Below, in pieces: positions 1 to 64,000 of a stretch of 64,000 nt of DNA (within the stretch, counting starts at the first letter, position 1; every line of letters starts with the position of its first letter). Source of the DNA: Tubulanus polymorphus (lineage: Eukaryota; Animalia; Nemertea); assembly GCF_964204645.1 (NCBI RefSeq), contig NC_134031.1, forward strand, positions 18,235,910 to 18,299,909. Reading direction: 5' to 3'. The position numbers were made by a program, and so were the translations under genes. The notes beneath the pieces are model-generated. The model had not been told where the DNA came from. It worked only from the letters and a program-made list of their open reading frames with translations, and made no database searches.

Positions 1-464
1 ACTCACATCTCGAACTTCCCTTGAAAAAATCTATCTTCAAAGCGAGACTTCCTCCACAGGATGAATTTCTAGTATTGGCATAGATTACATACGCGTATAA
101 GGAGTAACTACCATCAAAGAAATATCTCAAATATCTCATTATATTTCGCAGAATAAATCAATAGTTGGGTAAATATAAAGTGGCAGTAGATCGTTTAGAT
201 TCGACCAGACCACTACTTCACTACGCTTCTCCACCCTCTATTAGTCCATTAGTCATTACCGGATTATCCGATAAAATTACATATTTCTGAGCGCGTATAC
301 ACGGCTAAAAACTAACCCTAACCGGTATAATCTATGGACCTCTGAGGAATAGGATAAAAACCATCTAAAACTGCTCAGCATTCTGCAGTTCTGATGATAA
401 TTAATCACACAACACCGGAATTGATTTCCTTCCTAGGCTTTAATGAGATGCTATAAGCAGGAAG

Positions 465-790
465 CAGTTCTACATTTCACAATCCAGTTCCACAGTATAG
501 GAGCCAGTTCCACGGAATAGGAGCCAGTTCCACAGTATAGGAGCCGGTTCCACAGAATAGGAGCCAGTTCCACAGTATAGGAGCCGGTTCCACAGTATAG
601 GAGCCAGTTCCACAGTATAGGAGCCGGTTCCACAGTACAGGATCCAGTTCCACAGTATAGGAGCAAGTTCCACAGTATAGGATTCAGTTCCACAGTACAG
701 GGTCCAGTTCCACAGTATAGGAGCCAGTTCTACAGTTCAGGAGCCAGTTCCTCAGTTCAGGAGCAGTGTGGAACTGGCTCCTGAACTGAA
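465..790. repeat. 20-bp minisatellite (ggagccagttccacagtata) closed by an inverted copy
   Basis: About 15 tandem units, then gtgtggaactggctcctgaactg in reverse orientation. Confidence 0.92.
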
Positions 791-2569
791 ATCAAATAAT
801 CTGAACTCTAGATTTAAACTTAATCGATAACATTGGACCCTGTTCTGCTTTGGAATAAGTCTTAACTAAACAATCATTAAAAATAAATTCCAGAATTACA
901 ACTACACCAGCTCATCTACAAACATCTTTTAATCTAAAGATATTTCTTGCAACGATCGTGAACTTATAATTCTACCATAATCAAATTAGTGAAAAAAAAG
1001 AAGACTTTATTTACTTCGACGAAAATTATAAACCGGCGAAAATTTCAACCCGAATGCCATACGAGGTAACGATGAGGGAATATACCTTACGTTTGAACGG
1101 AAATCAATCACAATGAAATCATATCCGACGACAACAAGAGAGAAGAACGAAATCCGGAATGCGTTTATCGATGGCCGATTTGAAACTAAAGAGTAACGCA
1201 CAACGAACCGAGCTGCAACAATATCCACCGGTAATAATTAACTCACAGATGATTGGTCGATGAATTCAACCGATGAAACTGCAAAAAAAAAAATCCCCGA
1301 ACGTCGGATCGCGAGAGAGTGCGATAATTACGCGGCATAGTCGACGGCGACGAGCGCAACGGTTGATTTTGAGAATTGACCTGCGGCGAGTAACGCTACC
1401 CCTCACTCACTCACTCCCTCGACGGCTCCCCTCCCTCACTCACTCTATAGCTCCCCTCACTCGCTCGATGGCTACCCTCACTCATTCCCTCGACAGCTCC
1501 CCTCACTCACTCGTTCCCTCACTTGACAGCTCGTGCGATGACCATCGGCGCTAACTGCGATCACTAAACTACTGAGAGCGAAATCATTTCTTTATTGATC
1601 TTAAATGTGACTGAAAATCATTGACCATTAGTTCGCATGACCCAGGGGCCTGTTTTATAGACCGGTGTTATTTCTAACCCAGGGGCTTACTCGATTCATT
1701 TTCACTCGAGAGTTAATAACCCCACCCCTCTACAAAACCTGCCCCGGGGGAGGGGGTATTTACAGTTTTTCCCTGAATTCTCAGTTCTTTTTTTTTTACA
1801 TCAATCGACGAGATGTGCTATGATGCGTTCCAAATTGTTTCGATGAATTAACACCTGACGATGATCTCAAAGGGAGAATTCAAAACGCTGTTTTTTTAAC
1901 TTGAGCTGCTTTTTAACTTGATAAATAAATTGTGCGTTCTAATTTGTTGAGTTCTAATCATACCTCCTCTCTCTCCCCCCTCTTTCTCTTCCCCCTCTCC
2001 CTCTCCCTCTCTCTCTCGTTATGTTAAGGATATGAATTTCATCAGCTCTTCTAGAATGCAAAAACTACTCTTCGAGCCGTTGTGTAAGGGGAGCACTGGG
2101 GAAGTAAAGAGGTCCCGGTCATATCGTAGCAGTAAAAGTATGTTTGATTAGTCACTGATGGCATCATTTTCAGCTTCCATTGTCATGTCTATATTGAAAC
2201 ACGATATGATAGATATTGTGACAATACAGGATATTGTTGACAGGAGGCTCAGGTTTTTATAGAACATGTATCTCAAATAGCTAATCCTTAACCTATTCAT
2301 GAACAACCGTACAAAAAATGATGAACCACATAAAAAATGTCTCCGGTCGACGACATCCCCTTTTAGTAAGTTTTGGGAATTCGCTTGATTATTGAGGCTG
2401 AGAAAAGAGGAAGAAAAAGAGTTTCGTAATTCTGGTTTAGTTTCCTGCAGGTTCACGGGAATCGATAAAAAACCCTTTTTCGGGCGTTTCAAATTGCCCG
2501 ATGTCGTGCTGCATCACTTTCTGAAACAAATTGATTGCAGATGAAATTCAATGCGTAAAGTGCTTGCAC

Positions 2570-2830
2570 CAGGAGAGCGAAAGAGGAGAGAGCAAGAGAA
2601 GAGAGAGGAGACCGAGAGGAGAGAGATTGGGAGGGGAGAGGCGTGAAAAGAAAAGAGGAGGTAGAATAGAGGAAAGAGTGGAGTGAGAGCAAGTGAGAGG
2701 AGACAGAAGAGAGAAGAGAGAGGAGAGTGAGTAGAGTGAAGGGAGAGCAAGTGAGAGGAAAGTGCAGGGGAGTAGATGAGAGAAGAGGAGAGAGGAGATG
2801 GAGGAGATAGAGATGGGGTAAGAGAGGGAC
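2570..2830. repeat. Purine-rich (GA) low-complexity tract; similar tracts at 25670-25920, 1400-1530 (ctcact) and (TA)n at 6840-6875
   Basis: Composition visible directly. Confidence 0.85.
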
Positions 2831-3723
2831 ACTGATCAGGGTATCTATGCAGTCAGTCATGCCATGAAGCGAGGCGCTATATGAAGCGGTTATTTTTGAG
2901 AATAGTTCGAACAGATTTTCATCAAGTTGACGTCTGCCTACGACGCCAACGACGACGATGACTAGATCTTTAAAAACATGTCATCGAAATATTCATCTAC
3001 AACATTTCTCCAACCGTGGTTGAATCGACGGTGTTTTTTTTTTCGTTACTGTTGTCGTCAGTTCATATAGTGATTTATACGTCGGACTTTTTACCACTAG
3101 GGAAATCATCGCATGAACAACCGGCAGCATCGGCCGACCAACCCCCTCTCCCTCCTGGACGCAATTAAATATTCATCTAACATACAAACCAGCTCCAGTT
3201 AATAGAGTTATCGGATTCATAATATCAGACAATTACGACTTATAATAGAGCAGTTAAACACAATTCATCATTGTGTGAGATACAGGGCCGAGATATCGCG
3301 GTACCTATTTGAATTCATGTCATAAATCTCGATTTTACTTTCATCCCACCTCGAAATCGAATACAGTCAATTTTATTGATGTTTCCGACGACATTAAAGG
3401 ATAATAATTGATATCAGATAGTTTTCAATCAGTACCGATGGGGGGAGGGAGGGATGCGGGTATCTCTCTATTTCATCCACCTCCTCCACACGATATCCGA
3501 TACCGTACTTTAAAGACTCGACTATCATGAAACACGCTGATTCAAACAAATAACCTTCACAAAACTGATCCCACCGCAACAATCTGCAAAAGCATTGTCA
3601 GAAAACTTCGAGAATAATCTGAAATTGAATCTACTACTTTCTTAAATGACTATAGCAGACTCAGCCAAATCAGGAAACAAGTCACTATATTGACATTTAT
3701 TTGGAAAAGTCTTCCATTTCCCT

Positions 3724-3830
3724 GGCCCCAGTTTTATAGACCAGTATTACCTTTAACCCGGGGGCTAACTTAATTGAAAATGAGTTAAGTTAGCCCCCGG
3801 GTTAAAGGTTATACCAGTATATAAACCCCC
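3724..3830. mobile_element. Palindromic MITE-like family B (ggcccagttttatagac...); relatives at 1645-1745, 8395-8470, 28345, 53026
   Basis: Perfect 25-bp inverted arms 3749-3773 and 3785-3809 with an 11-nt loop; shared internal ttgaaaatga/tcattttca core. Confidence 0.7.
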
Positions 3831-4197
3831 CCTCCCCGATGTCCACCTGAAAAATCTCAGCAGTCCAAACACTATCGAGAGTAAGGTGCTGCGGTTATTC
3901 TTTACTGGTGGTAAATGGGAAAAGGTTAAAATCAAATATTTGACATCGCGATCTTCCAAACATCATACGATGAATATTTATATGACTGTTATATATATAC
4001 AGTGTAACCACACATAAAGAGATTCTATTCGTTGAAGGAAGGTACGAAGCCCGGAGTTAAAATCAGGACTAACACAATTAGAGATTGAGAGACTCCCTCG
4101 ATTCCAATTATAACATCAAACTCGTCACCTCGTTCTAATATACATCATACCCTGAAGGTCTTACATCGTGTGTTATACCACGCTGGTTGAGTGTTTC

Positions 4198-4233
<36 letters not shown>

Positions 4234-4339
4234 AAACTAATATTTATTCCCGACACATCGAGTATAGATTCCAAATATATCCCCTGAAGACATTGTTTGA
4301 CAACTGTAACAAACGAATACTGGCAAACAGAATCTGAAA

Positions 4340-5412
4340 GGTTCAGACGAGAGTCAGTCAGGTCTGCGTTCAGACGAGAGTCAGTCAGGTCTGCGTTCAG
4401 AGGAGAGTCAGTCAGGTCTGCGTTCAGACGAGAGTCAGTCAGGTCTGCGTTCAGAGGAGAGTATGTCAGGTCTGCGTTCAGACGAGAGTCAGTCAGGTCT
4501 GTGTTCAGAGGAGAGTCAGTCAGGTCTGCGTGCAGAGGAGTCAGTCAGGTCTGCGTTCAGAGGAGAGTCAGTCAGGTCTGCGTTCAGACGAGAGTCAGTC
4601 AGGTCTGCGTTCAGACGAGAGTCAGTCAGGTCTGCGTTCAGAGGAGAGTCAGTCAGGTCTGCGTTCAGAGGAGAGTCAGTCAGGTCTGCGTTCAGAGGAG
4701 AGTCAGTCAGGTCTGCGTTCAGACGAGAGTCAGTCAGGTCTGCGTTCAGACGAGAGTCAGTCAGGTCTGCGTTCAGAGGAGAGTCAGTCAGGTCTGCGTT
4801 CAGAGGAGAGTCAGTCAGGTCTGCGTTCAGAGGAGAGTCAGTCAGGTCTGCGTTCAGACGAGAGTCAGTCAGGACTGCGTTCAGAGGAGAGTCAGTCAGG
4901 TCTGCGTTCAGAGGAGAGTCAGTCAGGTCTGCGTGCAGAGGAGAGTCAGTCAGGTCTGCGTGCAGAGGAGAGTCAGTCAGGTCTGCGTTCAGACGAGAGT
5001 CAGTCAGGTCTGCGTTCAGAGGAGAGTCAGTCAGGTCTGCGTTCAGAGGAGAGTCAGTCAGGTCTGCGTTCAGAGGAGAGTCAGTCAGGTCTGCGTTCAG
5101 AGGAGAGTCAGTCAGGTCTGCGTTCAGAGGAGAGTCAGTCAGGTCTGCGTTCAGAGGAGAGTCAGTCAGGTCTGCGTGCAGAGGAGAGTCAGTCAGGTCT
5201 GCGTGCAGAGGAGTCAGTCAGGTCCATGTTCAGAGGAGAGTCAGTCAGGTCTGCGTGCAGAGGAGTCAGTCAGGTCTGCGTTCAGAGGAGAGTCAGTCAG
5301 GTCTGCGTGCAGAGGAGTCAGTCAGGTCCATGTTCAGAGGAGAGTCAGTCAGGTCTGCGTGCAGAGGAGATTCAGTCAGGTCTGCGTTCAGAGGAGGGTC
5401 AGTCAGGTCTGA
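4340..5412. repeat. 27-bp minisatellite (gttcagaggagagtcagtcaggtctgc), about 40 copies
   Basis: Direct tandem repetition with occasional 25-bp variants; explains three overlapping repetitive ORFs. Confidence 0.97.
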
Positions 5413-6844
5413 GTTTATATATCATTGATAAGTCACTAAATCAATTCATTATCTATCTTATTGGCGCGAACTTGGATGATATAAAATCGCAAACTACGAA
5501 TGATAATTAGGAGTCCTAACAATTCCTCGAGCAAGTAGTATGAAGACTAAATACGTATTGAAAACGACTATTAGGATAAAGTAGAAACGTTGAATAAACT
5601 CAGGAAAAATTTCAGACTGTATTCTTTTATTCTTAGTGCGCGGGTATTTTTCTGTATTAACGTTGCAACGCGGACTCAGAGTATTTCACATCAATGGAGT
5701 CATGAATATCGTTGCAGTACAAGGAGAGCTCGTTAGTCGTCAGCCGGTGATTGACAATGATACTACTATACAATACCGCGTCAGTGTATTTGTGTTACAC
5801 GTTCGTATAAAATAAGGTTTCCTTCGTATTTCTCAATTCACCAATGTGAAGGTCACAGTGCGGAGCAGGAAACTGTCTTCGCGGTATCGATAAATTTCAT
5901 TATTACAGATTTCTCGCGTCGTTTTCTCTACGGCAACAATGATTTTCACGGCAACGACGATTTTCGCCGCCGGCGACGAGCGTTCGTTAACGAGAGACCG
6001 ACTCTTTATCGGTTCGGTTTCATCAGCTGAGTCAATTTATCATACAACCGCGGATTCAACAGATTGTGGACGGAGAAAATCTCATCGCGAGTTGTTTCCA
6101 CGAGGCACGAGGTGGAACACGAGCGCAATGAATGAGGAAAACTGAGTGGAATGCACGAGGAAAATTGAGCAGAATGGTACTGAAGTGAACACTGGGTGGA
6201 ACACAGGGTGGAACACAGGGTGGAACATTGGGTGAAACACAGCTGCGATCATGAACATAAAACATTTAATCAAATATAACCATAACCAAAAATACATGTA
6301 TTTTTGATATTACCTACATTTAAAGGATTTGTCTCAATCGTATGTTTGTTCTTCAATTTTTGATAATTTTTCAATTTTGATAATAAAGGCGTTTTGGAAT
6401 ATATAACCACGGAAAAAACTGATACAGTAGATACTCAATTTCTTCAGAATTGTGGCTTTTTATAACTGTGGGTTTTTTATTTAATACAGATGAAGATTTG
6501 TATGAATATGACTTATTGACATTCACTTTATCTATGGAAGCTGATACACATTTGTTTTTAGAACCAGTTTTAGTACAGTATTGTTAAGTATTTCAAACAG
6601 TTTTGCGATAATGAAAATTGTTTATGTAAGCTACATATTATGAAGGTTCAGGTAAAAAGTCTTAGTTCGTTCTTTCAAAGGATTTTCAGTTTCTTTTTCT
6701 TGCCGCAAGTTGAAATCGATTAGTCATGGGAATACCAATTATCAGATCTGATTATGGGCTTAGTTCAGCTATGTGCCTATAGATGGCAAAAGTTAAGTTT
6801 CCTAAATTAGCATTGCGTATATATGCATACAATGTGTATGTATA

Positions 6845-6879
<35 letters not shown>

Positions 6880-9563
6880 CATTAGTTACTTTCCGTTATT
6901 TCTTTTAATTGATTTGAACAGTTATAATTTTGTGTTATTAAATTTCTAATAGGGTGCTGTCCCTCTCATATATGTAACGGGTTTGAGTGTAAATAAAATT
7001 TAAAAAATAAAAACACCATACTGCTAGACCAAATGTGTATAGAATAAATAATAATTCCTGCAGTAGTAACTAATGGGCAGGGAATTTGGCACCGGGTATT
7101 TAACTTCAGTTAGATACCAGCATTTGACATGCCTTTCATGCTTCATACATAGTATCAACCCCAGCGCATGTGGGTTTTTGTGGACATATTCATTCGTACA
7201 AAAAATTCCTGTCAATGAAAATGCATTTCAACAATAGATGAACTGCACATACCTTGAGCAGATTGAAGTGGAAGACAATATCAGCAGAAATCACCAACCC
7301 TGAAATAGAAATACAAAATTATGATCCAGTTGATAAATTGATTGCAGTTTTCTGAAACTGAATTCAGAGAAAAGATGATGCTAGACTTAAGACTGAGAGA
7401 GAAAGATCAGTCAACAACCAGCACAATAATTCAGCTGCAAGGCTACCAGTGCTTTTTACCAGTTCAGTTCTTGTATTGAATTGCAATCATTTCTGGGGGT
7501 GTTCATGCAACGTGAAATGTGTTGGTCACAGATGGCGTCCATCGTTAGATTGATTGGAATTGGATACGACGGTGAGTCGGTGTCTTGTACGGGGATGGTA
7601 TTTTTTATTTCGTTTAATAGACATTTTTAGTTGACTGTTTTCCGATGACAGCTCAGTTCAGCCATTACTTATTGTTCTAGGTATCGCTTTTTAACTCACA
7701 GCAGTTACATCAGCAATTCAAACCTCTCCAAAACTGCGCCGCAAACCCTAACGAAAAACCAGTAAAAAATTCCACGCGTTTGAGGCGGCGCAACGACCTT
7801 CAGATTACTTCCTGGTAATTAGTTCGTCAATCCGCCGTTACGTAGTAGTGGCAGCACCTCATGGAGTTCCCACAAAATATTAGGCGTTATCGAATACGAA
7901 CGACCCGCAATTATTGATGAATATTATTGATATGTTAGAATGTTCTGTGAATAATCTTTTTTCCATAATGTACTAAAATGCATGTTTTACAATTAATATT
8001 ATCACGGTCGTATCACGGTCGATGAATACAGTTATGAATAAATCTTATCTTATCTTATACACGAGGATTGAATAATCGTTGAGTCAATATAAAAAGGATG
8101 TTAGATTTAGTAAAGGTAATGGTGTTAATTTTCAACGGAGATTCCTCGAGATTATCTTGTGTTACTGTTCTGCATGTATTTATAAACTGTAAGATTTTCT
8201 TAGATGAAAGAGACACTGACGGACGGGTCAAACACACACTCAAACTTTGATAATTTTCAAACGGTTAAATCTGTTAACCTGGAGATACTTGATATTTGCT
8301 GATTCCGTTCTGCTAGAAACGACACCAATTTCGAAATCTGCCATCATTTTCTGAAATGTATTGTCGGTGAAATAATGGTTTCAGTTCCGCTGCCATGGCC
8401 GTAATGGACTGTTCTCAATTCATTTTCGATTGAGCTGGGTTAAAGTTAATACCAGTCTATAAATTCGGGACATGGATTATCATATTGTCGATCCAAGGTC
8501 AAGCGCCACGTGCGTGACATCCTCGTGACACCGGCAATTTATAGCGGGAACCATCCCTCCGGCTCGAGCAGAAAAAAAAACTTCGGGACTCTGCTGCCCC
8601 TTCCGATGGCCTTGTTCACTGCAAGTACTTTTGATGGACACTTTTCGATGGAAGTACTCTCTCATTCAATGGAGGTGTATTCATTTTTCGACGCCGTAAA
8701 AACCGTTACAATAATGTTTATATACTTTGATACCTATAGCATGCGTAATATGTATAAGGGGTTTTGTGTGAGTCGCTGTGAACTACGTCATCAATATTGG
8801 TATTTCAAAGTACGAATTACAATTAAGAATTTTGGTGTTTATTTTGTAATTCGATATATTTCATAACTCTCATCTTATTTTTGATAAATTTTGATAATCG
8901 ATATTAGAGAGGATGTGCGCTACGTCATCAATATAGGACTATCGGGGCTAAACGTATGAGTCAATTCAATTCAATTGTCGATAATTCCAAAATATTGATC
9001 CTTCATACCTTAATATACGATTATTGATTGATTGTATTATATTATTCATTATCAACAATATTAAGCAATATTTGTATTATTTTTCAAGGCATCAATATAC
9101 TTTCGAGTTAGTTTTTTTTGTTTGCTTGCTTCAACTTCAACAGCATGAACGCATTCATACTTTATTCGACAAATCGAAAAGCGAGCATCGTACTGAAGGG
9201 GGTGAGAGAGGGTTTGATCCGTTTTGGGCGCGAACCCAATCATAACGCGCGAAGGCTAGACATCGCTGTTGGTGAATTGTTTGGACAATAATGAAGCTTC
9301 GTTTACAGCTATAAATAAACTTGTTATTAATCACAGGTTTATTGCGAATACGATTCTTGGCGAAGGAGTGGTCCGAGAGGACAAGTGTTAATTGGAAATT
9401 TGAAGGCGTGATGAAGGCAAGTGGTGAACACAACGGATGCGACCATCATCCGGTTTGGTGTTAATGAATAAACTTCAAATACTTATCTGAATATTCTACC
9501 GAAGAATTAACACTAAGCCGCAAAGCGATGTTACTTATGACGTGAATGGTTTCTCGATCTCTG

Positions 9564-9973
9564 ATTGGTTGATATGTGGCGGCGGCGTGGTCTTATATAA
9601 AGCGTCGCTCTATCTTTTCGGCTAAAATCATTGCTGAATTCTTTACTAGGAGTAAACTCCTGCGTGGACTAGTCTCTCTTGTAAGTAGCAAATTCTTAAA
9701 AATTCAGAAAATATTCAGTACTTTGTCGAAATTCTTAATTTTTCGCGTCGAAATGCGATATTTTTCGAGCAGCGTGTAAGTTGTAATTTCATTGCAATAG
9801 AATTATAACGCATTCTTTATGAATTCAAAACTCGCTTTAAAAAAGAAAGAGGAAATAGATTTCGAAATGTTTCTTTAAAAGTTTATTCATCTTTTCGGCT
9901 GTATATGCTAACATTACAGTTGTACAACTGTTACAACTAAAAATACTAAAGCGTCTTATATTATTCGGTTTAG
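9564..9973 (+). promoter_or_regulatory. Putative GPCR core promoter and 5'UTR intron
   Basis: ATTGG (reverse CCAAT) 9564, TATATAAA 9594, Inr-like TCATTG 9628, donor GTAAGT 9776, acceptor TTTAG ending 9973, 26 nt before the ATG. Confidence 0.5.
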
Positions 9974-9999
9974 GGCGATCAACTCGTGAAGTTTACATC

Positions 10000-11130
10000 A
10001 TGTCTAACGTAAGCGCAGCGCAGATGACACCGACCACAGCGTCCTCAATATCAACTGAATTATTCACAACCGCCAATAAAATCATCGCCGTGACCGGTAT
10101 CAACAACAGCGATACCGAAGGCGCTGCTGTAGATCCGTACATGTACCGACCATTCTGGATACAGTTCATCGAAACATTCCCTTTACAACCTCTATCGTAT
10201 TGGAGTCGTCTGCTATTCTGTATCGGGTACGGGCTGCTTTTCTGTTTCGGATTTCCCGGTAATATCGTATCGTTTATCGTGATGTTAACCGCTAAAATGC
10301 GGAACTTCTCGTACACGCATTATCTAGCAGCGCTAGCAGTTTACGACTTCATGTCGTTGACCGCGCCTCTGATGGGCTGGATCAATCTCATTAACGTCAG
10401 TTTGGACCGGCCTATTATCAGATTTCTCACTCCGGGTTGTAAAGTTATTAACTTCTACATGTATATCGGTAACGCCGGTAGTTTCAGCACGATTACGATC
10501 GTGTCGATCGAGCGATTCATCGCGGTTTGTGTCCCGTTCGCCGCTCAGAGAGTGTGTAAACCGCGCGTAGCTCGATATGTCATTCTCGGTCAGTTCCTGA
10601 TGCTGATCGCGTTCACCGTCGAAAACCTTTTCACGACCAGTTTCGCAGAAGGCATCGGCTGTTACTACACAGAATCGGCAAATCGTATCCACACGATTTT
10701 AGCCGTCGGTATATTCACGATCGGAACTAGCATTGTCGTTTTTACGTTGAATACGGTTACGGTTATTCGTTTGTTACGTCAACGTAAAATCTCGTCCAAC
10801 AAATCCGGCAGTCGCGGCGTCCAGAGAATCACCGTCATGTTGATGGTCGTGAGTTTTGCCTTCGTGGCTCTACTCTTCCCGACGAATCTCCTGATTTTGA
10901 CGGGCAGCTTGAATCCGGCTCTGGCCGCTCAGTTGATGGCTTATCAAGATCTACTCAAGTTCTTGTACATCATAAATAACGTCATCAATTTCTATTTGTA
11001 TATCATTTGCGGTCGTGACGTCAGAAACGCGGCTATTGATTTGTTCAGATGTGATTCAGCAAATCTGAGCGGATCTTCATCGTCGTCAAAATCTGCGTCG
11101 CATCCTAACAACGCAGCAAATACAACTTAG
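10000..11130 (+). CDS. Class A (rhodopsin-like) GPCR, peptide-receptor-like (FMRFamide/sex-peptide receptor-related group), single coding exon
   Basis: 376-aa ORF with seven hydrophobic segments, GFPGN (TM1), LAALAVYD (TM2), C at the top of TM3, SIERFIAVCVPF, Pro in TM6, INFYLY (TM7), N-terminal N-glycosylation sequons. Confidence 0.93.
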   Translation: MSNVSAAQMTPTTASSISTELFTTANKIIAVTGINNSDTEGAAVDPYMYRPFWIQFIETFPLQPLSYWSRLLFCIGYGLLFCFGFPGNIVSFIVMLTAKMRNFSYTHYLAALAVYDFMSLTAPLMGWINLINVSLDRPIIRFLTPGCKVINFYMYIGNAGSFSTITIVSIERFIAVCVPFAAQRVCKPRVARYVILGQFLMLIAFTVENLFTTSFAEGIGCYYTESANRIHTILAVGIFTIGTSIVVFTLNTVTVIRLLRQRKISSNKSGSRGVQRITVMLMVVSFAFVALLFPTNLLILTGSLNPALAAQLMAYQDLLKFLYIINNVINFYLYIICGRDVRNAAIDLFRCDSANLSGSSSSSKSASHPNNAANTT

Positions 11131-11154
11131 AACCAAGCTGACTGCGAACATTAA

Positions 11155-11432
11155 CAGGGCCGGCGGAAGCAATTTGGGATAGGTATACGACCAGAAGATC
11201 TGTGTAGCTTTTTTTCAAAAGGTCGGAAGCGTCACTAGTCGGGTGTAGGAGTTTGGGCCCTCACCGAGAAAAACTTTCCCTCATCCAGCATTTGGACCAT
11301 ACATTTCCGCCGGTGTTGGCGATAATTTCTATTTGACTGATGAATTGAAATAACGAGAATTTGGGTGGAACTCATTTGGGAAATTATTGGTCCAAACAAG
11401 GTCGGTGGGTCGTACCGGTTCCGCCTGCCCGG
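11155..11432. mobile_element. MITE-like insertion in the putative GPCR 3'UTR
   Basis: cagggccggcggaagc ... ggttccgcctgcccgg imperfect terminal inverted repeats 24 nt after the stop codon. Confidence 0.5.
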
Positions 11433-11553
11433 AAATAGAACTGTTGCAACCGGTGTCGCAGGCAGTCGCAAGGGGGCACGTAGGTCAACGGGTATTCACG
11501 TTAACCCGAAGACGCCTGACAGAATATTAAGGGTCTAAATACATCACATGAAA

Positions 11554-11559
11554 AATAAA
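11554..11559 (+). terminator. Putative poly(A) signal of the GPCR gene
   Basis: AATAAA about 420 nt after the stop, followed by a GT/T-rich stretch; an alternative at ~11884. Confidence 0.35.
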
Positions 11560-12836
11560 ACTGTTTGTTCCTCTATACATGTATATTTGTTATAACTACC
11601 TCTACGGATAATGTTGATATCAATTTACAGTCTATGTAACATGTACGTATATATATTAAGAAACATACGTTTCACATATAGTATACTTTGAATAACTGGG
11701 AGACAGTGCTCAAATTTTCACTGATATCCGACCACAGTTTTTCCACAAAAGGATTGGTAATCCTTGCGAAACGTTGTTATCATTTCAATGGTTAAATATG
11801 TTGTAATTTGAATAGTAAAATGTTGTTCTGATTTGTAAATGGATTAAACTATTCTGTGATTATAATGTGATACACTTTCGTCAATAAACTTTTGAGGCTA
11901 AATCTCTCAGGTCAGTTTTGAAATTTTCGCCTTCCAGGATCCAGATCCAAAGCTGACGACCCATGTATTGAATTGATTGTTTAGTTTCAAAATCGGAGGA
12001 TTTTCACATGCCTACAAAAAATTTGTCACAACGAATTTCAAATCTGTATTACTATAAGTTTTATTCGATTTCAGAAATAGATTTTCTTATTGTCATGTCG
12101 AATGACTTCCGTACTGTTATGCGAAAAGGGACTAGAAATCCATGAGTTACGATAATGTTTCCTTGAGCGATAGTGACTTATTCAATGTTTCATTCGGGAA
12201 TACTAAAGTGGTTGATCTGTAGTCGGTTTGTAGGCCATAATATTTGAATACATTGTTTGAATAGCTGATTGCAGTAGTTCTAGTTTTTCAATGTGAACTC
12301 CGTGTCCCGCTTAGACTGGTTCCACTTGCAGAACTCGCTAGGCGGAATCATACTTGCGCTACTCGAACTCACGTATACTCGTACTCGATATCTCGATGCT
12401 GTTCAATTCATGATTTTCCTCCCGATGAGATTAAGCACGTGGGCATAACAAATCCTGTTCTTCACTTGTAACTAACTATTTCAAAAAATTAACTAAGACA
12501 TTTTTCAACATCAATTTCATTCCAACAAAGCTTCCTATCACACACGTTAGAGTTTATTTCGTGTAAAAGATGGCGACCGTGTGGCGAGGAATTTCCGAAG
12601 GGAAATATTTGAGGAAATAGTGGGAGGAAGATTCACTCTCCGCCGTTCGCTGTGGTTTATAGTTAGTGTGTCCGTACACGAGCTCAATCAGCTGTGCTCT
12701 AAAGCGTGGCCGGTCTCGTCAATACAGCGGTAATTTAACGGTGATTTCACGATTGGATAAGCATGGTCACTCTCTATTGTAGTAATAGGTGAATTGTTTA
12801 AAGTTTTAAATTGCTCTGGACTCTCAAACAGTGACA

Positions 12837-12938
12837 ATGACTTGTTTGAAAGGTTCGGTGATTGTTTTGTTGGCGATTTCGTCGTTGAATTTTGCGCCAT
12901 CAACTCGTGGAGCCGAGCTCAGCATCCCCAACTCACCG
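12837..12938 (+). CDS. HSPG2: Perlecan coding exon 1: signal peptide ([34 protein letters not shown])
   Basis: ATG at 12837, hydrophobic core, GTCAGT donor at 12939 in phase 0 matching the phase-0 acceptor at 16319. Not in the ORF track (too short). Confidence 0.8.
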
Positions 12939-15900
12939 GTCAGTATCTATTTCTAACAGCTTATTAATCAATATTCGGATTCAAAAGTTTGTTAACCAAT
13001 TATCAAAAAAATTAGCGTTTTAACTCTATTTTTCAAAATTCACATTTTCATACACTTAATCGTTCAGTCCAAAAGTTTTAAAAAAATTAATTTTTCCAAA
13101 AAATTAATCATTCAGGGTATTAATTAGCAGTCAGTAATAATTAAATGAAACATTTTTGCAAGTCAAGCCTAAATTTCTAGCTCTCATAATTTTCTTAATT
13201 TTAGAATCTATTCGATTATATTATAATTGATAATTAAGTTTAATTACTAGTTTGTATTAAATCTTTATAGTATTAAGTCTTTTAGTCGTACTTAGATCTT
13301 TTTTCCTTAATTTCAAAACCTTCTGAATAAGTTTATGATTGAATTATTGTTTATTCGGCGATAGGCCTAAACCTATTTTCTGTTGTTTTTTAACAAAAAT
13401 CCGTAACTATTTATTTTGATTCGGATTGTAATCAGAGATGGTCTAAACACCAATATTCCAGGAAAGTTGTTACCCAAATAGAAAACCGTGTGGTCGATAT
13501 TTGATAAAGGGTCACGGCTATTGATGATAGTGTCTGGAATTTTTAAACTTTGACCCGAAACTGCAGAATCTTTGGTGATGTGTGTCTCAGTCAACAGGTT
13601 ACGAGTTCACATCCTATAGTTTAGGCGATGGTGAATATTTTTTGTTGTCGAAACTAGGCCGGTCTGTTCGAGACAACCTGAGAGCTATCAAAATAAAGAC
13701 CCCAGGGCTTTATTATGTATGTCCTCGCACCGGAAAGACTTGATTGTTATAAATTAGGTGACTCAACCCGGAGGAAACAACAAAACACTCTTTTGAGAAA
13801 AAAACAAACCGTAGAAGCCAGAGTTTTCTTTGAGATCAAAAGTGACCTAGACTTTGAAAGTTTTGAGACGTGTTCGAAATAAGATATTTTATGATGAAAC
13901 AAGGTTTATTGATAAAAAGTCAACGACACATGAAAGAATGTATGATGATTAATTGCTATCGACCAAAAATTACCTTGCGTCGATTTTAAGAATCCTTTTA
14001 TTCGTGATGAACAAACGAATTGATTTTGATGTAGGTTAAGAGTCTTTAGAATCACTATTCTGCAGGTGGTCTTCAGATCCTGCTCATTCATATAAAATAA
14101 TGTTATTTCAATGTTACAATACTAGGGCAGTGCGCTACTGTATATTGTAGCTACTACTAGCATTAGAAAAAACCACAGAATCCTCTAAAGATTACGTTTT
14201 GAATAGCATTGATTTTTTTTTCATGTTTTTATTAAAATACACTGAAACTTGGATAAGTCGTCACAGTGCTTAAGTTATCAATATTTTTTCAGTCCCAATC
14301 TGTATTTCTATGTACTTTCTATGGAGTGTTAGGTCGTCATTTAGATAAGTCATCGCATTACTGAAGTTTGAGTCAACGTCACGACTGTGTTGCAAATTGA
14401 GGGCCCAATTGTGAACTTTCACAAAATATCAGTTCGTTTACAATAAAAAGTTGCTTCCGTAGTTTTGAGACTTCATTCTAAAAAAATCAACAACCTTCTA
14501 TTAGGTCTGGCATGTGGTCTACGTACCCCAGGGGCGGATCCAGGGGCAAGTTGTGACCATGTTGACCAATATTAAGGGCATATATTCTTAATTTAGGGCG
14601 GAAAGTCATATCAGCAGAATTTTTGAAATTTTACTATCATTTTAGAGCTTTCTGAGCATCTCTGAGAGGCATTTAGTCAAGAAACATAGGTTATATATTT
14701 AGAAAAAATATCTATTGTGTATCTCGGGTGGTAACAACGGCAAATTATGATACAGAGAGAAAAAGTAAAAAGGCATTAAAGAATTGACACGGTCGATATG
14801 GTCTAAATCCGCCCCTGTACCCTGGCTTTGACTGAGATTAAGAATTAACTCAAAACACAATGAATACAACAGGTGTTGTTGATTCTTTTTAGATCAGTCC
14901 CTATTTAGTGTCTTTATGATTGATGTTTGATTTTCTGTGTATCTAGTATTTATTCAGTATTTATCGATAACGCAGTCGTCTGCTACTGTTTCTCATACTC
15001 TCCGAATGCTTTTCTAACCCAGATATCGTAAGGGTTTTTTTTTCAGTTTAGGAAGTGGCTTTTGAAAAATTTTTAAAACAAAAAAGTACATAGTGTGTGT
15101 ATGCCATTTTGTATACTAGCAATAAACCCCAAGTTCCGTAGTTGATTGAAGAGCAGTAATAAGTTGATTCAGGGTCGCTACTTATTTGGAAATCAAGGAG
15201 AAGTGATGGAAATTTCCTTCTTTTTAAGAATGTCAGGAAATTTTGTAAAAAAAGTCAGGGAAATTTGTTGCAGTAGTTTCGAAATGAAAGTTATGTTTTA
15301 AGTCTAGAGTCTTGTTATAATTACGAACTGTGATTTGACTTGGTTCTTTACGTCGGGCCCGATCTGGGCTCAGTATAGGTCTATTATAAATCTTAATGTT
15401 GACTGTGACCTAAAGATCAGATCCAAGCAGGTGTAGTGGATTGATAATTGCCACCAAATCAGACAAGAAATCAAATCAAATCTACCAATCAAATAAATCC
15501 CTATTTTAAGATAAAAAAGATCAGATAAGATAAGATCTATCCTATTTTGATGTCAGTTGTTGGTGGCATGTTGTTTTTGACCTGCGCGATAGTATAGGCT
15601 AGGGTTGACTTAGTGGGTGGATGATTACTGAATGTTTAGTCTGTTCTCTGCTGTACGTTCAAACCACATGTTATTTCCGATTCTAGAATAATAGCACCGT
15701 ACACACCAAGTTGCGGAAATATTTTTGCTGACATGATTTTTTTCCAGCCCTGATCGCCTGAATGAGAGCCGGTTTAAAATAGATACTAGCATCACAAGGT
15801 CCCCAGCTGTATATTGTATCAGTTGTTTCAATTCGATTAAAGATGTTTTACTAACAAACTACAGAACTACAGGTGTTCCAAGAAGCTGGCCTTCAGACTT

Positions 15901-18900
15901 ACTACAGTAATCATCCGGAGGACCCTGAAACCGGGTCAAGAATTGCATCTTGTCAACAACCAACTTAAAACTATCCTGTTCTAGTTGCTCAAAATTTGTA
16001 AACCGACTTCTTGATTTTGAGTATTCATTTTTTTAAAATTTATGTACAATTGTACAATACTTGGAATCATAAAATGTTCACACGGAATTCACTTAATTCG
16101 TATTTTTCAATCCGGATTTTCACTTAATTCAGATGAAATATTTCGTCCATTGAACATGGAATTTAACCTGTAAATTATTATACATAATTCTGATTTTACT
16201 CTTGGAAGAGTTGGAAGAGATGCAGTCCCTAATTATCTGAATTCGGCGAGATGTATTCTCGAGGGAATATTTCAGGGGATGTAAAGTTTTTGAGTCGTGT
16301 CACGTTGTTCTCTTACAGCCACACCCCTTGCCAGCACCGGAATCGGAAGGTTTAGAAGGACTCACCACGTTGCAGGACGATGAAGATTTTGCTGCATCCG
16401 GTGAATCTGGAGATGGAGGAAGCGGCGATGATAAAAGGAGATCGGAGGATCTTACTAATCCTGAATTCCCAGGTAAACACTGCGCACGCAGACAGACTGG
16501 CCGTGTCTCTTCTCGGAGTTTCCCCGAGGTCTCTTACACCAGTAGTAGTTAGATGTGAAGTTATTTTGATTCTTACCAAACTTGTCCTCAACTGAAACTT
16601 GTATGGGTTTGGAAGGTTAAGTACTAATGATGTGGTTAGCGGTGTAAAAATCCCCTCGGTAAAAATGCTGTTGATGTTTTAGATGTTTTGAGGCTGTGAA
16701 TTAATTGAACAGTTGCTGTTATTTGCCAGCCGAGGAGAGGCGGTCTGTTAAAGCAATCAGTTTCACTCAGAACTATTTTCTAAATTTTCCAGTTAATGAA
16801 AAACTGATTGACATTCTCTATTAGCTATGAAATGTATAGAGTATATACGTGGGTAGTGGAGGTGTTTGGTTTAGACAGTTCAAACAGAGGGTTGAAAACA
16901 ATAACAATAACCTCCTGTGATTAATGACCTACAGCCAGTTTCACACCTACTACATTCCCACTAAATATTATCGGAAGTAATTACTTCCCCAAGGTCCATT
17001 TTCACAAAGCAAAATTATATGTGCAAGGATCCAGTCCCACAGTTCTGGATCCAGTTCCACCGTTCAGGAGCCAGTTCTACAGTTCTGGAGCCAGTCCCAC
17101 AGTTCTGGATCCAGTTCCACCGTTCAGGAGCCAGTTCTACAGTTCTGGAGCCAGTCCCACAGTTCTGGAGCCAGTCCCACAGTTCTGGATCCAGTTCCAC
17201 AGTTCTGGAGCAAGTTCCATGGTTCAGGAACCAGTTCCATGGTTCAGGAGCCAGTCCCACAGTCCTGGAGTCAGTCCCACAGTTCTGGATCCAGTTCCAC
17301 AGTTCAGGACCCAGTTCCACAATTCTCATCCCAGCTTCATGGTTCAGGACTCAGTTCCACAGTTCAAGGCCCAGTTTCACAATTCTGAGGTCAGTTCCAT
17401 TGTTCAGGAGCCAGTTCCGCAGTTTCAATCTGATCTGATCTCTAGTATAGAGTTAAACTATGTAACTGGATCCTGAATTACATTTGACTTGTAAGAGGTT
17501 AAACAAACGTAGAACTGGTCCTTGTCCACTAATAATTATCATTTAGGCCTACAATAAATCTTTTCAAATTGATAAATATCTAAATTTTTTTTCCAGAGTT
17601 TTATCGGGTACAGCTGAGACTGTTATCACCGGCGTATACCGACGCGTTGGGAGATAGATCAAGTATTCAGTTTAACACTCTAGCGTCGTTAGTCGCCAGC
17701 GCTGTCCAAGGGCTTTATATCCGTACCCCGGGCCAACAGGTAGCTTCAGTATTACAGTTTAAGTAAGTACAATCGAAGAAATTCACTGTGTCTTGTAATT
17801 ACTAGTGTTAAAACCAGAAAAAAACTGAACTTTCGGTCGCGATTAAGGAATTGTTTTTTTTTCTCAGCTGAAAACCAGATAATTGAAATTAAAGATCTTT
17901 AATCAAAGCTTTCAGCATTCTTGATATCGGTTTGACATTTCACTGTTTATCCGTAAATCAGAGACACCAGTTCCGTCGCTCCTCGATTATAACATCGCAA
18001 ATGAACTGGATCCCCGTGAAAATGTGTTTAAAACGAAAAGTAGAAATGTTCATTCTCTCGAGAAGAATATTTTGGTCGTGATGATTTTAACGTGTCGAAA
18101 AATGCTTAAAATGTCCCTACTCTTGTGGAATTGATGTACAGTCAAACCCACATAGAAGATGATTATTGTCAATGGCGACTTAAACTTACAAATATGGACT
18201 CATAAATAGAAATGAAATCATTACTTTGAAGACTGATCCAATGGATGGATGAAACGAGTGATTCATTGACTGTAGTCTGAATAGAATCATTGATTGCTGG
18301 ATTGATATTCTCAGGTCCGGTACTGGTAATACCCTCGTAGTGACGCTCGATGTCGGAACTTCGGGTTTCAATAATCCTGAGATTCTAGAGAAGGTCCTAC
18401 GCGACGCTGTCAGGTCGAGAAAAATAGGATCATATCAAACTCTTCCTGATGGGTTTGAATTCCGTTCACTCGGAGGTAAGTGCAGAGGGGCAGGGTGGGG
18501 CAGGGAGTGCTTGAGGGTGGGGCAGAGAGTGTTTGATGGTGGGGCAGGGAGTGTTTGATGGTCGGGCAGGGAGTGTTTGATGGTGGGGCATGGAGTGTTT
18601 GATGGTGGGGCAGGCAGTGTTTGATGGTGGGGCAGGGAGTGTTTGATGGTGGGGCAGGGAGTGTTTGATGGTCGGGCAGGGAGTGTTTGATGGTCGGGCA
18701 TGGAGTGTTTGATGGTGGGGCAGGGAGTGTTTGATGGTCGGGCAGGGAGTGTTTGATGGTGGGGCATGGAGTGTTTGATGGTGGGGCAGGCAGTGTTTGA
18801 TGGTGGGGCAGGGAGTGTTTGATGGTGGGGCAGGGAGTGTTTGATGGTCGGGCAGGGAGTGTTTGATGGTCGGGCATGGACTGTTTGATGGTGGGGCAGG

Positions 18901-21900
18901 CAGTGTTTGATGGTGGGGCAGGGAGTGTTTGATGGTGGGGCATGGAGTGTTTGATGGTTGGGCAGGGAAAGCGTTCCTTGATATTTAAAAGGACTTTTAG
19001 TCTTAATGAATTTCAGCTTTAAATGAGAACATAAAAATCCACTTAAGGCACGTTTCTTTTTTAACATCTGTTTTGCGTTTTACTATTATTTAACACTTGT
19101 CGTAGGTTTTTACTGAAGGGAAATATTCAAGCATGAGATTTTCTTCTAGGGGTTGATCACGCTATGAAATTAGAGGCTGAAATACCCACAGTTCCAGACA
19201 TAGTTCTTGGTTCAGTTTGAATTTTTCACTTACAATTTACTTTCAATTAGTTCTTTACCAATATTCGAACCCTTCAGTTAAATCTGAATTCACAGCGGTT
19301 TACGAACTGGATCCAGAACTGTGCAACTAGGCCTTAGTATCTTGAAATAAAGAAATCTTCAACTTTGTCTTTCCCACCCAGGCATTTGAGGGCCTTGTAA
19401 GATAATCTTTCTTTGATTGAAATGGCCCGTGCATTCCTCTCCGTAGTTCGAGATATTCAATTACACCGACACAAGTTGTTTAAATATTATGAGGTAAAAT
19501 TAATGATTTCTACAAGAGGTCAACAATCTCTTTATCTTAAGTAGATTCTTGTCTCGTTTCGATTAGTCAAATAATATGCTAGTTAAATAGAAGATAGCGG
19601 GTACCTCGGGTACCTGTATGTATTACAGTAGTCTACGAGAGTTTCTCGGTCCCTGGCACGATTGATTCAACTTGATTCATAATCGATGGCCTTGATTTTG
19701 AATTCTTTCCTAGAAGTTATAGAACTGCATTCCGGTACGAATTTAATATTTGCCTAATGAAAAGTTGTCGGTATTAAATTCTAGACACAATACAAACATG
19801 TTTGCAATGAAAAGTTAAGACATTCTAATGACAAACTTGAAAAGTTGAAGTCTTTGAAGAGATTAAAAGTGAGAAGTTTAGTTTATGGCAAACATTTTTC
19901 AGTTGTTGAAAAGTTGAAGTCGTTGACGATGAAATGTTGAGATATCGATGAAAAAATGTAATGAAAGATAATTCAGATCTCAGAAGGACCGCCGTGTTTC
20001 ACTGAAGAGAAAAAAAATTTCATTTGTTGAACTAAAGCAAAAACTTCATGATTTTCACTGCAGGGTCAGCTTTTATTTAACAAAATTCGAAGTCAAAAAT
20101 GGAATTCAACTTGGTCCTGATCTACATTACTCGATCCTGGTCTACATGACTCGGTCCTGGTCTACATGACTCGATCCCGATCTATATGACTCGGTCCTGG
20201 TCTACATGACTCGATCCTGGTCTATATGACTCGGTCGTGGTCTACATGACCCGGTCCTGGTCTACATGATCCGGTCCTGGTCTACACGACTCAGTCCTGG
20301 TCTACAGGATCTGGTCCTGGTCTACACGACTCAGTCCTGGTCTACATGACCCGGTCCTGGTCTACATGATCCGGTCCTGGTCTACATGACTCGTTCAGGT
20401 CTTTCTATTATTTTCATATTTACAGGCGGTACGACGTGCCCCACTGTGATTGGTCGAAATCCGTCCGCGTTACCTCACGTCGGCAACAACTGGGCGAATC
20501 TGATGGTCAACAATATTTTCCCGTGCGACGGATACATCACCGGGTTCGAATATAACCGCGGAACGGCGCGCGGGAAGTGTTTTATCGGAATCTGGTCGCG
20601 TATGGGTCCGCAGACGTTTAAACTTCACGAGAAGATTCTCGTGCCGGAGCAAGCGGTCGGCGTGCATCGACTCAACCTAACGCGACCGATCCCGGTGAAA
20701 AAGGGTGATTTTATCGGCGTGCATTACGACCGCGACACGCCCGCCGGCGTTATCTCGTACACGATGGCCGAGGACGGATTAGTGTCGCCGAACGAACTGT
20801 ATCGGACGTACCAGGCCGAGGTGTTCAACGATCGGATCATCGAAGACGTTCCCATCGATTTCCGTCTGTTCAAAGGAAACGAAATTACGAAAACTTTCGC
20901 GTTGAAAAGTATCGTAGATTATAACTACGGTGAGTGTCTCTTGTTATTATCTTAATCTGCATCTGATTGGGATCATCTTTCATGGATCCAAGTTGGGAAT
21001 GATAATGAGATGAATCCAGTTTAGAGAACGACTGCCACTCTGACTTATTTGTCAATGAACTTAAAAAATTGGATTGATCCTTTTATTGGTAGATTTCGTT
21101 TGATTTGTTTTGATTTGGCGTCATCCCTTACACCTGCCATGAGCGAAATAGGGGGTTTGATCGTGAAATCGGAAATATTTCACCGAGTTGAGAATCAGAG
21201 AACTTGTTGGTGTTGGGACTGCTGTAGATATCTTGTGAAGTTGTGTGGATACTGAGTAAGAGAAATTTAAAGTCTCGAATGATTTTTGAAAAATTCTTCG
21301 ACTTGAGCGGTTGACTGGGTCGACCGGTACCGAGCAAACATGAGAAAAAGAATCTACGTAGAAGATACCGGTAATGATAAAATCAAAATCCTGATAAACC
21401 GTTTGAGGTGTATGATGGTTGTAGCTTTGAAAGGGTTAAGTTCGTTCTGGGTTTCTGTATTTTCTTGGTAAAGTGGCTGATGTCACATCACACGGGTATC
21501 ACAGTCGTGTATCGAATAAACTGATAAAACAGCTAATTACCATTCCAGTTCGTATACACAAATATGTAACCAGACGCTCGCTCGCATTGCCTTGACCTTC
21601 GTGGAGAAATCACTGATGAATAAGTTAATTAGTTTGTATTGATGAGTTGAGATGTATCCCACCTGCTGTTGGTACTGATCGAAGAAGTGCTGTAGTATGT
21701 TTGTTTTACAATTTATAAATACTAAATGCATGGTATATCCTGTATGGATGGATGGACGCTGATACTTGAATCATTGTACCGAGTGACCTTTCAGTTTGGA
21801 TATTACCCCTAAATCTTTCTCTCACCCTCTCTCTCACTCGCACTGTCAGTTGTTTGAACGATAAAGTTTAAAAAAAATGATTTTATGGAGCTGAAATGTT

Positions 21901-24900
21901 TTTAAATGTCTCGTTAAAAGAGATGTTTTTAAATCTGGCTCGTATTGTTCTTACCCTCCACAACCCTCAGTATAGAGATTTACCAGTCATCCTGGTACAA
22001 TAAATGTTATCGTATCACTACGTATTGTCTGTCATTGTATCATCTTTATTCCCAGTACATGTTTGTTTAATAAGCAATAGTATTTATGATAGGTGAACCA
22101 AAACATCATAGGATTGTTATAATCAGTCTTCACTGGCTTCAGAATCTGAAGTTCCAGATGCAAACCATTCCTTTTCCCCCAGAGTCATTGAAGTTGAGAT
22201 CCGTGATTTGACTATCGTTGAATAACCCCAGGATCCAGTTCCTCAGATGTGAGTTAGAGTTAACTGTGAACTCAGAATCCACTTCCACAGTTGTGAGTTA
22301 GAGTTAATTCTGAACTTGGGATCCACTCCCACAGTTTTAAGGTCAACTCTGAGACTTAAAAAAATCAGTTAATTTTCGATTCTGGAATCAAACTCGAGTC
22401 AAATCTTAACTCACAACTGCGGAACTGGGTCCTGAATTTTTACAAATTCACACAGATTGCTGAGTTAAGCTGTGATATATAGTGGCACATCACGCATCAA
22501 TGAACCCTTTACTCGATAAAATGATTTGCTTTTTTGTGCTGAATTTTCTGATAAATTTATGTCTTCATTGATGTCATCATTTCGAAGCTAATAAAGCAAT
22601 TTTCTTGTCGATTTTTATCGGGCGAATTTTTCCTGAAAGTTCTTTACGTAATTAACAATTAATTATTGCTCTTGTTAATGATATTTTTTCCGACACATGT
22701 GGTTCTAATAGCCATTCACAGTACAATGAGAGAGTGGAGAGAGAACGAGAGAGTGGGAGGGGCGAGAAATTGACTTCATTCTTAACAGGTTGTAATCAGC
22801 CAAATTAAACAACTATTTCCTAGTATGAAATACTGTGTATTCTGAATCAGTTGATGCAGTTAGCAGGAATGTTATATATCGTCAGTTGTTTTGAATGTTT
22901 AGGACGTTCTTTAAGAGGTTTATTCCTGTTGGATTAACAACTCTCTTTGAAAGTCCTTTTTTCCGCGTTATGTAAACTTTTCAGTTTTTGTGTCGTGTAA
23001 ACTGAAATACATCTAGTGTTTCTGTGTTCAGGAGAAAGTCCGGCCGGAGACGCCGGTCCCAGTCAAGGATATTCATTTCATCGAAAAAGAAAATATTATT
23101 TTCATTTTCATGTCGTCAAATTTTACCGTAATTTTCAAAGCGAATTTAAAAATACTTTGCGCAGTTACAGTGTTTTCTCGCGTATTGGAAAAAAGGTTCC
23201 AGATGGTTAGAAATGTCGTCGTTCAATAGGTCAAAACTCACTACGAACGAACTGCAGTATTTCAGAGGAGGCCAAATAGGTCACTATGTCATCTGAGACT
23301 TCTTAACCCAAAAACCGGGAAACATCACGAATTCTTGCAAGAAGAGTGAACTGGAGGAGTTGTTTTTTAATGCACGGATAAAAAAAATCTGCTCCTCGTT
23401 CGTGGAGTTCATGGAATTATGGAATTATTAACGGGTTGTACTAGTGGTAGTTTATTGACTGTTTTGATATTTTATTTACTAGTTCCGCCGTCTGTAACCG
23501 ACGCCCCGGAGATTGTCACCTGCACGTCTGCTCAGTTCCGCTGCGCTGACGGTACGTGTATCGATAGGAGGAGGAAGTGCGATCGTAGGTACGACTGTCC
23601 CGATCAATCTGATGAACAAAACTGTCGTAAGTATTGACTGCCCCACCTCTCCTGAACCACGTCGACCGTTCAGCACACCTTCCTACACCCCTGTACTACA
23701 CCAACTCCTTTCCTGGACCCCCGGACCCTATACCACTCCCCTATCCAGCAATGAAACCCCTGCCCAAATTCCTCCCTCTCTTCCAGTGTGTTACGTCCCT
23801 CACGCATCCCCTATATTGAGCCCTCTTTCCTCTCCGTGTACCATATCTCTTTGTATTCTCTGCTGTAATTGTGATTAAGTTCTCTGAATGTTAAACATAA
23901 ATGCGATGAAAATCTATCCTGATCTCTCTATTGCCGCCCACCATCCTGATCTCTCTATTGCCGCCTGCCCGCCCTCCTCACCAATAATACTTTACACATT
24001 AAACCTATCTTCAATTACCCTCAAAAATTTGGTCTACAGTTATAGATATTTGCCGCTAGACTAGAAATCTACTTAATTGGAGGTTATAATAAAAGTTTTA
24101 CGATTTGCGTCGATCAATGTCTGAAGATTTTCACAATTGTCTCTTGAACACTACACGTAATAAGTGTTCACCACAAAGTTGTTGTTTGTTCTCATTGATA
24201 ATACAATAATTAGCGCATTGTTTTTGATAAGAAGTAGAAAATGTTTCATATATAGTTCTAATCGCTTGTTAATTGTTTATTTATGGCTTCGATCGAAGTT
24301 TATCTTCTCACAGTCAGAAGTATTTGGGCTACGGTTTCCTTCATATCTATTTTTATTGCCCCATATTTCCTTATATACACAATAATATAATAGTTCGTTG
24401 TACTGGTGTCTGCTGTGTGCTGTGTGTGCAATGACGACAACGTCTTCAAAACAATGTAAAGCAAAAAATCAACTTTTGATTGTTAGCCACGGTTGAGACC
24501 AATCAATGTCTTGTCCGTTGAGGCAACAGTAACTATCCCTCCCAGGTAAAAATACCCCCAAATTTGATTTCACAACAGAATTCAACGAAAATAGTTCAAT
24601 ATTCTTATCTTGTAAACCTTTTTCCTACATTTATCAAAAACTGGATTTTCAGTTTTCAACTTCATTATCACTGCTGTAGTATTGGAGTTTTCACGGCACA
24701 TTGCTGTGAATTCCTAACCTTTTATAGTGTTTACCTAATACGTTAAAAACCCACTATATACAAAATTTAAAAGATTTAAAGCAAATTTTATTTATCAAAC
24801 ATAAATTTTGTATCTAGTTGTAAAACTGATTATCTATATTCCCCATGTCAGAGTGTACAGCTATGTATTTATCTATTTCCAGCTATCGGATGTCGATCTG

Positions 24901-27900
24901 ATTTACAATTCCGTTGTTCTAACGGTCAATGTGTCGATGAATCGAGGAAGTGTAACGGTAGATACGACTGTCTCGACGGTTCTGATGAATTGAACTGCCG
25001 TAAGTTGACAACAACTGCCTCACAAACCCTCCCTCCCCCTACCTTCCTCCTCTAGCCTAATACCGGCTTTGAAAGCTTAAAGATCAGATTCTTGTCTGTA
25101 TTTAGGTCAGTTCTGAACTCAACCAAAAAAAGGAAAATTACTTAGGCTAAAAAGAATGATATATTGTTTCTCATAATCAGCCGGGTCATTTTGTTAACTG
25201 CGATAAAATCTGTGATCAGTTCATTTCGATAACTGCAGGGTCTGTTATTCTTGGCTTGATCATGATTTTGAAAAATTTTATGTACAGTGTAGGCGACTGG
25301 CTGGTTCAGCTTGTAAGTTTGGCAGGAATGAGATACAATGAGAATCAATTTTTTGGCCTTGAATTCAAATATCTTAATGTCCGAATCAAATTAAAAACCC
25401 ACTATCTATGGAACTGATTCCAGTTGTGTGGGTCTAATTTGACTCCGAGGTAAAGGAGTTGTATGAACTATGGAACTAGATACAGGTACAGCAGATCAGC
25501 AGGTCAATAGAGTCAGTGATGATTACTACAGACTGCATGCAGACTCTAACCTCAATTACTGTATAATGATATTAGCGCTGTTGTTAGTGGAATAATTAAA
25601 TCTCTATACAAGAGCTATTTTTATGTGATTAACACTTAATTATTGGTGATTAAGTGCGAATGAGTTAGTGAGTGGATTGAGAGAGAGGGGAAAAGAGGAG
25701 AGGGGAAGGGTGGAGAGGGAGAGAGAGAGAGAAGTGGGAAATGGTGGACAGGAGAGAGAATGAAAGAATGGATAAGGAATGAGAAATCAGTGGGACATAT
25801 GAGAGAGGGTAAAAGGGAAAGCATGGCAAGGGAGTTAGAAGGTTGAATGAGTGGATAGGAAGAGTTGGGTAGAGATTAGTGGGAGAGATTATAGAATGAA
25901 TGAGACAGCGAGAATGAGAGTTTCAGTTTGTTATATTTAGTTTTGTTAGCAGTTTGTATAAAACATCAAAGCTGCATCTCGCGTACATTTGCTTTTAGAT
26001 TCTGTAAATATAAATTCTAACACACCACAACCCGATTCCTCGTCTCTCGGCTTCACGCTTAGCTCTGTAGATTAGACAATGCTAATAATCCTTAATGAAT
26101 CTATGATAACTATGACAATGTTGACTCTGTGCGTAGCGATGTACTGTATTCAGATGAAATCTAAAAATGACCGAAATTCAGCGTATTTTCTCTGAAATCA
26201 GTGCATTTTTCAGCTAACACTGTGTAAAATAAAGTTAAAAGTTTGGCTTCAATTAATTTGCCGTATTGCTTAAAAACAGTATTAACTAACAAATCACTGA
26301 TCGCTGAATCTCAATGTCTGAGAAAAATGAAAAACATAGAAGGGAATAATTTCTAACAAATCTTTAGACAAGTTAACATTTTAGACATTTTCCTTGATGT
26401 GTACAGAAATATGAAAGATGTTATAACTGAGGGTCTTATCGTTGAAAACTGATTAATTTGAACATTTGCTTTCATATTTCAATGAAATATTACTGAAAAA
26501 GAATTCAATTTGTTACTGATAGCACTTTTCAGAGGTTGGCAGCCCTTGTATAGATCTTGAAGACATTGAGTTTCTGAAATAAATAACAATTTGCTTCGCT
26601 GGCCTATATAACACATGATTGTTGCAATGCTTTCTTAAACTAGCGGATGGGAATATAGCATGTAATGAGAATCAGTTCCGATGTGGTGACGGTCGCTGTG
26701 TTCCTATAACAACTCTCTGTAATGGTAGACAAGATTGTTTAGACAATTCCGATGAAATTGGATGTCGTAAGTGATGATGGGTAAAAATACTGTTCAGAAT
26801 TAAAATCCTTACCTTTGAAATGCGATTGAAACTTTCTTGAGTCCGATCCTGGTATTCAGGTTAACTGTGGAGCTGGATCTGATCCTGGTATTCAGTTAAA
26901 CTGTCGAACTGGATCCGATCCTGGTATTCAGTTAAGCTGTGGAGCTGGACTCGATCCTGGTATTCAAATCAAAACGATTGTTTCACCCATGCTTTGCCCA
27001 ATTTGTCATCTATAGTAATTTGTGATGAATATTTTCAGCGACGGAAGGTTGTAGACCTGGACAGTTTGTTTGCAGGAACGGTGCTTGTTTAGACGCGAGT
27101 TTAAGGTGTGATAGTAAATACGACTGTACAGACGGGTCGGATGAAACTGGATGTGGTGAGTTAATCACAATCAACAGCGTCCCTACAACTCCTTGATTCT
27201 TTCATAAATAGGGTGGCCACTGAGTCGGGATATCTGGAAATTCGATGTATAAGAAAAATCTAGAAAAAAATCAGGAAAAGCTCTTGGAATTTGACATATT
27301 TTATCAAAAGCTGGAAAACTCCAGGAATTCGGATGATACTATTGACCACGTGATTCAATGAAAACATTTATGAATTGTAACATATTTAAACCAAGAAATT
27401 TCGCAGATTTACTCAGTTAAATTTTGTATAATCACATGGAATAATCAGGAGATTTGTAAATGGAGTAAATGGGCAGACAGTGACCACCCTTCAAGTCACT
27501 GTTAAACTGGCTCTAGAAGATTTGACCAAGGTCACAGTTGTGTATTGATATTATCAACAGGTAGCAGATGTCGATCAGATCAGTTTGTGTGCGGTGACGG
27601 AGCGTGTCTCGATAGTCAGTACAAATGTGACGGACGTGGAGACTGTGCGGACGGATCTGATGAAAATAACTGCCGTAAGTGTTTGAATTTGAGTATCATG
27701 CAATCGTATTGTTCAAACCCTTTTCTGGTGTGTTAAAAGTTGAATATTGCATTGATTTTGAAGTTTCCAAGTTTTGTTGATTTTTCATTTGAAAACCAGT
27801 AAATATACCGGATGTGATTGTTGTATTTGTAGCAACGGAACCAGCGACTTGTCTTTCCGGTCAGCACACATGCGGTGATGGGGCGTGTTTAGAGGCTCAG

Positions 27901-30900
27901 TATAAATGTGACGGGAGAGCGGATTGCGCCGATGGATCTGATGAAAGTGGATGTCGTAAGTTTGAATCTATAGAAATCGAGGAGCTGTAAGCGGAAATAT
28001 ATCCGTAAGAGCATGAAAATGCGTTGAAATTTCAAAATTTTACCTCACTCCTTTGGCTGCGTGGATACTTGACTTCAGTATATATGCCCTTTTCATGTCT
28101 TACTGCTCCTGTCAAAGTCAGCCCCTGCAAACTGTGGAACTGATCCCGGATTCATGATATTCTAAATTTCCAGCTCGTGGATGCCGTGATAACGAACATA
28201 CTTGCGGTGATGGAACATGTATTGATAAGAGTTTGAGGTGTGATAACTATTTTCATTGCATTGATAGATCAGATGAAACTGGCTGTCGTAAGTGCTCATT
28301 CTGAAATTAAACTCTTAAATTGATTACATTTCTACATTAATTCATGGCCCAGTTTTACAAACAGCGATATAAGTTTCATTGAATTAAGAAATTTAAAATT
28401 GATTTAATGGTTAAACCTTTCTGCGAAATTGAAATTAATGAAACTTTTCTGGAAAGTTTAGTTGTTGTGCAGAAATTAAGATGAAACATTTGAATGCAAC
28501 AGGAACGTTAATGAATTAAAGCTGAATGAGTTTGTGAGTGAACTGAATGTATATTTTGGTTGTATATTTCAGCTAATAAATGTCGAACTGACATTGGTCA
28601 ACACATGTGCGGAGATGGGACGTGTTTAGACAGTAGCAAGAGATGTAATAATCGTTATGATTGCGCTGATCGTTCAGATGAAGCAAACTGCGGTATGTAT
28701 CTCTACCCCTTAAACTACCACACTCGCATCATAGACATCACTGAATTGTTTGCTCCCTGGTCCTTACACACCTCCCTTTCAAGAAATATACGACTGAAAG
28801 TTTTTCCTGCAGCGTATGAATTGTAACCCATTTTAGCTTAGATCCCTAATGCACTGTTGATTTTGAAGTTTCCCTTCCATTTAACAAATTGTCAAACATG
28901 CTTGAATTCCAAGTTTCATGAATCAATTAATCAAACAGTGAAGAGATGCAAAGTTCATTTGTCTGGTTAAACAAGCAAGGCCCAGTTCCATAGTTCTCTG
29001 TAAGGCTTGATTCTGGAGTATAAGTAGAACATAGGCATGAATTAAGTTTCGAAAATTTACATAGATCAGACTTGAACTGGACAAGAACTGGTTGAAGCTT
29101 GCATGGAGCTGGCCACAATGAGGAGAAACCAATCTAATTGCTATTTGTTAATATCATGTTTTCAATGGGATTCAAATATTCAAACTTAAATTTCTCTGCA
29201 AAATTCAGATGAGAATTAAGAATTAAGCATGTTTGACACAACACAATACTAACAGTGACCAATTTGTTTTGAAACGTGCACAGTTTCCGACCCGTGTCGA
29301 GATGATGAATGGCGTTGTGAGAACGGACCCTGTATAAATAAACGGTCTAGATGTAATGGTAGAATCGATTGTCCTCATGATACGTCTGATGAACTGGATT
29401 GTCGTAAGTGTATAATGCCCACACGCTACTGCTTTCACTGTGCTCTTAAGACCCAGTTCTACAGTGAAATATTATACAATTCAAACAGCTAGATATTTGT
29501 AAATGAACTGCTTTCCAGTTTATAGAGTTCTAAACCCATAACTGTACAACTGGGAACATTTCCAAGCTTATATGAGCCTATCTTAAAGAAGCAGAGCCAC
29601 TTAAGTGCAGTTTTTGATTGATACTCTTCTATGCTCAAGCGCAAGCTAATTATAACCATGATTTGTTTATGTTTTATCATATATATATATATATCATTTT
29701 CATTAAAAGAATTCTTTTTCAAATCAAACTCTACATATTTCAATATTCAGTTAATAGGCATCAAGCAATATTAAGGTTCTTTTCTCTGTTACATTTAAAC
29801 TACGTCACTAGTTCGAAGTTCTAAGGCATCCAAAGAACAGTAAATTCTATGGAGAAATTAAGAATGATCTATGCAGGTTATAGGTGACAGGCTGTAGCGT
29901 TTTTATTTTCATGCTCTAGCATTTTCGCGATGTTTTGTAAATGAGTTTCGATGTCGTAGCGGACAATGTATCGATTACAGAGAGAGATGTAACCGTAGAT
30001 ACGACTGCCCTGATCGTAGCGATGAATTGAACTGTCGTATGTACAAAAACTATAAACATATATGTACACCTTGTATGTGTATTGCATATTGTAAAATGTA
30101 CATCTAAATTACTTCATGCCTTTATGTACATTTTGTGTCTGTATTTCTTTGAGTTAACTGTACGTAGAAACCTGTATTAATTGATGTACATCTTGTGTGT
30201 GTATTTCATACGGTTAACTATATCTAGAATACCGCATACCTTTATGTACAATTTTTGTCTGTGTTTCATACATTTAACAGTACATAGAACCTTGTATTAA
30301 TCGATGTACATTCTTCCTATGTGTGTTTTTCATATAATTAACCATACAGAATACATACAGATTTAAAGAACTGTGTTCTTCTTATTCTAACTTTTACCTG
30401 ACTCTTGATTGTAAGAATAACCTGGATGTAGCTTTTCAGTTTTAAGTGTTCTAAGCTTGCCTCTCTTTTGTAGCTGACCTCTCCTGATGGAATGTTCAGT
30501 TCTCACGTATATAAGCTTGCCTCTATTTTGTAGGATGTTCAGTTCTCGCGTATATAAGCTTGCCTTACTTTGTAGCTTGCTTCCTTGTTGATGATTTTCA
30601 TGTTTTCAGATAATGAAATCTTGAAATTAAAAGATTTTGATACGTGCGAAAAACCTTACAAAAATGGATAGAGCCTCAAGATAGAACCAGAATGAATAAG
30701 AATGATCTATATTTGTGTGTTCTCTCTGTAGCGATTCCGACATGCTCCCCGCGTGAATTCAGATGTTCGAACGGTATTTGTATCGATGACAGACGGAGAT
30801 GTGACCAAAGATACGATTGCACAGACGCATCTGACGAAAGAAACTGCTGTAAGTATGAAATCATAGTCACTGATTCCGATAGTCCGGGGGCCAGTCGGTC

Positions 30901-33900
30901 AAAATATGGTTAGATAAAACGGGCAGATAAATACCATAATAACTTTTTATCAACTATCCACTGGTTATCTTAAACAAACCAGAATTTGAGCAACTGGTCC
31001 CTGAGAGTGTGCCAGCATTCTGCTTCTAATAGAATAGCCCACAGACACTCTGATGTGGAGAATAGATAATATGATATATTATATACAAATTTAAAAGATG
31101 GATAACAAAGTTTTATTTATCAAGAATTAGAATCAGAAGTTTAAGACACAACATTTCAAACTAGGGACCATCATCGAGGTGTTGATACAATTTTGCATTT
31201 TTTCATGTGATATGTTTGTGTTTTAGCGTCTGCCATCACGTTGAGAATTAACCCGGAGGCTCAGCGAGTGCGCGCCGGAAACGAGGCAATATTTGAATGC
31301 ACGGCGACCGGTAACCCACCTCCGATTGTTCGCTGGAGTCGCGGGAATATCGGGTTGCCGAGCAGCGCGTCGGAAGTGCGAGGTCGATTGAGAATATCGA
31401 ATCCGACATCAGCAGACGCGGGCGAGTACACGTGTACCGCAATTGGTGTACCGGGAAATTATCAGTTAACCGCCAGACTTGTTGTTGATCCAGGTAATTA
31501 TTCAACTCATTTTACAAGAATTATTTCATCTCTTGTTCTTTATTTTTACTCTTTGGAACATGAGATCAGAAATAATACTTGTCATATCGTCTTTATAGAA
31601 TATAAGGAATGATTTTATGATACGAATTTTCAATTTTGTAGTCGGGCCGACACAGAAACCACCTGAACCCGGTGATTGTGACCCGGCCCACGAAGCTCGA
31701 TGTACCAACCGTCAATGTATCGCTAAAGATTATGTTTGCGATGGAGATTATGACTGCGCCGATAGATCCGACGAAGCTAACTGCGGTAAGTGAGCATCTC
31801 AACCTATAGATATAGATCTATTTCGCTATGTTACGTATGGCATGCTATCTATTCTGGTAGGATACCATAGCGGGTCTCAACTTGTAATTTATGAAAATTT
31901 TCTTCAGTGAGAAATAAAGTCTGCTACCCGAATGAATTCATGTGCACGAACGGTAAATGTGTGCAGAAGATTTGGTGGTGCGACGGCGATGATGACTGCG
32001 GCGATAAATCTGATGAGAAAAGTTGTCGTAAGTATCGTTGAATTGATTACCAGTAACAGCCGTAGAATTTGAATTATGATGGAATCTGAAATAATCATCA
32101 CATCTGCAAGTTAATAGATAAACTTAAAAGGTTACTTATTTTTAGTTAAGCTCTGAAATAATTGAGGTGGCACAACTTCTCGAGACTCCATATTCAAGAT
32201 TGTATATGCTTAAAAAACCTGGGAATCTAATGTAAAGATTTGATGGTTGATGTGATTATTTTTTGTTGTAGCTACCGTTAGTCCGGACCGACCGTGCCGT
32301 TACGACGAGTACCAGTGCGTATCTGGTCCATTACAGTGTATACCTTCCAGTTATCAGTGTGACGGAGAAATTGACTGTCAGGATAGATCTGATGAAATAG
32401 GATGCGGTATGTTACTGACGTAGTTGATATATGTACAGCGGGTTTTGCTCCAGTCAGATCCGATCAACTCGTTTGTAGAGATATTTTTATGACACTATGA
32501 ATTATAAACTATCCAACGTAGGTAATAGAATTGTGTCAGGCATGGATCCAGATAACCGCTGTTACCGCTCATTGTGATACTCGTCTGTTTTTCAAGAACA
32601 ATTCTTTTTTCGAGACATCAAACGCCAGAGCCGATCTTATTTTCAAAATGCATGTAACTTGAATGAACAACGTATTTTTGTTGGATGAGTGAAAAATTAC
32701 ATTCAGTGTTTACACAAACTCGGAATGCATTGGAGATAAACCCCCCACACCCCTTACAGTCCTGTCATCCCCATAATATCTTAAGCGGTATTCAGGATTA
32801 GAGTCTTGATCCTGCACTGTGTGTATGAAATGTTTTTTATTGCAGCCCCTCCGATCGTGACTGTTCCACCAGTGCCTACTATTGAGGTAACCCTCGGCGA
32901 CACCGTTACGATATACTGCGAGGCAACCGGAGTTCCTACTCCGCTGATAATCTGGCGTCTAAACTGGGGTCACATACCGGATCCACCGCGGGTGACTCAG
33001 ACTAGCGAGGGAGGACGAGGAGTGCTCACTATCACTAACGCTATGGAGAATGATCAGGGCGCGTACACATGTGAGGCTATGAACAGTAAAGGGTTAATAT
33101 TTGCCACACCTGATGCGATCGTCACTGTAAATCGTAAGTTAAAACAAATAATTATGGCTATTCTTATTTGGGAACTTGATCTTAAGTGGGTCTTAACCCC
33201 TTCAGTGCTGACTAACCAATTCCTGAGAGTGCTCGAGATAGTTTGAAAATAAAAAAAAATTCCACCCCAGGGTGTTGAATAATGGGCATACCGCTTTAGT
33301 GCATCTACACTGCGATGCGGTGTATCGTTAGTTACTACTATTTCACTGCAGTGTATAAATGAATTCAGTTCATTATGAGATTTAATTTGAGATTGATGGT
33401 TCCATTGTTTTTTATTCGAAGCTCCTACTGGTGTTTGCGTTCCTCCGAACTACAATTCAAAAGCGAAATCAGCGCGAGATTGTTTGAGATGTTTCTGTTT
33501 CGGGCACACGACGAACTGTTTCAGTAGCAAATTGTTTAGATCACAGGTAAAAATAACCCAGACCTTAAGTTGATTTGGATCCAGTTAGTATTTGATTCTT
33601 CAGTTAAATCATCGGAAATGAACTTGAGGAGATTTCAATCTAAACTGCATTCAGCAATGTTCTCTTATCAGAACTGTGGAACCAGGTTTTGGGGTATTAT
33701 CATTGAAGGACTTTTGAAATTTAACCCTGGAACTGTGGAACATAGGTTTCGAATGATAGAAAATAAGGATTTCTTTAAACCTAACAATAAAATCTGAACC
33801 TCATATGAATGTGTATTATGAATATTGTGTGTTATTGATAAACCTTTTATATTTAAATTTTGAATTTCAAATAAACAGTTTAGATCGTTTAATTACAGTT

Positions 33901-36900
33901 GGTAGTTGGAAGTACGTTAGCCGTTGTTAGTAAATCCGACCAGAGTGATCTGTTTACAGGACGACCGGTCGTAGATTATTCTCCCTCTACTCGAGCATTC
34001 ACTATCCGCGATTACGATCGTAAGATTCCCCGCGGTAACTACTACTGGAGTTTACCTAAACACTTCCTCGGCAACAAGGTGAATATTCAACTCAATACGC
34101 AGGAGTCGATCCAGGGGAGGTTTTTATCAGATTTCCGTGAGAGCCTCAAGGTGTCCTTTTTACTCGAAGGCACTTACTCTAAAAAAAAAGGGCATTTTAG
34201 TGAAACAATTTTAAGAAGTCTATTTTCCTTCAAAGTTAGAGTTTCGTCAAATAATCTAGAAAGCAGTACTTTTCTGATCAAAAACATTACACAACTGGAA
34301 CGATGCCCTCTGTTTCTAAATAATATGCCCTACATGTACATATGTTTTAAGAACCAAGAATTTGATTAACAAGATACATTAGACAGTTCATTCCAACAGA
34401 TTCATATAGGTCCTGACCTTACCGTGCTTTACTGCATTGTCTTATTATATATTGGTACAGTAGAAATTATTCTTAGGGGTTGGGTAAGACAGTACATTTC
34501 AACATTAGGGGTTGGGTAATACTTCTAACCCATTGTGATTTTGTAATATGTTATAGTTGGGCAGCTACGGCGGAAAACTCTACTTCAGAATCTACTACAA
34601 CGCGAACAATGACAACGGACGACCTACGAATGAAGCAGACGTCATTATCAGTGTATGTATCGGTGGCGACATCATTTTTAATTTTTCAGCGAGAGGAAGA
34701 TTAAAAAGGCTTTAATTTCTGATGTTGTTTTCAGGGTAATGGTAAAACGCTTTATTACAGTCTAGAAAAACAACCACAGAAGAATTCTACGGAATCTATT
34801 ATGGTTCCTCTCACAGAAGTAAGCAACAAATTCGTTGAATATTCTTGCGCGGAATGTGCATGATGAATGATGAATGATTGTTGTTTGAAACAGGATGCGT
34901 GGTCTCCGTTCGACCCACCGAGAAGAACTGCACCGACGACCAGGAATGATTTGATGATGGTTTTACAGAATCTCACTTACATTTTAGTAAAATCTCAATA
35001 CGACGATTTCCAATCGGAAGTCAGGTATCGTGCTCTATTCAGTTATTGGGAATGAACCTCCCAATTTGCAATGAATATTATGATTAAATATGTAGAAATG
35101 GTTGTAGTCATTGAGAATATGAGTTTGTAAAAATATCTAAGGCAGAATGCTTTGTTTTGTAATTAGAATCAGTAATATATTGATGGATATAACTGTTGAG
35201 GAGGATCAGGGAAGAGGAACTGCTCATCTCGTTGAAGATTGTTCCTGTCCTATCGGTTATACTGGCCGATCGTGTGAGGTAATCACTTATTTCCACCCAT
35301 CTGAAGTTCTTACAGGGTGGCACCGCTTACCTGAAAAACTGAAGAGAATCAGAAAATTCTAGAAATAGGGAAAAACTCAGGGAATTTGACAAATTTGACA
35401 ACAACAAAAAAATTCGGATAATGTTATTGATGGCGTGTTTATTTATCAATACGTGATTCAATGAAAAATTAATGAATATAACATTTTAAACCCAGAAATT
35501 CCTCTGATTCACTGAGGGAATTTGTAAATCGGCGGAAAGAGACCACTCTGTACGAATTTAAATTTTAATTAGGTCATCACTAAGCGTAATATAAGTATTT
35601 TAATTATGGTATATAGATATGTTCGAGTGGATATTACCGAGTAAAAACAGGTCCTTATCTAGGAACCTGTCAGCCGTGCGAATGCAACCAACATTCAAAC
35701 GAATGCCATCCAGAAACAGGAGTCTGTATTGTAAGTCTTGCTTATTAATCAGTTGCCCAACAATTGACGATATTGGAAGTTTATTTCAAGATTAGACAAT
35801 CTGGATATGGTCATATAAACAAACTTATAGTATCATCCGTTGTGGGGTTGTCATTCATCTTCTGTGCTAAGAGAATACATCAGTTTTTCCATCAGTTTCC
35901 TTAGATATATCGTTAATCTAATTTCATTAGTATATCTAGTTTGAAAAAAATGTATTTCTAGGGCTGTCTTCATAATACACGGGGTGTTAATTGTGAATTG
36001 TGTGAAGTTGGATTCTACCCGAGACAGGAACCGAATGGAATCGCGTGTCTAGCGTGTACATGCCCTAGCGCTGACTCGAGAAACCAGTATGTATCACAAC
36101 AAAAATCCTTCATCCATTTCGAAGTGAAGTTTGACTCGAATGATAATTAAGTGAAATTTTTCTGTAGGTTTTCGAAGGACTGTTATTTAGGACCGAACGA
36201 TCGGGTGGTTTGTCGAAATTGTCCGGAAGGTTACGTCGGAGATCGGTGCGAGCGATGCGCTCCGGGTTACCGCGGCGACCCGAATACTCCGGGCGACACG
36301 TGTAAACGCGATCAGCTCTGCGACCATCGTGGTAGTCTCAGTGAAACTCCTGACGCTACCGGCTGGTGTCCCTGTAAGGTAGGAGTTTTAAGTCTTGAGT
36401 TTCGTCAGCAGTTTGAGGGTGAAACTTGTTGCGGAACCTAATGAGTGGTGGTGCTCAGTGAGTTGAGGGAACCTAATGATACCCTGAGTGGAGTTCAGTG
36501 AATTGAGGGGTAACTCGCTAATGATACCCTGAGTGGAGTTCAGTGAGTTGAGGGGAATCTAATGATACCCTGAGTGGAGTTCAGTGAGTTGAGGGGAACC
36601 TAATGATACCCTGAGTGCAGTTCAATGAGTTGAGGGGAACCTGCTAATCGCGTCTCCAGTCAAGCTAAAAGAAATCTGAAATTGTTTCTTCTTTTTTAAG
36701 CGTAACGTGCGTGGAACGAAGTGCGATCAATGCGCACATAAAACGTTCTATTTATCGACTGAGAACGCTGAAGGTTGTTTGAATTGTTTCTGTGCCGATA
36801 TCGGCGACGTATGCGGTAGTTCCGGATGGTTTCGCGATCGAGTCTCGACTCAATTCGGAGACCGTGAACTGAAAGGATTTGGAATCACGAACTATAACGG

Positions 36901-39900
36901 CGATCTGAGAGTATCGCGTGGTTTGTATATAAACCCGACCCGACGCGCGTTGAGCTATCGTCCGGTCGACCGTGTTACCTATTACTGGAAACTACCGGAT
37001 ACTTATCTCAATGATAAGGTAAGTGCAATGATGCCTTCAAATGACCAATATCGGCCTCAAGCTTGAATTCTTATTTCTCAATATTTCGCTTTGAGTTCTC
37101 TGGGATAGAAGTTCAGTGTACTTTAAAGTGTGAATGTCGAGATGTTAAGGGACCGGTATATATCCTGGGTACCGTTATGTTGACTGTGGTAACTTTGTGT
37201 TGATGTTTTAGTTGACAGCGTTCGGTGGAACTCTGAAGTATTCGGTGTTTTACACGAGTGGAACCGATCGTCTGGAGAATCGAGACCCCGATGTCGTCCT
37301 CATTGGAGAAAACGGCAAAAAACTCATACATCGAACTAAAACCGTCCCTAAACGTAACGAACCTTCAGTCGTTGAGGCGAAATTAACTCAAGTAAGTTCA
37401 TTGATTTCAATAGAAATACAAAAATGCAGAATTTCCAAGGTTGTATAAAAACTTAAAAAAGTTTCTACTGTACTTAAAGCTTGGAAATTATGACCGTGTT
37501 ATACTATTTTGTCTAAATCCACGATCATATGCTTGTTACTGAGAAGGTTACTGAGGAGACTTTAAATGTTACTGATAAATGATGAAATTATTCTGATTTA
37601 GTGAAAGGTTAGGTCGATGGGTCAACCCAAAATATCTTTGATAGACTTTAAACCATGTCTCCGGGGTCAGATCTTGTGTTGAGCTGGATCAAGTTCATAT
37701 TTGATATGAAACTGGATCATTTATAGTTCAGACGTATGCGTTTGATGTTTTGAATCAAGAATTGATTGAACAAACTGAATGTAATACATTTCAGGATGAA
37801 TGGAAGAATGAAGATGGTTCGAGTATCAGCAGAAACGATTTGCTGACGGTTCTGATGAAATTGAAAGCTGTTCATATAAAGGCGTCTTACACACGAGATA
37901 CCAGAGAATCCAGGTTTGATTAGATCACTAATATCGCTCTAACAGACAAACTGGCTGCTTAAGTTGTCATATTTATGACGATCATTTTATTGACGACTTA
38001 TCCAGATGACGACTTACAAATTGAATTGGAAATACAAATTGAGGCGACTTCAATAATGTGATGACATATCCTAATGACAACTTACCTATGTGATTTTGAC
38101 TACGTGACTAGATATATATTTTTTTCGTTGTAGTTTAACCGAAATAAGTTTTGTGTTTCCAGTTTGTCGAATGTATCAATGAGTATAGCTAGAGAGAGGA
38201 ATACAGGTGGGGATAGAGCCTACAGCGTTGAACAGTGTCAGTGTCCTAAAGGTTATACCGGATTATCCTGTCAGGTAAAAATAAAGAACCTCACCGGTGA
38301 ATTACCTCCTGAAGATTTAAACCCATGGAGGTGATTTACCTCCTGAATTAAGCGTAGAGGCTATTTACTTTCCTAGGGCAAGACTTCATCTTTAATTCTT
38401 GGCTCCTTTTTAGTTGAACTCCCGTCATAATATTTTCTGGATGCATCACTGGGGTTTTTCAAGGTGGCCATACACCTGGAAATGAATGAAAAATTGGGGA
38501 ATTTTGTGAAAAAGCTAGAAATCAGGGCAAATTGGAAATTTGTTGAGATTGCTACATCGCACGTAAAATCAAAGTTTCCATCAATGTCTTATGTATTTGA
38601 CTGTGTTGAATTGATTGGATTCTTAGCAGATCAAGTCAGGGAAAACGACATGCATGTCAGGGAATAGTCGGGGGAAAAGTGAGTCAAATAAAAGTGGCCA
38701 CCATGAATATATTTTTCATTATTTCAGACGTGTGAGATTGGTTACTATCGCGTTGCGACCCGTATTAAGCTCGGTGAGTGCGCGCCGTGTAATTGTCACG
38801 GTCATTCGAGCGAATGTGACCCTGACACCGGAGTCTGTCGTCATTGTTCTCACAACACCGAGGGACCGAAATGTGATCGGTGTCGAGATGGTTACTACGG
38901 CGACGCTACGCGAGGATCATCGTCCGATTGTTTGAAGTGTCCGTGCCCGCTGACCTTCACCTCAAACCAGTAAGATATACGTTCATTTTCTTGTGCTTTT
39001 CGAGCCAAAATTTTTTCCTGGATTCGCAATTTTTTGAATTTTTGAAAATTGAAGGTTCGGAAAAACGTGTCAACTGGCAGCAGACGGAGACGTCACGTGT
39101 AACTGTCCTCCTGGATATGAAGGACGCAGATGTCAAAGGTAAAACGAGTCGCTGAAATGCACTATAACACATGGAATATATCGTAAGAGTTGTATTGAGA
39201 TCACAATGTTTCGGTTGTCTCCAAAAGCGACTGGTAGCATCGTGGTCTCAAAGAACTCTTTAATTTTCAGTCTCCGTTTGTAGGATTATCCAGTTCTACT
39301 TTCATCTCATGGAAAACTGATGAATCTTTATCTGTAACTTGGTTTTTGATGGAATGATTTAATCTTGTTTGATTCGTGTCTTATCCGTTGTTGTTTATCT
39401 CGTTGTGGATTCTAGATGCGCCCCTGGTTTCGAAGGCAACCCCGAAATTCCCGGTCAATCTTGTACGATTCGTGAAAGTGAGGGTTCATGTGACTGCGAC
39501 CCGCGAGGAACGCGACCTGATCGTCTGTGCGATGCCAGGACGGGAATTTGTCCGTGTAAAGTGAGTCAGTTATTGAATATCTATAAGATCTGAAACACAG
39601 TTGATTCGTCAGTGATTTTTGTTTTGAGTTAGTTGAGAATTCAAGTTAGATTAAAGTCGAGATAGAATTTCTGCAATTTCTGAATTTTGCAATCGAGTTA
39701 TATGATGATTTGACTTGAAAGCAAGCGATTTCGTAGGAGTCTAATGTGTCTCAAACGTATGATTATTTTCAGGATAATGTGATGGGAAGAAGGTGTGATC
39801 GATGTAAACCTGGTTATTTCTCACTGAGGAAAGAGGATCCGTCTGGTTGTATGGAATGTTACTGTTCGGGAGAATCGGCCGTCTGTCGAGAATCAAATTA

Positions 39901-42900
39901 TAACAGAACAACTGTAAGTTCTAACTATCGTCGTCATCTCTGGATCCAGTTCCACAGTTGTGAGTAAGAGTTAACTCTGAACTCCGGATGAAGTTCCAAA
40001 GTTATGGGTTAGAGTTAACTCTGAACTCAGGTTCCACAGTTATGAGTACTAATCAACCAACTGTAAGATTTGAAATGAGAACATGAACAATTTTCAATTC
40101 AGTTAACTTAGGAGGCGAGTTAGAAAATTAGATGATAGAATTAGAAAATTAATTCTTTTTCATTTGAGTCAAAACTTACTGATGTTCCTTAAATCCATCT
40201 CATGATTCTGATAAAAGTGTTTTTGAACTTGTTTTTTGACGTGCGGATTTTAAGTGATTTCTGTTGAACATTGCCTTGATTGCCGCTGCTGATGTTATTT
40301 CAGGTGAGGCCTTCGTTTAGGCGAGATGGAACTCATGATTTCGGTCTAGTAACAAGGAACGATTTAGACCGACCGATCACAGTTGGATTTGTAATCAGCG
40401 TTCCGAGAAATGAGATCACATTCTCGCAGTTCAACGATCGTCAGAATGAAGGGAAGCGTCTGTTCTGGACGTTACCTGGACAGTTTAAGGGTAACAAGGT
40501 AAGCTCTTAACAATTACTGCTTAGCATCAAGTCACAGACAAGTTCATGTTGATTCTGTGGACTTTGTGGGACTCAACCTCGGTCTTGAAATGGTTATTAT
40601 TCTGTCGATGTTTCAGATTACTTCATACGGCGGTTACCTGAGGTTCACATTACACAGTATAGTATCTGTTACTAGTGGTTTTGAATATGTCGATGTTGAT
40701 GTAGAATTGATCGTAAGTTCATCCTATCATTCGGTCATATACGATACGTTCCTCCTGAGTGGGTACAGAAAAAGGTGTAACTCTTAAACCGATTTAATTT
40801 CTTCATCGAGTCAGTCAATCTTAAATCGATTTCATAGTCAAAGCTTTTTGTGAAATTGTTCCCTCACGTTACTGGCAGTCACAGAGAGTCACATTACTGG
40901 CAGTCACAGTGGGTCACATCACTGGCAGTGATGAGGCCGACTGAAATTATTGATGATCCATCTTATTTTCAGGGTGAGAAAACTCGTCTGTTTCATACGT
41001 TCGACCCGCCGCAAAAACCGTTTGAAAATCGTAAAATTGAACTGTTATTGACGGAAGATGAATTCCGCAAACCAGATGGCACTAAACCGGACCGCGCGAC
41101 CTTCATGCAGGTTCTATCTAATATTCAGCACGTTTTAATCCGCGCATCGATGCATTCTCAGATGTTGTCGTCGTCTTTAAGCGATATCGCCATGGATACA
41201 GCCGCGTCTGGTCGCACAGGGCAAGAAATAGCGAAACTGGTCGAGTATTGCATGTGTCCGAGCAGTTTCACTGGTTCCTCGTGTGAGGTAAACTTCATTC
41301 CACGTCTAAATTCATACTAACTTAATTCATCAAAATAATGATTGATTTTCTGAAGACAATACTTTGGAACTTGTTTTCAATGATAGATATTAAGCCTAGA
41401 AGTGATTTTATTTTCAAATGGTTTGAAGTGCTAAATTGTGCAAAACGGTTGTTTTGAATAGAGTTGTTTAATTTCAGCGTTGCGATACCGGTTTCACAAG
41501 GAAAGTTGATCGTAGTAAATCTAGTGGCTACACGTGTGTACCATGTCAGTGTAACGGTCATTCAAAACTATGCGACCCGATTACTGGACAATGCCGGGTA
41601 AGTATTCTGAACTGATTTGGGCCGGTTGAAAATGGACTGGTCTCATTTTCAGTTGGGCTCATTTTCAGTTGAGAGCAGATTGACTCGGGATTGTAGTGAT
41701 TATTACCCTGTTCTAGTGTCTCTGATAATTTAGTATTATTTTCTAGGAATGTCAACATAACACTGGCGGAGATCGCTGTCAGATATGCGTGCGCGGTTAC
41801 TACGGCGACGCTACGAGGGGAACACCCTATGATTGTCGTCAATGCCCGTGTCCACTAACGATATCGTCCAATCAGTAAGCATCGTCCCGAACGAATTCAA
41901 ACTTCCGAAAAATTCTGATTGATTTAGAGAGAGATATGTTTGTGAACGTTTTCCAGATTCTCTAAGGAATGTCGTTTAGAGCCTGATGGTAGAGCTACGT
42001 GTACTCAATGTCCCCCGGCGTACGAGGGACGAATGTGTGAAAGGTAGAACTCATGAATTGAAAATGATGAAGTTTGAAATGATGCCCCTATTCAAAACAA
42101 GAAGTAACCAACAGCAATTGAAGCAAACATTTGATAGTTCTTGGATGTCAGTTGTCTGTCTAAGGGCGACTTTCTTCGACAATCTTTTTTTTTCACAGCT
42201 TATTAAAGACTACATCGCAGTTTTGTCCACAAAGAACTGTTTGTCTATTGTTGAATTGACTTTGTTTCAGATGCGCCCCCAACTATGTCGGTAATCCTAC
42301 AATACCGGGAGAAACCTGTAAACCAGAAGGAGAGGGTAAGTGTCTGAATACTAAAACCGTTTCATACTTATATCGATTGAGTCAAATGTCTATCAGGTGG
42401 TAGCTGACCTGGAAAACCTGGGGAATCAGAAAAATATAGAAAAAATCAGGGAATTTTACAAATTTTGCTAGAAAAGAAACTTGAAGAATTAAGGAATTCA
42501 GATAATTCTATTGACTGCATAAGAAATGAATAATTTGTAACACTTTAAACCTTGAAATTCCTTGGATTTACTCAGAGAATTTGTAGATGAGCGGAAAGTG
42601 GCCACCTTGATAACGTTTCATATTGTGGGATCTTGGATCCCGTTTCACACACATCAGTTTAATTAACTGCAACTGAATCATAAATTTTTTCTCTTTTCAT
42701 TCATAGATCTGCGTAAAATTCCCGATGTATTCGTCAATCCGCCCAGACACACCGAGAATGTCGGCGCGACCGTCACCTATACGTGCACCGTTACCGGTCC
42801 CGGTCCGTTCAGGGTCACGTGGAGCCGTACGAATGGATTACCGTTACCACGACGAGCGAGTGTATCGGCCAATCATACGCTGACGATTCGTAATCTGATG

Positions 42901-45900
42901 GCGGAAGATAACGGGGAGTATATCTGTACAGCAGTGAACAGAAACGGACGAAATGAGGGCATTGTTTCATTGAATGTACTCGGTACGTCTGACTTAGGGC
43001 CTGCTCAAACCTGCTGATGATACCCTTAGTGGGCGCTCAGTGGGGTTGAGGGGAACCTGTTATCAATTCCTGAGTGAAGCTCTGTAGGTTGAGAGGATAA
43101 GAAACCTCAAAACTGCCCAGTGGGTTGAGAGATAAAAAGATATTCATAATTGCAAGTGCGAAGCCATATTAGTCACCAAAATTGTAAAATTTCAGAGTAC
43201 ATTGTGATAATTTCCAGGTGCTTGAATGGCATTTGACAGATTTTAAAATCTTGAGCAGCAAACTGCTGCTGCGGCTGCTGCTCAATTCAACACTTGTTCA
43301 AATTGGAAGGATGATAGATTGCTTAGATTATAATCTATTTTCTCTTTTCATCTGTCTTGTAGTAAGTCAAGGTATAATTGTGAGAGTTGAAGAACCAAAG
43401 TTTTTGACGGTTGATGAAGGAACAACGGTTAGATTTGTGTGCAGTGGTAACAGTCAGGTGAATGTAAGTAAACCCAGTCCCTCTCCTTCTCTTCATATAT
43501 ATCACCAATCAGCCTTTTAATGTTGACTGATGGTAGAAATATACAAAACTGTGATTTTTATAGTGTTTGCTGAGATCAACTATTCCTAGTGGTCCCGATT
43601 AATTTCATACAAGCTTTTGTAGTATCAAAATCAAAAGCTGGCAGGTTTTGATTGAATGTATGATTACGAACTAGTGAAACATGTCCATAAGCTAATTATA
43701 GACTCTTAATTGATATAGAATTGACTTGGCTTTACTATAATCTAGTGACCTTTACGCGCAAACTATCTTTGAAAATATCACGAATTTTTTCTAAAACGAA
43801 TGTCATATTCTACAGCTGCTGAGTAGATCCCTGTATTTGCTGCATGCTCTATAGAAATTGTCCGTAACTTCCTGTTGTGCACAAAATGAAGTTGTCTACG
43901 TCTCGCTAGTGAACAAAACTGCTTTCACATTTCAGCTAATATTCTGACAATGATTCCTAGGGGTATAACATACAAAAATCATTGCTAAAATGATTGAATG
44001 TAATTTGAAATACGTTTTTTTTTGCACTGACTTCTCTTTTTTCAGATCACACGCTTTTCCTCCCTTAGTGTTGTACGCGCGCTGTATGTATAAGATATAG
44101 AAAAACATGAGTAAATGTACAATGTACATAAATAAAATGTACAATGTACATAAATATGTATACCGGTAAATGTACATAAATATGTATACCGGTACATGTA
44201 TATATGTCTAAATCGATGCACGTTCCTGATACGGGACCCACTTTTTCAATGTTCATCAATATTAGTAGCATGTTGTTGAAATTCTACCAATCCTCATCAG
44301 GACTCAGTGGTTCCACGGTTCTCGGGTTTTGTGTTTGACCCTAGAGTTAAACATCGTTTTCAATGTTTTAACCATAGAGTCAAATCTCAACTGAAAGAAC
44401 TATGAATCTGGGTCCAGTGTTGTTGTGGCATGTTACTCACTAATTCCGCTTTTAGTCTGTTTAAATCATTCAAAAGTCTCATCAATTCACGTATATAGAT
44501 CATAAAGTGCCTCTATTCAGCTAATGAAAACTGGCCATCAACAAATTCTAATATATTATATAATATTCATTCACCCATCATGATATTTTATTTTCTTGTT
44601 TTTGCCGCTCGTAAGGGTAATATTTAAGGTGAGACCCTTGTTATCGATATGTGAAAATATTTCAAGGTTTCTTACCAGTTTAAGGTGGGTTTTAGTTACC
44701 AGGACTGAGTTCCACAGGTTCTCTGGTTAAATCTGACTGTGTTTAGTTTTACCGAGTCAAATTACGGTTCATTTGCAATTATTAACTTGAGAGTCATAAT
44801 GTCTGCTGTGGAACTGGGTACTTGTTTTTTGTCTGATCGAAAAGTCCAGTAGGTTAACATAAGCCCATCTTAAAATTCTTTGATAATTTTAATCATTTAT
44901 ATTTTCTTTACTGTGTTCTTTAAATTTTAACATATTTTGTCGTCGGTGGTTAAATATATATATTCTATTTTGTTTTAGTTAATCTATTCCTAAAAGTATT
45001 TAATTGCATTAGTGTTTATCACTGGTGTAATGGTATAACGTGTTTGATGTATGCTGTGCATGTAATTCATCCATTTCCTTTCAAGAATCCTGTATTTTTG
45101 TATCTGACATATCAATATTTTCCTCGAATATTTTACCAAATCATATGAAATGTATGTTCTTATATTTCGTATAAGCGTTCATTTAAAACTACAAATCATC
45201 TTATGGTTTAGGTTCAATTTTTGGTACAATACACACGTAACACACCCCTATGAGTTCTGGATTCAGTTCCTCAGTTCATAATTAAGATTTGTATTTAGTA
45301 TTAAAACATCGGAAGTTAACTTGAAAATTCAACTTTCATCGTTGAACTGTGGAACTGGATTGAGAACCATCTGTTCTATTCCATTTTGTTTATCGTTTCG
45401 GATTTAAATCTCTAAAAATTTGGATAAGTTGAAATTGTTTTCTGAGTTTTCTCGGACAAATATTTGACTGATAAACGACCAATTGGTTTGTAGATATCGT
45501 ACACATTAGTCTGGACAAAACAAGGAGGAGATATGCCTGAGAAAGGGATGGATCAAAATGGCGTTTTAACAATACCCAACGTACAACAAGGAGATGCTGG
45601 AACGTACGTGTGTACGGGATCTAATCCTCACAGTATAGATACGGATATTGCTACTCTGAACGTTGGAGGTAAATTACAATTACTCAAAATTCATTTGAAA
45701 TTTCATTGAAATGTCTGCTAGAAATGGTGCATGCCTTATTCTGAAATTGGTAAGAGTAATTTGATGTTGAATAAGTTCAAATCATCCCACAAATTTGGAA
45801 TTGGCCCTTAAAGAATAAAAAAAAATCAGTGTATTTTGAATTCAAACTCGTAACTGATTTCATTGTTTTTCTATATTCTAGTAACTAAGGAACCACCGAC

Positions 45901-48900
45901 GGTGCGAATCGAACCCCATTATCAAACAGTAAAGATCGGCGAGCGAGTTGAATTCCGTTGTATCGCGATGGGTCGACCTGAACCGACGTTAGAATGGTCT
46001 CGAACGTCCGGGCAGTTGAATCCTGAAGCGACGTTCGTCAGCGGTGTTTTCATCATTCCGTCTGCTCGTAAAGAGGATCAATCCGAATACACGTGTCGCG
46101 CGTCGAATACAGCAGGAGATCAGTCGATTAGAACTATACTATACGTTACTGGAGGTAGATCAAATCCAAAACAAGCTTAACTCTTTTAGTGCTCACTAAT
46201 CAATCCCTAATGTGCTGGAGATAACTTGAAAATCTCTTTAAAAATTCCATCCCAGTGGTGTTGAATAATGAGCATACCGCTATGATGCCAGTCGTTAGTT
46301 ACTGATCCAAACGGACGTACCTGATAAAAGTGAAATCTTGGAAAAAGTTGTAAGAATGGAACCAAAATGTGAAATTTAGATTGTTCCATTGACTGGATGA
46401 TGGGTTCCTGGGTCCAGATATTGAAGTGGGAAAATTGAATTGATATGATGCAGAATATATTGGAGATATGACAGATTTTGAGTGATATTTTTAATCTATT
46501 CTCTAGATGAATCTATAGCAGTGATAGAAGTTCCGGATGTAACAGTTTCAGTCGGTGCTGATATCAGAATGAAGTGTATTTCTAGAGCCAATATACCTGG
46601 TCGTATTTCATGGACCCGAATTGGTGGACAGCTTCCCCCTGGTAACTATAACTATCCCTTCGCTTTTTTACCCGGCCAGCATCTCACAGTTCTGCTTTCA
46701 GAACTAGATCTGTTTATGAGCAAAAGCAGCAGTTGATGATATAACAGTTTATTCTGACTGTTTCATCAAAGAAATGAAAATGAGTATTCATTTACTCTGA
46801 TATACTGAGATTAATATCAGCCTACCGATCAGATTTGCTATAAAATTTGCTATAGTTGTTTAATTTTTTGTATGGTTCACAATTCGTAGGTTCTCGAGTA
46901 GACAATGGATTATTGATGATACCGAGAGCTCAGTTATCATACAGCGGACGTTACGAGTGTAGAGTGAGTACAGCGACAGGGAGTGGTACAGCAGTCGGTA
47001 CTATTGTCGTTAGAGGAGGACCAGTCAGTAAGTCTCTCCATCTCTCCCTGTCCTAACTCTTTCAGTGCTGATGATTAATACCCTAAAGTGCTGGAGATAA
47101 TTTGAAAATTTATTGACAGGTTCATTGCTATAGCGCATCTACACCGCGGTGCGGTGTATCGTTAGTTACTAATGTTGAACTGTGTTTGAGAGGTGCTCCA
47201 TCTTTCATTAAAGATAGAAACTAATTACATCAATACACCGTGGCAAAGTCCATCATCGATTTATACACCGGTGGAGATGCACTGAAAGGGTTAACCTCTG
47301 AACAACCAGATAATACCTATCTTTTTAGAGGTTAGATAGTTATTTCTTTCTCTCATTCTCTCTCTCTCTCTCTCTCTCTTGTTTAGATAAACGTCCGACT
47401 GTGAAAGTTGAGCCTGAAACCGCCAGGATTCCGTTGGGAGGAACTGGCATTTTGAAATGCGTCGCTACCGGTAACCCGAGCCCCGCTCTCACGTGGAGAT
47501 GGTCGGGCGGTGACTTCACAAATAATCACCGGGTATGAACATCAGTTTAACCTGCAGCTGTAGTTCCTCAATAAGATGGTTCAAAGTTAACCACTGGATA
47601 ACGTAGCAATTGGATATTTCACATATGTCAGTTATCAATAGGTTAATTTTAATCACATTTAGAACAATCGCGGCTCCTGAATTGCTCCATTTGTCCGACA
47701 TAATCTTTAAACTGTTTGAAATATTTGAATAACATCAGATTGAAGGCGATCGATGGGAGAGTACTCTGACAGTTCAATACGGCACGCGTCAGGATGAAGG
47801 AATTTATACATGTATCGCTAAGAACAGTGAAGGAACGGCAACCGATTCCTCTCAAATTGTTGTCGGTACGAACATTATTTCATTCATACTCACATTCTGT
47901 GAAATTGACCCTCTGACCATTCAGATTTCTCTGGGATTCCCATGACATAAGGCTTGTAAAAGCCTTCAAAATTCTTGAAATCCTTCATTTCAAAGACTTC
48001 CAAAGGTGTATGCCTGATTTCAAGTGATAAGTTCTGAATGATTTGTCGTATATTCAATGGAATTTGTCTTCATTTGTTTCAGCTGCAGAAGAACCACAGA
48101 TTACTATCTACCCTGAAAGTACGCAGGTTGTAACTGAAGGTCGAAGCGTTATGTTCCAATGTCGAGTCACTGCTGGCATCCCTCCTCCTAAATTGGAATG
48201 GAGAAGGTATGAAAACCAAAACCCGATAATTAACAACTTGACTCAGTTCTCTTGTTGAGATACGTTTCATTCTAAAAGTTCTTTGGAAATTGTTTCATAA
48301 ATGTGCGTTAAAACTTGAATCCACAATGACAGACAATTTACTGTAAAAATCAATTCATTGTTATAAGGGTGAATGGAGGTGTTTTCACGGAAAATACACG
48401 TATTTTGGAAAATGGAATTTTAAGAATGGATCGAGTGACGTCTGCTGAACAAGGTTCTTACATCTGCTCCGCAAGTAACAAGGTCGGAACTACGACCGCT
48501 ACTGCTGTACTGAAAGTTCAAGGTAAAAACAACTTGTACCTCAGCTCTACAATTCTGAGTTAACCCTTTGCCATGTTCATTGATTATTTTCATTCATATC
48601 TTTTTATTAAAAAAGCGTTTGGAAACAGCAAAGTCGCGTTTGGAAACAACAAAGTCCTGGGATTTTGAAATAGTTCTTGGTTAAATTTTACTCGTAATCA
48701 GTTCATTTTCAATTACGTTACCATTGTTGACTAATTGAGTCAAATTTTAAGTCTATGGCTTGTAACTGGGGCTGGTTCTGAAATTATTTGTACATCAGGA
48801 CTATTACAATGGTTTTACACAAAATTTAACTAGAGGCTATTAGGAATGGAAAAATATCCAAAATTATTAGGCAACCATTACAAGTATTGTTGCTACCTGC

Positions 48901-51900
48901 TTTGTAACACAACTCTTTGAAATACCCAAGTCAACAGTTTTCTATCAAAGTTTTGAAATAAAAGCTTTTGATTTCAGTTCCACCTACAGTACGCGTGACC
49001 CCGAACAGCCCGATTAGAGCTCGCATTGGTGAGACTGTGACCTTGAATTGTATCGGTGAAGGTCAACCTGCCCCAACGGTTTACTGGCAGAGATTGGGTC
49101 AACGTATACAGTTTACCCCTACAGCCGCTCGGGGTGGTGAAGAAGATGAGCGAATAGCTCGAGCCCAACATGTTCTCAAAAATATCTCACCGGAAAGTGC
49201 TGGAATTTATAGTTGTATGGCGCAGAATCCGGCCGGACGGGTTGAGGAACGAGTACAAGTTATAGGTAGAATATTTACACAAAGCTATAAGTGGAGCCCA
49301 TGTCCCGCTTCAGTAGTTGTGAGTTTAAACTCCAATGATTCTTGGTTAGATTTGGCTCCAGAGTTAAGTTTGTTCATTTTCAATGAATTAATGAGTTAAC
49401 TCAAAACTGAAAATCTGTGAAATTGGGTCATGAGTTCTAGCTTGCGTCAAAGTTATCTGTAACAAAAAAGCCTTTACCCGAGCTAACTCGCAACAACCTA
49501 ACATTAACTGAATAATTGTAAGATGTTACCAGTTTGTTTATCAAGGGCGAAAGTCTGAACTGATAAGCATGGTAACAGAAAATCTTCCCTCGGCTTGGAT
49601 CCTGATAACCTTCAGTAGTATTTGATTGTTTTAATTTGATTATTTCAGTTGAGCCAGGTGTAGGATTGACTATTTATCCTCCTAGAATTGAAGCACGTGC
49701 GGCTGAAGACATACAGTTCCAGTGTCGATCTACAGGTACTTATAGTAAAACTTGTCATCCTCTTCTCAGAATCCTGACAATCGCTGATTGGTCTCATTTA
49801 CCAAGCGAATAATAATTATTTGAATGTGTTTTCTAATTAAAGGATCTCCACCGCCTGCTGTGAGATGGAGTCGGAAACGTGGAATTTTACCGATCAGTCA
49901 TCGAACGGAGAATGGTATTTTACATTTATTCCAAGTATCCCCCGATGATGCCGGCATGTACGTCTGCTCGACCAGACGACCGGATGGGTCCCTGGTAACT
50001 GAGGAGGCTGAACTCATTGTTAGAGGTAAATGAATTTGAATTGCAGCTCTCTGCTTATAGGATTCAGTGACCTATATTTTTTGGGTCAAAATTTGTTTCG
50101 AATGATTCTAACTATTGGAATGAGCCTTGATGTTCATTTCTGAACATAAATTCCTTGCCTGAATGTAAAATCTATAGTTATGAGGATTTTGAGGATTCCA
50201 TAGTTCATGTTTTGTCTGTATCCCTATCGTATATCATGTCTCAAATTTATGTCATCGCTTTTTATGTTCTGATTTGTTCGTTGACTGTTTATGACATTCG
50301 CTGCCGGCTTAATAATACACCCTCAATTGCCTCTACATATATACTCTTGGGTTGGCACTGGCGCTATTACATAGTCAGCCTTTGCTCGAAATTGACCAAT
50401 GAGCATTGAGAATGAAGCAGAATTTGTTCACATTACCAGCCGATCAGGAACTGTGTCATTCCCGTGTGCCATAGTGCAAATATCTAACTATAAATAACCG
50501 GATGGTCAAGTCTATTCGTAGCCGGCAGCAAATGTGTTAAAGCACCATGTGATCCCTCACGCACTCTCACACTGTATATATGTACTGCTTTAACTAGGAC
50601 CACCCACTATTTATATACCACAACCTCGTGTTGAAATAGACGTCGGCAATCCTCTAAGATTGATCTGCGAAATCACGGCTAGCCCGCCGTTCCGAGTGAT
50701 TTGGCGTAAAGACGGCGGAGGGATACCATCGTACGCGGTAGCGAGAGAAGGGGTTTTACATATTCCTCGTTCTCGAGTCGGTGATTCCGGTCGATATACG
50801 TGTACGGTACAGAGTCACTACGGGTCAGCAGACGGAGCTATAGACGTTACTGTTATAGGTAAGAAATAGATAGTTGCTGACTTGAAGAAGAAACCACAAT
50901 TACCTGGCATGAAGAAAAACTTAAGAGTATAGTGATGTTTTAGACTCAATTCTGTAAGCCATTTACAAAACTAAGAGAGAAGTGACGCTTTTGACTCAAT
51001 TCTATATACCGTTTACAAAACTAAGAGATTAGTGACCTATTTTCAAATCAGTTTTGAAAATGGGTCACAGAGTAAAATCGTCACTAATTTCTGTTTTACT
51101 CCCTGATTGTGGGTTTTATTACTTCAATTGAATTAGACAGTCACTTGTCTATGGAAACTAAGTTGCAGACTCTATTTGCCTGGAGTTGGAAACAATCTGC
51201 TGTTCTTTGCTTATCACTTGGATACACAATTGTGGAGGTACTAATTTTATAGGCTTGTACGTGTATAAGTAGAAGGCCTGGTTCTACAGTTTAGACTAAA
51301 GAACAATCTAAGCTCATTTTGGTCTGATTCTGATGGAACAAATGCGGACAAATTCTCATTCTGTCTATGAGGGGTCTAATGATTTGAACCATATTTTGTC
51401 AGACTGTGGACTGTGGAACTGGGACCTCATGTGTAAAGTATCTCTAAACTAACCCCACCCCTCTTCTTTGCACTACTCACTCAATGTTATATGTTCTTTC
51501 TCTTGTTGTGTTGTCATTAGATGTGGTTTCACATTCAGCTTCAATATTTCAACTATTATTTCTCCCTATGAAGGTTTTCTGTACTCGTCCATCCACTTGA
51601 ATCCTGATTACCAATATTCTTAAGCTTGATCCAACAACACGATAAACCCAGTTCATCCTGTGTTTCAAACCATGACCTGTTCTGTTGTCAAAACCAGTCA
51701 AGGTCTTCTCGACTCATGAGGTTTAAGCCTGTTTATGAACCTAATTTATGGGCCTAGATTTGTCACAAGAAATTAAAATCTAGGCATTGAATGACTTTTC
51801 AATGTAGATTAGGAACTGAATTGTTAAAGACTTGTTGAGATCCCATGAACTCTGTGTAACCTGCTTTTTTGGATTCAATCTCTTATGGCCCTCTATCTTC

Positions 51901-54900
51901 CTACTGTTTTTCCTTAGAAAAAGACTTGATTGACGTAACAACGATAGAAGTACCGGTAGGTCAGACTGCTCGATTAACCTGCTCCGTACGGGGCAGCGGA
52001 CCCTTTAAAATCACGTGGACTAAGATCGACGGTCAGCTACCAGCTGATGCGATCATAAACGACAGAGTTCTGATTTTGAATAATGTTAAACACGAAGCTA
52101 CTGGTCGATTCATGTGCATCGCCGAGGGGCCGTTCGGAACGGCGAGAGGATTCATTGATTTGATCGTCACAGGTAAGAGGCAGTAAATCTAGGTAAACTC
52201 TTATTGGCGGTTTATGGGTTCCTTATTCTCTTTACTTGCTTTGTCCTCTCTCAAAAATAAATACAACATCCTTTGTAAAATGAAATGATTCCTTGTAGTT
52301 ATTCCCATTCCCAACCCATTCCTCAATGGTGCCCGGTTCTATCTGAATTTATGAGTTGCAAGTATTCTGTTTAAATGACTCTTTCGGGAATAAAGCTGCC
52401 AACTGTCCCTGATTTTCACGGAAGAACCCTGATAATAAACCTGGTCTGTTTATGCTGAGCATGCTGTCTTAAATGGCGTCCCTGAAGCAATTATCTTGAA
52501 TCCCTGAAAAGAAATGTTTATTGCTTGAATTTTCTCTACTGGTCCCTGATTGAAGTTGGCAACTCATTCATTGATCTAGAGTGAATAAACGATATACTTG
52601 TAACTTTCTTTATCTGCTTTATATATTTTATCATGCATCACATCTTCATCTATTACTCTCTCTCTCTCTATCTCTGCGTGACCCGCGCGCTACGTGTAGG
52701 AACGCTTCCTCTACCGACGATCGAGTTCACGCTCGGCGGTACGATCACGCTCGTCTGCGAGCCAAAAGGTCCCGGCGAATTCTCGATCACGTGGGAGAAA
52801 GTCGACGGAACGTTGTCGGAGTTGGCGATCATTCGCGATCGTATTTTGAAAATAACGAACGCCCGAGAACGAGACGCTGGACGATACAAATGTACAGCGG
52901 TGAACGAAGAAGAAACTCAGGAGATATTCATCGAAGTTACGATTAAGAAAAGTAAGACGAAAAATGGCATTATTTCTTCTATTCTCTTCATACTTTATCC
53001 TCAACCAAACCTCAATAATTGTACGGGTGACAGTTTTATAGACTGGTTTCTAGGGTCCATAAACCTGCATTTCTGATTTTGGTCTATACCTCAAGTTTGA
53101 CATCTAGATCCAGTTTCACAATTTTCAGTTAAGTTTTAGTGAGATTGGAAATCAGTTTATTGTCAATGTTTTATTTATGAGCCGAAATCTTAACTCACAG
53201 CTTTGGAACTGGTTCATGTGTATCAGACATACGTGCGGCTATCATATGCTCTCCCTACCAGTGGAATTTGCACTGATAGTGGAAAGTTTTTTTTGAGAAT
53301 TTGGCTTTGTTCCGGGCAGCCAGTATCTTTACATGCTATACAAGGCTCAAGGAATCATGAGGCTAAACTCCATTCCCCTTAAACTAGTCTACAAAACTTG
53401 CCCCTTGAGATCTATGATTATTTGCGATTCCTTTAAACGAACCCCGCCTCATCTTTTCTCTTCATTAAACGCGTTTCCTCTGTAGAACCTCCTCTGATTC
53501 CCGTGCACGAAGTACAAGAAGGTGATAGCGCGCGTTTGACTTGTCGTGTACGAGGCACTGGACCGTTTACAATCACTTGGTTTAAACAGAACGGCCGTTT
53601 ACCGACGAACGCCTTCCCGAGCAATGGAGTGTTGGATATCGACGGAATAAAACCGAGTGATGAAGGCAGATATATTTGTCGCGCTGTTGGACCGCGGGGA
53701 ACTCAAGAAGCGCTCGTAGATGTTAGGGTTTTAAGTAAGAGGCAGATGTTCGAATTATTATGACACCTTTCACAATTCTGTAGATATTTAGAAAATATTT
53801 CTTTTCTTAATGTAAAAAATTATCTATATCCCAATAATTTGATCTTTTGATCCATCGGTAATGGTGCATTTTCCCATAGAATTTTAAAAAATGCAGTAAA
53901 CCTTGGTCGACTTGAAATATTTGGACAAGCAAATTGAGTCTGAGATATAGATGATCTTATGCATCATATTTCTGTACTATGTTAAAGAACAAGTTTTACT
54001 GTATTTTGTATGTAAATATTTCAAATCTATCTCCCATCAATTTATAATCTAAAGACCATTGAACTAATTCTTTTCCCATTCCCTCTTTCCCTCCCACCTG
54101 CATCCCCTCTGTCTTCTATCTTTGATTATTACGTTTCTCAGGAGGTCCAGTAGTTCCCCAGATCGATGTTACATATGGAGGGCGAGCGGTGTTAGTCTGT
54201 AATCCACGTGGCACCGGTCCGTTTACAATAACCTGGCAGCGACTGGACGGCGTAGTCCCATCGTACGCCATCCAGGATCAAAGAAGACTTATATTTAAAA
54301 CGGCTCAAACTGTTGATACAGGCAGATATGTGTGCGTAGCTATCGGACCAGATGGTTCCAGGCAAGATATTTATATAGAATTAACTGTTACGGGTAAGGT
54401 TTGGAATATTTTGATTATTTCTGTTTCAATCTTAGTCGCATGGTTTTTCAAAGTGAAAATCATCAGAATTCTTCCTGCACTAAGTAGTAACGACTAATCA
54501 ATGATGTGATCCCACATTTGAATAATGTGATCCTACATTTTGTTCTACGATAATATTTGTTTGTTTTTATTTTGGTCATATTTTACCATTTGTATTTTTA
54601 GCTCTTATTGAATGAACATATCAATATGCACCTGGATCATTTGTTGCTGTATGATTATGTTCTATTTTCAGGTTCTCCCCCAAAAGTCTCAAAGTATGAT
54701 GTCCAATATGACCAAACTGCTCAACTGACCTGTAATGTCAGAGGACTTGGTTCTTATACGGTGACCTGGCAAAAGGTGGGAGGCAGTTTACCATCTCGCG
54801 CTTTGAGAAGAGACAGAACTTTAGAAATTAGAAATGCTAGAAATGAAGATGAGGGCAGATATCATTGTATAGCTATTGGTGAAAATGGCAGGCGGGTTGA

Positions 54901-57900
54901 TGCCTTTGTTGACCTTGATGTCTTAGGTGAGTTATAGTCATCAAAGATTTCAGAAATTAATTTTCATGATGAAACCAATGACCTTTGATACAAATTATTT
55001 GAATGTTTGATTGGATAAATCTTGTTTTGATAAATCTTCTTTTCACTTTTTCAGGATCAGCACCAACTGTATCCAAATATGATGTTGGATATGATGAAAC
55101 AGCTACATTGACATGTAATGCTCAGGGTCTAACCCGTTATACGGTGACCTGGCAGAAAGTTGGAGGCAGTTTACCATCTCGGGCTTTGAGAAGAGACAGA
55201 ACTTTAGAAATTAGAAACGCTAGAAATGAAGATGAAGGCAGATATCATTGTATAGCTATTGGTGAAGATGGTAGAAGAGCTGATGCCTACGTTGACCTCA
55301 ATGTTATTGGTAGGAAAAGTTCCCGAATTCATGATGCCTTCATTAGAAGTTCTTTGAGTCCACAAACTTGGAAAAATTTCTTCTTTTTCAGGAACAGCAC
55401 CAACTATTTCAAAGTATGATGTCCAATATGATCAAACTGCTACTTTGACCTGTAATGCTCAAGGTCTCACCCGTTACACAGTGACCTGGCAGAAAGTTGG
55501 AGGCAGTTTACCATCTCGTGCTTTGAGGAGAGACAGAACTTTGGTAATTAGAAATGCTAGGAATGAAGATGAGGGCAGATATCATTGTATTGCTATTGGT
55601 GAAGATGGTAGAAGGGCTGATGCATACGTTGACCTCAATGTTATTGGTAAGAGAAGAAGTTCCTTTATTATAATGCGATGCCTTCATAAGATGTGTATGA
55701 GTCCATAAACTTGGAAAAATGTTCACTAACTTTTCCAGGATCAGCACCAACTATTGTGAAATATGATGTCCAATATGACCAAACTGCTACATTGACCTGT
55801 AATGCTCAAGGTCTCACCCGTTATACGGTGACCTGGCAGAAAGTAGGAGGCAGTTTACCATCTCGCGCTTTGAGGAGAGACAGAACTTTAGAAATTAGAA
55901 ATGCTAGAAATGAAGATGAGGGCAGATATCATTGTATAGCTATCAGTGAAGATGGTAGAAGGGCTGATGCATATGTTGACCTCAATGTTATCGGTAAGTT
56001 ATCCTCACTTTCCTGGTAAGGGTAATCTTCATTAAAAGTTCCTTGAGGGCACAGATTTGGAAAAATTTCTCTTTCTTTTTCAGGAACAGCACCAACAATT
56101 TCCAAGTATGATGTCCAATATGATCAAACTGCACTTTTAACTTGTAACGTCCAAGGACTTGGTTCTTATACTGTGACCTGGCAGAAAGTTGGAGGTAGTT
56201 TACCATCTCGCGCTTTGAGGAGAGACAGGACTTTAGAAATTAGAAATGCTAGAAATGAAGATGAAGGCAGATATCATTGTATAGCTATCAGTGAAGATGG
56301 TAGACAAGCTGATGCATACGTTGACCTCGATGTTATCGGTAAGTTATAAACACAAAGGTTATCTGAAATTGATTACCATGATACTGATGACCTATGCAGA
56401 TATTTCTTTAAGTTTTTTTATGCATATTTGGTAAATATTCTTTATCTTTTTCGTTAATATTACTTTCTTTCAGGAACAGCACCAACTATTTCCAAATATG
56501 ATGTCCAATATGATCAAACTGCTACTTTGACCTGTAATGCTCAAGGTCTCACCCGTTACACAGTGACCTGGCAGAAAGTTGGAGGCAGTTTACCATCTCG
56601 CGCTTTGAGAAGAGACAGAACTTTAGAAATTAGAAATGCTAGAAATGAAGATGAAGGCAGATATCATTGTATAGCTATTGGTGAAGATGGTAGAAGGGCT
56701 GACGCATATGTTGACCTCAATGTTATTGGTAAGTTATACTCTCTTAGACTCCTCGTTAGAGTAATCGTTATTAAAAGTACTTTTGAGTCCACAAACTTGG
56801 AAGCATTTCTTCTTTTTTAGGAACAGCACAAACAATTTCTAAGTACGATGTCCAATATGATCAAACTGCTCTTATAACTTGTAATGTCCAAGGACTTGGT
56901 TCTTATACGGTGACCTGGCAGAAAGTTGGAGGCAGTTTACCATCTCGCGCTTTGAGAAGAGACAGAACTTTAGAAATTAGAAATGCTAGAAATGAAGATG
57001 AGGGCAGATATCATTGTATAGCTATTGGTGAAGATGGTAGACGAGCTGACGCATACGTTGACCTCAATGTTATTGGTCAGAATTGTACCATATTTTATGA
57101 GATGATGCCTTCATAAGATGCATTTTGAGTCCATAAACTTAGAAATATTCTTGGAAAAATATTCTCACTTTTTCAGGATCAGCACCAATCATTTCCAAGT
57201 ATGATGTCCAATACGATCAAACAGCAACCTTAACATGTAATGCTCAAGGTCTCACCCGTTATACAGTAACCTGGCAGAAAGTCGGTGGCAGTTTACCATC
57301 CCGTGCTTTGAGGAGAGACAGTACTTTAGAAATTAGAAATTCACGAAATGAAGATGAAGGCAGATATCATTGTATAGCTATTGGTGAAGATGGTAGACGA
57401 GCTGATGCTTATGTTGATCTAAATGTTGTTGGTAAGTTATTTTAAATTTGACTGACGCTAAAGAATTTAATATAAAGTTCTTTGAGTTTTTGATGGAAAT
57501 TTCATTAATATTTCTTTCAGGAACAGCACCAACTATTTCCAAATATGATGTCCAATATGATCAAACTGCTACTTTGAGCTGTAATGCTCAAGGTCTCACC
57601 CGTTATACAGTGACCTGGCAGAAAGTGGGAGGCAGTTTACCATCTCGTGCTTTGAGAAGAGACAGAACTTTAGAAATTAGAAATGCTAGAAATGAAGATG
57701 AAGGCAGATATCATTGTATAGCCATTGGTGAAGATGGTAGACGAGCTGATGCCTACGTTGACCTCAATGTTATTGGTAAGAATTGATCCTTAAATTGTAA
57801 TGTGATGCCTTCATAAGATGTGCTTTGAGTCCATAAACTTGGAAAAAATTTCTTTTCACTCTTTCAGGAACGGCACCAACTATTTCCAAGTATGATGTCC

Positions 57901-60900
57901 AATATGATGAAACTGCTACATTGACATGTAATGCTCAGGGTCTAACCCGTTATACAGTGACCTGGCAGAAAGTGGGAGGCAGTTTACCATCTCGCGCTTT
58001 GAAGAGGGACAGAACTTTAGAAATTAGAAATGCAAGAAATCAAGATGAAGGCAGATATCATTGTATAGCTATTGGTGAAGATGGTAGACGAGCTGATGCT
58101 TATGTTGATCTAAATGTTGTTGGTAAGTTATTTTAAATTTGACTGACACTAAAGAATTTTATATGAAGTTCTTTGAGTTTTTGATGGAAATTTCATTAAT
58201 ATTTCTTTCCTTCAGGAACAGCACCAACTATTTCCAAATATGATGTCCAATATGATCAAACTGCTACTTTGAGCTGTAATGCTCAAGGTCTCACCCGTTA
58301 TACAGTGACCTGGCAGAAAGTTGGAGGCAGTTTACCATCTCGTGCCTTGAGAAGAGACAGAACTTTAGAAATTAGAAATGCTAGAAATGAAGATGAGGGC
58401 AGATATCATTGTATAGCTATTGGTGAAGATGGTAGAAGAGCTGATGCCTACGTTGACCTCAATGTCATTGGTAAGAATTGATCCTTAATTTGTAATGTGA
58501 TGCCTTCATAAGATGTGCTTTGAGTCCATAAACTTGGAAAAAATTTCTTTTTACTCTTTCAGGAACGGCCCCAACTATTTCCAAGTATGATGTCCAATAT
58601 GATGAAACTGCTTCATTGACATGTAATGCTCAGGGTCTAACCCGTTATACAGTGACCTGGCAGAAAGTTGGAGGCAGTTTACCATCTCGCGCTTTGAAGA
58701 GGGACAGAACTTTAGAAATTAGAAATGCAAGAAATCAAGATGAGGGCAGATATCATTGTATAGCTATTGGTGAAGATGGTAGAAGAGCTGATGCATATGT
58801 TGACCTCAATGTTATTGGTAAAAATTGTGCCTTAATTTATGATATGATGTCTTCATAAGATGCGTTTTGAGACATTCAATTTAGGAAAATTCTTGAAAAA
58901 ATCCTCTCACTTTTTCAGGATCAGCTCCAACTATTTCAAAGTATGATGTCCAATATGATCAAACAGCTACTTTGACATGTAATGCTCAAGGTCTCACCCG
59001 TTATACGGTGACCTGGCAGAAAGTAGGAGGCAGTTTACCATCTCGCGCTTTGAGGAGAGACAGAACTTTAGAAATAAGAAATGCAAGAAATGAAGATGAG
59101 GGCAGATATCATTGTATAGCTATTGGTGAAGATGGTAGAAGGGCTGATGCCTACGTTGACCTCAATGTTATTGGTAGGAAAAGTTCCCGAATTCATGATG
59201 CCTTCATTAGAAGTTCTTTGAGTCCACTAACTTGGAAAAATTTCTTCCTTTTCAGGAACAGCACCAACTATTTCAAAGTATGATGTCCAATATGATCAAA
59301 CTGCTACTTTGACCTGTAATGCTCAAGGTCTCACCCGTTACACAGTGACCTGGCAGAAAGTAGGAGGCAGTTTACCATCTCGCGCTTTGAGGAGAGACAG
59401 AACATTAGAAATTAGAAATGCAAGAAATGAAGATGAGGGCAGATATCATTGTATAGCTATTGGTGAAGATGGTAGAAGAGCTGATGCCTACGTTGACCTC
59501 AATGTCATTGGTAAGAATTGATCCTTAATTTGTAATGTGATGCCTTCATAAGATGTGCTTTGAGTCCATAAACTTGGAAAAAATTTCTTCCTTTTCAGGA
59601 ACAGCACCAACTATTTCAAAGTATGATGTCCAATATGATCAAACTGCTACTTTGACCTGTAATGCTCAAGGTCTCACCCGTTACACAGTGACCTGGCAGA
59701 AAGTAGGAGGCAGTTTACCATCTCGCGCTTTGAGGAGAGACAGAACATTAGAAATTAGAAATGCAAGAAATGAAGATGAAGGCAGATATCATTGTATAGC
59801 TATTGGTGAAGATGGTAGAAGGGCTGATGCCTACGTTGACCTCAATGTTATTGGTAGGAAAAGTTCCCGAATTCATGATGCCTTCATTAGAAGTTCTTTG
59901 AGTCCACTAACTTGGAAAAATTTCTTCCTTTTCAGGAACAGCACCAACTATTTCAAAGTATGATGTCCAATATGATCAAACTGCTACTTTGACCTGTAAT
60001 GCTCAAGGTCTCACCCGTTACACAGTGACCTGGCAGAAAGTAGGAGGCAGTTTACCATCTCGTGCTTTGAGGAGAGACAGAACTTTAGAAATTAGAAATG
60101 CAAGAAATGAAGATGAGGGCAGATATCATTGTATTGCTATTGGTGAAGATGGTAGAAGAGCTGATGCATACGTGGACCTCAATGTTATTGGTAAGTTTGA
60201 TGTTTTCTTTTCTAAGTTATTTAACTTTTATCTATCCAAATCAAAAATTTTTCTTATATTCAATAATGTATGCTTGCTGTTATCTACACTTTGTGATGTT
60301 TGAGCTTTTCATGTCAAAAAATGTGGCCCAATATGTTTTTCTGTGTCGTATCTCAGGCTCCGCACCTACAATAACCTCCCTTACGGTTCCGTATGGACAA
60401 ACAGCCGTGCTTACTTGTCAAGTTCGTGGTTCTGGTGCATTTACGGTTAACTGGCTGAAAGTCGGTAGCCGTCTGCCATTAACAGCACAAACAATCGATA
60501 ACAAATTAGAAATCGGTTACGCTCGTAAGGAATATGAAGGTAGATATCAGTGTGTGGCTGTAAATGAGGCTGGTGAAGTACTGAAAGGATTCGTTGATTT
60601 AACTGTCGTCGGTAAGAATTGACTCATTCATTCATCCACTCACATCCCATCTCTTATTTACTTGTGCTTTTTTTATTCTGCATTATTTCCTGCTTTTTGT
60701 TCTCTATAACTTTCTGTGAATGTTTGCTTATGTGTTGCTTGTTTGTCCGTCACAGGCTCCGAGCCTTCCGTATCATCTTATGAAGTTCGTTACGATCAAA
60801 CGGCGACCTTGACTTGCAATGTGCAAGGTCTGACCTCTTACACGGTGACCTGGCAGAAAGTCCGAGGCAGTTTACCATCTCGCGCTTTTAGAAGAGACAG

Positions 60901-63741
60901 AACTTTAGTAATCAGAAATGCTAGAAATGAAGATGAAGGCAGATATCATTGTATAGCTACTGGGTCTGATGGTCAAGTGAATGAGGGATATATTGACCTC
61001 AATGTTGTAGGTTTGTATGGTTAGAAAATTTAAGAGAAGGGAGACCCGACCAATTAACACATCGGCTTCCAGCAGATGATTGCTGTGAGGAGGATATCGC
61101 AAAAATCATTCAAATAGAATACGATTTAACTAAGACTTAGAACTCTTCTTAGAGCTTTTCTAAATCTCAGAATTTGTCTCGGAATTAATGATGATTTTGC
61201 GGTTATCATTTGTTTCAGGTTCACCTCCGACGTTTTCGACGTATGAAGTACAATACGGTCAGACAGCATCGATTACGTGTAAAGTTCCTGGTCTCGAGTT
61301 GTACTCAGTTCGATGGCTGAAAGTCGGCAGTTCGTTACCGCAGAATGCGAACGTACGAGAACGAACGCTGATCATTTCTCAAGCTCGAACGGAAGATGAA
61401 GGTCGTTATCACTGTATAGCGACGACTCCCGACGGGAAGCGCATCGATGCATACGTAGATCTCACTGTTAAAGGTAACATTTCAATCCTCAATTCTCTCC
61501 TCTTGTTTCTATTAACATTTTAAACGTAGCACGTTTCGGGTCGGTTATAAAGTTCAGGATCCGGTTCGATAAACCTACAAAATCGTATCTCGTAGATTTC
61601 TAGATTTCAATGATTTTGATAATGTACAATGTTTCATTCGAAATTCAGAAACAGAACCATGTTCTATCAAATTGGTTAGATTTCAGTTTTTGGCTTTAAT
61701 TTAAGTAAGCCTTCTGAAATTTTAACTCTAAAATGACGAAAACTAAGGAATTTGGTCTTGAAGTTGAATGATTAAAAAATAAACTAATTCAGACTCTTAA
61801 GGCATGAGTTTTATCCTGAACTTAAGAATTGGCTTAATCGGTTGGCGTCCTTAGTAAATGTCTATCCTGTCTTTGTCTTTTAACCTGAGTGTATTTTGTT
61901 GTTTAACCCATTCTCTGTCTATCTGTGTTGTTTTGTTGAAGTCTATTGTGTGTATTTCTGTCTCACTTGTCTCATCGCAATCATCAGGCTCTGCTCCTAC
62001 TATAACCCCATACGAGGTGATTTACGGGCAGACGGCTTCGCTGACTTGTAACATACGTGGAGGATCAGCAGGCACGTACACGTTCACCTGGAAGAGAGTC
62101 GGTAGCCGGTTGCCAGCTACAGCCGTACAACGAGACCAAACTCTATTGATAACTAGCGCTCGTTACAACGATGAGGGAAGGTATCATTGTATCGCGACTC
62201 GACTAGATGGCGAGAAATTTGAGGGTTATGTCGATCTTATCGTTACCGGTAAGAAACTCGAAATATTTACGAGTTACACAGTGCAGCCTTGACATGAACG
62301 AAACCCCTTTCACTGTTAGATATTATACAGTTAGACTCCTACTTACTCGATATCAGTCAACTGCTCAAGTTTTATGTGAATTCTACTAATTTCTATCTAT
62401 TTCCCTCATTCTCGACTTGGTGGAATATTTAGAGCAGTCGACAAGATACTGAATAAGACGGGAGTTTACCATTTACTGGACTCACTTCATATGAATATCT
62501 TAAAGCTCTGGACCCAGTTCCACAGTTCTGTTTTAAGATTTGAATCTCATTGAAAAGGAACTAATTCTAACTCAGAGTTACTCACTACTGTGGAACCGGG
62601 TCCAGTTTCACATTTTTCAAACAAAGATACAAATGTTGAACTGAGTTCCTAGAGAAAGCCAGTCACTGAAATATATTTCGCACAATTTTCAAGATATCGA
62701 ACTTGTTAGAATATATTGATCTATATACATTTAACTGTGTAAACACATCACTGGAACTGCTGCATGTGAATTATCTCTACCCCTGTTAGGCACTCCTGCA
62801 CCTAAAATCTCAACTTACGAAGTCGAGTACGGCCAGACAGCGACAATGATCTGTAGCATCGAAAATGAACGTAAAACTTACACAATACGTTGGCAGAAAG
62901 TTAGTAAAGCTGGGGGCGCGTTACCTCAATACGCGATCAGACGAGATCGGCAGTTAATTATCAGAAACGCTCGAACGGAAGATCAAGGTCGTTATCAATG
63001 TATCGCGATTGATGCAGACGGCAAACAGTTTGAATCGTTTATTGATTTCACTGTAACCGGTGAGTTTAAACTAACCGAACTAACAGTTAGAACTTGGTTT
63101 GATCGGATCTTTGAGTTAAAAGAACGGAAAGAGTTGATAACTGATCACGCTTACTCACTACCTTCCATTCCTTTTATTCCCTTCCTCTTTATGTTATTTC
63201 CTCATCCTCCGCAGGCAGGTATTCAAACCTGATCTCTTGTCTCAGTCATGACTCGAAACCTTGCCTGACTGACCCGAGTGCTCAGGTATATAACATGATT
63301 TCTGATTGGCTAATGATACTATCATTGATGCTAAATCAGGCAGGGATTTGAATCATAAGTCTTAATGTCATTAGTTTCGAATCCGTGCTGAGAGAGGATG
63401 GCTATTCCTTTTCATTTTAAAACTTTTTTCACTTTCATTTCTTGTTTTCTTGTTTTCCTCACATGCACTAAAAGGTTCTGCACCTCCGAGTATTACTAAA
63501 TACGAAGTACAATACGGACAGACGGCCATGTTGACTTGTAAAGTAACTCAGACCGATCCGTCTGCTCGGTTCGCCGTCGTCTGGCAGAAAGTCGGCAGTA
63601 ATTTACCGAATTACGCCGTACAAAAAGACAACGTGCTGGAAATATCTCAAACGCGGCGTGATGATGCCGGTAGATACCGCTGCATCGCTACCAGTCCGGA
63701 TGGGGGACAAATTGATGCATTCGTTGATTTGACTGTCATTG
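12837..63741 (+). CDS. HSPG2: Perlecan / basement-membrane heparan sulfate proteoglycan core protein, multi-exon, 3'-incomplete (domain V not in window)
   Basis: Spliced exons give the diagnostic order: signal peptide, SG GAG sites, SEA, LDLa repeats, Ig (WRLNWGHIP), 3x laminin IV(B)+LE, long Ig array. Exon phases join consistently where checked. Confidence 0.96.
14529..14817. mobile_element. MITE with TIR caggggcggat...atccgcccctg and apparent 5-bp target-site duplication taccc
   Basis: Inverted termini; taccc immediately flanks both ends. Confidence 0.7.
16319..16472 (+). CDS. HSPG2: Perlecan domain I exon with acidic cluster and three Ser-Gly GAG attachment sites
   Basis: cttacag acceptor, [20 protein letters not shown], donor gtaaac at 16473. 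Confidence 0.9.
17025..17476. repeat. 20-bp minisatellite (ccagttccacagttctggag) in a perlecan intron, same family as 465-790
   Basis: About 20 units decaying 3'-ward; inverted terminus tgtaactggatcctga at 17461. Confidence 0.92.
17597..18475 (+). CDS. HSPG2: SEA domain (exons 17597-17762 and 18315-18475)
   Basis: [28 protein letters not shown]...QFK|[13 protein letters not shown]...L..AV..RKIGSY...DGFEFR. The phase 2 junction joins in frame. Confidence 0.88.
18487..18968. repeat. 22-bp G-rich minisatellite (ggtggggcagggagtgtttgat), about 22 copies
   Basis: Tandem units begin about 11 nt after the donor of the second SEA exon. Confidence 0.95.
20112..20392. repeat. 20-bp minisatellite (ctcggtcctggtctacatga), about 14 copies
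   Basis: Tandem units ending about 33 nt before the acceptor at 20426. Confidence 0.93.
20426..20929 (+). CDS. 504-bp symmetric phase-1 exon encoding an unassigned, probably beta-rich 168-aa domain within perlecan
   Basis: tacag acceptor and gtgagt donor, open frame, GC/CpG-rich codon usage like other exons, phases match the flanking perlecan exons. Confidence 0.8.
23483..30848 (+). CDS. HSPG2: Eleven single-exon LDL-receptor class A repeats
   Basis: Exons 23483-23626, 24883-24999, 26644-26766, 27039-27155, 27561-27674, 27833-27955, 28174-28287, 28573-28692, 29284-29403, 29920-30036, 30732-30848. Each has 6 Cys and ends SDE..C, phase 1-1. Confidence 0.93.
26840..26966. repeat. About 40-bp tandem repeat (3 copies) containing the aactgtggarctgga motif
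   Basis: gatcctggtattcag..aactgt.ga.ctgga repeated. Confidence 0.8.
27208..27491. mobile_element. Non-autonomous DNA transposon family C (TIR cagggtggccac...gtggccaccctg); relatives at 15169-15270, 35313-35550, 38460-38705, 42394-42610
   Basis: Inverted termini and shared internal ctggaaaa / tcagggaa / gtgattcaatgaaa / tttaaacc.agaaatt blocks. Confidence 0.7.
30090..30350. repeat. Degenerate ~60-bp tandem repeat (about 4 copies)
   Basis: tgtaca...tgtgt.tgtatttc...ttaac..ta..tagaa recurring every ~60 nt, alternating as a ~120-bp dimer. Confidence 0.7.
31227..33133 (+). CDS. HSPG2: Ig domain, three LDLa repeats, Ig domain (domain II)
   Basis: Ig 31227-31493; LDLa 31642-31785, 31908-32027, 32272-32406; Ig 32846-33133 containing the perlecan motif [21 protein letters not shown]. 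Confidence 0.93.
33422..42336 (+). CDS. HSPG2: Domain III: three laminin IV (type B) domains interleaved with laminin-EGF repeats (about 24 exons)
   Basis: CLRCFCFG; [21 protein letters not shown] (33899-34652); [21 protein letters not shown] (36701-37391); [21 protein letters not shown] (40304-40712); VExCxCPxGYTGxSCE motifs; LE exons with C.CNGHS..CDP.TG.C. Confidence 0.94.
36435..36645. repeat. About 40-bp minisatellite (ctaatgataccctgagtggagttcagtgagttgaggggaac); a related copy at ~43010-43075
   Basis: About five tandem units plus a dispersed relative. Confidence 0.85.
42707..50025 (+). CDS. HSPG2: Domain IV Ig modules 1-8 (several split by internal introns)
   Basis: Approximate exons 42707-42982; 43363-43457+45494-45668; 45882-46154; 46507-46641+46890-47027; 47387-47532+47739-47865; 48083-48206+48368-48522; ~48978-49266; 49649-49735+49843-50025. 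I-set C...W...D.G.Y.C pattern. Confidence 0.88.
44046..44136 (+). CDS. Candidate alternative terminal (or poison) exon [15 protein letters not shown] with poly(A) signal
   Basis: Branch-like actgac + pyrimidine tract + cag; phase 0 matches donor 43458; TAA 44091-44093; AATAAA 44131. Confidence 0.45.
47053..47294. mobile_element. piggyBac-like MITE (TTAA-CCCTTTCAGTG termini); 5' fragments at 33193-33345 and 46177-46305
   Basis: ctaa-ctctttcagtgc ... gcactgaaaggg-ttaa; shared internal gtgctggagata.tttgaaaa and tcgttagttact. Confidence 0.7.
50598..54393 (+). CDS. HSPG2: Domain IV single-exon Ig modules 9-13 (divergent 5' flank of the expansion)
   Basis: Exons 50598-50858, 51918-52172, 52700-52951, 53486-53734, 54142-54393. 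Most share G.GPF.ITW.K..G.LP...D.GRY.C.A. Confidence 0.9.
54672..60190 (+). CDS. HSPG2: Array of 16 near-identical 255-bp Ig cassette exons
   Basis: Starts 54672, 55055, 55392, 55739, 56084, 56474, 56821, 57177, 57521, 57868, 58216, 58563, 58919, 59256, 59599, 59936. Each is 255 nt, phase 1-1, AG/GT bounded; introns are 82-135 nt. Confidence 0.93.
60357..63741 (+). CDS. HSPG2: Six more divergent single-exon Ig modules (3' flank of the expansion)
   Basis: Exons 60357-60611, 60756-61010, 61219-61473, 61988-62248, 62790-63059, 63475-63741. Same Y.V.YGQTA.LTC...W.KVG..LP...EGRY.C.A family. Confidence 0.9.
62508..62605. mobile_element. MITE-like family A exemplar (TIR ctggacccagttccacagt ... actgtggaaccgggtccag)
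   Basis: 19-bp terminal inverted repeat with one mismatch. Relatives at ~22230-22435, 28980-29110, 29452-29555, 33575-33745, 39940-40050, 44300-44415, 44700-44820, 45257-45362, 49300-49430, 51280-51425, 53105-53214. Confidence 0.75.
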
Positions 63742-64000
63742 GTAAGCTTAATCGGTTCAGGTTCAGGCTCATAAGACCATTCTACTGACTAGGTTCCCTT
63801 TTCCAAGTATACTTGGACTTAGATTGGATTCGAGGGACAGATTTCGTGTATTTTCAATAGGAGAGTGACTTTATTATCTTATGTCTGTCTTATGTGTGTC
63901 TTAATTGTAAGCACTTTGTTTGTAAAACCCATCACTACATGTCATATGTGAGTCATGTTTCTCCTCTCTCCAAACCTGACTACAGCAACTATTTGAGAGT

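What the first reader, a model, noticed from the sequence alone, without database searches (positions are those of the whole stretch)
54672..60190. Homogenised array of 16 near-identical Ig cassette exons: a length-tunable, multivalent perlecan rod
Seen: 16 exons of exactly 255 nt, all phase 1-1 with intact splice sites and no stops, encoding nearly the same 85-aa Ig ([67 protein letters not shown]). Domain IV has at least 35 Ig modules here. Known: human perlecan domain IV has 21, and C. elegans unc-52 alternatively splices domain IV Ig exons. Adjacent domains in tandem proteins usually diverge, which is thought to limit misfolding, so this identity is unusual. Inference: copy number (unequal crossing-over) and exon skipping could tune the length or valency of the basement-membrane proteoglycan, like an extracellular molecular ruler.
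Basis: partly seen in the sequence, partly recalled or inferred. Interest (0 to 1): 0.85.

Follow-up and report, generated by a model that had tools for sequence, protein, structure and literature searches.

The report
Sixteen near-identical Ig exons in perlecan
A ribbon worm's perlecan gene really does carry 16 tandem copies of one immunoglobulin-domain exon, but selection on the protein (not DNA homogenisation) keeps them alike, and nothing yet shows that the rod's length is "tuned".

Summary
There are 16 exons of exactly 255 nt at window 54672-60190 (+). All have AG/GT splice sites, phase 1-1 and no stops, and each encodes one I-set Ig module. The gene is the perlecan/HSPG2 orthologue of Tubulanus polymorphus (LDLa, laminin B/EGF, about 48 Ig, 3 LamG).

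"Homogenised" is only partly right. The exons average 90% nucleotide identity and 93% amino-acid identity. Silent sites have diverged (dS 0.41, dN 0.04, dN/dS 0.10), about as much as the introns. Copy-private changes are 26 synonymous to 12 nonsynonymous, against a neutral expectation of 1:3.4. So purifying selection on each copy keeps the protein sequence alike.

The array grew by unequal crossing-over. Two-unit blocks are 97.5% identical, one exon is a hybrid, and there is a significant recombination signal.

The array is not unique in kind. Vertebrate perlecans have a central Ig block with 60-100% identity between neighbours. The invertebrate orthologues profiled (Owenia, Patella, Haliotis, amphioxus, Daphnia, a planthopper, a spider) show 21-42%. 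The 16-module run was the longest and most uniform Ig run seen.

RefSeq splits the gene inside the array.

The parts
54672..60190 (+). Whole array: 16 Ig exons of 255 nt with 15 introns of 82-135 nt
54672..54926 (+). Array exon 1, the most diverged copy (78-86% nt, 83% aa identity to the commonest form); carries the 'LGS' B-C loop variant shared with exons 5 and 7
55055..55309 (+). Array exon 2
55392..55646 (+). Array exon 3. Most of exon 2, intron 2 and exon 3 (55089-55652) match the e13-I13-e14 and e15-I15-e16 blocks at 95.6-96.3%
55739..55993 (+). Array exon 4
56084..56338 (+). Array exon 5 ('LGS' variant)
56474..56728 (+). Array exon 6; encodes the commonest peptide and has a zero-length terminal branch in the tree
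56821..57075 (+). Array exon 7 ('LGS' variant); 3' splice site TAG, 5' splice site gtcaga
57177..57431 (+). Array exon 8
57521..57775 (+). Array exon 9. The RefSeq model XP_074655737.1 ends here by reading into the intron
57868..58122 (+). Array exon 10, a hybrid: the 5' part resembles exon 12 and the 3' end resembles exon 8, as expected from an unequal crossover two units out of register. Not in any RefSeq CDS
58216..58470 (+). Array exon 11; not in any RefSeq CDS
58563..58817 (+). Array exon 12. XP_074655738.1 starts out of frame inside it
58919..59173 (+). Array exon 13
59256..59510 (+). Array exon 14 (commonest peptide)
59599..59853 (+). Array exon 15 (commonest peptide)
59936..60190 (+). 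Array exon 16 (commonest peptide)
57516..58803 (+). Two-unit duplication: 57516-58108 matches 58211-58803 (593 nt, 97.6% identical, offset 695)
58912..60195 (+). Two-unit duplication: 58912-59515 matches 59592-60195 (604 nt, 97.5% identical, offset 680). Introns 13 and 15 are identical
60357..60611 (+). First flanking Ig exon downstream. It is also 255 nt and phase 1-1, but only 49% aa identical to the array
60758..61012 (+). Second flanking Ig exon, 76% aa identical to the array and its closest relative outside it. Identity falls to 61-53% in the four exons after it
42763..54395 (+). 13 upstream domain-IV Ig modules, several split over two exons; 33-44% aa identical to the array
23371..42300 (+). 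Rest of the perlecan gene in the window: LDLa modules counted by eye at about 13-14 (one confirmed by Pfam), 2 Ig modules, and laminin B / laminin EGF modules (domains II-III)

Best explanation
This is the central part of domain IV of the perlecan (HSPG2/UNC-52/Trol) orthologue of the nemertean Tubulanus polymorphus. One I-set Ig module, encoded by one symmetric 255-nt exon, was amplified in tandem to 16 copies. The amplification ran through repeated unequal crossing-over in one-unit and two-unit register. Domain IV now holds about 48 Ig modules. The copies are not young clones. Silent sites and introns have drifted apart by about 0.25-0.4 substitutions per site, while each copy's amino-acid sequence is held by purifying selection (dN/dS about 0.1). 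Occasional exchange between copies leaves a mosaic pattern. Shown: the anatomy, the gene's identity, the selection signature and the duplication footprints. Inferred: the exons are translated in transcripts that matter for fitness, most simply by routine inclusion, so they add about 1,360 residues. If each Ig module adds about 4 nm, that is some 60 nm of rod (my estimate). The rod would carry 16 copies of the same surface, a lineage-specific counterpart of the central Ig block of vertebrate perlecan.
For: Anatomy. Ig fold: (perlecan Ig3, 1gl4_B, ranks ninth, TM 0.75). Gene identity: LDLa, EGF_laminin, three Laminin_G and EGF; Laminin_B and a weak SEA match; the C-terminal 835 aa hit perlecans of annelids, molluscs, amphioxus, arthropods and vertebrates at about 1e-200 to 1e-287; public names XP_074655737.1/XP_074655738.1 are 'basement membrane-specific heparan sulfate proteoglycan core protein-like [Tubulanus polymorphus]' on a contig of the same length as the window's. 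Selection: dS 0.41, dN 0.040, ratio 0.10. Third-position diversity is spread along the exon while first and second positions are nearly frozen in the middle. Copy-private changes are 26 synonymous to 12 nonsynonymous against a neutral 1:3.4, p = 3e-9. Intron K 0.26 is about equal to third-position K 0.22-0.25. Growth by unequal exchange: 600-nt two-unit blocks at 97.5% identity, hybrid exon 10, PHI-type test with 0 of 5000 permutations reaching the observed value, star-like tree. All 16 exons have canonical splice sites with long pyrimidine tracts. The array sits at a single locus in the genome.
Against: No transcript or read evidence could be obtained, so inclusion of all 16 exons in one mRNA is inferred from selection alone. 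RefSeq models include only exons 1-9 and 13-16 and break the gene inside the array. That break looks like a problem of aligning RNA to repeated exons, but it could reflect real transcript ends. Purifying selection would also be seen if each exon were included in only some transcripts. The rod-extension or multivalency function is an analogy, not a test.
Confidence: 0.65

Rival explanations
1. One reading: a length-tunable rod. Copy number varies between individuals through unequal crossing-over. Regulated skipping of the phase 1-1 cassettes varies the number of Ig modules per tissue, setting the length or valency of perlecan.
For: The array carries the footprints of unequal crossovers, the youngest two-unit blocks differing by only 2.4%. 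Any subset of exons can be skipped in frame. unc-52 domain-IV exons are alternatively spliced, and the first human and mouse perlecan sequences differed by 7 Ig repeats (PMC6266596, PMC2289301). RefSeq models stop and restart inside the array.
Against: No population or transcript data were available. Phase 1-1 is shared by nearly all single-exon Ig modules of this gene, so it does not point to regulation. Splice sites are uniformly strong. Most copies are old (dS 0.2-0.6), which fits a largely stable array. Every copy is individually constrained.
Confidence: 0.15
2. Concerted evolution: gene conversion or unequal exchange keeps homogenising the exons, and this, rather than selection on the protein, explains their likeness.
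For: A significant recombination signal and 41% of informative site pairs incompatible with one tree. Some introns are more alike than the silent sites of their flanking exons (I13 = I15; I2 vs I13/I15 at K 0.025). The tree is star-like.
Against: Homogenisation acts equally on silent and replacement sites, yet dN/dS is 0.10 and copy-private changes are strongly biased towards synonymous ones. Mean silent divergence of exons equals that of introns. Mean exon nucleotide identity is only 90%.
Confidence: 0.12
3. Assembly artefact: a shorter array was inflated by mis-assembly of repeats.
For: Tandem repeats are a classic source of assembly error. The gene models break here.
Against: No two units are identical. 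The closest two-unit blocks differ at 14-15 positions in about 600 nt, and introns come in several distinct types in a non-periodic order. There are no Ns and no second locus or haplotig. Artefactual copies would be expected to be identical.
Confidence: 0.03
4. Dscam-type cluster of mutually exclusive exons: only one of the 16 is used per transcript.
For: A tandem array of similar exons, each encoding one Ig module, resembles the Dscam1 exon 9 cluster (my own knowledge).
Against: Four exons encode the same peptide and the rest differ at only a few residues, so choosing among them would give almost no diversity. No docking/selector complementarity of 10 nt or more exists between the flanking introns and the array introns, and no long inverted repeats were found. 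The exon length is a multiple of 3 and the introns are 82 nt or longer, so nothing enforces exclusivity.
Confidence: 0.02

Closest known systems
Central Ig block of vertebrate perlecan (HSPG2) domain IV
   Same: Same gene family and same domain. A run of neighbouring Ig modules of one subtype is flanked by diverged modules. Neighbour identity is 59-78% in mouse, 58-80% in orangutan, 71-82% in a turtle and up to 100% in a gharial. Both carry a W-x-K-x-G-G-S-L-P motif. The literature ascribes the human central modules to a later insertion or duplication (PMC4398486, PMC2289301, PMC6266596).
   Different: The origin is independent: the array module is 26-44% identical to every mammalian module, central or outer. 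There are more copies (16 vs about 7-10), higher identity (mean 93%) and a shorter module (85 vs 96-100 aa period).
C. elegans unc-52 domain-IV cassette exons
   Same: Perlecan orthologue in which some domain-IV Ig exons are in-frame cassettes (PMC6266596, PMC1500816).
   Different: In unc-52, skipping is shown experimentally and regulated by MEC-8, SMU-1/2 and others. Here no transcript evidence exists.
Trichoplax perl 1/2 domain IV (38-40 Ig modules)
   Same: A perlecan homologue with a much longer domain IV than the human one. It was called the longest known in 2015 (PMC4398486).
   Different: The paper reports no distinct central subtype in Trichoplax. Tubulanus has about 48 modules, 16 of them one subtype.
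Other lineage-specific near-identical module runs in perlecans and Ig proteins
   Same: Spider perlecan has a near-identical 39-aa (LDLa-sized) run and amphioxus HSPG2 a 77-aa run. Fish CD22-like and obscurin-like proteins, shark hemicentin-like, Lineus peroxidasin-like and Priapulus unc-89-like proteins have Ig runs at 85-100% neighbour identity.
   Different: These involve different modules or different genes. None of these runs was as long as 16 modules.
Bacterial 'periscope' proteins (variable-length stalks of identical repeats)
   Same: A rod built of highly similar tandem domains whose number could set reach (PMC8201768).
   Different: In periscope proteins, length variation between strains is documented. 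Here mean exon DNA identity is 90% and no length variation has been observed.

Membership tests
Perlecan / HSPG2 orthologue | Domain V: three laminin G modules interspersed with EGF modules at the C-terminus | tested here: met
   Laminin_G_1 x3 and EGF x3 in P0001 and in exon pieces downstream of the window
Perlecan / HSPG2 orthologue | Domain IV: long uninterrupted run of Ig modules | tested here: met
   13 + 16 + 19-20 Ig modules
Perlecan / HSPG2 orthologue | Domain III: laminin B with laminin EGF modules | tested here: met
   Laminin_B at 28.7 bits (cut-off 22.4) at 37212-37445; EGF_laminin at 31.6 bits at 36151-36438
Perlecan / HSPG2 orthologue | Domain II: LDL-receptor class A modules followed by Ig | tested here: met
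   Ldl_recept_a at 40.9 bits; about 13-14 LDLa-like Cys patterns at 23.4-32.4 kb and Ig modules at 31.2 and 32.8 kb
Perlecan / HSPG2 orthologue | Domain I: SEA module | tested here: inconclusive
   SEA at 20.4 bits, below the 26.4 cut-off, E 6e-4, on one exon piece at 17584-17763
Perlecan / HSPG2 orthologue | Closest relatives over the non-repeated C-terminal part are perlecans | tested here: met
   The best listed named hits are nearly all annotated perlecan/HSPG2/trol, E about 1e-200 to 1e-287
Ig I-set domain | Profile match, Cys-Trp-Cys core and beta-sandwich fold | tested here: met
   I-set 46.6 bits, Ig_3 48.4 bits; C20, W32 and C65 invariant; pLDDT 94.6 with 7 strands; PDB Ig matches
Regulated cassette exons (unc-52-like) | Transcripts with and without the exons | not testable with these tools
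Regulated cassette exons (unc-52-like) | Symmetric phase, so skipping keeps the frame | tested here: met
   All 16 are phase 1-1 and 255 nt, but so are most Ig exons of the gene
Dscam-type mutually exclusive exon cluster | Docking site complementary to a selector in each variant's intron | tested here: not met
   No complementarity of 10 nt or more shared by 3 or more array introns
Dscam-type mutually exclusive exon cluster | Variants encode different protein sequences | tested here: not met
   Mean 93% aa identity; 4 exons encode the same peptide
Array homogenised by concerted evolution | Silent sites of the copies are kept alike (exon silent divergence well below intron divergence) | tested here: not met
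   Third-position K 0.22-0.25 vs intron K 0.26; dS 0.41
Array homogenised by concerted evolution | Mosaic or recombinant copies | tested here: met
   PHI-type test with 0 of 5000 permutations reaching the observed value; hybrid exon 10
Variable-length repeat protein ('periscope'-like) | Repeat number differs between individuals or strains | not testable with these tools

The most novel reading that the evidence does not exclude
Selection, not homogenisation, holds 16 adjacent Ig modules to one sequence. Each module would then present the same functional surface, making a multivalent binding rod in the basement membrane. On this reading, the central homogeneous Ig block of perlecan domain IV arose independently in vertebrates and in a nemertean because such a block is repeatedly favoured. 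The array would also be a natural exception to the rule that neighbouring domains stay dissimilar to avoid misfolding (PMC4660218).
Probability: 0.2. Interest if true: 0.6.

Novelty: new member of a known kind. Interest (0 to 1): 0.4.

Why it matters
The work turns a striking sequence pattern into measured evolutionary quantities. It is a long run of 16 adjacent Ig modules whose protein identity (93%) is maintained by purifying selection despite substantial silent divergence. That makes it a convenient natural case for testing the idea that neighbouring domains must differ to avoid misfolding. It also bears on why perlecan repeatedly acquires uniform module blocks: Ig in vertebrates and here, and two differently sized module runs in spiders and amphioxus. 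On the practical side, the public annotation breaks this gene inside the array and omits three exons.

Tried and rejected
- **Transcript-derived fragments:** a search with one array exon for short protein fragments found nothing.
- **Same Ig in other species:** the array exon against 1.84 billion cluster representatives gave only the two RefSeq models of this same locus above 50% identity. The array part of P0002 against the 5.8-billion-protein collection gave nothing above 29% identity. So no orthologous array could be compared. No Lineus (or other nemertean) perlecan was named among the 120 listed hits, which were limited to 1531-4872 aa.
- **Dscam-like docking/selector pairing:** none found.
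- **Orthology to the mammalian central block:** rejected, because identity is a uniform 26-44% to all modules.
- **Tree of the copies:** largely unresolved, as expected with recombination.
- **Joined model:** Exons were searched one at a time by reference, and full-length comparisons used public proteins returned by the tools.
Full report
**1. The observation**

Tandem Repeats Finder reports one array of period 347, 14.8 copies, at 55045-60195. Reading the sequence and scanning for AG|255 nt|GT units gives exactly 16 exons between 54672 and 60190 on the + strand. All are 255 nt, open in the same frame (phase 1-1) and free of stops. The repeat finder independently reports 16 copies spaced 337-390 nt apart. 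A seventeenth exon of the same size and phase follows at 60357-60611 but is only 49% identical in protein. Each exon encodes one Ig module:
- Pfam I-set/Ig_3 at E about 1e-12.
- Many Ig hits in the PDB by sequence.
- An AlphaFold model with pLDDT 94.6 and seven strands.
- Structural neighbours that include perlecan Ig3 (1gl4_B, TM 0.75).

**2. The gene and the organism**

The window is G000:C7:18235910-18299909 of a 268-Mb genome. Two public proteins match the exons exactly: XP_074655737.1 and XP_074655738.1. Both are named 'basement membrane-specific heparan sulfate proteoglycan core protein-like [Tubulanus polymorphus]' and sit on a contig of the same length, so the animal is a nemertean.

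On the + strand the gene has these parts, in order:
- A weak SEA match.
- LDLa modules (one confirmed by Pfam; about 13-14 counted by eye).
- Laminin B and laminin EGF modules.
- A long Ig run from 42.7 kb to about 74.2 kb in window coordinates.
- Three laminin G modules with EGF modules beyond the window's end.

The C-terminal 835 residues find perlecans from annelids, molluscs, amphioxus, arthropods and vertebrates at about 1e-200 to 1e-287. This is the perlecan orthologue. Domain IV has 13 modules upstream of the array, 16 in it and 19-20 downstream, about 48 in all. A 2015 paper counted 21 in human and 38-40 in Trichoplax, then called the longest known (PMC4398486).

**3. How alike are the copies, and why**

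Exons average 90% nucleotide identity (78-99%) and 93% amino-acid identity. There are 12 distinct peptides, and four exons encode the same one. Introns average about 66% identity.

Nei-Gojobori estimates among the 16 copies are dS 0.41 and dN 0.040, a ratio of 0.10. Third-position diversity is spread along the whole exon (0.10-0.28), while first and second positions are almost frozen in the central 100 nt. Divergence at exon third positions (K 0.22-0.25) equals divergence at aligned intron positions (K 0.26). Changes private to one copy are 26 synonymous to 12 nonsynonymous (exon 1 excluded), where neutrality predicts 1:3.4 (p = 3e-9).

The array is therefore not homogenised at the DNA level. 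Silent sites have drifted, and each copy's protein sequence is kept by purifying selection. That is also the best available evidence that the exons are translated.

**4. How the array grew**

Three kinds of evidence point to unequal crossing-over:
- **Two-unit blocks.** Two stretches of about 600 nt (exon-intron-exon) are 97.5% identical to the next two units: 57516-58108 vs 58211-58803, and 58912-59515 vs 59592-60195. A third relative lies 3.9-4.5 kb away at 55089-55652, at 95.6-96.3%.
- **A hybrid exon.** Exon 10 combines a 5' part like exon 12 with a 3' end like exon 8, the product expected from a crossover two units out of register.
- **Recombination signal.** 41% of informative site pairs are incompatible with a single tree. 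In a PHI-type test, 0 of 5000 permutations reached the observed value. The tree of copies is star-like.

Similarity to the array declines stepwise in the flanks. Downstream it runs 76, 61, 57, 56, 53% after the odd 49% of the first flanking exon. Upstream it is 33-44%. The array is the young centre of an older family of modules. All matches in the genome lie in this one locus.

**5. Is it an artefact?**

Probably not. No two units are identical, and the closest long blocks differ at 14-15 positions. The intron types follow a non-periodic order. There are no Ns and no second copy of the locus.

**6. Splicing**

All 16 exons have canonical AG and GT with long pyrimidine tracts. Nothing marks them as weaker than their neighbours.

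There is no docking/selector complementarity of the Dscam kind. With near-identical peptides, mutually exclusive choice would serve no purpose.

Phase 1-1 allows in-frame skipping, but most Ig exons of this gene share that phase.

The RefSeq models break the gene inside the array. One ends by reading into the intron after exon 9. The other starts out of frame inside exon 12. Exons 10-12 are in no coding sequence. I read this as the usual difficulty of placing RNA reads on repeated exons. It is not evidence for or against skipping.

Exons were analysed one by one.

**7. How unusual is it?**

Among the 103 of the 121 scanned proteins that are 3,500 aa or longer, the median of the highest neighbour Ig identity is 43%. 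The nine invertebrate or unnamed orthologues profiled (Owenia, Patella, Haliotis, amphioxus, Daphnia, a planthopper, a spider, one unnamed record and a transcript-derived protein) show 21-42% between neighbours. A tenth, partial record reaches 51%.

Vertebrate perlecans, however, have a central block with 59-78% (mouse), 58-80% (orangutan), 71-82% (turtle) and up to 100% (gharial) identity. This is the block the literature describes as a later insertion or duplication (PMC2289301, PMC4398486, PMC6266596). The Tubulanus module is 26-44% identical to every mammalian module, so the two blocks arose independently.

Other perlecans carry near-identical runs of other modules: a 39-aa (LDLa-sized) run in a spider and a 77-aa unit in amphioxus. 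Near-identical Ig runs also occur in unrelated animal proteins.

The kind is therefore known. This case stands out by its number of copies and its uniformity. No protein elsewhere in the public collections carries this particular module.

**8. Function**

The best-supported reading is that the array is a lineage-specific, selectively maintained extension of the perlecan rod, presenting 16 copies of one Ig surface.

The 'tunable ruler' idea remains possible. The array has clearly changed length by unequal exchange in the past, and perlecan Ig exons are alternatively spliced in C. elegans (PMC6266596). Nothing observed here requires it, though, and the age of most copies argues for a largely stable structure.

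The array does contradict the expectation that neighbouring domains keep their sequences divergent to avoid misfolding (PMC4660218). That makes it a useful test case.

**9. Verdict**

- Identification of the gene as perlecan is right.
- 'Homogenised' is corrected to 'conserved by purifying selection, with past unequal exchange'.
- 'Unusual' is softened.
- 'Length-tunable' is untested.

This is moderately interesting as a new member of a known kind.

Noticed in passing
window 49217-60190 and beyond: RefSeq splits this perlecan gene into at least two models inside the array. XP_074655737.1 starts at an internal Met at 49217 and ends by read-through after array exon 9. XP_074655738.1 starts out of frame in exon 12. 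Array exons 10-12 are in no CDS.
   Followed up: yes
window 9859-11127 (+): A single open frame of 423 codons with a rhodopsin-family 7TM match (7tm_1, 75 bits). It looks like an intronless GPCR gene lying upstream of, or nested in the 5' part of, the perlecan locus.
   Followed up: partly
window 20350-20952 (+): A 201-codon open frame between the SEA-like exons and the LDLa modules has no Pfam match at E <= 0.01. It overlaps the '168-aa non-canonical domain' of another first-stage note.
   Followed up: partly
window 23371-32420 (+): Domain II also looks expanded. About 13-14 LDLa-like Cys-rich exons were counted by eye, against 4 LDLa modules in human perlecan. Only one was confirmed by Pfam.
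   Followed up: partly
window 4288-5507: A minisatellite-like stretch that is open in all three + frames for about 370-390 codons (repeating 8-residue units). It is probably non-coding tandem DNA.
   Followed up: no
window 581-827 and 16928-17473: Two stretches of a roughly 20-codon repeat, open in several frames. They look like copies of one dispersed repetitive element.
   Followed up: no
window 60357-60611 vs 60758-61012: The exon directly after the array is only 49% identical to it, whereas the next one is 76% identical. The order of similarity is not monotonic, which hints at an old rearrangement or faster divergence of that one module.
   Followed up: partly
L005 (G000:C7:18319910-18329909), about 25-29 kb beyond the window's end: Two open frames with runs of Gly-Gly-Lys followed by Thr/Ser-rich stretches and a hydrophobic tail. 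They may be small mucin-like membrane proteins downstream of perlecan.
   Followed up: no
proteins P0186-P0197 (spider) and P0178 (amphioxus): Other perlecans carry their own near-identical module runs: a 39-aa period (LDLa-sized) at residues 300-800 in a spider, and a 77-aa period at residues 600-1300 in amphioxus HSPG2.
   Followed up: partly
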